Below, piece by piece: positions 1-54,057 of a stretch of DNA of 54,057 bases. Origin of the DNA: Vicinamibacterales bacterium (GTDB lineage Bacteria; Acidobacteriota; Vicinamibacteria; Vicinamibacterales; Fen-181); contig DASVIS010000195.1 in the NCBI GenBank assembly GCA_036381995.1, positions 1 through 54,057 on the forward strand, in the 5' to 3' direction. A program made the translations under genes and the position numbers. A model generated the notes under the pieces. That model had not been told where the DNA came from and ran no database searches. It worked only from the letters and a program-made list of their open reading frames with translations. Within the stretch, counting starts at the first letter, position 1. Each line of letters begins with the position of its first letter.

Positions 1-210
1 GAGAACGCCCGCAAGGCGGAGGAAGCGCGCCTGGCAGAGGAGGCCCGAAAGGCTGAGGAAGCCCGTCGAGCCCAGGAAGCCAAGAGAGCCGAGGACGCCA
101 GGTTGGCGGCCGAGGCTGCGGCAGCCGCCAAGCGTGCGGAAGAGGCGCGGCTCGCCGACGAGGCCCGCAAGGCGGAAGAAGCGCGGAAGGCGGCCGAGAT
201 CGAAGCCGCT
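1..210 (+). repeat. imperfect 18-nt (hexapeptide R-[KL]-A-E-E-A) tandem repeat inside the CDS
   Basis: Reading the DNA in 18-nt steps gives gcccgcaaggcggaggaa / gcgcgcctggcagaggag / gcccgaaaggctgaggaa / gcccgtcgagcccaggaa and so on. This is a coding low-complexity repeat, not spacer-interrupted. Confidence 0.7.
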
Positions 211-708
211 CGCGTGGCCGCGGGGAAGGCCGACAGAGCCAACTTCTTCATCGAAGGCGATTTCGGGAAGGAGCGCCGCGTTCGTGACGTCGTCACAGCC
301 ACAACGCCGCCCCTCACCTTCGGCTACGGCTTCTGCGCGCCGCTGTTCGGCGCCAAGGCCGGTGTGGATCTTCGCTTGGCTCCGGGATGGCGCCTGGCGC
401 CGGCGATTGGCGTTGCGTTGAACACGCGCGATTCCGGTCAGTCGAGTCTATTCGCCGAAGCCGAACTCAACCGCTGGTTCGGGCGCAAGGGCTTCATCGG
501 CACCGGTATCGGCGTGTGGGACTTCACGCACGGCGATACGGTTGCGCCGGTGTGGTTGCTGCAGGGCGGCCGCCAGATATGGAGGGCCAGCGGCCCGAAG
601 GCGAACGAACTGCACTTCGTGGTGACGGGCCGGATGTTCCTGAACAAGATGGACGACATCGCGAACAACTACCAGTTCTGGGCCGGTCTGCGCTACATCA
701 TGCGGTAA
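1..708 (+). CDS. hypothetical protein, 5'-truncated by the window edge. N-terminal Ala/Glu/Lys/Arg repeat region plus a C-terminal beta-rich domain
   Basis: Frame 1 is open from nt 1 (ENARKAEEARLAEEARKAEEARR...) and continues into the listed 103..708 ORF, whose 'start' is only a TTG. TAA stop at 706-708 is followed by a strong terminator hairpin. No family recognised. Confidence 0.6.
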   Translation, partial: ENARKAEEARLAEEARKAEEARRAQEAKRAEDARLAAEAAAAAKRAEEARLADEARKAEEARKAAEIEAARVAAGKADRANFFIEGDFGKERRVRDVVTATTPPLTFGYGFCAPLFGAKAGVDLRLAPGWRLAPAIGVALNTRDSGQSSLFAEAELNRWFGRKGFIGTGIGVWDFTHGDTVAPVWLLQGGRQIWRASGPKANELHFVVTGRMFLNKMDDIANNYQFWAGLRYIMR

Positions 709-738
709 GTTGCGCGACGCCGGTTTCGACAGGCCACG

Positions 739-775
739 ACGGGCGCGGGAGGCAACTTCCGCGCCCGTTTTCGTT
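739..775 (+). terminator. rho-independent terminator
   Basis: ACGGGCGCGG (739-748) pairs perfectly with CCGCGCCCGT (759-768). The inner bases extend the stem (G-U, A-T, G-C) around a GCAA loop. TTTCGTT follows. Confidence 0.75.
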
Positions 776-926
776 GTGCGCCAGTGACGGCCATGGCTGC
801 ACGCCCTCCCGCTGCGCGCTACAGCGAGGCCACGCCGTAGCCCTCCCGCCCCAGAATGCGTGGGCCGAGGCGCGAATTCGCGCGGCACGGACATCTGCTG
901 CCCTGGTCCTCGCCCGGACCGTCACC

Positions 927-2678
927 TCAATTGAGTGTGCGTCTTGCAGGCCGTCGAAGCGCCATCACGAGGCCCATCACGAGCAGGACCGTTGCGAGGA
1001 GACAGGCCCATCCCATGAGCGTGGACTGTGGAGCGCCCGTGGCGGCGGAGACGGCCGCTGGCGCGACGCCGCCGGCCGGGATCATCCAGCGGAACGCGTT
1101 GGCCTGCAGATACGTCATGACGCAGACGATCGCCACCAGCAGCAGCGAGTGGCGGAGCGTGAACCGGAACAGCCCCGACTCGTTGCCCACCAGGCCCGTC
1201 GCCGCGCACGCGACCGCGATCGACTGCGGCGAGATCATCTTGGCGGTCACGCCGCCGGAGGAGTTGGCCGCAACGGCCAGTACCGGACTCATGCCGATGG
1301 CGTCGGCCGACACCGACTGCAACCGGCCGAACACCGCGTTCGCTGACGTGTCCGACCCAGTCATGAAGACGCCCAGCCAGCCGAGCACCGGGGAGAACAG
1401 CGGGAACAGCTGCCCAGTGCCGGCCAGTGCCATCCCCATCGTAGTCGTCATGCCGGACGAGTTGCCGATGTAGGCGAACCCGAGCACCGCCGCGATGGTG
1501 ACCAGCGGCGCGCCAAGCGACTTCAGCGTCTGGCTGAACAGGCGGGCGCCGTCCGCTGGACGCATCCGCGTGATGAGCATCGAGATCAGCGCGGCGATCA
1601 GGATGACCGTTCCGGTCGCCGACAGCCAGTTGAACGTGAAGACGGATGGCACGGTCTTGCCGGTGACCGGATGGACCACGGCGTTGTGGATCAGCGGAAA
1701 TGGGATCGCCACCGTCAGCTGCTCGAGCAGGGCCTTCACCGATCCGATGCCCCAGTTGCCCACGAGAATTGTCAGCACGACGAACGGGCTCCATGCCTTC
1801 ACGACGGCGCGGGCGCCCGGGGCGGCAACCGGGGAGGCCTTCCCCTCTCCTTCGAATCGGAAGATGCGGCGCGGTCTCCAGACCCTGAGAAAGAGAACCA
1901 GGCACACGATCGAGCAGAGTGACGAGATGATGTCCGGGAGCAGCGGGCCGAGGTAGTTGGACGTCCACCACTGCGCGACCGCGAACGATCCGCCGGACAC
2001 GAGCGCGGCGGGCCAGACTTCCCTGATGCCGCGCCGCCCCGACATGGTGAACACCAGCCAGAACGGAATGATGATCGACAGGAGCGGCAATTGCCGTCCC
2101 ACCATCTGCGAGATCAACCGATTATCGATTCCCGTCACCTGACCGGCGACCACGATCGGTGTGCCGATGGCGCCGAACGCGACCGGGGCGGTGTTGGCGA
2201 TCAGGCAGAGCCCCGCCGCGTAGAGCGGCTCGAAGCCGAGGCCCACGAGCATGGCCGCCGAAATCGCCACCGGCGTGCCGAAGCCGGCCGCCCCCTCGAG
2301 GAACGCCCCGAAACTGAACGCGATGAGCAGCGCCTGCAACCGGCGATCCTCGGTGATCGACGCGATTGAATTCTTGATCGTCTCGAACTGCCCGGTTTCC
2401 ACCGTAATGCGATACAGGAAGACCGCCGCGATCACGATCCAGCCGATCGGGAACAGGCCGTACAGCGCGCCCTGGAGCGTGGATGCCAGCGCCAGCGCGA
2501 TTGGCATGCGGTACACAACGATGGCGACCAGCAGCGCCACCGCTGTCGTGCACGAGCCGGCGATGTGGCCCTTCAGCTTGCGGACGGCCAGCGCCCAGAA
2601 GAGAAACGCGATTGGGAGCGCGGCGACGAGAGCCGACAGGAAGATCTGGCCAAGGGGATTGAACGCCTGGGTCCACAT
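927..2678 (-). CDS. lctP: L-lactate permease (LctP/LldP family)
   Basis: C-terminal 583 aa of the 927..4673 ORF, starting MWTQAFNPLGQIFLSALVAALP (ATG at 2678-2676). Polytopic, with LctP-like segments (FLEGAAGFGTPVAISAAMLVGLGF, LGWLGVFMTGSDTSANAVFG). The longer upstream extension overlaps the neighbouring gene in another frame. Confidence 0.9.
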   Translation of the reverse strand: MWTQAFNPLGQIFLSALVAALPIAFLFWALAVRKLKGHIAGSCTTAVALLVAIVVYRMPIALALASTLQGALYGLFPIGWIVIAAVFLYRITVETGQFETIKNSIASITEDRRLQALLIAFSFGAFLEGAAGFGTPVAISAAMLVGLGFEPLYAAGLCLIANTAPVAFGAIGTPIVVAGQVTGIDNRLISQMVGRQLPLLSIIIPFWLVFTMSGRRGIREVWPAALVSGGSFAVAQWWTSNYLGPLLPDIISSLCSIVCLVLFLRVWRPRRIFRFEGEGKASPVAAPGARAVVKAWSPFVVLTILVGNWGIGSVKALLEQLTVAIPFPLIHNAVVHPVTGKTVPSVFTFNWLSATGTVILIAALISMLITRMRPADGARLFSQTLKSLGAPLVTIAAVLGFAYIGNSSGMTTTMGMALAGTGQLFPLFSPVLGWLGVFMTGSDTSANAVFGRLQSVSADAIGMSPVLAVAANSSGGVTAKMISPQSIAVACAATGLVGNESGLFRFTLRHSLLLVAIVCVMTYLQANAFRWMIPAGGVAPAAVSAATGAPQSTLMGWACLLATVLLVMGLVMALRRPARRTLN

Positions 2679-2887
2679 GGGCGAGTCGTCTTTCGAGCCG
2701 AGGGAAGCGGCGCGCGGATGGATCCGGCGCGCCGCAAAGCGTATCGGAAATGACCGCCGGCCGCAATGATCTCGGACGCGATCATCTCGCAAGCGGTGGA
2801 CTGCGCACGTGCGGATTGCAGCAGGCGGGCGTGCTGTCGGGCGCCAGTCGGCGATGGGGATCCGGAACGGCGCCAGGCAGGCAGCCC

Positions 2888-5800
2888 TCAGGGCATGGGG
2901 TGCGGCGGGCTCACCTCGCTGTACTGGTCGTCGGGTATGGCCGCGCTGCCGAGTTGCCTGCGCAGGCGCCGCTCGTAGGCCGCCAGCCACTTCTCGATTC
3001 GCTCGGCCTGGCGTCCCTTGTCGAGCAGCGACTCGCGCGCTCGCTTCAGCGAGTAGTCGATCGTCTCGAGCCTCAGCTTGATCGCGCCAACCGGCTTGTT
3101 CTCGTCGATGTCCTTGAAGCCGAAATACGGCGTCCCCGACCGCTCGATGACCTCTTCGATCGTCGCGAATATCGGCGCGTCGTGGCCGCACTTGAAGTTC
3201 GACAGCTCCACCGCCACCAGGTTCGGATGCCGCGCCGCGAACTTCGCCGCCCACATCTTCAGGTTGCTGCTCGCGGCGAGCGAGTTCTTCCACACGTCGG
3301 AGATATCGAGCGGGTGCTTGATGAGGCCGGCCCGCACCTCCTCGCCGAACAGGCGATCCAGCAGGTCTTCGTCGAGCGGCAGCGTGCTCTGTGAGAAGAC
3401 GGCATACCCCAGTTTCTGCAGCTCCTCGGGGATCCCGTGATTCAGTCCCGGGTCGTGGTGATAGGGGCGTCCGAGCAGGAGGATGCCGAGCCGATTCTCG
3501 CGCTCCAGCGCGTCGAGCGCGACCCGGGCGGCCGAGTGAATCGTCTTCTCGTAGTCGGCGAGCACCTCGTGCCCCGCCTGGACCGCGCGCTCGTTCTCCT
3601 CCCACGACACGCCCAGCACCGGCGACCACATGTCGAACATCTGGCGGCGGAAGAGCGGCTCGTCCTCCATGTCGAGGAGGCCGTCCAGGTACTTCACGCC
3701 CTGCTCGGCGAACAGGTCGCCCTCCTTGGTGAACGCCGCGCGCACGGTCTGCGGTGTCAGCGAGACCGTCGGGCAGGCGTTGCTCGCGCGCGTGCCCACG
3801 AACCGCGACGGCAGCACCTCGATCATCGGGAAGAAGATGCAGTCGAGCGGCGCCCGCTTGTGCTTGACGAGCAGCAGGTTGTGGACATGGGCCAGCGCCA
3901 CCTTCGAGGGGAAGCACGGGTCGATCGCGCCGCGGGTCGCGCCCGTCCGGTACATCTCGATGCTCGTGTAGTCCGAGAACACGATGTTCTTCGGGTCCAC
4001 GCCGACGCTCTCGAGGTAGCCCGTGAAGAACGGCGCGAGCGCGTACATGTTGAACACGCGCGGGATGCCGATCCGCACCTGGCCGCGCTTCTCGAACAGC
4101 GCGCGGCGCGTCCGTGCGGCCGACGTCCAGCCTTTCGGCGGCTCCGGGTCGGCCACGCTGGCCGGGTGGCGGAGCTTCCAGATTTCGCGGGAGGCCAGCG
4201 CCACGAGGTTGGGTGTCCGCTTCTTCACCGCGTCCTCGGCCGCCTTGATGTCCCGCATGTGCGCCACGTCCTCCGCCGCGCCCTTCTCGCACCCGGCGAC
4301 GATGAAGCGGCGGTGGCTTGCCCCTTCGAGGTCGGCGGCCACCGGTGCGCTCGCCCCGGCCCCGACCGACACGTCGATGAACGTGCGCACGCACTCGTTC
4401 TTGCAGAAGTGGCACCGCGTGTCGTCGTCGCACTTCGTCTCGAAGGTGATTCGCTGGGCCTTGTCGAGGCCGATGAAGGTCGTCCGGCGCCCGTGCTGCC
4501 ACAGGCGAATCGCCTCGAGGCCGGCGCCGATGGCGCCCGCCTCGCCGCAATGTTCGTGGAGCACGATGTCCGGCTGGCGTTCCTGTCCCTTGAAATTGTC
4601 GCGGATGAAGTCGACCTGCGCCTTGACCGCCGCGAGGTTGCGCTGCGTGCCGCCCTGCAGCACGAATCGCCATCCGAAGCGCGACAGGTTCGGCGCCTTG
4701 GCGACGTAGAGGAAGACGTTCCTCGGCAGGACGGCGGCCAGGCCCGCGAGAATCTCATCGGGCTTCCAGCCGTGGCGCTGCACGTTCGCGATCTCCGACT
4801 GCAGGAACAGGACGCAGCCCTGGCCGAAGACCGGCATCTCGCGCGCCGAGAATGCGGCCTCCGCGAACTCCTCGACGGGGTACCCGAAGCTGCGCGCGAT
4901 GGCCTGGAGGAAGTACCCGTTGCCGGCCGAGCACGCGGTGTTCAGCCGGAAGTCCTTCACCCGGCCGCCGTGCATCACGATGATCTTGATGTCCTGTCCG
5001 CCCACGTCGACGATGACGTGCGGGTCCTTGTAGATGTGCAGCGCCGAGTTGGCGTGCGCCACCGTTTCGACCAGGGCCGCGTCGCCCGCGAAGACGTCCT
5101 TCAGGATGTCCTTCGCGTAGCCGGTGGTGACGAGCCCCAACACCTCGACGCGCGCGCCCTGCGACTCGATCTGCTGGCGCAGCGCCCCGAAGATCTCGAT
5201 GGTGTCTTCGATCGGGTTGCCCTTGGACAGCTGGTAGGCCTTGGCGAGGACGCGGCCGGCCTCGTCGAGCAGGACCGCCTTGGTGGACGTCGAGCCCGCG
5301 TCGAGGCCGATGAACCCGCGCGCGAGGGTACCCGGTGCGAGCGCGGGCGGCGTCCACGCCGGCCGCTCGTACTGCGCCCGGAATTCGGCCAGGTCCATGC
5401 CCGACGCGCCGACGGCCGCCGCGCCCCGGCGCGTGCCCTCGTAACCGCGGGCGATGGCCTCCGCCAGGCGGCTCGGCCCCAGATACTCCGTAGTGGCTTC
5501 GCGCTCGCGGCGCGCGAACTCCACGCATCCGAGCGCCCCGAAGTACTCGGCGAGCGGAGGCACCACGATCAGGTCCTCGGGGCGGGCGCCCTCGGGCAGC
5601 GCCACGCCGCGCTCCGCCCAGCGCTCGGGGATGTGCGCCTGCCACGCCTCGCGCAAGCCGCGGATGAACGCGTGCGGTCCCCCGACGAGGAGCACGCGGG
5701 GCGGCAGCGCACTGCCGCGCGACAGCACGATGAGGTTCTGCAGGACGATGGCATCGAACAGCGAGGCCAGCAGTTCCTCGGCGGGAACGCCGCGCTTCTG

Positions 5801-6361
5801 AAGGCTGTTGATGTCCGTTTCGGCGAACACGCCGCACTTGCCGGCAATCGGGTACACCTTGAGGCCGACGTACGGCAGCTGCGCCAGGGCGTCGCCCGGG
5901 ATTTTCAGCTTCGCCGAGATCTTGTCGATGACCGCCCCGGTGCCGCCGGCGCACTTGTCGTTCATCGACACCGTCTTGCGCGAATGCCCGTCGCTCTCTT
6001 CCTCGAAGACGACGATCTTCGCATCCTGGCCACCCAGCTCGATGATCGTGCGGACGTCCGGGTGACGGCGTTCGACCGCCAGCGCGACCGCAGCCACTTC
6101 CTGGACGTAGTGCGCGCCGATCAACTCCGCGTACGCGGTTCCCGCCGCACCGGTGATGAACGCCCGCGCCTGGCCGCGGTCGACGCCGGCTTCCTGTTCG
6201 AGCCGGGTCAGCATCTCGAGCAGCTTTTCGGCGGGACGGCTCTCGTGCCGCTGGTAATCCCGCCAGACGATCTCGTCAGTACGAACGTCCACCGCAACGG
6301 CCTTGACGGTGGTGGACCCGGCGTCGAGACCGAGCAGGAATCTGGGTTGTGAATCGATCAT
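2888..6361 (-). CDS. acyl-CoA dehydratase activase-related protein: two tandem BcrA/BadF/HgdC-type ASKHA ATPase modules, a Cys cluster and a C-terminal uncharacterised (DUF2229/COG3580-like) domain
   Basis: Two copies of the ATPase phosphate-1 motif (LGLDAGSTTVKAVAVD and IGLDAGSTSTKAVLLD). GGQDAKIVV and GGQDIKIIV motifs. Cys cluster KCDDDTRCHFCKNEC. C-terminal IGIPRVFNMYALAPFFTGYLES...DPCFPSKVALAHV. The start overlaps the stop of the upstream gene (ATGA at 6358-6361). Confidence 0.85.
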   Translation of the reverse strand: MIDSQPRFLLGLDAGSTTVKAVAVDVRTDEIVWRDYQRHESRPAEKLLEMLTRLEQEAGVDRGQARAFITGAAGTAYAELIGAHYVQEVAAVALAVERRHPDVRTIIELGGQDAKIVVFEEESDGHSRKTVSMNDKCAGGTGAVIDKISAKLKIPGDALAQLPYVGLKVYPIAGKCGVFAETDINSLQKRGVPAEELLASLFDAIVLQNLIVLSRGSALPPRVLLVGGPHAFIRGLREAWQAHIPERWAERGVALPEGARPEDLIVVPPLAEYFGALGCVEFARREREATTEYLGPSRLAEAIARGYEGTRRGAAAVGASGMDLAEFRAQYERPAWTPPALAPGTLARGFIGLDAGSTSTKAVLLDEAGRVLAKAYQLSKGNPIEDTIEIFGALRQQIESQGARVEVLGLVTTGYAKDILKDVFAGDAALVETVAHANSALHIYKDPHVIVDVGGQDIKIIVMHGGRVKDFRLNTACSAGNGYFLQAIARSFGYPVEEFAEAAFSAREMPVFGQGCVLFLQSEIANVQRHGWKPDEILAGLAAVLPRNVFLYVAKAPNLSRFGWRFVLQGGTQRNLAAVKAQVDFIRDNFKGQERQPDIVLHEHCGEAGAIGAGLEAIRLWQHGRRTTFIGLDKAQRITFETKCDDDTRCHFCKNECVRTFIDVSVGAGASAPVAADLEGASHRRFIVAGCEKGAAEDVAHMRDIKAAEDAVKKRTPNLVALASREIWKLRHPASVADPEPPKGWTSAARTRRALFEKRGQVRIGIPRVFNMYALAPFFTGYLESVGVDPKNIVFSDYTSIEMYRTGATRGAIDPCFPSKVALAHVHNLLLVKHKRAPLDCIFFPMIEVLPSRFVGTRASNACPTVSLTPQTVRAAFTKEGDLFAEQGVKYLDGLLDMEDEPLFRRQMFDMWSPVLGVSWEENERAVQAGHEVLADYEKTIHSAARVALDALERENRLGILLLGRPYHHDPGLNHGIPEELQKLGYAVFSQSTLPLDEDLLDRLFGEEVRAGLIKHPLDISDVWKNSLAASSNLKMWAAKFAARHPNLVAVELSNFKCGHDAPIFATIEEVIERSGTPYFGFKDIDENKPVGAIKLRLETIDYSLKRARESLLDKGRQAERIEKWLAAYERRLRRQLGSAAIPDDQYSEVSPPHPMP

Positions 6362-8220
6362 GGCACCTGCTGGTTGGCTGACGTGCGCAAGCCTGTTCGG
6401 GGGAGCACGCGCCGGGATCGCCAGGCGCGGTCACTGTCAATCAACTGACTGACGTGGAGCACGAAGTTCGCGGCCACCCCGGCCACGCCAGGGCTGGTCG
6501 GCACATGATGGAACGGGCTCCGCAACTCCGCGTGTTCTTCGACGTACCGACGGATCTCGGCGAGCTTCTTCCCGGTCGACGCCAGCGCCCGATCGAACTC
6601 TTCCTCGGCCCGCTCGCGCGCTTCGACCAGCACCATCTGCACGCGGCTGTGCGCGTGAAGCTCGCCCTCGGCCGCTGTCTCGATCGGGAGGAACAGGACG
6701 TCCTTCACCTGGGCCGCCACAGTCGACTGCACGCCGTCGGACTGCGTCGAGGGCAGGCAGCCAAACGGCTTGAGGCTCAGGACCATATGGGCCCCGTGCT
6801 GCGTCGAGTAGTAGATGTTCTTCCCGACTTCGAGATGCCCTTCGCCGCCGCGCGACAGGCTGTGGTAGAAGGGGTGCGCGGCCTGGGCCAGCGCTTCCTG
6901 GTCGATCAGGTGGTGCGGCACGTCGTCGAGCGCCCGGCACAGCATGTGATAGCGGTGGCGGTAGATCGCGTTGCCCAGTGAGAACATCAGCCGCCGCGAC
7001 AGCGTCCGCAGCTCGTCCTTCTTCCAGGCCTTCAAGCGGACGGACAGCGGCCCGCGGCGGGGGACGTCCACTCCGCGGCGGTCGAGCAGGCTCGCGCGCT
7101 CCTGCCGTAGCAGGTACATCAGCCAGGTGCTCAGCGGGTCGACGATGACCTGCGCCCCTTCGCGCTCGAGGAACTCGAACATCCGGAAGTTGCCGTCGCC
7201 CTCGGTGGACTGGGCCCAGAACTCGCCGGTGATCTTGACGACCGGCTTCACGCGCAGGCGGTCGATTTCGATGGCCGCGAGCCGGTCGCGGCACCGGCGC
7301 ATGACGTCGGTCATCAACGGACCGTAGAGGTGCTGCCGCATGTTCATCAGCACCTCGGTGGTCTGGCGGGGCACCTTCTTCGCCGACAGCCGCTTCCACA
7401 GCCAGACGGGCAGGCGCGTTCCTGGATTCAGGTGCTGCCGGCCGCGGAAGTCGTCAGCCAGCACCGTGATCGCTTCCTCCAACTGACGATTCGTTGCGCC
7501 CGGGATGACCTCGTAGGGACGGATGGCGTACGAGAAGTCGTTCAGGATGTCGGCGACCTGAAAGGCGTTCAGCGCACCGAGCCCGAGCAGCAGTGACAGC
7601 TTCAGGCCTGCTTCCCCGGTCTTCGCCCGCACTCCGTCGTCCTGCTGGAAGGTCAGGATGCGGAATCCGTCGAAGCCCGCATTGCGGAGCGCGAGGCGGA
7701 ACTCGCCTTCGTACATGCCGAAGCGGCACGGTCCGCAGCCGCCGGCCGTGAAGAACACGTGGCGATTGACGATGTCCTGGCGCGACATTCCGCCGGCTTC
7801 GAGTTCCTGGAGGTACTTGACCAGGGCCCCGACGGTGAAATACGCGGGGTTGCAGAGACCGTTGTTGCCGTATTGCTTCCCGACCATGCACGCGCTGAGA
7901 TCCGGCTGCGGAAGGGGCTGGCAGCGATGGCCGCACGCCTGGAGGATGGCCTGGATCAGCCGCTCGTGACGGGCGGTCAGTCCGCCGATCAGGATCGTGA
8001 CCCGGTCGCGTTCTTCGGCGGTGAACGGACGCTCCTCCTCCCGCCGGTACTGGGTCGGTAGGGGAGTGGCAAGGTGCGCGCGGCGTTCGAGTCTCTCACG
8101 CGCGTCCGCCAAGCGTCGGGCGACTTCCGCTTCGGTGCCGGCGTCCCGGCGAGCGCCTGCTTCGCCCGGCGGTACCGGCGTTTCAAGGGAAGAGATATCG
8201 TCAATCCGACCGCCCGTCAT
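6358..8220 (-). CDS. activase-associated protein (COG3581-like partner of the fused activase), function unknown
   Basis: Motifs ILIGGLTARHE, GKQYGNNGLCNPAYFTVGAL and GGCGPCRFGMYEGE. I chose ATG 8220 (MTGGRIDD), preceded by GGAGGG, over the GTG at 8286 used in the ORF track. Confidence 0.75.
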   Translation of the reverse strand: MTGGRIDDISSLETPVPPGEAGARRDAGTEAEVARRLADARERLERRAHLATPLPTQYRREEERPFTAEERDRVTILIGGLTARHERLIQAILQACGHRCQPLPQPDLSACMVGKQYGNNGLCNPAYFTVGALVKYLQELEAGGMSRQDIVNRHVFFTAGGCGPCRFGMYEGEFRLALRNAGFDGFRILTFQQDDGVRAKTGEAGLKLSLLLGLGALNAFQVADILNDFSYAIRPYEVIPGATNRQLEEAITVLADDFRGRQHLNPGTRLPVWLWKRLSAKKVPRQTTEVLMNMRQHLYGPLMTDVMRRCRDRLAAIEIDRLRVKPVVKITGEFWAQSTEGDGNFRMFEFLEREGAQVIVDPLSTWLMYLLRQERASLLDRRGVDVPRRGPLSVRLKAWKKDELRTLSRRLMFSLGNAIYRHRYHMLCRALDDVPHHLIDQEALAQAAHPFYHSLSRGGEGHLEVGKNIYYSTQHGAHMVLSLKPFGCLPSTQSDGVQSTVAAQVKDVLFLPIETAAEGELHAHSRVQMVLVEARERAEEEFDRALASTGKKLAEIRRYVEEHAELRSPFHHVPTSPGVAGVAANFVLHVSQLIDSDRAWRSRRVLPRTGLRTSANQQVP

Positions 8221-8389
8221 CGTGCTGCCCTCCGACGTCAACCGTCGAGTTCGTGGAAACCTAGTTATTTTACTACTCAAGGGCACTGAGACGCATCTCC
8301 GACCCGCCCCGGACCGACGCCAGGCCGGCCACGAGTGCCCGTTTCCTCATTTATGCAAGAATAGTCCTTCCATTCTCGACTGGAGCACC

Positions 8390-10069
8390 GTGGCGTCCTA
8401 CCAGTACATCTTCACGATGAAGGGCCTGAGCAAGGTCCATCCCCCGGACAAGACGATTCTGAAGGACATCTGGCTGGCGTTCCTGCCCGGAGCCAAGATA
8501 GGCGTCCTCGGGGCAAACGGCTCTGGCAAGAGCACCTTGCTGCGGATCATGGCAGGCCTCGATCGGGATTTCGGGGGCGAAGCCTTCGCGGCCGAAGGGG
8601 TGTCCATCGGCTACCTCCCGCAGGAGCCGGCGCTCGATCCCGGGAAGAACGTCCTGGCGAACATCGAGGAGGGGGTGGCGGCCACGCGCGCCCTGCTTGC
8701 GGAGTACGAGCGGGTGACGGAACGCCTCGGCGAGGACCTGTCGGCCGATGAGATGGACAGGGTTCTCGACCAGCAGGGGACGTTGCAGGACCGGATCGAC
8801 GCAGCCTCGGCGTGGGACCTGGACTCGCGGGTCGAACTGGCGATGGACGCCCTTCGCGTGCCGCCGGCAGACGCCGACGTGCGGACGCTGTCGGGCGGCG
8901 AACGTCGCCGTGTCGCGCTGTGCCGGCTGCTGCTGCGGTCGCCCGACCTGCTGCTCCTGGACGAGCCGACCAACCACCTGGATGCGGAATCGGTGGCGTG
9001 GCTCGAGCGGTTCCTGCACGACTACCCGGGCACGGTAGTCGCGGTCACCCATGACCGGTATTTTCTCGACAACGTGGCGGGCTGGATCCTCGAGCTCGAC
9101 CGCGGCCAGGGCATTCCGTGGCAGGGGAACTACTCGTCCTGGCTCGAGCAGAAGGAGCAGCGGCTCGAGCACGAGGAGAAGCAGGAGGCCCGGCGGCAGA
9201 GGACGCTGGCGCGCGAACTCGAGTGGATTCGCATGTCGCCTCGCGCACGCCAGGCGAAGGGCAAGGCCCGCCTCAATGCCTACGAGGAGATGCTGTCGCA
9301 GGACTCGACGCAGCGGATCGAGCGCGGTGAGATCTACATCGCCCCGGGGCCGCGTCTCGGAGACGTGGTGGTGGAAGCCGAGGGGCTGAGGAAGGGCTAC
9401 GGCGACAACCTGCTCATCGACGGCCTCACCTTCAAGCTGCCGCGCGGCGGCATCGTTGGCGTGATCGGGCCGAACGGCGCCGGCAAGACGACGCTCTTCC
9501 GGCTGATGACCGGGCAGGAGGAACCGGACGCCGGCACGCTCCGGATCGGTGAAACCGTGAAGATCGGGTGCGTCGATCAGAGCCGAGACGCGCTGGACCC
9601 TGCCAGGACCGTGTGGGAGGAAATCTCGGGAGGGCAGGACGAGATCCTGATCGGCAGGCGAGCGGTGCCGTCGAGGGCCTACGCGTCGTGGTTCAACTTC
9701 AAGGGCCGCGATCAGCAGCGGACCGTCGGAACGCTGTCGGGCGGGGAACGCAACCGCGTGCACCTGGCGCGGCTGCTGCGCGGCGGGTGTAACCTGCTGC
9801 TGCTCGACGAGCCGACGAACGACCTCGATGTCGACACACTCCGATCGCTCGAGGACGCGCTCGTCGATTTCGCCGGCTGCGCGCTCGTCGTCAGCCACGA
9901 CCGCTGGTTCCTCGACCGTATCGCCACGCACATCATGGCATTCGAGGGCGACAGCCAGGTGGAGTGGTTCCAGGGAAACTACCAGGACTACGAGGCAGAT
10001 CGTCGGCGGAGACTCGGGGCCGAGGCGGACCGGCCGCACCGCATCAAGTACCGAAAGCTCGTGCGATAA
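8390..10069 (+). CDS. ettA: energy-dependent translational throttle protein EttA (ABC-F ATPase)
   Basis: Collinear with EttA as I recall it: two ABC cassettes (GANGSGKST, LSGGERRRVALCRLL, LLLDEPTNHLD; GPNGAGKTT, LSGGERNRVHLARLL, LLLDEPTNDLD), the linker GNYSSWLEQKEQRL, and a C-terminal RIKYRKL. GTG 8390 (VASYQYIFTMKG) with GGAG 5 nt upstream matches the EttA N-terminus; ATG 8417 is the alternative. Confidence 0.92.
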   Translation: MASYQYIFTMKGLSKVHPPDKTILKDIWLAFLPGAKIGVLGANGSGKSTLLRIMAGLDRDFGGEAFAAEGVSIGYLPQEPALDPGKNVLANIEEGVAATRALLAEYERVTERLGEDLSADEMDRVLDQQGTLQDRIDAASAWDLDSRVELAMDALRVPPADADVRTLSGGERRRVALCRLLLRSPDLLLLDEPTNHLDAESVAWLERFLHDYPGTVVAVTHDRYFLDNVAGWILELDRGQGIPWQGNYSSWLEQKEQRLEHEEKQEARRQRTLARELEWIRMSPRARQAKGKARLNAYEEMLSQDSTQRIERGEIYIAPGPRLGDVVVEAEGLRKGYGDNLLIDGLTFKLPRGGIVGVIGPNGAGKTTLFRLMTGQEEPDAGTLRIGETVKIGCVDQSRDALDPARTVWEEISGGQDEILIGRRAVPSRAYASWFNFKGRDQQRTVGTLSGGERNRVHLARLLRGGCNLLLLDEPTNDLDVDTLRSLEDALVDFAGCALVVSHDRWFLDRIATHIMAFEGDSQVEWFQGNYQDYEADRRRRLGAEADRPHRIKYRKLVR

Positions 10070-10114
10070 CCGCCGCGTTCTTCGGTGTCGTCACCTTCGC
10101 GTCCATCTCCGCCA

Positions 10115-10546
10115 TCACTGATCACTGTCCTTTGTCACCGGCACGAACCTCAGCGAGGTGCCGTTCGTGCAGTGGCGGACGCCGGTCGGCGCCGGACCGT
10201 CTTCGAAGATGTGGCCCAGGTGACTGCCGCAGCGCCGGCAGTGGATCTCGGTGCGAACCATGCCGTGGCTGCGGTCGACCGTGGTCTCTACCGCATCCGG
10301 AAGCGCATCGTAGAAGCTGGGCCAGCCCGATCCGCTGTCGTACTTGGCCTCGGACGAGAAGAGCGGCGCGCCGCAGCCGGCACAGACGAACTGCCCGTCG
10401 CGATGCTCGGTGTTGAGCGGGTGTGACCACGAGGGCTCCGTGCCGTGCTGGCGGAGCACGCGGTACTGCTCGGGCGTCAGCGACGCCCGCCACTCCTCGT
10501 CGGTCTTTCGACAAGCGTCGGACGCGCCGTGGGGATCGTTCTTCAT
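10115..10546 (-). CDS. msrB: peptide-methionine (R)-S-oxide reductase
   Basis: SelR/MsrB hallmarks: CAGCGAPLF...GWPSF, CRRCGSHLGHIFEDGP (Zn CxxC pairs) and the catalytic RHCTNG. Confidence 0.93.
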   Translation of the reverse strand: MKNDPHGASDACRKTDEEWRASLTPEQYRVLRQHGTEPSWSHPLNTEHRDGQFVCAGCGAPLFSSEAKYDSGSGWPSFYDALPDAVETTVDRSHGMVRTEIHCRRCGSHLGHIFEDGPAPTGVRHCTNGTSLRFVPVTKDSDQ

Positions 10547-10557
10547 CTCGTCGATGC

Positions 10558-10995
10558 CTACCGTGCGCCGCTGATGTACCGCTCGAGCTGGGCGATCACG
10601 AAACCCTGATTTTCGATCAAGGCCCGCCCGATGTCACCGATCGACACCACGCCGACCGGCCGCCCGTTCTCCGTCACCGGAAGGTGACGAACGTGGCGTA
10701 GCGTCATCAATCCCATACATTCGTCGATCGTCATCTCGGACGGGATGCAGAGCACTTCTTCTGTCATGATCGCCGACACCGGCGTCTCTCGCGACGTCTG
10801 TCCGCGGAGAACGACCTTGCGCGCGTAGTCGCGCTCCGAGAGGATGCCGGCCAGGCCTCCCTGCCGGTCGATCACCAGTACCGCGCCGACGTTCCGGTCG
10901 GCCATCAGCGCCAGGGCGTCGAACACCGATGCCTCCGGCGCGATCGAATAGACCTCGCGGCCTTTGACGTTCAGCAAGTCACGAACGGTCCTCAT
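10558..10995 (-). CDS. CBS domain pair protein
   Basis: Two CBS repeats (VFDALALMADRNVGAVLVID..., IDECMGLMTLRHVRHLPVTENGRPVGVVSIGDI). ATG 10995 is preceded by GAGGAGGA. The ORF-track upstream extension to 11121 has no support. Confidence 0.85.
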   Translation of the reverse strand: MRTVRDLLNVKGREVYSIAPEASVFDALALMADRNVGAVLVIDRQGGLAGILSERDYARKVVLRGQTSRETPVSAIMTEEVLCIPSEMTIDECMGLMTLRHVRHLPVTENGRPVGVVSIGDIGRALIENQGFVIAQLERYISGAR

Positions 10996-11152
10996 CGTGC
11001 CGTCCTCCTCTGCAACACCTCTCCGTCGGGCGTGATCCGGTCTGACGCCGGCCGGAGGCCCACCATGATGATCTGTTGGTGAAGACAACAGTGTAGCGGC
11101 TTGCGGGCGCGACGGCAACATGCGGGCTCGGCCGACGCAGGCGCGGTCGAGG

Positions 11153-12583
11153 TCAGGAGCGCGTCGCGTCCTTGTCGCCGGTCCGACCGAGCTGGACGCG
11201 AATCGTCCGCCACTTTCCCTGTCTGAACCGCGCGACGCTGAGCGTGGCGCGGGTGATATGCCCCAGGACGATCGCGGTCCAGATGCCCGCCGGGGTGAGG
11301 CGACCGGTCGCGTCGAGCGCGGTGCACAACCCGAGCGGCACGACGAGCTGCGAGATGATGGAGATGACGAACGGGCTCCGGGTGTCTCCGCTGCCTTGCA
11401 GGGCGCCGGTGTAGGTGAGGGCGACGGTGACGAACAGTCCGGACACGCTGAGGAAACCCAGCAGCTGGCTCCCCAGGCTGACGACGGTCGGATCCGTCAG
11501 GCCGAACAGGCCGAACAGGGCCCGCGGGAAGGCCACGAAGCACACGCCCACCACGGCCGCCAGGCCGATCCCGATTCGGGACGCGAGCACAGGCCCGCGT
11601 TCGCTCCGTGCCGGACGGTTGGCGCCCAGATTCTGGCCCGCCACCGTTGCTGTCGCGCCCATCAGGCCCACGGACGTCCAGGTCACGAGCGAGAACAGCT
11701 CGCCGTAGCCGACGGCGTACGCCGCTTGTGCTGCCGCGCCGTGATCGAGCGATCCGATGAACCTCAGGAGGAAGAGCCCCGCGAGATTCATCGCGATGCC
11801 CTGGAAGCCGGCGGGCAGGCCGAACGAGAACAGCGATCGGATCACCGGCCAGTCGATACGCCTGCTCATCGTCCTCGACCATCGGATCGCCGACCGCCCT
11901 GAGAACAGCCAGAGCAGTCCGACGGTTCCGACGATGGCGTTGGCGGTGACCGTGCCAATCGCGGCCCCCCTGGTCCCGAGCGCGGGGATGGGATAGAGGC
12001 CTCGAATCAGCACGATGTTCAGCGCGATGTTGAGGACGGTGACACCGATGCCGAGCCACAGCGGCGTCCGCACATCACCAGCCGCCCTGAACGCGCCGCC
12101 GAGCATGAAGAAGATCAGCATGCCGACGCTGCAGGTCAGCATGATCCGGAGGAAGGGCAGGGCCTCGTGCTTCACCTCGGGCGCGGCGTTCACGACGTCG
12201 AGCAAGTGCGGCGCGAGCAGATAGCCGGCCGGCGCCAACACCAGGCCCGCCAGCAGCAGCGACGCGAGGAACGCCTGGTACACCACGCGGTTCACGGTGT
12301 CGCCGTCGCCGGCGCCGGCGGCGCGCGCGACGAACACGGCCGTGCCCGTGTACAACGAGGAGATGAAGGTGATGACGACGAGAATGATCTGCCAGCTGAC
12401 GCCGATGGCGGCGTTGGCCTGGTAGCCCACGAAATGGCCGACGAGCGCGTGGTCCACGAAGCCCTGGAGCCCCGCGAACACGTTCTGCAGCATCGTCGGC
12501 CAGGCGAGCTTCCAGATCGCGGGGAGCAGTGGACCGTCTACGATGCTGCGGTCGAAGCGTCCGAAGGGTCTGCCTGAAGGCAT
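11153..12583 (-). CDS. MATE family efflux transporter
   Basis: About 12 TM segments. MATE-like N-terminus (LPAIWKLAWPTMLQNVFAGLQGFVDHALVGH) and a repeated half. Lies 15 nt downstream of meaB. Confidence 0.88.
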   Translation of the reverse strand: MPSGRPFGRFDRSIVDGPLLPAIWKLAWPTMLQNVFAGLQGFVDHALVGHFVGYQANAAIGVSWQIILVVITFISSLYTGTAVFVARAAGAGDGDTVNRVVYQAFLASLLLAGLVLAPAGYLLAPHLLDVVNAAPEVKHEALPFLRIMLTCSVGMLIFFMLGGAFRAAGDVRTPLWLGIGVTVLNIALNIVLIRGLYPIPALGTRGAAIGTVTANAIVGTVGLLWLFSGRSAIRWSRTMSRRIDWPVIRSLFSFGLPAGFQGIAMNLAGLFLLRFIGSLDHGAAAQAAYAVGYGELFSLVTWTSVGLMGATATVAGQNLGANRPARSERGPVLASRIGIGLAAVVGVCFVAFPRALFGLFGLTDPTVVSLGSQLLGFLSVSGLFVTVALTYTGALQGSGDTRSPFVISIISQLVVPLGLCTALDATGRLTPAGIWTAIVLGHITRATLSVARFRQGKWRTIRVQLGRTGDKDATRS

Positions 12584-12598
12584 CGGGGTGGGGCCGGC

Positions 12599-13624
12599 TC
12601 AGCGACGGCGGAAGATGGTGAGCAGGTCCCTGGCCGCGCGGAACGGGCTCAGGCGGCCGCTTCGGACCTCGGCGCGCATCGCGGCCAGCCGGTCGTTGAT
12701 CAGATCGTCACGGCGGATTTCCTGTTCGAGTCCATAGAGCAGCGCCTCGCGCATGCACTCGAGCGCCTGCTCCTCGCGGAGCCTGGCCAACCACCCATTC
12801 GACTCGAGCAGCGTGCGATGCTCCAGGATCGAATTCCAGATTTCGGCGACACCGTCGCGAGTGAGCGCCGAGCAGGTCATCACCCGCGGGTTCCAGCCGT
12901 CGGCGGCGGCGGGAAACAAGTGGAGGGCGGCCTCGTAGTCGTGCCTCGCGCGATCGGCGCGCGTGCGATTGTCGCCGTCGGCCTTGTTGATCGCGATGAG
13001 GTCGGTCATCTCGAGGATGCCGCGCTTCATCCCCTGCAGTTCGTCGCCGGCGCCGGCGAGCATGAGCAGCAGGAAGAAGTCGGTCATCGATCGGACCGTG
13101 GTCTCCGACTGGCCGACGCCAACCGTTTCGACGAGGAGGTTCTGATAGCCGGCGGCTTCGCAGAGGAGCATCGCTTCGCGCGTGCGGCGGGCGACGCCGC
13201 CGAGATGGCCGCGCGACGGGGACGGCCGGATGAACGCCCGGTCGTCGGTGGCCAGACGCTCCATCCGGGTCTTGTCGCCGAGGATGCTCCCGCCCGAGAG
13301 CGGGCTCGACGGGTCGATGGAGAGCACCGCGACCGTCTCGCCCAGCCGGCGCGTGAGATGGATGCCGAGCGCTTCGATGAACGTGCTCTTGCCGACGCCG
13401 GGCACGCCGGTGATCCCGACCCGGAGCGATCGGCCCGTGAAGGGCAAACAGGCTTCGATGACGTCGGACGCGACGTCGGCGTCCGAGGGCAACTCACTCT
13501 CGACGAGCGTGATGGCCCGCGCCAGCACGCTCCGATCCCCGCCGCGGATCCCGGCCACGTACTCGGGGGCCGAGAGCCGCTGGCGCCGTCGGAGCGCGGA
13601 GGAGGCTGGAGCCATCCGCTCCAT
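12599..13624 (-). CDS. meaB: methylmalonyl-CoA mutase-associated GTPase MeaB/ArgK
   Basis: P-loop GVPGVGKSTFIEALG, ETVGVGQSE and NKADG motifs. Starts 1 nt after the mutase large subunit stop. Confidence 0.92.
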   Translation of the reverse strand: MERMAPASSALRRRQRLSAPEYVAGIRGGDRSVLARAITLVESELPSDADVASDVIEACLPFTGRSLRVGITGVPGVGKSTFIEALGIHLTRRLGETVAVLSIDPSSPLSGGSILGDKTRMERLATDDRAFIRPSPSRGHLGGVARRTREAMLLCEAAGYQNLLVETVGVGQSETTVRSMTDFFLLLMLAGAGDELQGMKRGILEMTDLIAINKADGDNRTRADRARHDYEAALHLFPAAADGWNPRVMTCSALTRDGVAEIWNSILEHRTLLESNGWLARLREEQALECMREALLYGLEQEIRRDDLINDRLAAMRAEVRSGRLSPFRAARDLLTIFRRR

Positions 13625-13625
13625 C

Positions 13626-15785
<2,160 letters not shown>

Positions 15786-15850
15786 CCAGCTTGCGATTCG
15801 CGAGCCAGGAGGCTCGCGCTACAAGGACCCAGGAGGCTCGCCCCTCGTCC

Positions 15851-17179
15851 CTATTTCATGCCCAGCCGCGTCTGCCAGGCGGCCAACGTGTCCACGGCAT
15901 TCGACGAAACGTGCACGAAGTCGGCCACGCCCACGGCCTTCAGGGCGTCGATCTGATCCTCGGGATGGCCCGCCACGAGGACGGGGACCTTGACCCGTGG
16001 CACGACCGACCGGGCGAGGTCGAGGTACTCCGTGTCAGCGCTGCACAGGACAACGAGGTCGGCGTCGGTGAGCGTCTCGGACCGGACGATCTCGAAGCCG
16101 GCGCAGCCGAAGAAGTCGAGGCAGAACGCGGCGCGGGCCTTGCGCATCTTCAGGTCGCCGCGTTCGAGCAGCAGCACCCGCGGCGTGCACCCCGTGGCTG
16201 CGGCGTGGCGCTCGGTTCGAAGCCGGATGGCCTCGAACGGCTCCGCGAGGCGCCAGCCGGCTCCCATGCGCCCGGCCGCCTGGAGTTCGCGCTCCTTCGC
16301 GTTCGGATAGTGGTTGGTGCCGACCAGGACGCGCCGTCGCGCCGCGACCGCCTTCTCCTTGGCGGCGCGGGCGCGGGCCAAGGCGCCGTCGAGCGATCCC
16401 GACGCCTGCCAGGCCGCCCAACCGCCGGCACCCTCGATCGTCTGAAACAGCGTCCACGCCCCGGCCGAGACGGCGTCGGTCAGCGCCTCGATGTAGTACG
16501 AGCCCGCGCCGGGGTCCAGGACCTTGTCGAGATGGCTCTCCTCGCGAAGGACATGATGCACGTTCTCGGCGAGGTGCGCGTCGAACCCGCACGGCACGAT
16601 GGTGAGCGAGTCGCAGCCGCCGAGCACGGCCGACAGGGCCTCGGTCGTCACTCGCAGCATGTTGACCGAAGGATCGTAGAGCGTCTTGTTCTCGCCGGCC
16701 GTGCGCGCGTGAATGCGCACGGCACCCTTCGCGCCGAAAGCGGACGCCACGACGTCCCACAGCCGCCGGGCGGATCTGAGCTTGGCGATCTCCATGAAGT
16801 GATTGGAGCCGATCGCGAAGCCCAGGGTCGTGACGGCCAGGCCCGCGGCCAGCAGGTCTGCGCCCTGCGCCAGCGCGTACGCGACTTCCTCGATCGCGGT
16901 GGCGCCGCGTTCGTGGGCGTCGATCGCGCTGACGCTCAGCGCCGGCTCATGGCCGGGGAGCACCATCTCCCAGGCGCCCGCCGCGTTCGACAGTGGCCCG
17001 CGCGGGGCAACGTGTTCGGACCGGTAGTAGGGACGGATCGCGATCCCTTCCTCGGTCTTCCAGACCAGTCGCCTGTCGTAGTCGGCGCCTTCGAGGTCGC
17101 GCCGGATCTGGTCTTCCCACGCGGACGTGGGGACCGGCGGGAACCGCTCGAGCAGCCTGAGGCCATTTTCAATCTTCAT
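15851..17179 (-). CDS. mutA: methylmalonyl-CoA mutase small (beta) subunit
   Basis: MutA-like N-terminus (PPVPTSAWEDQIRRDLEGADYDRRLVWKTEEGIAIRPYY) and mutase TIM-barrel similarity. The C-terminal Rossmann-like domain lacks the DxHxxG B12 motif, as expected for beta subunits. Shorter (442 aa) than many MutA proteins. Confidence 0.8.
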   Translation of the reverse strand: MKIENGLRLLERFPPVPTSAWEDQIRRDLEGADYDRRLVWKTEEGIAIRPYYRSEHVAPRGPLSNAAGAWEMVLPGHEPALSVSAIDAHERGATAIEEVAYALAQGADLLAAGLAVTTLGFAIGSNHFMEIAKLRSARRLWDVVASAFGAKGAVRIHARTAGENKTLYDPSVNMLRVTTEALSAVLGGCDSLTIVPCGFDAHLAENVHHVLREESHLDKVLDPGAGSYYIEALTDAVSAGAWTLFQTIEGAGGWAAWQASGSLDGALARARAAKEKAVAARRRVLVGTNHYPNAKERELQAAGRMGAGWRLAEPFEAIRLRTERHAAATGCTPRVLLLERGDLKMRKARAAFCLDFFGCAGFEIVRSETLTDADLVVLCSADTEYLDLARSVVPRVKVPVLVAGHPEDQIDALKAVGVADFVHVSSNAVDTLAAWQTRLGMK

Positions 17180-17622
17180 GCCTGGACCACTTCGATGAGG
17201 AAACCGAACGGCGCGTCGTCGCGTGACTTCGGGTGTACGAAGAACACCGTCGTGCCACGGGAGCCCCGGCGCGGCGCCTTGTCGATGATGTTGAAGCCCT
17301 TTGTCTTCATGTCATCGAAAGCCGCCCGGATGTCCGTGACGCGGAAGGCGACATGTGCGAATCCGCCGCGGCCGCCGTTCCTGTCGATGAGCTTCTGCAC
17401 GGGCGAGTCGGCCTGGAGCGGTTCCAGCAGTTGTAACAGATTCGGGCCACTGCCGATCCGCAGGAGCACTTCGCGGACGTGATCGACACCGCCGACATCC
17501 TCGCGGTGAACCTCGGTGAAGCCGAGCAGCTTGTAAGCGTTGAGCTGGGGCTCGAGGTCGCCCGTGCGCACCGCGAGGGCGACGTGGTCGATGCAGGTGA
17601 ACCCGACGACATTCTCCATCAT
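17176..17622 (-). CDS. mce: methylmalonyl-CoA epimerase (VOC/glyoxalase fold)
   Basis: IDHVALAV...GGVDHVREVLL...GGFAHVAFRVTDI...FFVHPKS pattern. The stop overlaps the mutA start (ATGA at 17176-17179). Confidence 0.88.
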   Translation of the reverse strand: MMENVVGFTCIDHVALAVRTGDLEPQLNAYKLLGFTEVHREDVGGVDHVREVLLRIGSGPNLLQLLEPLQADSPVQKLIDRNGGRGGFAHVAFRVTDIRAAFDDMKTKGFNIIDKAPRRGSRGTTVFFVHPKSRDDAPFGFLIEVVQA

Positions 17623-17866
17623 AGGAATCTACTCCTGAGCCGTGCCGCACGCCAAGATGGTGGCACGGCGCCGTCGGTCACCGAGGTCTCCTCGGCGCTC
17701 TCGGAGCGACCCGCTCATCCGGGACCGCCGACCGGCACCCTGGCGTGTGCGACGACCGCCGATGGGCACGTACTGGTATATCCTCTCGTGAATGCCGACG
17801 TATTCCTTTTTCATCCCTCGACACAGGTGAATATCGAGAACGAAAGTGCGAATGTGAGAATTTGGC

Positions 17867-17898
17867 TTGACAGGAAATTAAAATTGGTCTTTTCTAAT
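17867..17898 (+). promoter_or_regulatory. putative sigma70-type promoter for the TonB-dependent receptor gene
   Basis: Perfect TTGACA at 17867-17872 inside a locally AT-rich island. The best -10 candidate, TCTAAT (17893-17898), needs a long 20-nt spacer, so the assignment is weak. Confidence 0.3.
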
Positions 17899-17916
17899 GG
17901 TCATCCGGTTCGTTAG

Positions 17917-17927
17917 TGGTCAGACCA
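17917..17927. promoter_or_regulatory. candidate GntR/FadR-type operator (TGGTC-A-GACCA)
   Basis: Perfect 5+1+5 palindrome, flanked by further GGTC/GGTTC half-site-like repeats at roughly 17886-17935 (attGGTC..aaTGGTC..cGGTTC..gTGGTCaGACCAgttGGTTC). Located just downstream of the TTGACA element. Confidence 0.3.
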
Positions 17928-18046
17928 GTTGGTTCTTTTTCTCCGGTCCATCACGGGCATTTCTGGATGCTGCGGTCCAGCAGGAGCGCACGCCATCGAG
18001 GCCGCGAGGCCATGCGATGTGTGCGGTTCGAAGGAGAAGAGGCGCA

Positions 18047-21000
18047 ATGAAGAAGCTACTCGTTATTCTCGGCCTCGTCATATGCCTGGTGCCCGTGGCG
18101 ACGCCGGCCCGTGCCCAGGACTATCGGGCCCGGGTCCAGGGAGTGATCGTCGACAGCACCCAGGCCATTCTGCCTGGCGTCACCGTGACGCTGAAGAACG
18201 ACGCGACCGGGGTCGCCGTCGTTCGACAGACGAACGCCGAAGGGCGTTACATCTTCGACTTCGTCGAACCCGGCACCTACACGGTGACCGCGGAACTCGA
18301 TGGGTTCAAGAGGGCCGAGGAGAAAGGCATCCGCGTCCAGCAGCGCGGTGACGTCAACGCCAGGCTGGTCCTGCAGATCGGCGGTGTGTCCGAGACCGTG
18401 ATCGTCCAGGCCGAGGCCACCCAGGTCCAGCTGAACTCGAGCAACTCGCAGCTCACGCTCGAACGCCAACTGATCGACCAGGTCCCGCTGAGCGGGCGCA
18501 ACCCGTACAACCTCGCGATGCTCGACGCCACGCTGAATCCGGGCGTCGGGAGTACCGCCAACGAGAACCGGCCGTACCACCACGCGTTCGCGAACGACTA
18601 CGACGCGGGCGGCGGCACGCGGCGCGCGAACGACGTGCTGCTCGACGGCGTGCCGCTGGCGTCCAGTTACAAGACGTCGTACACGCCCTCGATGGACGCG
18701 GTCGAGGAAATCACGATCTCCAAGGCCAGCGCGGATGCCGAGAACGGCAACAGCCTGGGCGGGATTATCTCGCTCAACATGAAGTCCGGGACGAACAGCC
18801 TCAAGGGCTCGGCCTACTACTTCACGCGCGATCCCGGCCTGGACGCGATCGCCGACCCGACGTTGGTGGTCCCGTCCGGCGCGGACTTATCGAAGTTGAA
18901 GGGCACGAAACTGAAGATGGTCGGCGGCACGCTGGGCATGCCAATCAAGAAGAACAAGCTGTTCAGCTTCACGTCCGTCGAGTACTGGAACGACTACCGG
19001 CCGCTGTCGATCGTCCGGACGGTCCCGACCACCCTCGAGCGCGCCGGGGACTTCAGCCAGTCGTTCCTCAACGGCAAGTTGCGCACGATCTACGACCCCT
19101 GGACGTCGACGCTCAACTCGTCCAGCAAGGTGGTCCGCAAGGCCTTCACGGGCAACACCATCCCGTCCAACCGCATCGACCCGGTTGCCCTGAAGATCCT
19201 GCAGCAGATGCCGCAGCCGAACGTCGCGGGCAATGTCGACAACCTCCAGTACAGCGTCTACGAGCACACGAAATACTGGAACCTGTCCGAGCGCCTGGAC
19301 TGGAACATCACGGACAACTGGAAGGTCTTCGTCCGTTACGGCCAGTTCAAGGCGAACCTGTACCAGGAGAGTCCGACCCAGGGGAACTACTTCCCGCTGG
19401 CCGGCAGCAACCGCTACGGCATGAGCACGGCGGCCGACTCGGTCTGGGTCATGTCGGCCAAGTCCACCTTGAACGTGCGGGGCAGCTTCTACAACATGAC
19501 GGATGACATGTACAACCCGTCGATGCTGCTCGGCGCCGACGGCCTGTCGAATTACTGGTCGAACCCGTGGTATTCGTCGCTCTACAGCAGTGGCTACATC
19601 TACTATCCGGCGCTCGACGTCACCACCGGCACCGGCACCAACACCAACAACCGGCTGGGCCGCCAGGGGCGCGAGTGGTACCAGCACCCCAAGGCGTGGA
19701 CGCTGTCGGCCCGCATGAACCGATACGAGGGCAAGCACAGCATGAAGTGGGGGGCCGAGGTCCGCTCCAACTACGGCCAGGCCGCACGCTTCGAGCCGAT
19801 CAACCTCGTGTTCAACTCGACACTCACCGCCAACAGCTCCGACTCGCCGGACATCGTGAACTCCGGGAACCAGTGGGCCACCTTCATGCTGGGTGCCCTC
19901 GACAACCAGACCTCGGCGCGTCTCGTGCCGCTGCAGACCCCCGACTCGCGCGGCTTCGGCGCGTACATCCAGGACGACTTCCGCGTCAACGACCGCCTCA
20001 CGCTCAATATGGGCCTGCGCTGGGAGTACGAGCCGGGGGCGACCGATCCCGAGAACCGCATCTCGACCCGCTTCGACCTCACGTCCCCGATCCCGGAGAT
20101 GCAGGCGACGCCGCCGACGATGAACGCCTCGGCCCTGGCGCTCATGGCGAGCAAGGGCTACAGCTACATCTACAACGGAGCGTGGGTCTTCGCCACGTCG
20201 GACTCGCCGAACGTGTGGCACACCACGCCGTGGAACTTCCTGCCCCGCTTCGGCGCCGTCTACAACCTCGGTGGCGATCAGGTCGTGCGCTTCGCCTACG
20301 GCCGCTACCTGCGCCCGAGCAGCAGCGTCCGCGACACTCTCGGTGATTTCGTCAACCAGTACACCGGCTACGCACAGACCACGACCACGCTGGGCCTGGC
20401 CAACGGCGTGCCTCAGCAGACGCTGGCGGACCCGTACCCGGCGAACAACCCGATCATCGAACCCTACGGCCAGGCGTACGGCCGCTACACCGGCCTCGGC
20501 GGCGCGATCAGCCTCGACCAGTACGAACAGCGCCCCCAGATCAACGACCGGTTCAACCTGTCGTTCCAGCGCAAGCTCTGGCTCGGCATGATCACCGACA
20601 TCAGCTACTTCTTCAACTACGGCACACGGGTGCCCTACGACATCAACCTCAACCAGATGGACCCCGCGTTCAAGTACGAACAGAAGACCGCGATCAACGC
20701 GCAGGTCACGAACCCGTTCTATCTCTACCTGACGGCGGCCAAGTTCCCGGGGGCCCTGCGGAACAACAAGACCGTGGCGCTGTCGTCCCTCCTCCTGCCA
20801 TACCCGCAGTACGGGACGATTACGCAGACCAACACCAACGGCAAGCTGGCCATCGCGCACACGTTCGAAGCCCGGGTCCAGCGGCCCTTCACCAAGGGGC
20901 TGAGCTTCGTCGTCTCCTACGCCTACAACAACGAGAAGATCCAGCAGTGGTTCGATGACCTCGCGCAGTACAAGGTCCTGACCTCCGGCGGCAAGGATGG

Positions 21001-21541
21001 CTGGGAGTGGCGGCCCTCCGCCGATGTCCCGAGGCACCGCGTCACGGGCGCGATCACGTGGCAGATCCCGGTCGGCAAGGATCGGCGGTTCGGGGCGAGC
21101 ATGCCGAAGGTGGCCGACTGGGTCGCTGGCGGCTGGCAGTACTCTGCGGCCACCCGCTGGTACAGCGGCCGGGCGCTGCTGTTCGGCACGAGCTACATCG
21201 TCTCCGGCAACCCCAAGCTCGACAATCCGACGCGTGATCGGTGGTTCGACACATCGATGTTCTCCGTGGCGGACTCGAACACCCCGCGGTCGAATCCGTG
21301 GTACTACGATGGCCTGAACGGGCCCGGATGGACCGTGACGGACATGACGCTGACCAAGATGTTCAACCTCACGTCGAAGATCCGCCTGGAGGCGCGCATC
21401 GAGGCCTACAACGCGTTCAACTCGATCGTCTGGGACACTCCCGACCTGACGATTTCGAGCGCCAACTTCGGCAAGGTCACCCGCAAGCGCGTGGACGGCA
21501 CCGGCCGCGAGTTCCAGGTCGGTTTCCGGCTCGTGTTCTAG
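18047..21541 (+). CDS. TonB-dependent outer-membrane receptor with an N-terminal carboxypeptidase-regulatory-like domain
   Basis: Signal peptide MKKLLVILGLVICLVPVATPARAQ. CarboxypepD_reg-like segment GVIVDSTQAILPGVTVTLKNDATGV...NAEGRYIFDFVEPGTYTV. Plug-like region and a long beta-barrel ending ...FQVGFRLVF. AAGGAGAAGAGG RBS upstream of ATG 18047. Confidence 0.9.
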   Translation: MKKLLVILGLVICLVPVATPARAQDYRARVQGVIVDSTQAILPGVTVTLKNDATGVAVVRQTNAEGRYIFDFVEPGTYTVTAELDGFKRAEEKGIRVQQRGDVNARLVLQIGGVSETVIVQAEATQVQLNSSNSQLTLERQLIDQVPLSGRNPYNLAMLDATLNPGVGSTANENRPYHHAFANDYDAGGGTRRANDVLLDGVPLASSYKTSYTPSMDAVEEITISKASADAENGNSLGGIISLNMKSGTNSLKGSAYYFTRDPGLDAIADPTLVVPSGADLSKLKGTKLKMVGGTLGMPIKKNKLFSFTSVEYWNDYRPLSIVRTVPTTLERAGDFSQSFLNGKLRTIYDPWTSTLNSSSKVVRKAFTGNTIPSNRIDPVALKILQQMPQPNVAGNVDNLQYSVYEHTKYWNLSERLDWNITDNWKVFVRYGQFKANLYQESPTQGNYFPLAGSNRYGMSTAADSVWVMSAKSTLNVRGSFYNMTDDMYNPSMLLGADGLSNYWSNPWYSSLYSSGYIYYPALDVTTGTGTNTNNRLGRQGREWYQHPKAWTLSARMNRYEGKHSMKWGAEVRSNYGQAARFEPINLVFNSTLTANSSDSPDIVNSGNQWATFMLGALDNQTSARLVPLQTPDSRGFGAYIQDDFRVNDRLTLNMGLRWEYEPGATDPENRISTRFDLTSPIPEMQATPPTMNASALALMASKGYSYIYNGAWVFATSDSPNVWHTTPWNFLPRFGAVYNLGGDQVVRFAYGRYLRPSSSVRDTLGDFVNQYTGYAQTTTTLGLANGVPQQTLADPYPANNPIIEPYGQAYGRYTGLGGAISLDQYEQRPQINDRFNLSFQRKLWLGMITDISYFFNYGTRVPYDINLNQMDPAFKYEQKTAINAQVTNPFYLYLTAAKFPGALRNNKTVALSSLLLPYPQYGTITQTNTNGKLAIAHTFEARVQRPFTKGLSFVVSYAYNNEKIQQWFDDLAQYKVLTSGGKDGWEWRPSADVPRHRVTGAITWQIPVGKDRRFGASMPKVADWVAGGWQYSAATRWYSGRALLFGTSYIVSGNPKLDNPTRDRWFDTSMFSVADSNTPRSNPWYYDGLNGPGWTVTDMTLTKMFNLTSKIRLEARIEAYNAFNSIVWDTPDLTISSANFGKVTRKRVDGTGREFQVGFRLVF

Positions 21542-21556
21542 TCGCCTGTTCGAGTC

Positions 21557-21586
21557 GGCAGGAGCGAGGTTTGCCTCGCTCCTGCC
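21557..21586 (+). terminator. stem-loop terminator candidate (no clear T-tract)
   Basis: GGCAGGAGCGAGG (21557-21569), loop TTTG, CCTCGCTCCTGCC (21574-21586): a perfect 13-bp stem 16 nt after the receptor stop. Confidence 0.6.
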
Positions 21587-21795
21587 GCGCCTTCCCGGCC
21601 CCGACGCAAGGCGGAATGAATACCCGGACCGTTCTCACCCTCGCGCTCGGGGCGCTCGTCCCCGCCGTTCCCAGCACTCCTGCGATTTCCCCCGCGGCTC
21701 CTCCATCGATCTCCGTCACGCTCGGCGCCGCCAGTCGGAGGGTCTTCCCGTCCGTGGGTTGTATGGCTCGCAGGCCAGTTTCGAATGGAGTTCTG

Positions 21796-23793
21796 ATGCG
21801 TGCGCTTCTCGTGTCGATCGTGTCGTGTCTGCTCGGCGCCCTCGTCATCGCTGCCGTTCCTCCGCCTCCCCTGTCGGCATTCCCGGGCGCCGAGGGCTTC
21901 GGCGCGCTGACGCCGGGCGGCCGCGGCGGCCGGGTGATCATCGTCACGAACCTGGACGACTCGGGGCCCGGGAGTTTTCGTGACGCTGTCACCGCAAAGG
22001 GGCCGCGCATCGTTGTCTTTGGCATCGGCGGCTTGATTACCCTGGCGACCCCCGTCGTCATCGAGGAGCCGTTCGTGACGATCGCCGGCCACACGGCACC
22101 GGGCGACGGGATCTGCTTTCGCGGCCACCAGGTGAGCATCCGGACGCACGACGTCGTCGTTCGCTACCTTCGCTTTCGCCTTGGTGACGTGGCAGGGGCC
22201 GAGGAGGACAGCTTCGACATCGTCGGCGACAGTCATGACGTCATCGTCGATCACTGCTCGGCGACGTGGAGCGTGGACGAGAATCTGTCGCCGAGCGGCG
22301 GGATCAGGAACATCACCGTGCAATGGTGCCTGATCGCGGAAGCGCTCAATCGCAGCGTGCACAGCAAGGGCGCGCACGGCTACGGGTCGCTGGCGCGCGC
22401 GATTGGCGGCGTCACGTTTCACCACAACCTGTGGGCGCACAATGCCGCGCGCAATCCGCGCCTTGGTGACAACTACGCCAAGCCGCCATACCCGACGTTC
22501 GACGTGCGCAACAACGTGATCTACGACTACGGGGAGATCGCGAGCGGGATGACCGGCGATCACCTGAGCGTCAACTACGTGAACAACTACGTGCGACCGG
22601 GGCCGAGCAGTGACCGGAAGCGGGGCATCATCGTCTTCACGGACACCGCCGAGTCGGGCTACTACATCGACGGCAACGTCGTTGACGGCCGCGAGGAATG
22701 GACCGCCGACAACACGAAGATGTTCGACCGCATGGAGTTCAACGGGAAGCGGCTGGTGACGGTCGTCAAGATGCCGTTCGATGCGCCAACCGTCAGGACA
22801 ACGACCGCGCGCCGGGCTTTGCAGGATGTCCTCGTCGGCGTCGGCGCCGTGTTGCCCAGGCGCGACGCGGTCGACGCACGCATCGTCCAGTCGGTGGAGA
22901 GACGGGACGGAGCCATCATCGATTCCCAGTTGCAGGTCGGCGGCTGGCCGGGGTACCGCGCCGGGCAGGCGCCGGTCGACACGGACAAGGACGGCCTGCC
23001 GGATGCCTGGGAGAAGGCGCACGGCCTCGATCCCAAGGACCCCGGCGACGCCTCGCAGCCCGGCAGCCGCGAGGGCTACACGAACATCGAGGTCTACCTG
23101 AACGACCTGGCGGTTCGATCGCCTGCGCCAGCCGCGCCGCCGCAGATCCTGCCGCCTGGTGTCGGCACTCCGGCTGGCCCGGCGGTCGCGCGGCCGATCG
23201 TCTGGCAGATCGACAACCTGTCGAAGATTGGCGGCCGGCCCGTGAAGGCCGTGGGGACTCCCCAAGTCATCGACACGGACATCGGACCCGCCGTCGAATT
23301 CAACGGCACGACCGACGGCCTGTTCGTCGATGTCAACCCGATCGTCGGTCTGAAGCGGTTCACGGTCGAAGTGCTGTTGCAGCCGGCCACCGAGGGGCCG
23401 GAAGAGCAGCGCTTCCTGCATCTGTCCGAAGTCGGATCCGAGAACCGGCTGATGATGGAAACCCGCCTGCTGCCTGGCGCCGTCTGGAGCCTCGATACTT
23501 TCCTCAGATCGGGCGAGTCATCCCGCACGTTGCTCGATCGCGCCGTCACGCATCCCGCGGGACAGTGGTACGTGGCTTCGCTCGTCTACGACGGCCAGAC
23601 GATGGCGCACTACGTGAACGGCGTTCGCGAGCTGTCTGGCCCGGTGGAGTTCGCCGCGATGGCGGGCGGGCAGACCTCGATCGGTGTGCGGCAGAACCTG
23701 GTGTCATGGTACAAGGGCCGCGTCCGTGCGATTCGCGTCACGCCTGAGGCCCTCTCGCCCGATCGGATGATGAAGGTTCCCTCGGCGAAGTAA
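21796..23793 (+). CDS. secreted PL1-like pectate lyase with a Ca-binding (thrombospondin-type-3-like) linker and a C-terminal LamG/concanavalin-like domain
   Basis: Signal peptide MRALLVSIVSCLLGALVIAAV. Pectate-lyase pattern VIVDHCSATWSVDENLS...VTFHHNLWAHNAARNPRLG...VRNNVIYDYG. DTDKDGLPDAWEKAHGLDPKDPGD. C-terminal LamG-like segment ending ...WYKGRVRAIRVTPEAL. ATG 21796 chosen (GGAG upstream); ATG 21763 is possible. Confidence 0.8.
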   Translation: MRALLVSIVSCLLGALVIAAVPPPPLSAFPGAEGFGALTPGGRGGRVIIVTNLDDSGPGSFRDAVTAKGPRIVVFGIGGLITLATPVVIEEPFVTIAGHTAPGDGICFRGHQVSIRTHDVVVRYLRFRLGDVAGAEEDSFDIVGDSHDVIVDHCSATWSVDENLSPSGGIRNITVQWCLIAEALNRSVHSKGAHGYGSLARAIGGVTFHHNLWAHNAARNPRLGDNYAKPPYPTFDVRNNVIYDYGEIASGMTGDHLSVNYVNNYVRPGPSSDRKRGIIVFTDTAESGYYIDGNVVDGREEWTADNTKMFDRMEFNGKRLVTVVKMPFDAPTVRTTTARRALQDVLVGVGAVLPRRDAVDARIVQSVERRDGAIIDSQLQVGGWPGYRAGQAPVDTDKDGLPDAWEKAHGLDPKDPGDASQPGSREGYTNIEVYLNDLAVRSPAPAAPPQILPPGVGTPAGPAVARPIVWQIDNLSKIGGRPVKAVGTPQVIDTDIGPAVEFNGTTDGLFVDVNPIVGLKRFTVEVLLQPATEGPEEQRFLHLSEVGSENRLMMETRLLPGAVWSLDTFLRSGESSRTLLDRAVTHPAGQWYVASLVYDGQTMAHYVNGVRELSGPVEFAAMAGGQTSIGVRQNLVSWYKGRVRAIRVTPEALSPDRMMKVPSAK

Positions 23794-23825
23794 ACGGGCG
23801 TGATCTTTCCAGCGAGGTGATTCGG

Positions 23826-26800
23826 ATGACCCCGGCGACCTGGCGAGCACCCTTCCTATTCGGCTGTTCCGTCGTGGCGCTGACCCTGACGATCGTGGCC
23901 CAGGGTCAGTCGCCGAAGGAACCAGGCCTGCTGTTCTACCTGTCGGGCGACAAGGGCCTGACGGCTGACGTCTCCGCGGGTGGCACTCCCGACCCGAACT
24001 TCGCGAGCGACGTGAAAGTGATCCCGGACGGCGCGAAGGGGCCAGGGCTGCAGTGCGCCCACACGCAGTTGCTGTCCTACCGGGCCCCCGGCAACATCTA
24101 CGCCGAGCGCGGCACGCTCTCGCTGTTCTGGCGGGCCCGCGAGCCAGTCGGCCCCACCGAGTTTCCGATCTTCCGCGTCGGCTATGCCGATCACTCGAGC
24201 TGGGACATGGTGTGGCTGCGGATTGACTACAACGGCAAGCCTGGATTCGACGCGTTCGTCACCGACGCCAGCCTGGCCCGCACGCGCGTGTCGTACGCGA
24301 TGCCTGCCTTTCCCAAGCCTGACCAATGGGTCCACCTCGCCCTGTCCTGGGACGAAACGCGCGGCATCCGGTTCTATGTGAACGGCCAGATAGTGGCACG
24401 CCAGGAAGGCTCGGCGATCTTCCACGCGGCCCTCGACCAGTTCGGGCCGCACTCGCGCGTCATCAGCCCGTACCAAGTGCAGAGCGCCTACAACTTCGTG
24501 CGCGGCGGCGACATCGACGAGCTGCGCATCTACGACCGCATGTTGTCGGACGGCAACATTGCGGCGCTCTCACGCGGCGAGGTGCCGACGGCGATCCCGG
24601 AGCTGACGCGCGACCTGCAATCGTCTACCTGGCGGGACGAGTGGTGGTATCGCTACGGCTGGAATCGTCCGGGCGACGTGCCGCCGGCCCTCGACGCGGG
24701 GGCAGTGGCGATTCGCAAGGTCGAGATCCACGACGTCTACGACCTGAAGCGCTGGTGGTGGAAGGGCACCGACGGCATTCGCGAGACGACCTGGCCGGGC
24801 GTGTACAACCGATCGCGCCTGCCCGGGCGCAACGACTACTTCCAGTTGCCCGACTGGGACTGCTACTCGCTTTCGGGGAAGACAGTGACGTTCACGATGC
24901 CCGACGAGCCGTGGAACCAGGTCGAAGTGTCCGGGGCCGCATTCGGGAGTTTCTCGGTCGTGAGCCCCGATTCCGGCGCTCGCCCGCTCTTCGACCGGCC
25001 GAAGGGCCAGGAGCGGACCTTCCATCGATTACCCCTGGCGATCCGCGGCCAGCGACTGCAGTTCACCAACGTCGAGCAGGAGACGCCGATCGGTGAACTG
25101 TCGGTGTACTCCGTCCAGGCTGGCGCAGAGCCACGCGGGATCGCGCGGTTGGCCTATCGACTGACGGCTGCCGCGGAACCCGACCAGCCGAGCGTGAAGC
25201 CGCTGGTGGATTACATCAACGGCCGTTATCAGGCAGACGAGCGCCAGATCATGGTGGGCTTGCCGACGGGCGCGCCGCGAACCGCGCATGCCGCCCGGGG
25301 CGGGGGACTTCCCCTCGTTCACATCCTGATCCCCGCGGGCTTCCGCGATCTTCGATCCGGCCCGGTCAGGGCGTTCTCGTACACCTGGACCAACATGCAG
25401 GCGGGCCTCGACGGAATCGCCATCGACCTGCCGGCGCTGAAGGTGACGCCCACCCACGGCGCGTACTTCCCGTTGAACATCCAGGTGAAGGACCCCATCT
25501 GGCCCCTGAGAAACATGCTGGACGTCAGCATCTCCGTGAAGCCGGGCGAGGCGCATACGGTCTGGCTCGACACGCGCGACCGCATTCTACCCAATGGAAA
25601 GCCGCTCTACCTGACGATTGCCGGAGCCGGCGCAGACTTCGGCCCCGCGGCACTCGAGGGCGCCGAGGTCCGACTGATCTTCAAGCCGCTCGAACAGGCC
25701 AGGGCCGAGCACGTCCTCGATCGCTTCACCCAGGTCCGCGACAACTACGCGCAGATCGTCGAGGAGCATCCGAACACTCGCCGGCTGAACCTCTACACGC
25801 AGTTCGAGACCGACATGACGGATCTCCTGCGCGTCGATCCGAATCACACGCTCGGGCGTCAGTATTGGTACGACTACAACAAGGAGCAGCCGCGGCCGCC
25901 GGTCACGCTCGCCGCCGCGCCCGATGGCGTCCCGCTCTGGGCGTTTCGGCAGATCGAGCTGCTCCGGTACGTGAAGCGCTTCGTCAACTGGTACATCGAC
26001 AATCGTCAGATCGAGAATGGCGAGCTTGGCGGCGGCCTGTCAGACGACGGCGACCTGACCAACTGGTGGCCGGGCACGGCGCTGATGGGCGCCAACCCCG
26101 AGAAGATCCGGCGCTCGCTGTTGAAGGAGATGGACGCGTTCTACGCCGAAGGCATGTTCACCAACGGCCTCTCCACGATCCAGGCCGACGAGCTGCACAG
26201 CTACGAGGAAGGCATCCAGGTCCTCGGGCAGTCGCTCACCCTCGACTACGGCAGCCCGCTCCAGATCGAGCGCGCGATGCAGACGGCGCTAGCGACCGAG
26301 CGAATCACCGGCATCAACCGCGCCGGTCACCGCCACATCCGATCGTCCTATTTCAGCGGCACGAAGATCGCCGAGGACAGCGTGTGGGGCTGGTCGAAAC
26401 CGTCGTCTTACCTGGTGATGCACCCGGCGATGCTGCTCGTCGAGTTCAACGGCGCGCCGAAGATACGCAAGTGGCTGCTGGAACTGGCGGACGGCCTGCT
26501 GGCGCACGCGAAAACCGACGCCGCCGGCAATGTCGCGCTGCCAACGACGATACACTTTGCCAGCGACGAGGCGCTGGTCACCGGACCGTCCACCGGCGGA
26601 GGGATCGATCGGACGACGCCGCTGCTGTGGGCTGCGTATCGATGGACTGGCGACCGGAAGTATCTGAAGCCGTATCTCGCTGCCGGGCCGCGCAGCCTGT
26701 CGGGGATCGGCGCCAACGCCCTGGATCTGATGGGCATGCGGGCCGAATGGGGGCCGCAGATTCTGAAGGGGATGACGCCGGAGAACACCGGGGGCCGAAC

Positions 26801-27650
26801 CGCCGGCGGGTCGCGGCATTTCGCCTGGCAGGTAGGCGGCGACACCAGGCTGCTCGAGCGTCTCTACACGGAGCAGGCCGAGAATGCGCGGTTGCGCGAG
26901 TACATCAACACGGACGGCAGCCTGTGGATCGACCGCGTGACCGTCGAGCACGGCGACCTGCAGCGGGCACGGCTCGGCGGTGTGGCGCTCGAGCGCAACT
27001 CGATCTACCCAGGCCACGTGGTGAGCTGGGACTTCGCCCAGCCGGACGCCGACGAGCGAGTGGCCATCCTGGTGCGCGAAGCGACCCCGCAGCACGTTCG
27101 CCTCGTCGCCTACAATCTCGACACGCGGCCGGTCGTCGCTCGAATGACCGGGTGGGACATCGACCCCGGATCCTGGGAGATCAGCCAGGGCACGGGACCC
27201 GAGACCGGCGACTCGTTTTCCGGAGACCCGGCGGTGCGCACCATCGCGCTCGAACGGACGGCCGGCACCAACGTCATCTTCCCTCCGCGCGCGACCACCG
27301 TGATCGATCTCGCGCTCGTGACGAAGGGCGTGCCGTACTGGTCGCGCTTCGATCTCGGCATCTCCGAGGCCGACGTGCGCGTCGAGGGCCGGACGATGAA
27401 GGTGACGGTGCACAGTGTGGGGGCCGCGGACGCACCGGCGTCGAAGCTCGTGCTCCGCGGCCGGGACGGGCGCGTCATTGCCAGCGCCGCCGCGCCCGCC
27501 CTGAAGGCGCCCCTCGATCTCGTGCCGAAGACCGCGACGGTCTCGCTGCCGCTGCCCGCAGGAGCCGACTGGAAAGGCGGCAGCGTCACGATCGAGACGG
27601 GTGCTCGAGGCCCCGAGATCACGAGGCGGAACAACGTGGTGCGGTTCTAG
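23826..27650 (+). CDS. large secreted protein of unknown function: N-terminal LamG-like domain plus an about 1000-aa uncharacterised region (possible novel carbohydrate-active enzyme)
   Basis: Signal-like N-terminus (FLFGCSVVALTLTIVAQG). LamG hallmarks (TLSLFWRA..., WVHLALSWDETRGIRFYVNG, GDIDELRIYDRMLS). I recognise no family for the remainder. ATG 23826 preferred (GAGGTG 6 nt upstream) over GTG 23817. Confidence 0.7.
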   Translation: MTPATWRAPFLFGCSVVALTLTIVAQGQSPKEPGLLFYLSGDKGLTADVSAGGTPDPNFASDVKVIPDGAKGPGLQCAHTQLLSYRAPGNIYAERGTLSLFWRAREPVGPTEFPIFRVGYADHSSWDMVWLRIDYNGKPGFDAFVTDASLARTRVSYAMPAFPKPDQWVHLALSWDETRGIRFYVNGQIVARQEGSAIFHAALDQFGPHSRVISPYQVQSAYNFVRGGDIDELRIYDRMLSDGNIAALSRGEVPTAIPELTRDLQSSTWRDEWWYRYGWNRPGDVPPALDAGAVAIRKVEIHDVYDLKRWWWKGTDGIRETTWPGVYNRSRLPGRNDYFQLPDWDCYSLSGKTVTFTMPDEPWNQVEVSGAAFGSFSVVSPDSGARPLFDRPKGQERTFHRLPLAIRGQRLQFTNVEQETPIGELSVYSVQAGAEPRGIARLAYRLTAAAEPDQPSVKPLVDYINGRYQADERQIMVGLPTGAPRTAHAARGGGLPLVHILIPAGFRDLRSGPVRAFSYTWTNMQAGLDGIAIDLPALKVTPTHGAYFPLNIQVKDPIWPLRNMLDVSISVKPGEAHTVWLDTRDRILPNGKPLYLTIAGAGADFGPAALEGAEVRLIFKPLEQARAEHVLDRFTQVRDNYAQIVEEHPNTRRLNLYTQFETDMTDLLRVDPNHTLGRQYWYDYNKEQPRPPVTLAAAPDGVPLWAFRQIELLRYVKRFVNWYIDNRQIENGELGGGLSDDGDLTNWWPGTALMGANPEKIRRSLLKEMDAFYAEGMFTNGLSTIQADELHSYEEGIQVLGQSLTLDYGSPLQIERAMQTALATERITGINRAGHRHIRSSYFSGTKIAEDSVWGWSKPSSYLVMHPAMLLVEFNGAPKIRKWLLELADGLLAHAKTDAAGNVALPTTIHFASDEALVTGPSTGGGIDRTTPLLWAAYRWTGDRKYLKPYLAAGPRSLSGIGANALDLMGMRAEWGPQILKGMTPENTGGRTAGGSRHFAWQVGGDTRLLERLYTEQAENARLREYINTDGSLWIDRVTVEHGDLQRARLGGVALERNSIYPGHVVSWDFAQPDADERVAILVREATPQHVRLVAYNLDTRPVVARMTGWDIDPGSWEISQGTGPETGDSFSGDPAVRTIALERTAGTNVIFPPRATTVIDLALVTKGVPYWSRFDLGISEADVRVEGRTMKVTVHSVGAADAPASKLVLRGRDGRVIASAAAPALKAPLDLVPKTATVSLPLPAGADWKGGSVTIETGARGPEITRRNNVVRF

Positions 27651-27686
27651 TCCTGCGACTCACCTGGGTTGGCGAAGGAGCGAGCG

Positions 27687-28040
27687 ATGAAGAAGACCGA
27701 ATCACCGCGTTTTCAGCACGCGGCGTGGACTGACGTGCCTGCCGGGTCGCCCATGGCTGGCGCCGAGCGACGGATGATGGTAGGCGACAACCTGATGATC
27801 TGCCGGCTGCGGTTCGACCCGAACGTCGTGACGCCGGTCCACACGCATCCGCACGAGCAGATGACCCTCATCGAGCGAGGACGGGCCAGGTTCTTCATCG
27901 GGCCGGAAACCCGCCTTGTCGGCCCGGGCGATGTCCTGCACTTTCCATCGAACGTCGAACATGGAGCGACGATGCTCGACGAGGAAGTCGTGCTCATGGA
28001 CATCTTCACGCCGGTCCGGGAGGATTTCCTGAAGAAGTAG
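27687..28040 (+). CDS. small cupin, KdgF-like
   Basis: Cupin motifs HTHPHEQMTLIERG...GDVLHFPSNVEHG and a C-terminal DIFTPVREDFL, which I associate with KdgF-type cupins of uronate/pectin loci. GAAGGAG RBS 5 nt before ATG 27687. Confidence 0.75.
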   Translation: MKKTESPRFQHAAWTDVPAGSPMAGAERRMMVGDNLMICRLRFDPNVVTPVHTHPHEQMTLIERGRARFFIGPETRLVGPGDVLHFPSNVEHGATMLDEEVVLMDIFTPVREDFLKK

Positions 28041-28062
28041 GGCCGGGCCTCAGCCCCGCCCT

Positions 28063-29685
28063 TCACGGCAGCGCGCGGTATCTGAAATTCCGAAATCTCA
28101 CCTCGCCCGTTCCCGCCGCGTACAGCGCCGGGCGCAGGCTGAGGAAGTCGTACGCCACATTGTGGTGGTAGCCCGAAACTTCCATCTGCGTGCCGAACTT
28201 CTGCCAGGCCTTCCCGTTGGCGCTGGTGTGAATCGTCACGATGTGGCGGTCGTTTCGCAGGCGCAGGAATACGTGGCGGCCAAGCGGCTTCGGCTTGGCG
28301 CTGACCCGCTCGGTGCCGTAGCGATGCATCACGAGGCTCGTGTCGGAGTACCCGAGGCCCGCGTAGAGCCGGCTGTTGTAGAACAGAATCAGGCCGGCCG
28401 TGGCACCCGGGTCGATGTCGATTTCGACCTCGACCTCGTACGCGTGATCGCCGCACACGAACCACAGCGGCGAGCTGTCGGCGGGCGTCGTCCCCCTGGC
28501 CCGCAGCACGAGGCTGCCGTTCTCGTACCGATACCGATCGCGGTCGGTATCGGTGCCCTTGTAGAAGCTCCACTGCACGCCCATCTTGTTGCTGGCGAAG
28601 TTGTCGGAGAAGGCGAATCCGTGCGTCACTGCCGGGCCGGCCGGCTTGGCGATCGGCGCCGCCACGTCGGCGCCCGCGGCCTTGAACCATCCGTCGGACG
28701 TCCACTCGACCGGTTCGAGAAGCGTCTGCCGCCCGAGATTGTAGAACCCGTTCTCGTACGCATGGTAGATCGCGTACCACCTGCCGCCAGGCCCCTCGAC
28801 CAGCGTCGCATGCCCTCTGGACCACCAGCGCTCGTCAGCGGATTTCGTCCGGATAATCGGGTTGTACGGCGAGTTCTCCCACGGGCCTTCGATTGATTTC
28901 GACCGCGCGGCCACCACCATGTGGCTCGTCGGCGGGCCGGCGGTGCCGCCTTCGGCGAGGACCATGTAGAAGTAGCCGCCGTGCTTCATCATCTTCGGGC
29001 CTTCCTGCGCGAAGCCCTCGACTACCCACTCCTCCGGGTACTTCCAGCCGTCGTAGACCTTCTTGAGCGGGCTCGTCACGGACAGCCCGTCATCCGACAA
29101 GGTGACCATGTAGCCGCCGCTGAGGAACAGGTATCGCTTGCCGTCGGGCCCGACGACGTGGCCCGGATCGATCCGGCCGATCTCGAGGTCGATCGGATCG
29201 CTCCATGGGCCCCTGATGCTGTCAGCCCAGATTACATAGTTCGACGACGGCCCGGCCTCGGTCCGCTTCTGCCCGGGGAAGTAGATGTAGTAGCGCCCCT
29301 TGTGCTTCACGAGGTCGGGCGCCCACACCGAGCCGACGTTCCTGAAGAGCGTCGGACCCACAGGTTCCCAGTTGACGAGGTCACGCGAGTGCCAGATGAC
29401 CAGGCCGGGATAGGCGTCGAACGACGAGAACGTGAGGTAGTAGTCGTCGCCATCCTTGAGGACCGACGGGTCCGGGTGATCGCCCGGCATGATGGGGTTC
29501 AGATAGAAGCCGTTGCCGAGATCCGCTTTGCGCTGCCCCTCGGTGCCCGCGGCCCAGGTGGCGATCGAGCGATCCCGGGGTGCCTGCGCAGAGAGCGTCA
29601 CGAACGAGCCCGCGGCGGTGAGCGCGGCCAGCGAGAGGAGCACGACCATGGTCCGCGCCGAGGCTGATGTGTGCACAGAGGTCAT
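28063..29685 (-). CDS. GH43 family glycoside hydrolase (beta-xylosidase/alpha-L-arabinofuranosidase type) with a C-terminal concanavalin-like domain
   Basis: NPIMPGDHPDPSVLKDGDDYYLTFSSFDAYPGLVIWHSRDLVNWEPVG...VWAPDLVKHKGRYYIYFP...EGPKMMKHGGYFYM. ATG 29685 with an AAGGAGA RBS; the track start at 29715 is a TTG. Confidence 0.9.
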   Translation of the reverse strand: MTSVHTSASARTMVVLLSLAALTAAGSFVTLSAQAPRDRSIATWAAGTEGQRKADLGNGFYLNPIMPGDHPDPSVLKDGDDYYLTFSSFDAYPGLVIWHSRDLVNWEPVGPTLFRNVGSVWAPDLVKHKGRYYIYFPGQKRTEAGPSSNYVIWADSIRGPWSDPIDLEIGRIDPGHVVGPDGKRYLFLSGGYMVTLSDDGLSVTSPLKKVYDGWKYPEEWVVEGFAQEGPKMMKHGGYFYMVLAEGGTAGPPTSHMVVAARSKSIEGPWENSPYNPIIRTKSADERWWSRGHATLVEGPGGRWYAIYHAYENGFYNLGRQTLLEPVEWTSDGWFKAAGADVAAPIAKPAGPAVTHGFAFSDNFASNKMGVQWSFYKGTDTDRDRYRYENGSLVLRARGTTPADSSPLWFVCGDHAYEVEVEIDIDPGATAGLILFYNSRLYAGLGYSDTSLVMHRYGTERVSAKPKPLGRHVFLRLRNDRHIVTIHTSANGKAWQKFGTQMEVSGYHHNVAYDFLSLRPALYAAGTGEVRFRNFRYRALP

Positions 29686-29839
29686 GCCACATTTCTCCTT
29701 AGATACTGGTATCAAGCCTCGAATAGACAGTACCGGTGTTGCACGAGGTCACGCCGGCGGCTGTGGAGTGACCAGAATATATCACGCGCATAAGTGATGG
29801 GCTTGGCGGTCGAGTCTCGGCCATCCGGAGGAATCACCC

Positions 29840-30818
29840 ATGTCCACGTCCAGAATCGGCGGCATCCTGACAACGGCATTGGTTGTGGTCGCTTTCTCGG
29901 GCACCCCCGGACAGCGGACGCTGGCGGTCGGGTTCCAGGCGCCCGCGCCGGCGGCGGCCTCGAAGACCGCAGCGCCCGCGCAGGCGGCATCGCCGGCACG
30001 CGAGGAGTGGGACGATCCTGCCGTGCTGCGCGTCGGCGCCGAGCGAACGCACGCGACGATGATGACGTATCCGTCGGCGGACCTGGCCACCCGCGGCGAT
30101 CGCGCGGCGTCGTCCTGGTTCCGCTCGCTGAACAACGGGACGTGGAAGTTCCGCTACTCGCCAAACCCGGCGAGCCGGCCGACAGGCTTCGAGCGGCCCG
30201 ACTTCGACGACACGGGCTGGCCGACCATAAGAGTGCCGGCCAACTGGGAAGTGCAGGGCTTCGGGATCCCGATCTACAGCAACTCGGACTATCCGTTCTC
30301 CTTCGACCCGGCCAACCCCCGGGTGCCTCGCGACGACAACCCGGTAGGCTCCTACCGCACATCGTTCACCGTCCCGGCCGAATGGGCCGGCCGCCGGGTA
30401 TTGCTGCACTTCGCCGGTGTTGATTCCGCTTTCTACCTCTGGATCAACGGCAAGCGCGTCGGCTACAGCGAGGACAGCCGGACGCCGGCCGAGTTCGACG
30501 TCACGAGTTTCGTCTCGGCGGGGCCGAACACGATGGCTGTGGAAGTCTATCGCTGGAGCGACGGCTGGTTCCTCGAGGACCAGGACATGTTCCGGCTGAG
30601 CGGCATCTATCGCGACGTCTATTTCTGGAGCCGTGCGCCGTCGCATATCCGGGACTTCGAGACGCGCACGAATCTCGATGCCGCGTACCGCGATTCTCGA
30701 CCGCGGACCGGTGCCTGAATTCTGGCGCCCGATGACCGACAACGACCTCGGTGCATGGAAGTCCGTCGGGAACCGCGCTCGCTACTCGTTCCGCCTGCGT
30801 CCGATTGAAGGGCGGTAG
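29840..30818 (+). pseudogene. GH2 (LacZ-like beta-galactosidase) remnant. The signal peptide and N-terminal sugar-binding domain are retained; the catalytic core is deleted and the 3' end is lost
   Basis: Residues up to ...FWSRAPSHIRDFETRTNLDAAYRD are collinear with GH2 domain 1 and the start of domain 2 (WPTIRVPANWEVQGFG, NPVGSYRTSF, FAGVDSAFYLWINGKRVGYSEDSRTPAEFDVT, WSDGWFLEDQDMFRLSGIYRDV). At about 30690 the reading frame changes and the next recognisable peptide is ILDRGPVPEFWRPMTDNDLG, the FWRxxTDND motif of the C-terminal Bgal_small_N domain. A stop follows at 30818. Confidence 0.75.
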
Positions 30819-30874
30819 CCGGATCGAAGCGCCAGGGTCAGCCAACACGCAGGACGTCGAACGGAAGACGGAGC

Positions 30875-32071
30875 ATGCGACCCGGTCGGATGCCCGGCCA
30901 GATCGGGCATACTGGTTGGATGCCACCTCCCGAGACCCTTCGGTTCTATCCGGCCGCCCGCGTCGTCGCACCGCGGATTCACGAATATTTCGCCGTTCAC
31001 CTCGAGGCGGCCCGGCAGCGGGGCGCAGCGCCCGAGGCCTGTCTGGCGGATATCGACGCCATCGAGGCGATCATCGACGCCGCATTCTGGGCGAGCCTCC
31101 GCCGTGAGGAGAACTACATTCCGAAGATCTCGCTGGCGTTCCTCCCTCCCGGCCACTCGGCGCAGACCCTGAAGTTCGAGCACTCGCTCTCGCTCAGTGT
31201 GACCGCACTGACCCGGGTGTCGCCAGCCGTGGAGCGCGCCGGCGTCCACCTCGGCGTCTGGCGCATGGGGGACGAGCTGCGGGTGTGGGGAGCGACCTGC
31301 TCGATCCCGGCGCTTTGTTTCGTGCTGGAAGTGGTCGCGCCAGGCCTCCTCGTGGCCAAGCACCATCGCGGCGACGAAACGGGGAAGTTCGTCAACGTGG
31401 CCGTTCTCGAGGGCGACCAGGTCAAGGTCGTCGACGAGGGGGCCAGGAGTCTGCCCGACTGTCCGGCCCTGCTGGCGTCGCTCCTCGGCTTCGATTCTCC
31501 GAGCTCCTGGGTCGAGTCGCTCAACGTCTTGGTACAGCTCGCCGTGTCGATGCGGGCACACGGCCGCGGCGGTCTCCTGCTGGTCGTCCCGTCCGGAAGC
31601 GACGGGTGGCGGGACTCGATCGTGCGCCCGATGGGCTATGGTCTCGACCCGCCATTCGTGCGGCTCTCCGACTTGATGCGAGACTACACGGGTGAGCGCG
31701 AGGAGGGGCATTGGCGCGACGCGCTCGACCGGGCCGTGGACGCCGTCGCGGGGCTGACCGCCGTCGACGGAGCGGCCATCATGACGGACCGCTACGAATT
31801 GCTGGCATTCGGCGCGAAGATTATGCGGCGCAAGGGTGGACAGCAGGTCGAGCGTGTGGCCGTGACCGAGCCGATCGAGGGCAGCGTGGCGGCGGTCGTC
31901 CCCCCCACGGAACTCGGTGGCACGCGTCACCTCTCGGCCGCGCAGTTCATCCAGGACCAGCGGGACGGCCTGGCTCTGGTCGCGTCGCAGGACGGACGGT
32001 TCACGGTCTTCGCCTGGTCGCCGTGTGACGCCATGGTTCACGCCCACCGTGTGGACACCCTGCTGCTGTAA
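30875..32071 (+). CDS. stand-alone diadenylate-cyclase (DAC/DisA_N)-like protein with an uncharacterised soluble N-terminal domain
   Basis: The C-terminal about 170 aa carry the ordered DAC motifs GGLLLVVP (cf. GALIVI), VDGAAIM (DGA motif), GGTRHLSAAQF (RHR motif, here RHL) and ALVASQDGRFTVF (cf. VVSEETGxIS). No TM segment or HhH domain. The start is uncertain (ATG 30875, 30890 or 30920). Confidence 0.75.
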   Translation: MRPGRMPGQIGHTGWMPPPETLRFYPAARVVAPRIHEYFAVHLEAARQRGAAPEACLADIDAIEAIIDAAFWASLRREENYIPKISLAFLPPGHSAQTLKFEHSLSLSVTALTRVSPAVERAGVHLGVWRMGDELRVWGATCSIPALCFVLEVVAPGLLVAKHHRGDETGKFVNVAVLEGDQVKVVDEGARSLPDCPALLASLLGFDSPSSWVESLNVLVQLAVSMRAHGRGGLLLVVPSGSDGWRDSIVRPMGYGLDPPFVRLSDLMRDYTGEREEGHWRDALDRAVDAVAGLTAVDGAAIMTDRYELLAFGAKIMRRKGGQQVERVAVTEPIEGSVAAVVPPTELGGTRHLSAAQFIQDQRDGLALVASQDGRFTVFAWSPCDAMVHAHRVDTLLL

Positions 32072-32125
32072 CGGGTCTCATTCCTGAGGGACGCGTGCGT
32101 CGGCGTTTCGCGTAGGGGGGTTGTT

Positions 32126-32932
32126 GTGACCAAGATCGTTTCCGCCGCCTGCTTCGTCCTCGTCGTACTCCTCGCTGGAAGCGCCTGTTCGCGCCAGCCA
32201 GCCCCGTCGTCCACCGCCGCACCGGCCACGTCTGCGCCCGCGGCGGCCACGCCCGGGAATCCGGGCGCCATCCCGGTTGTCATGCCCGGAACAGGAGGCC
32301 AGCAGGCCCTCGAGACCGTGACCGGCGAGGTGGTCGAGACGATGGACGCGTCGACCTACACCTATGTCCGGGTGAAGACCGCGAAGGGTGATGTCTGGGC
32401 GGCGACCGGGAAGACAGAGGTGGCGGTTGGCGACAAGGTGGTGGTCCCGCTCGAGTCCGAGATGCGGAACTTCCACAGCCCATCGCTGAACCGCGACTTC
32501 CCGGTCATCTACTTCGTGTCACAAATCACGCGCGAGGGCGAGCCCACGCCGCCGCCGATGGCCCTCGGGCACGGGATGGGGAGCGGGTCCGCGTCCCCGC
32601 AGGCGCCGGTGAAGGTCGACCCCATCGCGCCGCCCGCCGGAGGGTCGAGCATCGCCGACGTGTGGGCGAACCGCGCGTCCCTCGCAGGCAAGTCCGTGAC
32701 GGTGAGCGGCAAGGTGGTGAAGTTCAACGGGGGCATTCTGGGCCGCAACTGGCTGCATGTGCAGGACGGCAGCGGCAAGGCTGCGGACGGCACCAACGAC
32801 CTGACCGTCACCACCGATGCGATGACGAAGGTCGGCGACGTCATCACCGCCACCGGCACGGTCGTCGTGAACAAGGACTTCGGCGCCGGCTACGCGTACA
32901 AGGTGATGCTGGAGGGGGCAAAGATCAGGTAA
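32126..32932 (+). CDS. probable lipoprotein with two beta-rich (OB-fold-like) modules
   Basis: GTG start with an AGGGGGG RBS. MTKIVSAACFVLVVLLAGSAC signal/lipobox-like, then a Pro/Ala/Ser linker. Module 1 is ETVTGEVVETMDASTYTYVRVKTAKGDVWAA... Module 2 is SLAGKSVTVSGKVVKFNGGILGRNWLHVQDGSG... Confidence 0.7.
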   Translation: MTKIVSAACFVLVVLLAGSACSRQPAPSSTAAPATSAPAAATPGNPGAIPVVMPGTGGQQALETVTGEVVETMDASTYTYVRVKTAKGDVWAATGKTEVAVGDKVVVPLESEMRNFHSPSLNRDFPVIYFVSQITREGEPTPPPMALGHGMGSGSASPQAPVKVDPIAPPAGGSSIADVWANRASLAGKSVTVSGKVVKFNGGILGRNWLHVQDGSGKAADGTNDLTVTTDAMTKVGDVITATGTVVVNKDFGAGYAYKVMLEGAKIR

Positions 32933-32988
32933 GGCACGCAGGAAAGCTGCGCAGGTCGAGCAGGGCGATCCGATACAATCAGGGCTCG

Positions 32989-34962
32989 ATGCTGGATCAC
33001 AACGACACAGTGCGGTGGGCCGACGGCGGCCGGGTGGAACTGGACCTCGACGCGGGGCTCTCCCGGCTCGGCTACCAGCAGTTTCGCCCTGGCCAGCGCG
33101 AGGCCATTGAAACGCTGCTCGCGGACGGGCGCCTGCTGCTCGTCGCCCCCACCGGCGGCGGCAAGAGCCTGATCTATCAGCTTCCCGCCACGCTCCTGCC
33201 TGGCACGACCATCGTCGTCTCCCCGCTCATCGCGCTCATGCAGGACCAGGCGCGCGCGCTCGAGGAGCGGGGCGTCGCGGCCACGTTCCTGTCGTCCACC
33301 CTCGAATCGGGTGAGATGCGGCGCCGGATGGCGCGCGCAGCGGCTGGGGACTTCAAGCTGCTCTACGTGGCGCCAGAGCGCCTCACGTACCCCGGCTTCA
33401 AGGGACTGCTGGCCGACCTCGAGATTCCGCTGGTCGCGGTGGACGAGGCGCATTGCATCAGCCAGTGGGGGCATGATTTTCGTCCAGAGTATCTGCAGAT
33501 TGGCGACCTCCTGGCCGATGTGCGGCCGCCCCGGATGCTGGCCTGCACCGCGACCGCCACGCCGGTCGTGCGCGACGAGATCGTCGCACGCCTGGGCCTC
33601 GGCGCCGACACGCCGCAGATCGTGCGAGGCTTTGCCCGCCCCAATCTCATCCTCCGTGCCGTTGAAATCCAGGGTCCACGCGAACGGGCCCGCCATGTCG
33701 ACGCGCAGTTGCTCGAGTCACTCGGCCGGCCCGGCCAGGCTCGCGGTGTGGCTATCGTCTACTCGATGACTCGCGCGGGCGCCGAGCATGAGGCTGACCG
33801 ATTGGCCGCGCGGGGATGGCGGACGACCGCGTATCACGCGGGCCTCGACCGCGATGTGCGCGCGCGCGCCCAGGGGGCGTTCAGCAACGGCAGCGTTGAC
33901 GTCGTCGCCGCGACGGTCGCCTTCGGGATGGGCATCGACCGCGCGGATGTCCGCGCCGTGATTCATCTCTCGCCGCCGGGGTCGATCGAGGCTTACTACC
34001 AGGAGGTCGGCCGCGCAGGACGCGACGGCGAGCCGGCGTGGGGGCTGCTGCTGGTCTCGCCGGGCGACATGGCGCTGCGCCGGCGGCTGCTGGAGAACGC
34101 CGAAGGCACGACCGCCGAGACGCTGGAGCACAAGTGGAACCTGTTCCTCGAGTTGCTTCGCTGGGCGGAGGGCGGAAGCTGCCGCCACGACGCCATCCTG
34201 CGGTACTTCGGTGACGAGGCGGAAACTCTGGCCGGCTGCGGAACGTGCGACGTGTGCGAAGCGCTCGAGGACGCCAGTCGCGACCAGGACTCTGAAGCGG
34301 TGGCGTTGACCGTCCGGAAGGCGTTGAGTGGCGTGGCGCGCGTCCACGGCCGGTTCGGCATGACGGCGGCGGTCCAGCTCCTGAGGGGCGTCGCCGACGA
34401 ACGTCTCGTGCGGTCAGGTCTCGAGCAGACGACGACATTCGGCGTGCTGCGTGAGCACAGCGAGGAGTGGCTGCTGCGGCTGCTGCGCCGCCTCGTCACC
34501 GCCGGCTGGATCGAGTTCTCGACGGGCGATCGGCCCGTCGTGCGCCTGACCGAACCGGGCCGCGCCGTGATGAAGGGGGAACACCCCGCCAGAGTCCTGC
34601 TGCCGCCACTGGGCCGGCCGTCGGCGGGCGGGGCACACCGCCCGCGGCGACGCCTGGATGCCGGTACTGACGCCGCAGGACGTGGGGCAGTGCCATCGTC
34701 TGTGGCCCGCGCGTACACGGTCGAAGCCGAAGAGGAGGATCTGTTCGAGGCGCTGCGCCGCCACCGTTTGGAAGTATCGCGTGCGCTCGGCGCTCCGCCT
34801 TACGTCGTTGCCAGCGACCGCACCCTGCGCGAGCTGGCGACGTTCAGGCCGCGAACGCTTCGCGAGCTCGAAGCCATCTACGGCATCGGTCCGTCGAAGC
34901 TCGAGCGTTTTGGCCAGGGGTTCCTCGATGCCCTGCGGGCGTCGCGGTCGTCAACGGGGTAG
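32989..34962 (+). CDS. recQ: ATP-dependent DNA helicase RecQ
   Basis: FRPGQREAIE, APTGGGKSLIYQLPA, VAVDEAHCISQWGHDFRPEY (DEAH), Zn-binding CRHDAILRYFGDE...CGTCDVC, and a C-terminal HRDC (LFEALRRHRLEVSRALGAPPYVVASDRTLRELA). ATG 32989; the upstream extension in the track is unsupported. Confidence 0.93.
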   Translation: MLDHNDTVRWADGGRVELDLDAGLSRLGYQQFRPGQREAIETLLADGRLLLVAPTGGGKSLIYQLPATLLPGTTIVVSPLIALMQDQARALEERGVAATFLSSTLESGEMRRRMARAAAGDFKLLYVAPERLTYPGFKGLLADLEIPLVAVDEAHCISQWGHDFRPEYLQIGDLLADVRPPRMLACTATATPVVRDEIVARLGLGADTPQIVRGFARPNLILRAVEIQGPRERARHVDAQLLESLGRPGQARGVAIVYSMTRAGAEHEADRLAARGWRTTAYHAGLDRDVRARAQGAFSNGSVDVVAATVAFGMGIDRADVRAVIHLSPPGSIEAYYQEVGRAGRDGEPAWGLLLVSPGDMALRRRLLENAEGTTAETLEHKWNLFLELLRWAEGGSCRHDAILRYFGDEAETLAGCGTCDVCEALEDASRDQDSEAVALTVRKALSGVARVHGRFGMTAAVQLLRGVADERLVRSGLEQTTTFGVLREHSEEWLLRLLRRLVTAGWIEFSTGDRPVVRLTEPGRAVMKGEHPARVLLPPLGRPSAGGAHRPRRRLDAGTDAAGRGAVPSSVARAYTVEAEEEDLFEALRRHRLEVSRALGAPPYVVASDRTLRELATFRPRTLRELEAIYGIGPSKLERFGQGFLDALRASRSSTG

Positions 34963-35723
34963 CCGAGCAGGTAGGTGACTGAGATCGGCCATCCCCAGCG
35001 CCGTGCCTTCCCGACCTCCCAGCTGTACCCGTGCTCACGGAGAGGCTCGATCAGCGTCGAGAGTTCGGCGGGCGAGTACGATCTCAGGCACGACACGATC
35101 CCGTCGAAGAACATGGCAAGGGGGAAAATGGGAATCAGATAGGTCAGCACGAACGTCTGCCAGCGCACCGGCCTGAGAAAGGGAACCGCGATGAGGACCC
35201 CGAGTGGCGTGAGTGCCAGGACCGCGATAGCCACCGCGCCTCGTTCGGTGAACTCGAAGACACCGATGCCCGCGCGGTCGTTCACCGCATCGACGAGAAT
35301 GGCAGGCGCGGCCGCGGGGCGAAAGTGGTGGAAGGACGTGAACATCGTCCGGAATCCGCGGAGATCACGAGGCACGGCCATGGCGTCCACGCTTCTGGGT
35401 TCGCTGCAGATGCGACCGTGGGACGCGTCCGCGACCCGGCGGGCGCCCACGGTATTCGGGTACTTGTCGGTCAACAAGACCCGGAGCGCAGGCTCGTCAT
35501 CGCGTGCGGACAGCAGTCTTGGCCACGGTCCGCCGCCGCCCGCGCAGAGGTCGACGATGTCGCGCTCCCCCATTCCCTCGAGCGCGCCCATGAGACGAGG
35601 CACGATCGGCGCGTAGCAGCTGCTGATGCGGAGGAACAACTCGAGGAGGTCCGTCATCGCGCAGCGGAGCGCTTTCGGACACCAGGCCTGGTCGCCGATC
35701 TCGAAGAAGTGAACGCGACGCAC
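34878..35723 (-). CDS. class I SAM-dependent methyltransferase-like protein with C-terminal TM helices
   Basis: IVDLCAGGGGPW (SAM motif I-like GxGxG), then hydrophobic segments (AVAIAVLALTPLGVLIAVPF, FVLTYLIPIFPLAMFFDGIV). GTG start with GAGGG upstream. The 3' end overlaps the convergent recQ by 85 nt. Confidence 0.7.
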   Translation of the reverse strand: MRRVHFFEIGDQAWCPKALRCAMTDLLELFLRISSCYAPIVPRLMGALEGMGERDIVDLCAGGGGPWPRLLSARDDEPALRVLLTDKYPNTVGARRVADASHGRICSEPRSVDAMAVPRDLRGFRTMFTSFHHFRPAAAPAILVDAVNDRAGIGVFEFTERGAVAIAVLALTPLGVLIAVPFLRPVRWQTFVLTYLIPIFPLAMFFDGIVSCLRSYSPAELSTLIEPLREHGYSWEVGKARRWGWPISVTYLLGYPVDDRDARRASRNPWPKRSSFDGPMP

Positions 35724-35753
35724 TGTGACCCTCAGCCCTCGTGTGCTGGCTGG

Positions 35754-37241
35754 TCAACGTGGGGGGCGGCCATGTTCGAGTTCGTAACTGCTCACCTCGC
35801 GCATCGTCTCCGACGGGTGGCGCGGGTTCTGGCCCTCGAAGTTCGTCCAGTTGTATCCCTGGCCCCCATAATAGTCTCCCGTCGCCGTGTCGCGGGTGCC
35901 CGAGCTGCCGGTCTGATAGACCTTTCCACCCTCGAGATCTGAAACCCAGTAGCTCTGGCCGCGGCGGTAGTCGTCCCACTTGGAGTCCATGTAGTCCTTG
36001 CGCGCCTGGCGGGCCTCCCAGGCCGCCTGGTTGTCCTCGCGAGCCTGGTTCAGGCTCTGGATGGCAGCCGCCGTCTGCTGCTGCAGGCGTCGCAGGTTGG
36101 CAAGGCCGGACTGGATGTAGGCCCTGGCGAACTGGTCGTTGACCGAAAACGAGCCGGCGACCTGTTCGAGGATCGGGTAGTAGCGGTAGAAGTCCTTCTG
36201 CGGTCCCCAGATCCCCGCGACGATGCTCGACCATTGGCCGGTGATGCCGGGCGCCGTGTTCACGACCTTGAACGCCCCGACGCAGTCCACGCCGCCGCTG
36301 GACGTCCACTTCGCGACCATGTCCGACGCGTCGCAGTTGTTCCGGATAGACGCCCGGCACTGCGCCATGGTGCCGCGGTCGGCGGCCGCGGACATCACGA
36401 CCGGGTTCCGGTGTCCGAACCCGATCAGGATGTAGGGGAGCGTCTGCGCGGGCGGACGATAGGGCGAGCCGATCACGCCCTGCGTCACTCTCGCCTGGGG
36501 CAGCATAGGATTCCCGGCAAACGCCGTGAAGATGAAACCGGCGCCGCCGCCAGGCGCGCCCGCGATGATCCGTCCCCCGCCCGCAAGAAACGCCCAGTCT
36601 CCCGGCGTCCGGATCGTCAGGCTGCCGTCCGGCGCCCGGCGGTCGACGAGGGTCGCCTGCACGGGCGGTTCAAGGCCGCCTCGGGTGCCCTGATGCAGGA
36701 CCTTGACGAACGCCAGGCTCGACATCACGTTCAACAACAGCGGCCGCTCGGAGGCGAGCCGCGTTTCGGGGGCGAGGAAGCCCTGCAGCGAGATTCCCGT
36801 GCGTGTGGACTCGAAGAAGTAGCGCCCCGTGACCGGGGTGTTCGCTACGCGGCAGCGCACCGTCACGACGGCATGGCTCGAGTCCTTCGCGACGTAGGCC
36901 TCGCTGACCACTGCCCCTGGGTCGGTCTGGACGAGGGCGCGCCGCCAGGAAACCAGGGCGAGCATTGCGTCCGGCCGGCCGGCCGGATTGCGCTCCCAGC
37001 GGAACTCGACCAGCGATGTTCGGGCCGGCGAGGCGACGAGGATGCGGAACGAGCTGGCGCGGGCCTCCTCGTTCACCGTCCAGTCGGCCGGCTTGTAGAC
37101 GACGAACATCTTGCTGGCGGCCACGTACGGCTGGAGGCGCGGTGGGGCCGCGGCACATTCGGTGACCGGTAGGCTGGCCGCTGCGGCGGCCAGGACGACA
37201 ACGCATCGGGCGAGCGCGGCGACGATCCTGTCGGTTTGCAT
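35754..37241 (-). CDS. secreted hypothetical protein (two beta-rich modules plus a C-terminal coiled-coil and Gly/Tyr-rich tail)
   Basis: Signal peptide MQTDRIVAALARCVVVLAAAAASLP. Repeated PxDW-type module starts (MFVVYKPADWTV, SLTIRTPGDWAFL). C-terminal LANLRRLQQQTAAAIQSLNQAREDNQAAWEARQARKDYMDSKWDDY. Only the part after ATG 37241 of the 35754..37718 ORF is credible. Confidence 0.7.
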   Translation of the reverse strand: MQTDRIVAALARCVVVLAAAAASLPVTECAAAPPRLQPYVAASKMFVVYKPADWTVNEEARASSFRILVASPARTSLVEFRWERNPAGRPDAMLALVSWRRALVQTDPGAVVSEAYVAKDSSHAVVTVRCRVANTPVTGRYFFESTRTGISLQGFLAPETRLASERPLLLNVMSSLAFVKVLHQGTRGGLEPPVQATLVDRRAPDGSLTIRTPGDWAFLAGGGRIIAGAPGGGAGFIFTAFAGNPMLPQARVTQGVIGSPYRPPAQTLPYILIGFGHRNPVVMSAAADRGTMAQCRASIRNNCDASDMVAKWTSSGGVDCVGAFKVVNTAPGITGQWSSIVAGIWGPQKDFYRYYPILEQVAGSFSVNDQFARAYIQSGLANLRRLQQQTAAAIQSLNQAREDNQAAWEARQARKDYMDSKWDDYRRGQSYWVSDLEGGKVYQTGSSGTRDTATGDYYGGQGYNWTNFEGQNPRHPSETMREVSSYELEHGRPPR

Positions 37242-37307
37242 GATGTCACTCGCTGTCTCGACGAGATCGACGCATTCTCCACCATTTTCTGGTATTTTGA
37301 CCAGACC

Positions 37308-38294
37308 ATGAGTGCTGAAACGATCGACCCCGGTGAGGTGCGTCTCTTCGCGGGCAGCTCGAACGGCCCGCTCGCCGCCGACATCGCCCTGCTGCTTGGC
37401 GTCCCGCTCGACGATGTGGCGATCACGAAGTTCAGCAACGACGACCTGTACATCCAGCTTGGCGCGAGCGTCCGTTCGCGTGAGGTCTTCATCGTGCAGT
37501 CGCTCTCGCCGCCGGTGAACGACCACCTGATGGAACTGCTGATGATGCTGGACATCGCCCGCGGCGCCGGCGCCAAGGCGGTGCACGCCATCATTCCGTA
37601 CTTCTCGTTCGCGCGGTCGGACAAGAAGGATGCGCCCCGGATCTGTATCACCGCCCGCCTGGTGGCGGACCTCCTCGAGACGGCCGGCGCGACGCATGTC
37701 ATGACGATGGTGTTGCACTCACCGCAGGTGCACGGCTTCTTCGGCGTGCCCACCGATCCGCTGGCCAGCCGGCAGCTGTTCAGCCGCCACTTCTCGACGT
37801 GCGACCTCTCGAACGCCGTGATCGTCGCGCCCGACCTCGGCCACGCGAAGTCGGCGGCGCGTTTCGCGAAGGACCTCGGCCTGCCGGTGGCGGCAGGCAA
37901 CAAGGAGCGCCTGTCGGACACCAAGGTCCGAGTGACGAGCATCGTCGGCCCGCCGCTGGCCGATTTCCGTTCCGCGCTGGTCTACGACGACGAGATTGCG
38001 ACCGGCGGGTCGGTGATCGAATTGTGCGATCGGCTGATCCAGGAGGGCATCCGCGACATCCGCGTGGCGTGCACGCACGGGGTGTTGGTGAGGAACGCCC
38101 TGGAGCGGATCGCGGCGATCGACGAGGTGCGGGAGATCGTCACCACGGACACGGTCTACCTGCCACCCGAGCGCCGGCACCCGAAACTGAAAGTCCTGTC
38201 GGCGGCGCCGATCTTCGCCGACGCGATTCGGCGGAACTACCTCCGGCAATCGATCGGCCATCTCGTGGCCTGCGGAGATGCTGGATCGGTCTAG
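37308..38294 (+). CDS. prs: ribose-phosphate pyrophosphokinase (PRPP synthetase family)
   Basis: Collinear with Prs: VFIVQSL..NDHLMELLMMLDIARGAGAKAVHAIIPYFSFARSDKKD, LLETAGATHVMTMVLHSPQVHGFF, YDDEIATGGS (PRPP loop). Variant FARSDKK replaces the common YARQDRK. Confidence 0.88.
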   Translation: MSAETIDPGEVRLFAGSSNGPLAADIALLLGVPLDDVAITKFSNDDLYIQLGASVRSREVFIVQSLSPPVNDHLMELLMMLDIARGAGAKAVHAIIPYFSFARSDKKDAPRICITARLVADLLETAGATHVMTMVLHSPQVHGFFGVPTDPLASRQLFSRHFSTCDLSNAVIVAPDLGHAKSAARFAKDLGLPVAAGNKERLSDTKVRVTSIVGPPLADFRSALVYDDEIATGGSVIELCDRLIQEGIRDIRVACTHGVLVRNALERIAAIDEVREIVTTDTVYLPPERRHPKLKVLSAAPIFADAIRRNYLRQSIGHLVACGDAGSV

Positions 38295-38380
38295 GCCGCT
38301 TGACCCTCCTCCGTGGGGAGGCAGATACTCCAGGTACACTCACAATCACGTGGGTTTCTCCACCCCCAGGAGGAACGCGT

Positions 38381-38740
38381 ATGGCTTCAGTCGAATGGAA
38401 GGACTTCACGAAGCCTGACGAAGTCCGATCGTTTCCACACGGCCATCTGGAACTGCTGCACATGGAGGGCGGCACCATCGGCCGTCTCGTCCTCGAACCC
38501 GGCTGGCGCTGGTCGACCGACGTCAAGCCGATCGCCGGCACCGAGTGGTGCGAGGCGCCCCATTTCCAGTACCAGGTGTCGGGGCGCATCCGAGTGCACA
38601 TGCACGACGGCCGCGAGACAGAGCTTGGCCCGGGCTCGGTGTCGCACCTGCCGGCCGGACACGACGCATGGGTGATCGGCAACGATCCGGTCGTCCTGGT
38701 TGACTGGTACGGCGCAAGCGACTACGCCAGGAAGAAGTAG
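38381..38740 (+). CDS. cupin domain protein
   Basis: 119 aa with a beta-rich cupin pattern (GRLVLEPGWRWS...HFQYQVSGRIRVHMHDG...GSVSHLPAGHDAWV). CCAGGAGGA RBS before ATG 38381. Confidence 0.8.
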   Translation: MASVEWKDFTKPDEVRSFPHGHLELLHMEGGTIGRLVLEPGWRWSTDVKPIAGTEWCEAPHFQYQVSGRIRVHMHDGRETELGPGSVSHLPAGHDAWVIGNDPVVLVDWYGASDYARKK

Positions 38741-38750
38741 CGGGAATGCT

Positions 38751-38788
38751 GTCGGGCGCGTGGCAGCCGGGTGGCGCACGCGCCCGAC
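38751..38788 (+). terminator. stem-loop terminator candidate
   Basis: GTCGGGCGCGTG (38751-38762) pairs perfectly with CACGCGCCCGAC (38777-38788), with a 14-nt loop, 10 nt after the cupin stop. No T-tract. Confidence 0.5.
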
Positions 38789-39078
38789 TCGATCCACTTT
38801 CGTAGACACATACCGACAGACGGACACGACCGGAGTCCTGGTCATCGACCGTCGAGGACGGTGACCGGCAGGGGTCCAGTTGCGGCCCGTAGCGACGGCA
38901 GGACCGACGTGTGGCATCGAGGTTCGTTGCGGCGATGGGGCCGTCTCATCCACGGCCACCGTCTTGGCATCAGCGCGCGCCTGGGCGATACTGAAAGACG
39001 GGTCACGCGAAACCACTCACCGTGCCGGCGACGGTCGAGCCGTTCCCGGACACCGCTGTTCTCGAGAGGAGCCTCCGC

Positions 39079-39251
39079 ATGGTCAAGCCGATTCCCGACG
39101 GGTACCACAGCATCACGCCGTACAGTTCTACGGTGACCGGACGGGAGGCGTGAAGGATCTATTTGGCCACCTGTGGTACATCGCCACGCACAAGGAGGAC
39201 GTGTCTCCCGAGGAGATGAAGAGGCGCGTCGCCAAGATGATGGCGTCGTAA
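39079..39251 (+). pseudogene. VOC/glyoxalase (PhnB-like) gene remnant with an internal deletion and frameshift
   Basis: Good RBS (GAGAGGAG) plus ATG 39079 gives MVKPIPDGYHSITPY, a typical VOC N-terminus. From about 39122 the homology continues in another frame as QFYGDRTGGVKDLFGHLWYIATHKEDVSPEEMKRRVAKMMAS, a typical VOC C-terminus. The original frame stops at 39153. Roughly 90-100 central residues appear to be missing. Confidence 0.6.
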
Positions 39252-39279
39252 GGCGCGCATCGGGACAGGAGCATAGGCC

Positions 39280-40569
39280 ATGACGAGACAACGTCTGTCG
39301 GCGATCCTCTGCACGCTCTGGGTGGCGGCGGTGACGACGGGGCTGCGCGCTCAGGCGCCGTCGCCGGTCGTCGAGAGCCACGAGGGTGACGACTACACGC
39401 GGTACGAGCTGCTCGCGCCGGTCTCGGCGCAGTTCCGGGTCGTGTACGAGGTGACGGCTACCACGCCAGGCACTCGCGCCTACTTCAACATCATCCGGAA
39501 GGGCAGCGAGGCCAGCGACGAGGCCGTCTTCGATCAGATGACGGGGCAGCCGCTGCCGTTCACGGTCGTGACCGGGACGGCCGCACGCGCGGCCGGTTTG
39601 ACGCAGGCCGATCCCGACGCGAACTACATCCAGGTGACACTTCCGCGGCCCGTGCCGAAGGGCGGAGAGACCCGTCTGCGGATCGACAAGACCTACAAGG
39701 ACGCCAAGTCCTACTACCAGGAAGGCGAGACGATCGTGTTCGCCCGCAGCCTCGGGATCCGGCGCAATGCCGTGGTGATGCCGGCCGGCTACGAGATCGT
39801 GTCCTGCAACGTCCCATCGCAGGTGCTCACCACGCCGGAAGGGCGGCTCATGATCAGCTTCTTCCACACCGGCGCGGGCGAGACTCCGCTCATGGTCAAG
39901 GCGCGGCCGCTGCCGAAGGGCGCGGCGCTTCCCGGAGCGCCGAAGGCAGTGAACGCGGCGTCGCCGACCGGGCCGCCCGTCGCACCCCCGTCGGACGCCG
40001 AGCGCCTCTCGGAGCGCGCACATCAGGATCCCGAGATCGTGTACTTCCTCCAGCAACCCGAGACCCACTCCTTCGCGCTCTACCACGACTACACGGAAGC
40101 CCGGGCGGGCACCGACAAGTACCTGAACGTGGTGCGCGCGGGCAGCCGGGCCTCGAACCCGTCCGCGCGCCTGCTGGACACGGGTGAAGAGCTGAAGGTG
40201 GAGACGTTGAAGGGCGCCGCGATCACGGCGGCCGGCCTCGACATCGGCGAACCGGTGACGCCGGCCTCGGAAGTGGTCATCATCCGGTTCCCCGCCGTCG
40301 TGAAGGGGCAGTCGGTCCGGCTTCGGATCGCCGAGACCTACACGGACGAGGGCCGCTACTCGGTGGTGGGCGACGAGCTGGCGTGGGACCGGAGCCTGGG
40401 CCGGGCGCGCAACATCGTGGTGCTTCCCGCGGGGTGGTACGTCACGGCGAGTTCGATCCCGGCCGTCGTCACGATGACCGGGGACGGGCGCGTGCGGCTG
40501 GAGTACAACAACCCGAGGCCCGACGAGGTCGGCGTCCTGTTGAAGGCGGCGCGGCGCTTGCGCCGGTAG
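39280..40569 (+). CDS. secreted hypothetical protein built from two homologous about 180-aa modules
   Basis: Signal peptide MTRQRLSAILCTLWVAAVTTGLRAQA. Internal duplication: YFNIIRKGSEAS...RLRIDKTYKD...SLGIRRNAVVMPAGYEIV versus YLNVVRAGSRAS...RLRIAETYTD...SLGRARNIVVLPAGWYVT. Confidence 0.75.
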   Translation: MTRQRLSAILCTLWVAAVTTGLRAQAPSPVVESHEGDDYTRYELLAPVSAQFRVVYEVTATTPGTRAYFNIIRKGSEASDEAVFDQMTGQPLPFTVVTGTAARAAGLTQADPDANYIQVTLPRPVPKGGETRLRIDKTYKDAKSYYQEGETIVFARSLGIRRNAVVMPAGYEIVSCNVPSQVLTTPEGRLMISFFHTGAGETPLMVKARPLPKGAALPGAPKAVNAASPTGPPVAPPSDAERLSERAHQDPEIVYFLQQPETHSFALYHDYTEARAGTDKYLNVVRAGSRASNPSARLLDTGEELKVETLKGAAITAAGLDIGEPVTPASEVVIIRFPAVVKGQSVRLRIAETYTDEGRYSVVGDELAWDRSLGRARNIVVLPAGWYVTASSIPAVVTMTGDGRVRLEYNNPRPDEVGVLLKAARRLRR

Positions 40570-40856
40570 AGGCCGAACTCCTCGCCCGATTCCTTTGTCT
40601 TCGGACGCCTGAATTCGCTTGAGAACGAAATCAGGGCCCGGGTACTTGTGCCGGCGGATGCGGAATCCAAGATGCCAGCGATGACTTGCAGTTCGCGTGG
40701 GGTCACCGTCTCGGCAGGCACGGGCGACGGTCCCACACGAACCCCCTGCAAGGCATCTATGACGTCGCGAGTGATCCAGTAGCCGCCGTGCGCGACCGTC
40801 CTCACGCAGTCGAGCAGGACTGAGAGCGACCCAACGATCTCTCCCTGCCAGGCCTT
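40570..40856 (-). pseudogene. possible remnant of a NarL/LuxR-type response regulator (end of the receiver domain plus a degraded HTH), lacking start and N-terminus
   Basis: The minus-strand open frame reads ...AWQGEIVGSLSVLLDCVRTVAHGGYWITRDVIDAL...VTPRELQVIAGIL..., resembling the receiver-domain C-terminus and the LTPRELEVL start of a LuxR HTH. The downstream HTH is not intact in one frame. There is no receiver N-terminus because the adjacent lipoprotein gene ends at 40861. Confidence 0.4.
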
Positions 40857-40860
40857 CAGC

Positions 40861-41238
40861 TCAGCGCGGCGAACAGGTCGCCGACGTCAACGTCCAGCGC
40901 CGACCGGTGCGTTCGTGCACCAGCACGCACCGCGAGCCGCTCTTGACCAGCCGGAAGTGCTCCGGCCGGCCGGTCTCGCGTCCGGCAAGGTTCACGCCTT
41001 GTGCGTCGCGATGTGGAGCCCGCTGGACGATCAGCGTGTTGTCGGCCGTCAGCGCGGCGTCCGCGAGGGTCACCGGCGCTCCGCTCATCGCTCGGCTCAC
41101 GGCGCGCACCAGATCCGCGTGGCTCTGCTCCGTCGGGTGTGTGAGCACGGCGGGCACATCCCGCGGCGGCAACCGCGGGAGGCAACCGGCCAGGACCAGC
41201 GTTCCAACAACGCTCACAGCGCTCGTCACGCGCCTCAT
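40861..41238 (-). CDS. small lipoprotein, hypothetical
   Basis: MRRVTSAVSVVGTLVLAGC lipobox. Lies 5 nt downstream of the S41 peptidase stop (GTG 41247 would overlap it). Confidence 0.65.
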   Translation of the reverse strand: MRRVTSAVSVVGTLVLAGCLPRLPPRDVPAVLTHPTEQSHADLVRAVSRAMSGAPVTLADAALTADNTLIVQRAPHRDAQGVNLAGRETGRPEHFRLVKSGSRCVLVHERTGRRWTLTSATCSPR

Positions 41239-41243
41239 GTGAA

Positions 41244-42836
41244 TCACCGCCGCAGAATGCGGTTCTCGCGCCAGGGAGACTTGTAGAGCAGTCCTTCGCC
41301 GAGGATCGGTGCCTGGGCTGTTCTCACATTCGAGCGACTTGCAGACGCGGGGGATGCGGCAGACGCGGCGGGGCAGCTCCGGTCGACGAGGTAGCCCAGG
41401 GCCGCCGCCAATCTGCCTTCGTTGCGATCCCCAAGGGCGTGGCCGAAGTCGTCGTCGACCGCGCAGCCGGGCACCTGGACGCCGACCGTACCCGTGGCGT
41501 TGGCGGGAGAGAACCCGTCCGGGTAGTCCCCGAACGCCTGGTCATTGACGCCCTTGAACTCGATCGAGAAGTACGTCGTGGCGCAGTTGTCCTGAGGATA
41601 GAAGCCATAGGGCTTTCCACAGGTCGTCGATCCGATCTGGAACACCTGGACGCCCACGCCCCTCAGGCTGTTGAGGATTGATTCGCTGGCCGAGCAGGTA
41701 TTCGCACCCGTCAGGACCGTCACCCGCGTGAGGTTCAGTGACGGCAGGGCTTGACCGCTCGGTCCGGAAAATCCCTGGGAGGTCGCGTGGAACGGGATCG
41801 GCACGATCGCCTGTCCAGTGACCGGATCCACCGTCGGGTGCTTGTCACTGAACACCGTCTTCTCGAACGTCCGGCCGGTCGTGGCCCCACGCCCCGCAAC
41901 CATGTAGGCCACTTCGCTGGCGATGTCGAGGTAGCCGCCGCCGTTGTAACGGATGTCGAGCACCAGGTCGCTGACGTTCGCCGCCGCAAGCTGGCCAAAG
42001 GCGGTCACGAGTTCCTGCTCGGCGGTCGCGATGTGGTCGTTGAAGAGCATGTACCCCACCGTCCCCGTGGCGGTGGCGATGGTCTCGACGTTCTGTACCG
42101 GCGTCGACGTCACGTTGGCGGACACCATCGTGATGGTGCGAGGCGTAGTCGCTCCGGGATCGAGGATGGAGAACGTGTGAGAGGCGCCTGCCGAGGACGG
42201 GAATAGGCCCTCGTTCACCGTGGCGACGCTTCCGCTGTCGGTCGCGTTGACCAGGTCCACCCCGTCGACGGTCAGCACCTTCGCGCCGCGAGAAAGGTTC
42301 GCGGGCGGCGTCGTGGCGGGGGCATTCGGCTCCGTATAGGCGACCACGACGAGTCGGGGCGGCTTCGATGCGACAACGAGGAACTGCGCGCCATATCCCG
42401 CCTCCACGCCGGACTGCGACAACGCCACCCACTGGGCCGTCGAATACGTGAAGTGGAACCGGTCCTTCGGGTTGCCGGACGGCGTCGTGGCCGAGGTCTT
42501 CAGGATGTCGAAGTAATCAGTCGTCGAGTACGACGCCGGATTGAGGTCCGGCACTTCGCGGTACCAGAGATACAACTCGTTGGTCCACGAACGCAGGAAG
42601 CGATTCTCGGTGAGGGTCGAGCCCTGGACGTCGAGATAGCGTTTGCCGGTCGTGGGATCCGTGCCGGTGCGGGGGCTGGCGCACTGGTTTGCGAAAGCCG
42701 CTGACGGCTCGAACACGCCCGCCGTCCACGAACCGGACCCGCCCCTCGAAGCGCTCCCGCTGCTCCCGCTGCCACTTCCGCAACCGGCCAACGTGACCAG
42801 ACTCGCCACGACGATCCAGCGAAGCTCTGAAGGCAT
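41244..42836 (-). CDS. S41 family peptidase (lipoprotein)
   Basis: MPSELRWIVVASLVTLAGCGSGSG lipobox. LVLDIRYNGGGY and VTVLTGANTCSASESILNSLRG (S41 catalytic Ser context). Only the part after ATG 42836 of the 41244..45014 ORF is credible. Confidence 0.88.
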   Translation of the reverse strand: MPSELRWIVVASLVTLAGCGSGSGSSGSASRGGSGSWTAGVFEPSAAFANQCASPRTGTDPTTGKRYLDVQGSTLTENRFLRSWTNELYLWYREVPDLNPASYSTTDYFDILKTSATTPSGNPKDRFHFTYSTAQWVALSQSGVEAGYGAQFLVVASKPPRLVVVAYTEPNAPATTPPANLSRGAKVLTVDGVDLVNATDSGSVATVNEGLFPSSAGASHTFSILDPGATTPRTITMVSANVTSTPVQNVETIATATGTVGYMLFNDHIATAEQELVTAFGQLAAANVSDLVLDIRYNGGGYLDIASEVAYMVAGRGATTGRTFEKTVFSDKHPTVDPVTGQAIVPIPFHATSQGFSGPSGQALPSLNLTRVTVLTGANTCSASESILNSLRGVGVQVFQIGSTTCGKPYGFYPQDNCATTYFSIEFKGVNDQAFGDYPDGFSPANATGTVGVQVPGCAVDDDFGHALGDRNEGRLAAALGYLVDRSCPAASAASPASASRSNVRTAQAPILGEGLLYKSPWRENRILRR

Positions 42837-42910
42837 GAAATCAAGATAGCATGCCCGACCCGACGGCGTGATCGCCAACGATGCCCTGGGGCGCCTCAAT
42901 GCAGTCGGCG

Positions 42911-43663
42911 TCACCAGTCGTCTCGCTTCGTGTCGACCACCAACGTGATTCGCTGGCCATTTCGTAGGACGGCCACCTTCGCCTGCGGCATGGTCTGGAG
43001 TTCGCCGAACAGCCGCATGACGGTTGCCACGCCGTCCAGCGGCTGGCCATTGACTTCCAGGACGACATCGCCGTTCCGGAGTCCCAGTTGGTCGGCGACG
43101 CCGCCCGCCTTGATCTGGCCGATCTCGTACCCGTCGATGAGCCGCTGCCCGCTCGCCGTATCCCGGTACCTGGGGGTGGCGACCGCCGATTCCAGAAGGC
43201 TGGGCAGATCCTCGAGATAGCGGTCGACCGCGCCCTTCGCCAGATCGACGACCACGACATCCGGCGATGCGGTGAGGGCTGTGTTCGGGGGACGGGCCCC
43301 CGCGCCCGCCGGAGGCTGGGTGCCCGCCGGGTGGATCGCGCCGGAAAAGACCAGGAGTTCGTGACGATTCATCAGGAGGTTCATGATGAGGACGCCGTCC
43401 TCGCGAACTTCCTGGATCTCCGCGAGATCGCATGCCTGCTGTCCGGCAAAGAACATCCCCCGCCGCTCGGAGGCATCGGCGCAGCGGATGAGACACGCGG
43501 ACCTGGCTGGTGTCTTCTTGTCCACGATGAGCCCGGTCAGATGGAGCGGGAGAACCGAGAGCGGCACTGGCTTGGCAGGCTGCTGCGGAAGCCCGGCGGC
43601 CAGCAGGCCGACCGCCAATGCGGCGAGGCTGCCACAGCTTCCGGTCATGAAACCCATCACCAT
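42911..43663 (-). CDS. GspC-like protein (N-terminal anchor, HR-like domain, C-terminal PDZ)
   Basis: Hydrophobic N-terminus. LTGLIVDKKTPARSACLIRC...FFAGQQACDLAEIQEVREDGVLI resembles the GspC HR domain. The C-terminal PDZ reads GYEIGQIKAGGVADQLGLRNGDVVLEVNGQPLD. The start is ambiguous among ATG 43663, 43657 and 43648. Confidence 0.65.
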   Translation of the reverse strand: MVMGFMTGSCGSLAALAVGLLAAGLPQQPAKPVPLSVLPLHLTGLIVDKKTPARSACLIRCADASERRGMFFAGQQACDLAEIQEVREDGVLIMNLLMNRHELLVFSGAIHPAGTQPPAGAGARPPNTALTASPDVVVVDLAKGAVDRYLEDLPSLLESAVATPRYRDTASGQRLIDGYEIGQIKAGGVADQLGLRNGDVVLEVNGQPLDGVATVMRLFGELQTMPQAKVAVLRNGQRITLVVDTKRDDW

Positions 43664-44072
43664 CCCTCTTCCGCCATCTGCACGGCGCGCCCCCTCTGCT
43701 GGCAGGCAGGACCCAGTGCTGGCGCGACGATACTCGAGAATCCAGGTCCAGTCTGCGCGGTACCGCGCACCCCGTCAATAGGACGCCCAGGACTCGAACA
43801 GCATCCACTCCGGCAAGGGAACCGAGTCGATCCCGACGCCGCGAGAACCGATGTTGACCGGCTGGTTCGGGCAGCGAGATTCCCGCCGTCCGCCCGGCCA
43901 AGGCGTCCTTGCGGCACCTTGCGGCAGCGCTCCCGGGAGCGCTTGGCGCTGGCGGTACACTGCGCCATACTACGCTCCAAGAAGATTCGGCCTGTCCATG
44001 GACTCGTTGTAGGGCTGAGGGGGCGGGACCACAAGCCGCGCCACGAGCCTTCGTGGAGGCGAGGGAGGCCAG

Positions 44073-45479
44073 ATGAAGACCGCGATCCGGGCGAGCGTGC
44101 TGTTCGTGCTGCTGGCCATCGCGCCGGCGGTGATGGCGCAGGGCACGTTGAGCGCCGACCTGAGTGCCAGGGTCGACGCCGCGGTGCACGACGTGATGAC
44201 GAAGACCGGCGTGCCGAGCGCGTCGGTGGGCATCGTGCAGGGCGGCAGGATCGTCTTCACGAAAGCCTACGGCCTCGCACGGTTGGAGCCGCCGGTGGCG
44301 GCCACGACCGCCATGCACTACGCCATCGGGTCGATCAGCAAACAGTTCACAGCCGCGTGCATCCTGCTGCTCCAGGAAGACGGCAAGCTCACCATCGACG
44401 ATCCAATCGCGAAGTACTTCCCTGAGCTGACACGCGCGGGCGACGTCACGATCCGCCACATCCTCTCGCACACGTCCGGCTACCAGGACTACGCGCCGCA
44501 GGACTACACGATCCCGGCGTGGACCAAGCCGACAACGGCCGGCACGATCATCCACGAATGGGCGACCAAGCCGCTCGATTTCGAGCCCGGCACGCAGTAC
44601 CAGTACAGCAACACAAACTTCAACATCGCCGGGCTGATCGTGGAGAAGGTGAGCGGCGAGCCGTTCTGGTCGTTCCTCTCGCGCCGCGTGCTGAAGCCGC
44701 TCGGCATGGCGGACACGATCGACCTCGACGCCGATCACGCCAAGGTCGAGCCGATCGGCTACATGCGCAATGCGCTCGGGCCGCTGCGGCCCGCCATCAT
44801 CGAGGCGCCGGGTTGGTACTTCGCCGATGGGGAGATGGCGATGCCGGTGTCCGACCTGCTCACCTGGGATATCAGCGTGATGAGCCGGTCGATCCTGAAG
44901 CCATCGTCCTACGAGGTGATGGAAACCGACGTGAAGCTCCGAAACGGCGAGAGCGCGCACTACGGCCTGGGCGTGAGCGTGTCGACGCGCGACGGGCACC
45001 GCGTGGTGTCGCACGGCGGCGAAGTCGGCGGGTTCGTGGCCTCGAACACAGTGTTCCCCGACGACAAGATCGCCATCGTCGTCCTGACCAACCAGGAAGC
45101 GAGCCCCGCGGCCGGCGGCATCGCCCGCGCGATCTCAACCCTGTTGCTGGCGCCGGCGCCCGCGGCGGCCGAGACGGCGAAGGCGGAGACGCAGGCGAAG
45201 CTGGTGCTGGGCGATCTCCAGCAGGGGAAGATCGACCGCACCCTGTTCACCGCGAACTGCAACTTCTACTTCGACCAGGTGTCTCTCGACGACCACGCGA
45301 AAAGCCTCGGGCCGCTTGGCGCCGTCAGGACCGTGACGCAGACAGCCACATCGCTGCGCGGCGGCATGACGTTCCGCGCCTTCGACGTGGCGTTCGCCAA
45401 CGGCACCAGGGTGCGGCTCACGACCTACACGACGAAGGACGGGAAGCTCGAGCAGTTCGTGATCGCGCCGGTCGCGTAG
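44073..45479 (+). CDS. secreted serine hydrolase (beta-lactamase/class C-like, PBP4* family)
   Basis: Signal peptide MKTAIRASVLFVLLAIAPAVMAQG. SxxK (GSISKQFTAA), YxN (YQYSNTNF) and HGG (SHGGEVGGF) motifs. GAGGGAGG RBS. Confidence 0.88.
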   Translation: MKTAIRASVLFVLLAIAPAVMAQGTLSADLSARVDAAVHDVMTKTGVPSASVGIVQGGRIVFTKAYGLARLEPPVAATTAMHYAIGSISKQFTAACILLLQEDGKLTIDDPIAKYFPELTRAGDVTIRHILSHTSGYQDYAPQDYTIPAWTKPTTAGTIIHEWATKPLDFEPGTQYQYSNTNFNIAGLIVEKVSGEPFWSFLSRRVLKPLGMADTIDLDADHAKVEPIGYMRNALGPLRPAIIEAPGWYFADGEMAMPVSDLLTWDISVMSRSILKPSSYEVMETDVKLRNGESAHYGLGVSVSTRDGHRVVSHGGEVGGFVASNTVFPDDKIAIVVLTNQEASPAAGGIARAISTLLLAPAPAAAETAKAETQAKLVLGDLQQGKIDRTLFTANCNFYFDQVSLDDHAKSLGPLGAVRTVTQTATSLRGGMTFRAFDVAFANGTRVRLTTYTTKDGKLEQFVIAPVA

Positions 45480-45614
45480 CCACCCGCCTGAGCTGATTGC
45501 CGGGATGGTCGAGTGAAGGCGAAATCCGGATGCCCGGGCGAGGCCCGCATCGTCTTCATGAGCGATTCGATCGCCGGCTTGCTGTCCGCGCGCGGTTCGA
45601 GGTGAAATGAGCGA

Positions 45615-47615
45615 ATGACCCGGTATCAGATCACGTGGCGGGTGGTGCTGCTCTACGTCGCCCTCACGCTCCTGTTCACCTACCCTGTGTGGGTGCACCC
45701 CGCGACCCGGGTTATGTGGGCGAGCGACGACACCAACCTCTTCGCGTGGACGCTGTCGTGGGATACCTACGCGTTCACCCACCACCCGCTCTCGATCTTC
45801 GACGCGAACATCTACTACCCGGAACGCTACACCCTCGCGTACTCCGAGAACCTGATCGGCAGCGCCGTGATCGCCGCGCCGGTGCTGTGGCTGACGGCCA
45901 ACCCCATTCTCGCGATCAACGTGGTGGCGCTGCTTTCGTGCGTCCTGTGCGGCGTCGGGACGTATGTCCTCGCCCGACGGGTCGGCATCAGCCCGTCCGG
46001 CGCCATTCTCGCGGGGATGGTGTTCGCCTTCGCGCCGCCCCGCCTGCTCCGGTTCGGGCAGTTGCACCTGACGACCGTCCAGTGGCTCCCGTTCGGCCTC
46101 GCATGCCTTCACGCGTACCTGGACGAGGGCCGCAAGTCGGACCTGCGCCTCGCCATCGCCTTCCTGAGCCTGCAGGTAGTCACCAGCGGGCACGGCGCGG
46201 TGTTCCTCACGTTGTCGATGGCGCTCCTCCTCACCTACCGGTTTGCGCTCGGAGAGCCGCTGGCTTTGACGCGGCGGCTGCGTGATGTCGGCCTCGCCGG
46301 CCTGCTACTGCTGCTGCCCGCCGTCCTCGTCATGATTCCGTACCAGGTCGTGCAGCACGAGATGGGCCTGAAGCGCACGCTCGAAGACTGGGCCACGAGC
46401 GCCGAGAGCTTCCTCTCGTCGCCGGCGCACGCGCAGCAGTACCTGCTCTCGTGGCTCCCGGGCCTGCGGATTCGCGAGAACGCGCAAGCGCACCTGTTTC
46501 CGGGCTTCCTCCCGATCCTCCTCGCCCTGGCGGCCTGCGTCCCCGGCCGGGGGATGCGCGGCGGAAGAGCGAGAACCGCCCCGCGCTCCCGCGACTGGTG
46601 GCATCGCGCCGCTGTTGTGCTGGAGACCCTGGTGCTCGCCAGTGCGGCCTCGACCGTCTACGTCGCGCTCGCCGGGCCGGTCAAGCTGATACTCTGGCAC
46701 GTTCGGGTGCTCGCTATTCGAGACGCGGTTCGGCCGGGACTCGTCCTGGCGGCCTGCGTGATGGGGCGCCTCGCGCTCGCGTCGCGGGTCCCTCTGGCCC
46801 CGGCCGCCCGCTGGCGACGTGGGTGGCGAACCGCTGCGGACGCGGTCGGTCGAGCGGCGGCGGGCGCCTGTTCCTGGCCGGCGGCGCTGCGGGGCAACGT
46901 GACCCTGTTCTACGCCCTGTTGACGGTCCTCAGCCTGCTTCTGGCGGCGCCACCGCCTCTCGGCCTGTGGCCGAATGTCTACTGGTTGCCTGGTCTGAAT
47001 TTCATTCGCGTTCCGTCGCGCATCACGATCCTGGCACTGCTCGGCCTCGCCGTTCTCGCCGGGATCGGCTTCGACCGGTTGACCGCCTGGCTGTCACCCC
47101 GAAGGCGCGTCGCCTCCGCCGTGGGCGTCGCCGTCCTGCTCGCAGCGGAGCTGGCAGCGATGCCGTTGAGCCCATCCGAATACGCGGTGGAGATCCCGCC
47201 GATCGACCGCTGGCTGGCGACCCGCCCCGTGCCGTTTGCCATTGCCGAAGTTCCCCTTGCAGATCCGGACAACACCCCCGCCTTCGAACGCAGGCAGTCG
47301 ACGTTCATGCTCCATTCGATGGCCCACTGGCAGAAGACGATCCACGCGTTCAGCGGCTTCCGCCCGTTGCTTCACGACAAGCTGTACGAGCAGATGGGCC
47401 GTTTCCCGGACCTGGTCAGCCTTCGCAGCCTGGCTCGCCTCAGGATCACCTACATCGTCGTGCACACGGATCTCTACCGGCCAGGCGAATGGGACCGGGT
47501 CGACTCTCGCATCAGGGACTTCGGCGCCTGGCTGACGCTCGAACACGTCGAGGGGGCCGGCCGGGTCTACTCGCTTCACGACGCGGAGCTCGGAAAGCCG
47601 CGCGACGACAGATGA
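45615..47615 (+). CDS. polytopic membrane protein, putative GT-C-type glycosyltransferase-like. Paralogue of 49026..51056
   Basis: Many TM helices plus a C-terminal soluble domain. Shares with the paralogue the pattern ...DxxxFxWxL/xxxF..., YSENLIGSAVIAAPVLWL / SQPVTDVTGALLARVAG, and GVGTYVLARRVGISPSGAILAGMVFAFAPPRLLRFGQLHLTTVQWLPFGL versus AAAAYLLARHLALSPVGAAVAAIAYAFSPFHLAHAAYHAQVAQTQWLPLYL. The family name was not verified. Confidence 0.7.
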   Translation: MTRYQITWRVVLLYVALTLLFTYPVWVHPATRVMWASDDTNLFAWTLSWDTYAFTHHPLSIFDANIYYPERYTLAYSENLIGSAVIAAPVLWLTANPILAINVVALLSCVLCGVGTYVLARRVGISPSGAILAGMVFAFAPPRLLRFGQLHLTTVQWLPFGLACLHAYLDEGRKSDLRLAIAFLSLQVVTSGHGAVFLTLSMALLLTYRFALGEPLALTRRLRDVGLAGLLLLLPAVLVMIPYQVVQHEMGLKRTLEDWATSAESFLSSPAHAQQYLLSWLPGLRIRENAQAHLFPGFLPILLALAACVPGRGMRGGRARTAPRSRDWWHRAAVVLETLVLASAASTVYVALAGPVKLILWHVRVLAIRDAVRPGLVLAACVMGRLALASRVPLAPAARWRRGWRTAADAVGRAAAGACSWPAALRGNVTLFYALLTVLSLLLAAPPPLGLWPNVYWLPGLNFIRVPSRITILALLGLAVLAGIGFDRLTAWLSPRRRVASAVGVAVLLAAELAAMPLSPSEYAVEIPPIDRWLATRPVPFAIAEVPLADPDNTPAFERRQSTFMLHSMAHWQKTIHAFSGFRPLLHDKLYEQMGRFPDLVSLRSLARLRITYIVVHTDLYRPGEWDRVDSRIRDFGAWLTLEHVEGAGRVYSLHDAELGKPRDDR

Positions 47616-47786
47616 CCGTCGAGCCCGGCGGCGTCAGGCCCTACTCCGCTTCCTGGCCGATGCGCTCAACTGGCTCCACGTCCCGCGGCCCCGGGGCGCT
47701 TTCTCCTGCCCGCCCTCCAGACGGTCCTTGGCGTATGCCACGAGCCCCGTCCAGAATTGAATACTCCAGATGTGGAGGAAGATGTC

Positions 47787-48206
47787 ATGTCGCAGCAACC
47801 ACGATGCGCCGGATGGACATGGCTGGCCACGGCGGCCATCGCCGGCACGTTCGTGCTGTCGACCGCTGCCTGTGCTCCGGCCGTATACAGTTCCCGCGGG
47901 CAGAGCGTCTACTCGGCGACGCCCTACGACCGCCTGCAGCAGCGCTCACAGCAGCTCGAGATGCTGGCCGCACGGGCGAGAGATAGGGCGAGGCTCGACC
48001 AAGGGCGCGGCGGGCGCCTCGAAGTCACGGACCGCATGGACGACTTCACGAAGCACGCGCACGACCTGCGCCAACTCGTGCGCGAACGTGTCGCCGCGCC
48101 CTTGGCCAAGGCGCAGCGGGGTTGGGCGAGTTACCAGCAGAATGAGCGTGCGGCGGTTTGGCCGCCGCACGCAGCTAGCGCGGCTCTCCTTCACGGTCCG
48201 GCTTGA
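47787..48206 (+). CDS. small putative lipoprotein, hypothetical
   Basis: GGAGGA RBS 7 nt before ATG 47787. MSQQPRCAGWTWLATAAIAGTFVLSTAAC lipobox-like. The helical remainder has no recognised family. The 3' end overlaps the convergent methyltransferase gene by 32 nt. Confidence 0.45.
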   Translation: MSQQPRCAGWTWLATAAIAGTFVLSTAACAPAVYSSRGQSVYSATPYDRLQQRSQQLEMLAARARDRARLDQGRGGRLEVTDRMDDFTKHAHDLRQLVRERVAAPLAKAQRGWASYQQNERAAVWPPHAASAALLHGPA

Positions 48207-49053
48207 TGGCGACCGTCGCCAGCAGGTACCCGTGCCGCCGCACGGCCGGCAGGTGGCGATCGAGGAAGGCAAAGGGCCATACGAGGGCCCCGGTGACCGC
48301 CGCAAGCGGCCGGCACCACGAATAGCAGGCCAGGTCGAGCATCCTGAGCCAGCCCGGGATGAAGAGGATCGCCGTCTCGGCGACCACGGTGAAGCCAGAC
48401 CGTTCCAGCATCTGACGCAGGGCACGACGCGAGAAGGACTTCTCGTACCCGTAGGCGTAGAGTCCCAGGGCCTGGAGCGCCGCCGCAACGAGCGGCCGGA
48501 GGAACGGGTCGTGGCGGTTCGGCACGCCGACGATGGCACGGCCGCCGGGCCTGAGAACCCGCGCCATCTCCTTGAGGGCGCGCTCGAAATCGCGAACGTG
48601 CTCGATGGTGCCCATGGAATAGATGGCGTCGAAGCTCGCGGTGCAGAACGGCAGCTCGCGGACGTCGGCGACCGCGCCATGGAGCGGCGCGCCGTCGAAG
48701 GCGGCCCTCGCCTGAATCACCGTCGGCTCGGAGACGTCGATGCCGTAGACGCGCGCGCCCTGCTGGCTGGCCCAGGCGAGGATACGCGTGTTCTTGGCCT
48801 CGTCCCAGAGATCGGTCTTGAGGATCCTCAGCCCCTCGAGCGGAGGGAAGTGCTCGACGAACAGGCGGCGTTCGTTCTCGGCGTAGTACCGGGTCGAGAC
48901 CGCCCCGCCGAGGTCGGGGAAGTGCTCGCCCACGTCCGCCCAGAAGCGGCGGTAGGCGGACCCACGCCGCCCGTCGCCCGATACGGTCGAGGCTCTAGCG
49001 CCATCGTGCAGGTCCGACGGATATGTCACGGATGCTCCCCCTGCACCGTCCAT
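48175..49053 (-). CDS. class I SAM-dependent methyltransferase (Methyltransf_11-like)
   Basis: ILKTDLWDE...ARVYGIDVSEPTV...FDAIYSMGTIEHVRDFERALKEMARVLRPGGRAIV. ATG 49053 overlaps the upstream gene by 28 nt. An in-frame GTG at 49029 would give a GTGA overlap with its stop. Confidence 0.85.
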   Translation of the reverse strand: MDGAGGASVTYPSDLHDGARASTVSGDGRRGSAYRRFWADVGEHFPDLGGAVSTRYYAENERRLFVEHFPPLEGLRILKTDLWDEAKNTRILAWASQQGARVYGIDVSEPTVIQARAAFDGAPLHGAVADVRELPFCTASFDAIYSMGTIEHVRDFERALKEMARVLRPGGRAIVGVPNRHDPFLRPLVAAALQALGLYAYGYEKSFSRRALRQMLERSGFTVVAETAILFIPGWLRMLDLACYSWCRPLAAVTGALVWPFAFLDRHLPAVRRHGYLLATVAIKPDREGEPR

Positions 49054-51056
49054 CTCCAGGCGCCGAACGCAACCGACAGCGGACGTCGGTCACCGTTCTT
49101 CAGCAGATCGGCCGCCACGGTCGGAGCATCGATCGGATGGAACACGAGCTCATGATCGCCCGGCGTCAGCGCGAGCGGACCAATCCGGTGGAAGCGACGT
49201 TCTACCTCGATCACCAGCCGCTGAACCTCCTGCCGGTCGAGCCGCAGCTCCAGGCGACGGGGCCCGCCAAACGCCGACATCTCGATGTCAACGGAGGCCA
49301 CCATCGGCCGGCCGCTTCCGTTCACGATCTTCCAGGACGCATCGGGTCCCATCCATCGCCAGGTCATGCCCTCGAGGTGCTCGCGCGGAGAGAACGCCGT
49401 CATCTTCGCGGTGTAGACGGAGGGCGGTGGCGCCGTGACCGCGAACACTTCGCCATCGCCGAAGTGCGTCTGCGCTCGCAGGCCGTCGGGTGTGGGCTGA
49501 CGGGCGAACCATCGTCCATCCCATGTGTCTCGCCGCACGAGCAGATGCGTGTAACCCTCGGCCGCAAGCTTCCGGGAGAGGTTCGGCTCCATGCAGTCAT
49601 CGAACGGGCCGCCCAGCAGCGAGACCTGGTGGTCCGTCAGCCACTGCACCGACGCCGACTCCGGCGTGAGCGGGACGCAGTCGAGCACGCGCAGACGATC
49701 GGGCTGCCGCACGATCCATCGGTGCGCGGTCGTGGGCAGCACGTCGCGCCAGAGCGCCGGCGGCCACACCGCGTACTCGCCGACGGTGAGCACGAGAAGC
49801 GCGATGCACACGATCTGCCCGCGCCACGTTCCTGTGTGGCGAAGACGATCCACGCCGATGCCTGAGAGCAGCGCCGCCATGAGCTGGACCATCACCCCGA
49901 ACCGGGCGTACGCTCGGAACATCGGAACCAGGCCGTACAGCAGGCCGGACGGTCGGACGATCGTGAACGGGCCGATCCGGCGCTCGGGCGAGAGCGAGCA
50001 CGCGAGCGCGGCGACCGCGACGGCGACAATGACCGGGACCTGCGCGAGCGACGCCGGTCGTCGATCGCGGGCCAGCCATCGAAAAGCCGCGATGAGGCCC
50101 AGCGCGACGATCCCCCAGCCGATGCTCACCTGCTGTTCGAGCATTCCCTCGCGGACACCGGAGGCGGCCCAGATGCGATGGGCGAGGTCGCCGAGGAGCG
50201 GATGCTCAACGGGCGGGACGAAGTAGCTCCACCATTTCGCGCTGTGTGGGAACAGAGCCGCGCGCGGGAACGCGAAAGCGGCCCGGTTGACGACGACCGC
50301 GTGAGCCGCCCACCACGCGTACGCCATGCCGGCACCAGCCATGAATAGGAGGCTGCCGACCGTGATAGCTAATCGGCGTGTCGACCCTGCATCACTCCGG
50401 GGCCGGACCAACCAATAGGCGGCAATGGCGACCGGCGTGATGACGGCCGCGATCAGGCCCCCGTAGAAGTTCGAGAGCGCCACGGCAACGGTCGAGACGC
50501 CAAGAAAACCCACCGCTACCGGCGTCGAGGCGTCGAGACAGCGCCAGAGTGCGAGGAGGTACAGCGGAAGCCACTGGGTCTGCGCGACCTGGGCGTGGTA
50601 CGCGGCGTGGGCGAGGTGGAACGGCGAGAACGCGTAGGCAATCGCCGCGACGGCGGCGCCGACCGGCGACAGCGCGAGGTGACGCGCGAGCAAGTACGCC
50701 GCTGCCGCGGAGAGCGGGAAGCTGAGGAGGACTAGCCAGTTGTACGCAGCCACCGGGCCCGCCACGCGCGCGAGCAACGCCCCGGTGACATCGGTGACCG
50801 GCTGCGAGTAGATCTCGAGGGCGATCGGGCGGCCGAACTGCTCCATCACCGTGAAGGGGTCGTGGTGGCGCCCGACGATCTCCATGCCAAAGAGCCGCTC
50901 GGACGGCGCCCGAAGGACGGGGCCGGCGATCACCAGCGTGACGATCAGCGCGACCGCCGAGACGGCTGCCGCCTCGCGCCATTGCCCCGCCCGTCGCGGC
51001 GGCTGCGTCGGGCCCGGCCCGGCGTCCGCTGGTGACGGTTCCGGAGCCTCAACCAC
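49026..51056 (-). CDS. polytopic membrane protein, putative GT-C-type glycosyltransferase-like. Paralogue of 45615..47615
   Basis: See the paralogue entry. The track start (51113) is a TTG. I prefer in-frame GTG 51056, which overlaps the upstream stop by 8 nt. The start remains uncertain. Confidence 0.7.
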   Translation of the reverse strand: MVEAPEPSPADAGPGPTQPPRRAGQWREAAAVSAVALIVTLVIAGPVLRAPSERLFGMEIVGRHHDPFTVMEQFGRPIALEIYSQPVTDVTGALLARVAGPVAAYNWLVLLSFPLSAAAAYLLARHLALSPVGAAVAAIAYAFSPFHLAHAAYHAQVAQTQWLPLYLLALWRCLDASTPVAVGFLGVSTVAVALSNFYGGLIAAVITPVAIAAYWLVRPRSDAGSTRRLAITVGSLLFMAGAGMAYAWWAAHAVVVNRAAFAFPRAALFPHSAKWWSYFVPPVEHPLLGDLAHRIWAASGVREGMLEQQVSIGWGIVALGLIAAFRWLARDRRPASLAQVPVIVAVAVAALACSLSPERRIGPFTIVRPSGLLYGLVPMFRAYARFGVMVQLMAALLSGIGVDRLRHTGTWRGQIVCIALLVLTVGEYAVWPPALWRDVLPTTAHRWIVRQPDRLRVLDCVPLTPESASVQWLTDHQVSLLGGPFDDCMEPNLSRKLAAEGYTHLLVRRDTWDGRWFARQPTPDGLRAQTHFGDGEVFAVTAPPPSVYTAKMTAFSPREHLEGMTWRWMGPDASWKIVNGSGRPMVASVDIEMSAFGGPRRLELRLDRQEVQRLVIEVERRFHRIGPLALTPGDHELVFHPIDAPTVAADLLKNGDRRPLSVAFGAWRWTVQGEHP

Positions 51057-52515
51057 GAGCGCCGTCTCCCACCGGACCCGCGACCGGGGTCGGCCTGCCG
51101 GACAGCCGGTCAACGTTCACGACGGCCGCGATGACGAGGATCGGACCGACCACCGCCCACGCGCGGACGTCGCGCACGTGGGGCGTGAGGCCGGAGTGGC
51201 TGGCAACGGCGTGGAGCGCCAGCAAGGCTGCGATCTGGGTCAACGCGAGGAGCGCGAGGCCGGCCAGAAAGCGCCTCCAGCCGACGACGACGAAGGCCGC
51301 CACCCAGAGCGCCACATAGAGGCCAACCTGGAAGCCGGGGAAGAGCGTGATGGCGCCCTGTGGGTCATTTACCGGCGTGCCCGCGGCGACGCGCGACAGC
51401 GCGCCGCCCCCCAGCAACTCCGCTGCCCGCCCGACCAGGGCCGTGTAGGGCGCGCCGAGCAACTGGACAAGCGCGAAGCCCAGCACCACGGCGAGCAGCG
51501 TCCGGCGCACGGCCGTCTCGCCGGCGCCGTGACGCCAGAGGGCGGCGACCAGCACAACCACCGCGGCGAGCAGGAGTTGGTAGAAGGCGTGAACCAGGAA
51601 GACCGGCGACGCCACGAGGGCAGCGGGGAGGGCCACGACCAGGAGCCGGGCGATGCCGAGGCCGACAAAGAGCGGTGCTGTCGCGAGAAGGCCCAGCGCG
51701 GCCCTGCGCCACGTGCTCGAATAGGCGAGCACGGCCGCCAGGTAGACCGGGATGAGCGGCGTGGAGATGCACTCCTGGGTGACCATGAACGCGCCCCGGG
51801 GCGTCAAGAGCACGTTGGCCGCGGCGCTGGCCTCGACCCCAAGGAGGCGGAGCGTCGCCCCTGCCGCGCGGGCGATGAATGCGGCCACCACGAGGACGCG
51901 GGCGCTCTCGAGGTAGAGCGGCGAGGCGGCGGTGAAGAGGAGAAGGAAGCCCGCCGTGAGGAGGACGAAGCGGCGCGTGAGGCGCGCCGGTCGGCGTTCA
52001 CCGGGAAGAGCAGCGGGCGGCGAGGCCGGCAGAACGGGCGCCGCCCCGACCGCGCGCCGGCGGTCGGCGACGCGCATCCAGGCGAAGACGTAGCCGGCGA
52101 TGACGAGCGTGAGCACCGCCGGCCACAGGTAGACGTGGAGCGCCTCGAACCACGTCGGCGACCCGGCCACGCGGCCGAGGGTGCCGATGCGCAGCGTATT
52201 GAGGCCAAGGATGAGCCCCAGGCCACCGAAAACCCCCGCGAGGCGCATCCGCCACCTCGCCGGGTACGCGAGGATGACGGCCAGGCAAAGCGACAGCGCG
52301 TCAGCGCCGCTGCACGCCAGTGTGGCCTCGACGGGGAGCGCGGGCGTGCCGCAGAGCTCCACCGCGAGCCGCCCTTGCAGTTGGGTGAGCGGAAGGACGC
52401 CGTGGGTCTCTACCCAGTCCAGACGCAGGAGGCCGAACAGGCCGAGGCTCCAGGCTGCGGCTCGTAGGGTGAAGTTACGAGCGCGGGTCCAGCTGCGGGA
52501 GGTGTCCGTCGGCAC
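51049..52515 (-). CDS. exosortase/archaeosortase-family protein with two tandem catalytic-like modules
   Basis: Module 1: VEATLACSGADALSLCLAVILAYPARWRMRLAG...LNTLRIGTLG...ALHVYLWP, supplying the Cys, Arg and His of the exosortase triad. Module 2: MVTQECISTPLIPVYLAAVLAYSSTWRRAALG...LGIARLLVVALP...FLVHAFYQ. Polytopic throughout. GTG start at 52515 overlaps the upstream gene by 41 nt. Confidence 0.7.
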   Translation of the reverse strand: MPTDTSRSWTRARNFTLRAAAWSLGLFGLLRLDWVETHGVLPLTQLQGRLAVELCGTPALPVEATLACSGADALSLCLAVILAYPARWRMRLAGVFGGLGLILGLNTLRIGTLGRVAGSPTWFEALHVYLWPAVLTLVIAGYVFAWMRVADRRRAVGAAPVLPASPPAALPGERRPARLTRRFVLLTAGFLLLFTAASPLYLESARVLVVAAFIARAAGATLRLLGVEASAAANVLLTPRGAFMVTQECISTPLIPVYLAAVLAYSSTWRRAALGLLATAPLFVGLGIARLLVVALPAALVASPVFLVHAFYQLLLAAVVVLVAALWRHGAGETAVRRTLLAVVLGFALVQLLGAPYTALVGRAAELLGGGALSRVAAGTPVNDPQGAITLFPGFQVGLYVALWVAAFVVVGWRRFLAGLALLALTQIAALLALHAVASHSGLTPHVRDVRAWAVVGPILVIAAVVNVDRLSGRPTPVAGPVGDGARG

Positions 52516-52855
52516 GGGGGATCTCCTGGACCGAGACGTGACGCGCGCCGAAGGACCGGCTCAGCTCGTCGATGGCTTCCAGGCTCTTGAGCCTGGTTGA
52601 GCAGGAGAAGATGTCGATGTTCACGGTGCCGGTTTCCGGCCACGTGTGGAGGACGGCGTGCGACTCGCGCAGGATGAGGACGCAGGTGAGGCCGGCTCCG
52701 GGATAGGCGTGGGACACCGCCTGCACAATCGTTGCCCCTGCGCGCCCCAGGGCCGCGACGAAGGTCGCGGTGATGTCGTTCGGCTCGAGCGTGGCGAGAG
52801 CCTCGCACTCGCCGAGGTCGACGGAGTACAGCACAGGCAACGGATAGGTGAGCAT
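52475..52855 (-). CDS. S-adenosylmethionine decarboxylase proenzyme-like (SpeH/class 1 AdoMetDC fold, pyruvoyl-dependent)
   Basis: 126 aa from ATG 52855. The signature VLILRESHAVLHTWPETGTVNIDIFSCS matches the AdoMetDC self-processing (E-S) site and the HTWPE...D.F.C motif. The track extension to 52972 is unsupported. Confidence 0.82.
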   Translation of the reverse strand: MLTYPLPVLYSVDLGECEALATLEPNDITATFVAALGRAGATIVQAVSHAYPGAGLTCVLILRESHAVLHTWPETGTVNIDIFSCSTRLKSLEAIDELSRSFGARHVSVQEIPRADGHLPQLDPRS

Positions 52856-52893
52856 TCCGACGGGAACTATACCGAACGGCACAAAGAGCGGGG

Positions 52894-52909
52894 TGTTCAA
52901 AATTGAACA
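52894..52909. promoter_or_regulatory. candidate operator palindrome in the divergent promoter region
   Basis: TGTTCAA-AA-TTGAACA (7-bp perfect arms) in a locally AT-rich patch between the speH-like operon (start 52855) and the DUF3494 gene (start 53023). Confidence 0.3.
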
Positions 52910-53022
52910 GCCGGTTTTGCGAGCCCGGCGTAACGTCGCAGCGACCCGTGTGTGCGCGCCCGGCCCGCGCATCGGAGCGTCGGGTTCTTCCGGGCTCCGT
53001 CACTCCGGAAAGGGGATGCAGA

Positions 53023-53817
53023 ATGAAGCCCAAGCACTTGCGCCTCGTGACGAGCGTGGCATTCGCCGCGCTTCTCTGGGGCCCCTCCCTCGCGCTGGCC
53101 CAAACCGCACCACCGTCGCTGGGAACGGCACAAAGCTTCGCGGTCCTGGGTGGGCAGACGGTGACCAACACTGGCCCGAGTGTCATCACCGGAAATCTGG
53201 GTGTCAGCCCAGGCACCGCGGTCCCCGGCTTTCCTCCCGGGATCGTGAACGGGACGATACACGCCGCGGATGCGGTCGCCCTTCAGGCGCAGACCGATGT
53301 CACCACGGCGTACAATGCCCTCGCGGCCCAGGCGTGCATGGCCGACATGACCGGCCAGGACCTCGGCGGACGGACCCTCACGCCCGGAGTCTATTGCTTT
53401 ACGTCGTCCGCTCAGTTGACGGGAACGCTCACTCTCAACGCCCAGGGCAATGCCGCGGCGGTGTTCATTTTCAAGATAGCGAGCACACTGACGACCGCGA
53501 GCAACTCCCTTGTGTCCGTGACCAACGGCGGGTCAAATTGCAGCGTGTTCTGGCAGGTCGGCAGTTCCGCGACGCTGGGTACGGGCACGACGTTCGCCGG
53601 TAATATCCTGGCGCTCACGAGCATCACCCTGAACACCGGCGCAACCGTGTCGGGAAGGGACCTTGCGCGAAATGGCGCCGTGACGCTCGATAGCAACACC
53701 GTCAACGCCTCCGCGTGCGGGGCCGCCGTCCCCGCCCTCCCCGAGTGGGCGATGATTACGCTGACCGCTCTCCTGGCCCTGGCCGCCTTCACCGCCATGC
53801 GCAGGCGAGCGGTGTAA
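53023..53817 (+). CDS. secreted DUF3494 (ice-binding-like) protein with an IPTL-CTERM-like C-terminal sorting tag
   Basis: Signal peptide MKPKHLRLVTSVAFAALLWGPSLALAQ. DUF3494 pattern LGTAQSFAVLGGQTVTNTGPSVITGNLGVSPG...LGGRTLTPGVYCF...AAAVFIFKIASTLTT...NCSVFWQVGSSATLGTGTTFAGNILALTSITLNTGATVSGR. The C-terminus is VPALPEWAMITLTALLALAAFTAMRRRAV. Confidence 0.85.
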   Translation: MKPKHLRLVTSVAFAALLWGPSLALAQTAPPSLGTAQSFAVLGGQTVTNTGPSVITGNLGVSPGTAVPGFPPGIVNGTIHAADAVALQAQTDVTTAYNALAAQACMADMTGQDLGGRTLTPGVYCFTSSAQLTGTLTLNAQGNAAAVFIFKIASTLTTASNSLVSVTNGGSNCSVFWQVGSSATLGTGTTFAGNILALTSITLNTGATVSGRDLARNGAVTLDSNTVNASACGAAVPALPEWAMITLTALLALAAFTAMRRRAV

Positions 53818-53851
53818 TTGTCGATCGCTCTTCTGGTCCTGCACCAAGAAT

Positions 53852-53881
53852 GGGGCGCGAAAGCGCCCCTTTCCGTTTCTT
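53852..53881 (+). terminator. rho-independent terminator
   Basis: GGGGCGC (53852-53858), loop GAAA, GCGCCCC (53863-53869), followed by TTTCCGTTTCTT. Confidence 0.8.
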
Positions 53882-53923
53882 GACACGTAGTACTGCGGTT
53901 CATAAGTACGGCAACGTATTCCG

Positions 53924-54057
53924 TCACGCGGCGGGCCGCAGAGCGTCGGCCGCGGGTTCACGCTTGCCCATCAACTCGTCGAGGTCGTCTTTGGTGAATC
54001 GCCAATCAAACGGCTTGGCGATGGATTCGTAGTACCGCTCGAAGCCCAGGAGCCGGT
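53924..54057 (-). mobile_element. 3' end of an IS630-family-like (DDE) transposase gene; the rest lies beyond the window
   Basis: The minus-strand frame reads ...RLLGFERYYESIAKPFDWRFTKDDLDELMGKREPAADALRPAA* (stop at 53924-53926). The xFExxYxxxAKPFxWxFTxxDLxxL tail is what I associate with IS630/DDE_3 transposase C-termini. The IS terminus should lie in 53882-53923 but cannot be defined from one end. Confidence 0.5.

Follow-up and report, generated by a model that had tools for sequence, protein, structure and literature searches.

Results and discussion

The question raised by this locus is whether a stand-alone protein that carries the motif series of a diadenylate cyclase (DAC), with RHL in place of the canonical RHR, functions as a nucleotide cyclase, and whether it represents a new protein architecture as its initial annotation had proposed. 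The gene was analysed within a window of 54,057 nucleotides from a Vicinamibacterales bacterium (contig DASVIS010000195.1). Our preferred reading, to which we assign a probability of roughly 0.6, is that the gene encodes a cytosolic one-component sensor-cyclase of the DACNV family, in which an N-terminal module would control a divergent DAC domain. By analogy with known DACs, this DACNV-DAC protein probably makes c-di-AMP.

Gene model and start codon

An open reading frame is present at 30875..32071 on the forward strand, and its translation contains GGLLLVVP, VDGAAIM, GGTRHLSAA and LALVASQDGRFTVF in the same order in which the initial annotation had listed these four motifs. Because the homologues measure 379-385 aa, with starts at the ATG equivalent to 30920, and because the equivalent of 30920 is the single in-frame ATG available in the related loci L081 and L082, comparison of the sequences makes the ATG at 30920 (M16 of the long reading frame), and not 30875, the most likely start codon. 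The short extension upstream of this codon is probably not translated.

The DACNV-DAC gene has a GC3 of 0.85, thousands of homologues and a dN/dS of 0.05-0.18 versus three orthologues, which together indicate that it is real, intact and under purifying selection. A chance reading frame or a decaying pseudogene beside the remnant of a GH2 gene was also considered, given that the gene adjoins a pseudogene and that this GC-rich genome contains many long spurious open reading frames. This explanation is already refuted by the two values above, by the full length of the gene and its colinearity with the homologues, and by the confident structural model described below, and its probability is negligible.

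Table 1 Features of the DACNV-DAC locus, with positions in the window
Feature	Position	Strand	Remarks
DACNV-DAC protein coding sequence	30920..32071	+	383 aa plus stop, from the most likely start
In-frame 15-codon upstream extension, with ATGs at 30875 and 30890	30875..30919	+	Seen only in the window and in L083, its 98% relative
N-terminal module, residues 1-172	30920..31435	+	Two long helices, then a beta-rich domain (AF2 model)
Inter-domain linker, residues 173-200	31436..31519	+	pLDDT < 50 for residues 193-200
Divergent DAC-fold domain, residues 201-383	31520..32068	+	Foldseek PDB matches; PF02457 traces in relatives
DGA motif, D283 G284 A285	31766..31774	+	Invariant in alignments A1-A3; 120/120 close homologues
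RHL, R336 H337 L338, at the canonical RHR position	31925..31933	+	hhalign register with CdaA
SQDG, S356-G359, aligned with SEETG of CdaA	31985..31996	+	hhalign
GH2 beta-galactosidase remnant (neighbour, outside the system)	29840..30818	+	Only GH2_N detected
Inverted repeat ATGCCCG-N7-CGGGCAT	30890..30910 (arms 30890-30896/30904-30910)	+	Judged incidental
-10-like hexamer CATACT, 6 nt before ATG 30920	30908..30913	+	Candidate promoter

Membership in the DACNV family

The N-terminal part of the protein matches PF21751, "Probable sensor domain DACNV", with 90.8 bits versus a cut-off of 27 (E 6.5e-26), the match spanning nt 31034-31297 and model positions 3-97 of 98. Homologues of the whole protein number at least 8000, with lengths of about 380 aa, and yield 1919 cluster representatives at 50% identity (E<=1e-3). 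The family is present in at least 568 species genomes and is common, being very abundant in soil Acidobacteriota. PF21751 is the sole precomputed Pfam domain in each of the 120 homologues listed. Many metagenomic proteins are 66-99% identical to the DACNV-DAC protein, and the alignments A1-A3 cover its whole length and stay colinear down to 30% identity, with FWASLRREE, VWG, DGA, GGTRH[L/Q]SAAQF and VASQDG as shared family motifs. The protein is a typical member of a catalogued, uncharacterised family, from which it displays no substantive difference. A search of NCBIfam returned no match for it, and no experimental characterisation of the DACNV family was found in the literature searched. Among odd-length representatives, which look like miscalled metagenome genes, no fusion of DACNV to other output domains was found, only DACNV.

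The proposal of a novel fourth, sensor-fused architecture had to be abandoned because the family is large and already catalogued. PF21751 is a curated model and databases already use the name 'sensor domain DACNV-containing protein'. DACNV is probably one of the N-terminal DAC-associated domains that Galperin defined in 2023. Citing papers report that this survey splits DACs into 22 families by newly defined N-terminal domains (Galperin 2023, J Bacteriol 205:e0002323).

The N-terminal module

In the AF2 model, pLDDT in the N-terminal module is mostly 85-98. The elements FW(A/T)S..EE and VWG within it are invariant or nearly so in the family alignments. A 19-aa hydrophobic stretch at residues 127-145 (KD 2.1) was evaluated as a potential TM helix and rejected, as the AF2 model shows it as a beta-hairpin. 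The region is modelled as a soluble alpha/beta domain, and a soluble, sensor-type module is supported. The initial annotation had described the N-terminal ~210 aa as free of TM helices, of an HhH domain and of any recognised motif; the region is indeed soluble and has no HhH domain, while its supposedly unrecognised character gives way to the PF21751 match. A fold search with the first AF2 model, whose N-terminus was well modelled and whose C-terminus was not, is a weak test and returned no PDB match below E 0.5 for the N-terminal fold; a BFVD fold search returned no match.

The C-terminal domain

The AF2 model of the DACNV-DAC protein was built on a 40-sequence alignment including relatives at 30-50% identity and reached a pLDDT of 90.3 and a pTM of 0.86. 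It superseded an earlier model based on 29 close homologues, in which the C-terminal domain had a pLDDT below 50. The best 50 Foldseek matches in the PDB were all DAC domains (CdaA, CdaM, DisA and CdaS) with probability 1.00 and E 1e-4 to 5e-3; the TM(target) values of 0.5-0.6 are moderate and the rmsd is large. This comparison bears out, at the level of the fold, the description of the C-terminal domain as diadenylate-cyclase-like in the initial annotation. A check suggested there, a search with the Pfam model for DAC (DisA_N), PF02457, gave no match in the DACNV-DAC protein even at E<=10. Sub-threshold PF02457 matches were obtained at equivalent C-terminal positions in 10 of 10 distant relatives at 30-35% identity, with E 3.6e-5 to 0.27 and scores of at most 23.8 bits versus a cut-off of 27.

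Sequence searches of the PDB, by phmmer with the protein and its distant relative P0228 and by hmmsearch with the A1 and A3 profiles, detected no DAC, returning only chance similarities to a dehydrogenase and haemagglutinin. Alignment by hhalign with the single Bacillus subtilis CdaA and with a 26-sequence CdaA profile covered only 30 columns (GTRH..S..G) at E 0.03-0.05, the profile comparison giving E 0.03 with a probability below 2%. We consider this alignment good for establishing register and no proof of homology. A CdaA-derived HMM found no match in the window or in the compared loci. Of the features of a DAC (PF02457), the protein thus displays the fold and the DGA motif and lacks both a PF02457 score and RHR. 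Taken with the structural model, these results support a C-terminal domain that has the DAC fold and a highly divergent sequence. The PF02457 null, the absence of DACs from the PDB profile searches, the weak hhalign result and the moderate TM-scores were all counted against the sensor-cyclase reading.

Comparison with characterised DACs

The membrane-anchored c-di-AMP synthase CdaA (DacA) has the DAC fold in common with the DACNV-DAC protein and provides its best Foldseek matches (6huw, 8ogk and 6hvl), and the DGA, GTRH and S..G motifs of the two align. However, CdaA has three N-terminal TM helices and a cdaA-cdaR-glmM context, neither of which is found for the DACNV-DAC protein. CdaA carries RHR and SEETG where the DACNV-DAC protein carries RHL and SQDG, and identity is only ~12-17%. 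DisA likewise has the DAC fold in common (3c1y, 9y9y and 4yxm), but DisA begins with its DAC domain, after which come a helical spine and an HhH DNA-binding domain, whereas the DACNV-DAC protein has its DAC domain at the C-terminus and neither an HhH domain nor any Pfam domain besides DACNV was detected in it. CdaS, CdaM and DacZ (CdaZ) resemble the DACNV-DAC protein in placing an N-terminal regulatory module before a C-terminal DAC, and CdaS (2fb5) and CdaM (8ofj and 7dg0) are among the fold matches. The modules themselves differ, being two autoinhibitory helices in CdaS, one TM helix in CdaM, a PK_C-like module in DacZ and DACNV in the present protein. The earlier view that the protein is neither a CdaA, a DisA nor a CdaS is supported.

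Active-site motifs

The DGA motif lies within VDGA at residues 282-285. The hhalign register pairs GTRHLSAA..ASQ-DG with GTRHRAA..SEETG of CdaA. In sequences 30-100% identical to the protein, DGA and R336 are invariant and H337 is invariant or nearly so. In the two sets compared, the third residue is never arginine: it is leucine in 117 and phenylalanine in 3 of 120 close homologues, and among 47 in-register representatives at 50% identity it is L (29), Q (11), F (3), I (2), M (1) or K (1). All 26 CdaA sequences in alignment A4 carry the second arginine of RHR. What had been described as an RHR-to-RHL change in a single protein is consequently no individual change, RHL being the consensus of the whole family. 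In the family alignment, S356 never varies, whereas Q357, D358 and G359 are each kept in at least 90% of sequences; K300, in FGAK, is nearly invariant. Conservation of DGA, RH and S..DG, including S356 and D358, is the pattern expected of a working rather than a decaying active site.

DGA and RHR are held to be ligand-binding, catalytic motifs (PMC8573169; PMC3328451; PMC13022847), and replacement of RHR by AAA in DisA and CdaM abolished ATP binding and activity (PMC3328451; PMC13022847). Our literature search found no data on single-residue RHR mutants. That the third RHR residue is never arginine, that SEETG is shortened to SQDG and that the RHR-to-AAA mutants are dead was likewise counted against the sensor-cyclase reading.

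The incomplete RHR motif allows two other explanations. The DAC-like domain may bind a nucleotide (possibly c-di-AMP or ATP) with no synthesis, the protein then acting as a sensor or adaptor. The effect of the AAA mutations on both ATP binding and activity and the lack of a PF02457 match agree with such a receptor; however, down to 30% identity the catalytic Asp of DGA never varies and R, H and S..D vary little if at all, and there is neither an output domain nor a conserved partner through which a receptor would act. We consider this pseudo-enzyme unlikely. The domain may instead be a working nucleotidyl cyclase whose product or substrate has changed, forming for example another cyclic dinucleotide or linear pApA, or preferring ADP or another NTP. 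An arginine highly conserved in canonical DACs is replaced family-wide, the acidic SEETG motif is shortened and divergence takes the domain below the Pfam DAC model, all of which could reflect such a change, and the strong conservation of the remaining motifs argues for catalysis of some kind. Nevertheless, nothing points positively to another product and the D of DGA, the R and the H are kept, leaving an altered product a rather doubtful alternative.

Under the preferred sensor-cyclase reading, the DACNV module of ~170 aa is presumed to bind an intracellular ligand or partner and would thereby control the C-terminal DAC domain. If the protein works like DisA and CdaA, head-to-head pairing of two DAC domains would allow them to condense two ATP molecules to c-di-AMP. 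This reading assumes that the absence of the second RHR arginine throughout the family is tolerated or made up for, for example through K300, although compensation by this residue is speculation.

Genomic context

The DACNV-DAC gene stands alone on the chromosome, its neighbours being the GH2 remnant, a lipoprotein-like gene and recQ. No conserved partner gene was found across 79 loci, the most frequent being recQ (8/79) and a DEAD-box helicase (7/79); the largest neighbour cluster, at 15 of the 79 loci, is a single-linkage merge of recQ and DEAD-box RNA helicases. The linkage with recQ was examined as a clue to a DisA-like role in DNA damage and rejected, as it reflects lineage-restricted synteny at these 8 loci, recQ lying near the gene in some loci of Vicinamibacterales type.

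The gene had also been placed at a rearrangement scar and regarded as accessory or acquired. The GH2 remnant is real and, relative to L083, has lost 1636 bp at junction 30693/30694 and 660 bp at junction 30782/30783, both from within the gene; the GH2 gene is intact in L081 (1085 aa). The apparent scar is the result of these two deletions inside the neighbouring gene. Accessory or acquired status is not sustained, as the deletions are confined to GH2 and synteny is conserved: the DACNV-DAC gene, together with the intergenic stretch before it, aligns colinearly with the 98%-identical contig L083, and the gene lies within a synteny block common to relatives at 77-81% identity. Synteny in the window is stable and the context is of housekeeping type.

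Such a context bears on the conflict function that had been suggested, in which the protein would generate the signal for an anti-phage or conflict system whose effector is encoded nearby or elsewhere. Citing papers report some dac genes close to CBASS clusters, and the gene of P0228 (locus L085) shares 4 nt with the trypsin-like peptidase gene that follows it. Against this, the neighbourhood survey proposed in the initial annotation revealed no effector gene, or any other neighbour, conserved in the 79 loci; PADLOC gave 0 matches and the viral contigs of IMG/VR (2.9 million) contained one partial fragment only. Together with the stable synteny and strong purifying selection, these results make a conflict role highly improbable.

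An Rfam scan of the window detected no family and no c-di-AMP riboswitch, and the scanned genes of the window include none recognised as a canonical c-di-AMP gene. Both observations were counted against the sensor-cyclase reading.

Upstream elements

The hairpin with a 7-bp stem noted in the initial annotation is present as an inverted repeat and lies upstream of the probable start codon, the ATG at 30920. Its consideration as a regulatory element was rejected, since the fold z-score of the region is at chance level (-1.09) and relatives do not retain its 5' arm; 16 comparable inverted repeats occur in 1.8 kb. L081, L082 and L001 keep the hexamer CATACT, where other loci have TATACT or TACAAT, and TANNNT shows an enrichment at 5-7 nt before the start (15/79 loci versus ~0.7 per offset elsewhere). 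CATACT may therefore be a candidate promoter whose mRNA would be leaderless or have a very short leader.

Implications

For the DACNV-DAC gene alone little changes, as Pfam models the family and annotation pipelines name it. The DACNV family is a reasonable experimental target, being abundant and departing consistently from an RHR motif treated as essential in the literature. The loss of the second RHR arginine, the SQDG motif, the position of the domain below the Pfam DAC threshold and the strong purifying selection raise a tentative and rather improbable alternative, that the DAC active site is remodelled throughout the DACNV clade, which could therefore make a nucleotide signal other than c-di-AMP or catalyse by a different arrangement. 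If true, this would be a new second-messenger branch, abundant in soil Acidobacteriota and driven by an intracellular signal read by DACNV. Proof of the product, whether c-di-AMP or another, would test how indispensable the second arginine of RHR is and would extend c-di-AMP-type signalling to a major, poorly studied soil phylum.

Gene identification and translational start

The open reading frame at 30875..32071 on the forward strand is present, and its translation contains the four motifs quoted in the initial annotation in the order claimed. GC3 of the gene is 0.85 against 67% GC for the window. Among 5.8 billion proteins searched, at least 8000 were significant homologues, the best of them 99% identical; 50%-identity representatives, searched exhaustively, yielded 1919 matches at E<=1e-3; and dN/dS against three orthologues was 0.05, 0.14 and 0.18. 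On these grounds the ORF is clearly a real gene, and the alternative that it is none can be given practically no weight. The first-read start at 30875 is probably not the true one: almost all homologues are 379-385 aa long, the annotated start of the 99% relative is the ATG equivalent to 30920, and this ATG is the sole in-frame start in the homologous loci L081 and L082. The shorter coding sequence was therefore adopted, and residues are numbered from its ATG.

The hairpin reported to overlap a candidate start codon does exist as an inverted repeat but is unremarkable, with an RNA fold z-score of -1.09, 16 comparable repeats within 1.8 kb and only its 3' half conserved in relatives. Hexamers resembling -10 elements lie just upstream of the DACNV and recQ start codons, and the pattern TANNNT is over-represented 5-7 nt before the start codon (15 of 79 homologous loci); this placement points to mRNAs with no leader or a very short one in these Acidobacteriota. 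The antisense ORF spanning the gene has counterparts in 68 of the 79 loci, and these shadow ORFs are high-GC artefacts rather than genes.

Features of the window and of compared loci
Feature	Position	Strand	Size	Remark
Polysaccharide-utilisation-type cluster	17897-29715			ends at the degraded GH2 gene
GH2 beta-galactosidase remnant	29840-30818			GH2_N alone survives (domain scan)
GH2 deletion 1	junction 30693/30694		1636 bp	relative to L083
GH2 deletion 2	junction 30782/30783		660 bp	relative to L083
Antisense ORF	30782-32047	-	421 aa	spans the DACNV gene
Inverted repeat	30890-30910
-10-like hexamer CATACT	30908-30913			6 nt 5' of the DACNV ATG
DACNV-DAC coding sequence	30920..32071	+	383 aa	start by homologue comparison
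Lipoprotein-like gene	32126-32932		268 aa	no Pfam match
Long recQ ORF	32662-34962
-10-like hexamer TACAAT	about 32971-32976			about 9 nt 5' of the recQ ATG
DEAD-box helicase genes	about 6650-7990 in L012, L015, L021, L045, L048, L057, L065		about 430 aa
P0228 gene (distant relative) and overlapping peptidase gene	L085 234-2764

Domain composition

The N-terminal half, initially described as carrying no recognisable motif, matches Pfam PF21751 ("Probable sensor domain DACNV") at 90.8 bits, where the gathering score is 27, and homologues are already named "sensor domain DACNV-containing protein" in several sources. Membership of the DACNV family is virtually certain. The Pfam name is presumably linked to the 2023 domain analysis by Galperin; no mention of DACNV in the protein-domain sense was found in the literature searched.

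When the suggested profile scan for PF02457, the diadenylate cyclase (DAC/DisA_N) domain, was run on the protein, no match was obtained even at E<=10. NCBIfam and PADLOC likewise gave no match for the C-terminal half, and HMMER found none among PDB chains. All 10 full-length relatives scanned (30-35% identity) possess the DACNV domain and, at the equivalent C-terminal position, a sub-threshold PF02457 match (E 3.6e-5 to 0.27). An AlphaFold2 model based on a 40-sequence alignment including such relatives reached a pLDDT of 90.3 and a pTM of 0.86; in an earlier model from close homologues only, the C-terminal domain was not modelled well. With the good model, the 50 Foldseek matches listed from the PDB were all DAC domains (E 1e-4 to 5e-3, probability 1.00, target-normalised TM 0.5-0.6), among them CdaA from five species, CdaM, DisA from Thermotoga and M. 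tuberculosis, and CdaS (2fb5). Against a genuine CdaA sequence and a CdaA profile of 26 members, hhalign brought only about 30 columns into alignment (E 0.03-0.05), but these set the register, with GTRHLSAA..VASQ-DG opposite GTRHRAA..VSEETG of CdaA. From the relatives' PF02457 matches, the AlphaFold2 model and the Foldseek results, the C-terminal domain very likely adopts a DAC fold with a very divergent sequence. The similarity of the predicted fold is convincing, and the sequence-level support is consistent but weak.

Active-site motifs

DGA and RHR are described as ligand-binding and catalytic motifs, and with RHR replaced by AAA, M. tuberculosis DisA and M. bovis CdaM neither bind ATP nor show activity (PMC8573169; PMC3328451; PMC13022847). 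The literature searched yielded no single-residue data on the second arginine of RHR. The RHL found here (R336 H337 L338) had been regarded as a change in this protein, yet 117 of 120 close homologues have L after RH and the other 3 have F; in 50%-identity representatives the in-register motif G(G/N)xRH[x]SAAQF carries L (29), Q (11), F (3), I (2), M (1) or K (1) and never R. Over the same range of homologues, DGA, the R of RH and S356 never vary, H hardly varies, and conservation of Q357, D358 and G359 is at least 90%. Motif conservation together with low dN/dS argues for a working pocket, the opposite of decay. A DAC-like domain making an altered product is unlikely, and a non-catalytic nucleotide binder equally so.

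Genomic context and distribution

The GH2 remnant noted upstream is real. Comparison with metagenome contig L083, at 97-98% identity, shows that two segments have been cleanly deleted from within the remnant, with just 1-3 nt of microhomology at the junctions; in L081 the GH2 gene is intact (1085 aa). The proposal that the DACNV gene was acquired at this scar was not upheld. From 30783 on, window and L083 run colinear at 98.4%, a stretch that takes in the 3' end of GH2, the intergenic region and all of the DACNV gene. Relatives of 77-81% identity share the order intact GH2 gene, one extra gene (in L001 and L081; a different upstream gene in a third relative), DACNV gene, small lipoprotein-like gene, one extra gene (a WYL/HTH regulator in L081/L082 or a Peptidase_M28-like gene in the third relative), recQ and pirin gene. 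Given this colinearity and shared order, the DACNV gene is ancestral and syntenic and did not arrive by insertion.

The lipoprotein-like gene lies 3' of the DACNV gene in the window, L001, L081, L082 and the contig carrying P0010; sequences similar to its product were found in the closest clade alone. It is overlapped by the long recQ ORF, but since similarity to relatives starts near 32967-33040, recQ probably begins at the ATG near 32986 (MLDHNDTVRW...). The WYL/HTH (DeoR-type) regulator gene found between these two genes in L081/L082 (L081 8062-9078) is missing at window 32932-32966, where L001 has about 1.2 kb extra; with its loss, this genome has three deletions within about 5 kb.

Relatives are encoded in at least 568 species genomes of a GTDB-based collection, overwhelmingly from Acidobacteriota (Vicinamibacterales, Pyrinomonadaceae, Blastocatellia, Bryobacterales), with scattered representatives in Bacteroidota, Gemmatimonadota and one betaproteobacterial MAG. 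The window's own closest resemblance is to Acidobacteriota MAGs. When all ORFs were clustered over 79 species-level genome loci, no neighbour family occurred in more than 15. That top cluster merged recQ (8 loci, within 8 kb, all Vicinamibacterales-like) with DEAD-box RNA helicases (7 loci), whose genes lie directly 5' on the same strand and end about 10-50 nt before the DACNV gene (in L015 a shorter ORF ends about 600 nt upstream). Neither association is general. PADLOC gave no match, and 2.9 million viral contigs held one terminal fragment of the family. Elsewhere the window is of ordinary chromosomal character, with genes for methylmalonyl-CoA mutase and MeaB, a MATE pump, an ABC-F protein, PRPP synthetase and an S41 peptidase, and an outer-membrane barrel and glycoside-hydrolase cluster. 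The polysaccharide-utilisation-type cluster comprises a large protein with CarboxypepD_reg plus an outer-membrane beta-barrel, two Laminin_G_3 proteins, a cupin and a GH43 xylosidase-like gene.

These results speak against a mobile or defence role and leave the suggested conflict function with a nearby effector, and any accessory or acquired role, without support in the clade of this gene, and a generator of defence signals is very improbable. In the distant member P0228 (31% identity), the gene overlaps by 4 nt a downstream gene for a 453-aa trypsin-like (Trypsin_2) peptidase, an overlap not seen in the other distant relatives examined. The two genes could form an operon, and the arrangement might be the sign of a separate sub-branch within the family that is linked to an effector.

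Proposed function and relation to known cyclases

The protein is soluble, joins a sensor-type N-terminal module to a DAC-fold C-terminal domain, keeps the DGA, RH and S..DG residues, and is the product of a stand-alone, selected chromosomal gene. We propose that it would act as a one-component signalling enzyme in which the DACNV module, answering a ligand or partner, would control whether the DAC domains pair head-to-head or are accessible, and these domains would condense two ATP into c-di-AMP. We estimate the probability that it is an active c-di-AMP synthase at about 0.6.

Unlike CdaA, it has neither TM helices nor a glmM/cdaR context; unlike DisA, it lacks HhH and bears its DAC domain at the C-terminus; nor is it CdaS, CdaM or DacZ. 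By formal DAC criteria it has the fold and DGA, falls below the PF02457 threshold and lacks a complete RHR motif. It is therefore filed as a DACNV family member that appears "DAC-like by fold", not as a proven diadenylate cyclase. A fourth, new architecture was claimed, but Pfam curates DACNV as a family and the architecture has already been catalogued; according to papers that cite it, an analysis of DAC N-terminal domains sorted DACs into 22 families (Galperin 2023, J Bacteriol 205:e0002323). The initial annotation was thus largely correct in observation, overstated the novelty, and misread the RHL residue and the genomic context. The protein is one more ordinary representative of a known, uncharacterised family, and what interest remains lies not with this locus but with the family itself, which is abundant in soil bacteria and consistently non-canonical in its active-site motif.

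What the first reader, a model, noticed from the sequence alone, without database searches (positions are those of the whole stretch)
51049..52515. Exosortase-like protein with an internal duplication, both halves keeping a Cys/Arg/His set
Seen in sequence: residues about 60-165 and about 215-330 align with each other (ACSGADALSLCLAVILAYPARWRMRLAGVFGG...LNTLRIG...LHVYLWP versus QECISTPLIPVYLAAVLAYSSTWRRAALGLLAT...LGIARLL...LVHAFYQ). A third hydrophobic region of about 150 aa follows. Established knowledge: characterised exosortase and archaeosortase models have a single catalytic region with conserved Cys, Arg and His. Inference: this is a pseudo-dimeric or dual-specificity sortase, or one active and one regulatory module.
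Basis: partly seen in the sequence, partly recalled or inferred. Interest (0 to 1): 0.65.

Follow-up and report, generated by a model that had tools for sequence, protein, structure and literature searches.

The report
Tandem two-module exosortase of Vicinamibacteria
A membrane protein-sorting enzyme (exosortase) of soil and permafrost Acidobacteria is built from two diverged copies of the catalytic unit that both keep their active-site residues. It sits in a conserved operon with its likely surface-protein cargo and with SAM-using enzymes, which gives a testable lead on what exosortases attach their cargo to.

Summary
ORF 51049-52515(-) encodes a 488-aa, roughly 12-TM protein. Residues 1-172 and 173-333 each match mini-exosortase models and match each other (hhalign E=7e-9, score 57 against a shuffled null of 13±3).

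Cys/Arg/His is kept in both halves: C68/R109/H127 and C249/R290/H309. These are invariant in 61 diverse homologues and present in at least 209 of 213 long homologues. Both halves are equally conserved. Charge distribution places both triads on the non-cytoplasmic face.

A third, 4-TM module (334-488) matches no known family. There are about 200 clusters at 50% identity, almost all Vicinamibacterales. The gene lies in a conserved cassette:
- a divergent ice-binding-like protein with an IPTL-CTERM-type tail (VPxLPEW, TM helix, RRR);
- AdoMet-decarboxylase → tandem exosortase → DUF6311 → methyltransferase.

Some homologues are in-frame fusions of exosortase, methyltransferase and, in two cases, AdoMetDC.

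My best reading is a covalently fused pseudo-heterodimeric exosortase with two live sites that processes IPTL-type cargo. I found no evidence for dual specificity or for a purely regulatory second half, but neither is excluded. No NCBIfam model claims the family and no paper found describes it, so I rate it a new variant of a known kind.

The parts
51049..52515 (-). Tandem exosortase gene ('Xrt2'), 488 aa, about 12 TM helices, GTG start. It overlaps the upstream AdoMetDC gene by 41 nt and the downstream DUF6311 gene by 8 nt.
52000..52515 (-). Module 1 (aa 1-172), an XrtH-like mini-exosortase unit with canonical motifs SCSGAD, LNTxRIG and LHxYVWP. Catalytic-type codons: C68 52312-52314, N106 52198-52200, R109 52189-52191, H127 52135-52137. 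It ends in a variable Arg-rich cytoplasmic linker (aa about 158-175).
   Evidence: (XrtH 59.1 bits; TIGR04178 45 bits against cut-off 23)
51517..51999 (-). Module 2 (aa 173-333), a second and more diverged mini-exosortase unit with motifs VTxECxxTPLIPVY, LGxARLL and HAFYQ. Codons: C249 51769-51771, R290 51646-51648, H309 51589-51591. A predicted beta-hairpin (aa 230-244) precedes the Cys.
   Evidence: (ArtB 41.2 bits over model positions 4-149 of 156)
51049..51516 (-). Module 3 (aa 334-488), a family-specific 4-TM C-terminal module that matches no known family. It has a conserved outer-loop D384-x-Q386-G387 (codons 51364-51366 and 51358-51360) and R451 (51163-51165). Its C-terminus is cytoplasmic and is the point where methyltransferase and AdoMetDC are fused in some homologues.
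53023..53817 (+). Divergently transcribed candidate substrate: a secreted ice-binding-like (DUF3494/PF11999) protein of 264 aa, counted from the ATG that has a GGGGA ribosome-binding site. It has a Sec-type signal peptide (MKPKHLRLVTSVAFAALLWGPSLALA).
   Evidence: (PF11999 225 bits)
53728..53814 (+). C-terminal tripartite sorting signal of the substrate: VPALPEW motif, TM helix (AMITLTALLALAAFTAM) and RRR cluster. It is of the IPTL-CTERM type.
   Evidence: TIGR04174 32.6 bits, cut-off 20.5; PF18203 23.1 bits, cut-off 20.8
52856..53022 (.). 167-bp divergent intergenic region between the AdoMetDC-exosortase operon and the substrate gene. It presumably holds both promoters, which was not tested.
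   Evidence: sequence only
52475..52855 (-). AdoMet-decarboxylase-family pyruvoyl enzyme, 126 aa. The self-cleavage motif E-S-H, HTWPE and the F-S-C Cys are conserved. It is the first gene of the operon.
   Evidence: (TIGR03330 76.1 bits, cut-off 75.65)
49026..51056 (-). DUF6311-type polytopic membrane protein with a C-terminal beta-rich domain, about 676 aa. The start is taken from the 99%-identical homologue P0271. It shows weak similarity to YfhO and PTPS_related.
48175..49053 (-). Class I methyltransferase-fold protein, 292 aa, the last gene of the operon. The Gly-rich motif I is replaced by the invariant acidic loop KTDLWDEAKNT.

Best explanation
The gene encodes a tandem, two-module exosortase.

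Shown:
- Two anciently diverged mini-exosortase units are fused head-to-tail through a cytoplasmic linker, followed by a family-specific 4-TM module. Each unit has about four TM helices plus an outer-face helix.
- Both units have the same orientation. Both keep an invariant Cys/Arg/His set at the outer (periplasmic) ends of their helices.
- The protein defines a large Vicinamibacterales (Acidobacteriota) family.
- It is embedded in a conserved cassette. This comprises a divergently transcribed secreted ice-binding-like protein with an IPTL-CTERM-type tail, plus the overlapping operon AdoMetDC → exosortase → DUF6311 membrane protein → methyltransferase.

Inferred mechanism:
1. The cargo is exported by Sec and held in the inner membrane by its C-terminal helix.
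2. An exosortase Cys attacks at the VPxLP(E/Q)W motif, releases the TM/RRR anchor and forms a thioester.
3. A nucleophile resolves the thioester (sortase-like transpeptidation).

The duplication is best read as a covalently fixed pseudo-heterodimer in which both sites remain functional. Module 1 keeps the canonical site. Module 2 is a specialised site for a second cleavage or transfer step, or for the acceptor.

The cytoplasmic AdoMetDC and methyltransferase-fold enzymes are fused to the exosortase C-terminus in some relatives. I infer that they make a dedicated small molecule or lipid head group, plausibly amine-bearing, that the system uses as acceptor or modifier.
For: Duplication: each half hits exosortase HMMs. 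hhalign of half 1 against half 2 gives E=7.3e-9, and score 57.4 against a shuffled null of 12.8±2.8.

Both triads are conserved:
- C68, N106, R109, H127, C249, R290 and H309 are invariant in 61 homologues of 33-62% identity.
- In 213 homologues of at least 430 aa the six triad residues are present in 209-212. The exceptions are gapped or partial sequences.
- They are also kept in the fusion proteins and in a 40%-identical paralogue.
- Conservation of the two modules is equal: 0.46 and 0.44 overall, and 0.52 and 0.51 for the cores.

Topology: short Lys/Arg-rich loops alternate with the loops that carry the triads. N- and C-termini are cytoplasmic. This agrees with the C-terminal fusions to SAM enzymes, which must be cytoplasmic. 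The AF2 model has pLDDT 89.8 and pTM 0.82.

Substrate: the neighbour has PF11999 and an IPTL-CTERM tail above both curated cut-offs. VPTL-type tails lie next to the exosortase in 42 or more related loci.

Cassette, among 77 GTDB loci with enough flank:
- ice-binding-like protein 60/68;
- AdoMetDC 69/73;
- DUF6311 58/67;
- methyltransferase 42/49.
The genes overlap one another.

Fusions:
- exosortase + methyltransferase (P0130, P0135, P0153, P0189);
- exosortase + methyltransferase + AdoMet_dc (P0202, P0260);
- a single 866-aa ORF in L063.

AdoMetDC catalytic motifs are invariant and align with Thermotoga AdoMetDC.

Precedent: archaeosortase ArtA depends on, and in Methanosarcina is syntenic with, a decarboxylase (PssD). 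That enzyme makes the ethanolamine amine proposed to resolve the Cys-173 thioester (PMC7157517).
Against: - No biochemistry exists for any member of this family. Catalysis by either Cys is inferred from conservation only.
- Module 2 lacks the Asn of N-x-x-R (it has Gly/Ala287) and the CSG motif. Alone it scores 18.4 bits on the signature model, below the cut-off of 23. Its site may not be a protease or transpeptidase site.
- I could not read the AF2 coordinates. The distance and mutual orientation of the two Cys are unknown.
- The function of AdoMetDC, the methyltransferase and DUF6311 in sorting rests only on gene linkage and fusion.
- The methyltransferase lacks a canonical SAM-binding loop.
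- DUF6311 could not be modelled (pLDDT 58).
Confidence: 0.7

Rival explanations
1. One live site, one pseudo-site. Module 1 is the only catalytic exosortase. Module 2 is a degenerate copy retained as a structural partner, a docking site for the substrate's TM tail, or a regulator. Its Cys/Arg/His are kept for binding or folding, not for chemistry.
For: - Module 2 has lost the canonical CSG and N-x-x-R motifs (ECxxTP and G/A-x-A-R instead).
- Alone it scores 18.4 bits on TIGR04178, below the cut-off of 23, while module 1 scores 45.
- Module 1 is the half that resembles XrtH, the enzyme class tied to IPTL-CTERM signals.
Against: - Pseudo-enzymes usually lose catalytic residues.
- Here C249, R290 and H309 are invariant across about 60 clusters down to 33% identity, and present in 209-212 of 213 sequences.
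- Module 2 is as conserved as module 1.
- New invariant residues surround the Cys (T246, E248, P253) and the His (F311, Q313). This suggests a remodelled but selected site.
Confidence: 0.2
2. Dual specificity. Each module processes a different class of substrate or sorting signal, for example two signal variants, or C-terminal against mid-protein ('midcut') sites.
For: - The two sites have clearly different surrounding motifs.
- Adjacent tails come in two sub-variants..P(E/Q)WA..LLALAG..RRR and ..PQxF..LALGL..GY..LRRR.
- The window's cargo has a weak, sub-threshold hit to the midcut-by-XrtH model (20.6 bits against cut-off 45).
Against: - Only one signal class was found near the gene in the 54-kb window and in related loci.
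- The two tail sub-variants swap between closely related exosortases: the nearest neighbour has the same type in only 27 of 37 cases.
- No exosortase column in either catalytic module tracks tail type.
- No whole-genome census of tails could be made.
Confidence: 0.12
3. The repeat is not a real feature. The similarity would be chance resemblance of hydrophobic helices, or the ORF an assembly or gene-calling fusion of two adjacent exosortase genes.
For: Single-sequence BLASTP is only marginal (E=0.001).
Against: - The profile comparison gives E=7e-9 and lies about 16 SD above a composition-preserving null.
- The halves hit exosortase HMMs independently.
- More than 1,200 full-length homologues of 445-500 aa come from independent assemblies.
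- GC3 of the frame is 0.88.
Confidence: 0.01

Closest known systems
Exosortase H (XrtH, TIGR04177) with IPTL-CTERM sorting domain (TIGR04174 / PF18203)
   Same: - Module 1's best match is XrtH (59-68 bits).
- The neighbouring cargo carries an IPTL-CTERM-type tail above both curated cut-offs.
- The Cys/Arg/His signature lies at the outer helix ends.
   Different: - It scores below the XrtH cut-off of 86 bits.
- XrtH is modelled as a single unit of about 158 aa. This protein has two units plus a 155-aa extra module.
- The motif is VPTLP(E/Q)W.
- The dedicated AdoMetDC/DUF6311/methyltransferase operon is part of this family. Whether canonical XrtH systems have it was not tested.
Archaeosortase B (ArtB, TIGR04144) and other mini-exosortases (XrtX, XrtY, XrtM, ArtE)
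   Same: Module 2 aligns over almost the whole ArtB model (positions 4-149 of 156) and has the same size and helix pattern. Both modules hit XrtX, XrtY and XrtM weakly.
   Different: All scores are far below the family cut-offs (41 against 150 bits for ArtB). The organism is bacterial, not archaeal. No VPXXXP-CTERM substrate was seen.
Archaeosortase A (ArtA) with PssA/PssD in Haloferax and Methanosarcina
   Same: - It belongs to the same superfamily and has a Cys active site (Cys-173).
- It is genetically or functionally coupled to a decarboxylase. That enzyme unmasks a primary amine (archaetidylethanolamine) proposed to resolve the thioester (PMC7157517).
- Here a decarboxylase (AdoMetDC family) is translationally coupled, and sometimes fused, to the sortase.
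   Different: - The decarboxylase family differs (AdoMetDC against phosphatidylserine decarboxylase), and so does the sorting signal (PGF-CTERM).
- ArtA has one catalytic unit.
- The acceptor here is unknown.
Exosortase A / EpsH (PF09721, TIGR02602) PEP-CTERM system
   Same: It belongs to the same superfamily. Cargo carries a tripartite C-terminal signal. It is associated with envelope glycan or ligase-type membrane proteins. One relative has a Wzy_C protein in place of DUF6311.
   Different: Similarity is only faint (Pfam E=0.3). EpsH has 8 TM helices and a single catalytic region. There is no PEP motif here.
Sortase A (LPXTG) of Gram-positive bacteria
   Same: It is a functional analogue: a Cys/Arg/His transpeptidase that cleaves a C-terminal motif + TM + basic-tail signal and resolves a thioester with an amine. 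This rests on established knowledge and PMC7157517.
   Different: It is not homologous. Sortase A is a soluble beta-barrel domain, not a polytopic membrane protein, and has no tandem catalytic units.

Membership tests
Exosortase/archaeosortase superfamily (signature TIGR04178) | Score at or above the curated cut-off of the signature model | tested here: met
   Whole protein 43.4 bits and module 1 alone 45 bits, against a cut-off of 23. Module 2 alone scores 18.4 bits, below the cut-off, but it matches ArtB, XrtX and XrtH models end to end.
Exosortase/archaeosortase superfamily (signature TIGR04178) | Conserved Cys, Arg and His at the extracytoplasmic ends of consecutive TM helices | tested here: met
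   The feature is present twice, as C68/R109/H127 and C249/R290/H309, and is invariant in the family. The outer-face location is inferred from the positive-inside rule and from the C-terminal cytoplasmic fusions. No experimental topology exists.
Exosortase/archaeosortase superfamily (signature TIGR04178) | Co-occurrence with proteins that carry a cognate tripartite C-terminal sorting signal | tested here: met
   The adjacent gene has an IPTL-CTERM tail (TIGR04174 32.6 bits against 20.5; PF18203 23.1 against 20.8). The same kind of tail lies next to homologues in 42 or more loci.
Exosortase/archaeosortase superfamily (signature TIGR04178) | Cys-dependent cleavage or transpeptidation of the signal | not testable with these tools
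   This needs mutants and mass spectrometry of the mature cargo.
Exosortase H (XrtH, TIGR04177) | Score at or above the model cut-off (86 bits) | tested here: not met
   67.7 bits for the whole protein and 59.1 bits for module 1, covering only model positions 66-157 of 158.
Exosortase H (XrtH, TIGR04177) | Single-unit protein of about 158 aa | tested here: not met
   The protein is 488 aa with two units plus a third module. Homologues are 445-500 aa.
Exosortase H (XrtH, TIGR04177) | Paired with IPTL-CTERM substrates | tested here: met
Archaeosortase B (TIGR04144) | Score at or above the cut-off (150 bits) and a VPXXXP-CTERM partner | tested here: not met
   65.5 bits for the whole protein and 41.2 bits for module 2. 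No VPXXXP-CTERM protein was seen nearby.
S-adenosylmethionine decarboxylase, Bacillus/Thermotoga type (TIGR03330, PF02675), for the neighbour at 52475-52855 | Score at or above the cut-off; Glu-Ser self-cleavage site; HTWPE His; catalytic Cys | tested here: met
   76.1 bits against a cut-off of 75.65 (barely above). PF02675 scores 86.8 against 25. ESH, HTWPE and FSC are invariant in 52 sequences and align with 1TLU/1VR7. The substrate (SAM or another amino acid) was not tested.

The most novel reading that the evidence does not exclude
The two catalytic centres may act in sequence on one cargo. One would cleave the IPTL-type signal and hold the thioester. The other would perform transfer or ligation. 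The co-encoded, sometimes fused, AdoMetDC and atypical methyltransferase-fold enzyme would form an aminopropyl-transfer pair analogous to SpeD/SpeE. The acidic loop KTDLWDE would replace the Gly-rich SAM loop. This pair would build a primary-amine acceptor (polyamine-like, or an aminopropylated lipid or glycan), so that the cargo's new C-terminus is amidated to it. That would be the first defined acceptor chemistry for a bacterial exosortase, and the first two-site sortase.
Probability: 0.12. Interest if true: 0.85.

Novelty: new variant of a known kind. Interest (0 to 1): 0.6.

Why it matters
Exosortases are very widespread in Gram-negative bacteria. No structure turned up in the PDB fold search. 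To my knowledge no acceptor molecule has been defined and there is almost no biochemistry.

This family offers three handles:
- A natural covalent 'dimer' in which two differently remodelled Cys/Arg/His sites are both under strong selection. This allows clean single-site genetics, and it suggests that mini-exosortases may work as dimers.
- A one-substrate, one-enzyme cassette: the cargo gene is next door in about 60 of 68 loci.
- Gene overlap and Rosetta-stone fusions that tie the sortase to a decarboxylase and a methyltransferase-fold enzyme. This parallels the ArtA-PssD link in archaea and points to a specific, testable source of the nucleophile or modifier.

The family is abundant in soil, peat and permafrost Vicinamibacterales, and its cargo is an ice-binding-like surface protein.

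Tried and rejected
1. PDB fold search with the confident AF2 model found no match (best E=1.2, TM-score below 0.2). No solved exosortase-like fold was found in the library.
2. DUF6311 structure: the AF2 model was poor (pLDDT 58, only a shallow 24-sequence alignment of close homologues), so I ran no fold search. A PDB sequence search found nothing. Pfam gave only weak YfhO and PTPS_related hits (E about 0.03-0.04).
3. Module 3 matched no Pfam or NCBIfam family, even at E≤10, for four diverse members. It is unrelated to modules 1 and 2.
4. Mutual information between cargo tail sub-type (W or F) and exosortase columns, meant to find the recognising module, gave only high-entropy columns and no signal in either catalytic module.
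5. MI-APC coevolution for inter-module contacts was dominated by gap-rich tails (Neff about 137) and was not informative.
6. A second tail candidate in the window (927-4673) is the last helix of a lactate permease, not a sorting signal.
7. tblastn of each module against plasmids, to find annotated stand-alone relatives, returned no match.
8. Literature searches (exosortase + IPTL-CTERM, XrtH, tandem or duplication, XrtX/Y/M, ice-binding) found no paper describing a tandem exosortase. Haft et al. 2012 is not held in the library.
I repeated it with 12 sequences.
10. Context of a cassette-less paralogue (L075) was uninformative.
11. I could not decide between internal duplication and fusion of two paralogous mini-exosortases. 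Each module is about as far from the other as from the XrtH, ArtB and XrtX models.

Full report
**1. The observation**

The ORF at 51049..52515 (minus strand, GTG start) encodes 488 aa. Its third-position GC content is 0.88, typical of real genes in this 67% GC window.

NCBIfam places it in the exosortase/archaeosortase superfamily. The signature model TIGR04178 scores 43.4 bits against a cut-off of 23. Several exosortase models report two matched stretches.

Scanned separately:
- Residues 1-172 hit XrtH (59.1 bits) and the signature model (45 bits).
- Residues 173-333 hit ArtB over model positions 4-149 of 156 (41.2 bits). They also hit XrtX, XrtH and ArtE.
- Residues 334-488 hit nothing.

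I then compared family profiles cut from a 61-sequence alignment. The two halves align over 112 columns (8-121 with 176-305), with probability 95.8%, E=7.3e-9 and score 57.4. One hundred column-shuffled versions of the second profile score 12.8±2.8 (maximum 20.8), and the reversed profile scores 13.0. The repeat is therefore real and is not a by-product of hydrophobic composition.

There is no DNA-level repeat, so the duplication is old. The third region is unrelated to either half (E=0.16 and 0.42).

**2. Conservation of both catalytic-type sets**

The protein has more than 1,200 homologues in the 90%-clustered collection. The top 120 are all 431-504 aa apart from one 358-aa fragment. In the 50%-clustered library, 198 clusters match at E≤1e-30.

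In 61 full-length representatives (33-62% identical to the query) the invariant columns are:
- module 1: C68, P85, N106, R109, H127, P132, W146;
- module 2: C249, R290, P297, H309, F311, Q313;
- module 3: Q386 and R451.

In 213 homologues of at least 430 aa, the counts are C68 211, R109 212, H127 210, C249 212, R290 209 and H309 209. The exceptions are sequences with gaps or partial matches.

Mean identity to the query is the same for the two modules:

| Region | Mean identity to query |
|---|---|
| Module 1 (1-157) | 0.46 |
| Module 2 (176-330) | 0.44 |
| Module 1 core (60-150) | 0.52 |
| Module 2 core (240-330) | 0.51 |
| Module 3 (334-472) | 0.33 |
| Linker (158-175) | 0.15 |

That does not occur.

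The sites are not identical:
- Module 1 keeps the classical SCSGAD, LNTxRIG and LHxYVWP motifs.
- Module 2 has VTxECxxTPLIPVY, LGxARLL and HAFYQ. It has lost the Asn three residues before the Arg, where position 287 is Gly or Ala.

**3. Architecture and topology**

AlphaFold2 with the 61-sequence alignment gives a confident single-chain model: pLDDT 89.8, pTM 0.82. It has 16 helices of 12 or more residues, a short helix at 71-83 after C68, and a beta-hairpin at 230-244 before C249.

Lys and Arg counts across the family show short, strongly basic loops at these positions:
- the N-terminus;
- 86-91;
- the 148-182 linker (4.5 K+R on average);
- 268-273;
- 328-338;
- 409-416.

The loops that carry C68, R109/H127, C249, R290/H309 and D384-x-Q386-G are poor in K+R per residue. 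By the positive-inside rule both modules are N-in/C-in. They are therefore parallel repeats, not inverted ones, and both triads face the non-cytoplasmic side.

The cytoplasmic C-terminus is independently supported by homologues that carry SAM-dependent enzymes fused at that end. No solved structure resembles the model.

**4. Context: a conserved sorting cassette**

The gene immediately upstream on the other strand (53023-53817) encodes a secreted ice-binding-like (PF11999, 225 bits) protein. Its last 29 residues are VPALPEW-AMITLTALLALAAFTAM-RRRAV. These match the IPTL-CTERM sorting domain above both curated cut-offs: TIGR04174 32.6 bits against 20.5, and PF18203 23.1 against 20.8.

The exosortase is the second gene of an operon whose genes overlap one another:

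| Gene | Coordinates (minus strand) | Size | Overlap |
|---|---|---|---|
| AdoMet-decarboxylase family | 52475-52855 | 126 aa | 41 nt with the exosortase start |
| Tandem exosortase | 51049-52515 | 488 aa | see adjacent rows |
| DUF6311-type membrane protein | 49026-51056 | about 676 aa | 8 nt with the exosortase end |
| Class I methyltransferase-fold protein | 48175-49053 | 292 aa | 28 nt with the DUF6311 end |

A scan of one genome per GTDB species found 77 loci. Almost all are Vicinamibacterales or Acidobacteriota MAGs. The few other labels sit at similar identities and may be binning errors.

Among loci with enough flank, the neighbours recur as follows:
- ice-binding-like gene 60/68;
- AdoMetDC 69/73;
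- DUF6311 58/67;
- methyltransferase 42/49.

More distant members (38-44% identity, L063-L065) carry the same genes in a different order. One relative has a Wzy_C (O-antigen-ligase-like) protein in place of DUF6311.

Tails of the form VP(T/A)L(P/S)(E/Q)W or VPTLPQxF, followed by a TM helix and an RRR cluster, lie next to the exosortase in 42 or more loci.

**5. Fusions**

About 17 of the 150 best 50%-clusters are 700-850 aa long. Pfam shows two kinds:
- tandem exosortase + Methyltransf_11 (P0130, P0135, P0153, P0189);
- tandem exosortase + Methyltransf_11 + AdoMet_dc (P0202, P0260).

In the GTDB locus L063 the fusion is a single 866-aa ORF. Both triads are invariant in the fusion proteins.

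These fusions, the gene overlaps and the conserved linkage tie the decarboxylase and the methyltransferase-fold enzyme functionally to the sortase.

The decarboxylase keeps its catalytic motifs: the Glu-Ser-His self-cleavage motif, HTWPE and the FSC cysteine. They are invariant in 52 sequences and align with Thermotoga AdoMetDC.

The methyltransferase-fold protein lacks the Gly-rich SAM loop. An invariant acidic loop, KTDLWDEAKNT, takes its place. All Pfam and PDB alignments start after that loop. Its nearest solved relatives are small-molecule and lipid methyltransferases, including a phosphatidylethanolamine N-methyltransferase.

**6. How it most likely works**

Shown:
- There are two parallel exosortase units, each with a conserved outer-face Cys/Arg/His.
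- A cognate IPTL-type cargo gene lies next door.
- The gene is operonic with, and in some relatives fused to, two cytoplasmic SAM-family enzymes.

Inferred:
- The cargo is exported by Sec and anchored by its tail.
- A Cys thiolate cleaves at the VPxLP(E/Q)W motif and forms a thioester.
- A nucleophile then resolves the thioester. This is the mechanism proposed for ArtA, where Cys-173 is the active site. A syntenic decarboxylase (PssD) supplies archaetidylethanolamine as the proposed amine nucleophile (PMC7157517).

I read the tandem architecture as a covalently fixed pseudo-heterodimer in which both sites are still used. Equal conservation and invariant triads argue against a dead second copy.

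Whether the two sites act independently, in relay, or on different partners cannot be decided from sequence.

The AdoMetDC and methyltransferase-fold pair plausibly builds an amine-bearing acceptor or modifier. That the pair is an aminopropyl-transfer couple is my speculation, based on the acidic loop and on established knowledge of SpeD/SpeE.

**7. Rivals**

- A non-catalytic second module remains possible (0.2) because its motifs are remodelled and it falls below the signature cut-off when scanned alone.
- Dual specificity (0.12) has no positive evidence. One signal class was seen. The two tail sub-variants swap among close relatives and do not track any column of the catalytic modules.
- Chance similarity or an assembly artefact is excluded.

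**8. Comparison with what is known, and novelty**

The protein is a member of the exosortase/archaeosortase superfamily. It is not a member of XrtH (67.7 bits against 86), ArtB (65.5 against 150) or any other curated Xrt/Art family in NCBIfam release 20. Source annotations are only 'exosortase/archaeosortase family protein' or 'hypothetical'.

None of the papers I could search describes a tandem exosortase or this cassette. The founding 2012 survey is not in the library, so prior mention there cannot be excluded.

I rate it a new variant of a known kind.

**9. Environment and expression**

Near-identical DNA occurs in permafrost, peat and soil metagenomes.

Two soil metatranscriptome assemblies contain short contigs, 90-97% identical, that lie within the exosortase and DUF6311 genes. 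This is weak evidence that relatives are transcribed. DNA carry-over cannot be excluded.

Noticed in passing
window 48175-49053 (-): The operon's class I methyltransferase-fold protein lacks the Gly-rich SAM-binding motif I. In its place is an acidic loop, KTDLWDEAKNT, invariant in 45 orthologues. All Pfam and PDB alignments begin after it. It may bind something other than SAM, for example dcSAM from the co-encoded decarboxylase.
   Followed up: partly
P0130/P0135/P0153/P0189 (700-741 aa), P0202/P0260 (831-850 aa); L063:7950-10550: Natural in-frame fusions of tandem exosortase + methyltransferase, and of tandem exosortase + methyltransferase + AdoMet decarboxylase. About 17 of the 150 best 50%-clusters have the extra length.
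   Followed up: yes
L002:9488-10870: In one relative (62% identity) the DUF6311 gene is replaced by a Wzy_C (O-antigen-ligase-like) membrane protein, and the AdoMetDC gene is absent. This hints that the downstream membrane protein is an exchangeable glycan or ligase-type partner.
   Followed up: no
L004-L080, genes just upstream of the exosortase: Cargo tails fall into two sub-variants: VPTL(P/S)(E/Q)WA..LLALAG..RRR and VPTLPQxF(V/L)..LALGL..GY..LRRR. They switch between closely related exosortases. Cargo size ranges from about 270 to 760 aa, and some loci have two cargo genes in a row (L015, L023).
   Followed up: partly
L066 and L075 (same MAG, MFD05684.bin.2.83): One genome carries two paralogues (82% and 40% identical to the query). 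The distant one keeps both triads but has none of the cassette genes within 8 kb.
   Followed up: partly
window 49026-51056 (-): The DUF6311-type protein has a helical membrane part and a confidently predicted beta-rich C-terminal domain (residues about 430-650, pLDDT 80-90). The membrane part did not fold confidently. It shows weak YfhO and PTPS_related (GT-C-like) similarity only.
   Followed up: partly
window 927-4673 (-): This 1,248-aa ORF carries the lactate permease (LctP) domain only in residues about 666-1199. The long N-terminal part is probably not translated, because the ORF is extended upstream in a high-GC frame and overlaps the ORF at 2888-6361.
   Followed up: no
window 28063-47615: Flanking genes look ordinary and unrelated to the cassette. 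They include a GH43 glycosidase (28063-29715), a DACNV-domain protein (30875-32071), RecQ helicase (32662-34962), PRPP synthetase (37236-38294), an S41 peptidase (41244-45014 ORF) and a beta-lactamase-family protein (44073-45479). Several ORFs have no Pfam match (35754-37718, 39280-40569, 45615-47615).
   Followed up: no
window 48175-53817: Near-identical DNA is found mainly in permafrost and peat metagenomes, and less completely in soil and sediment. This is of note because the cargo is an ice-binding-like protein.
   Followed up: no
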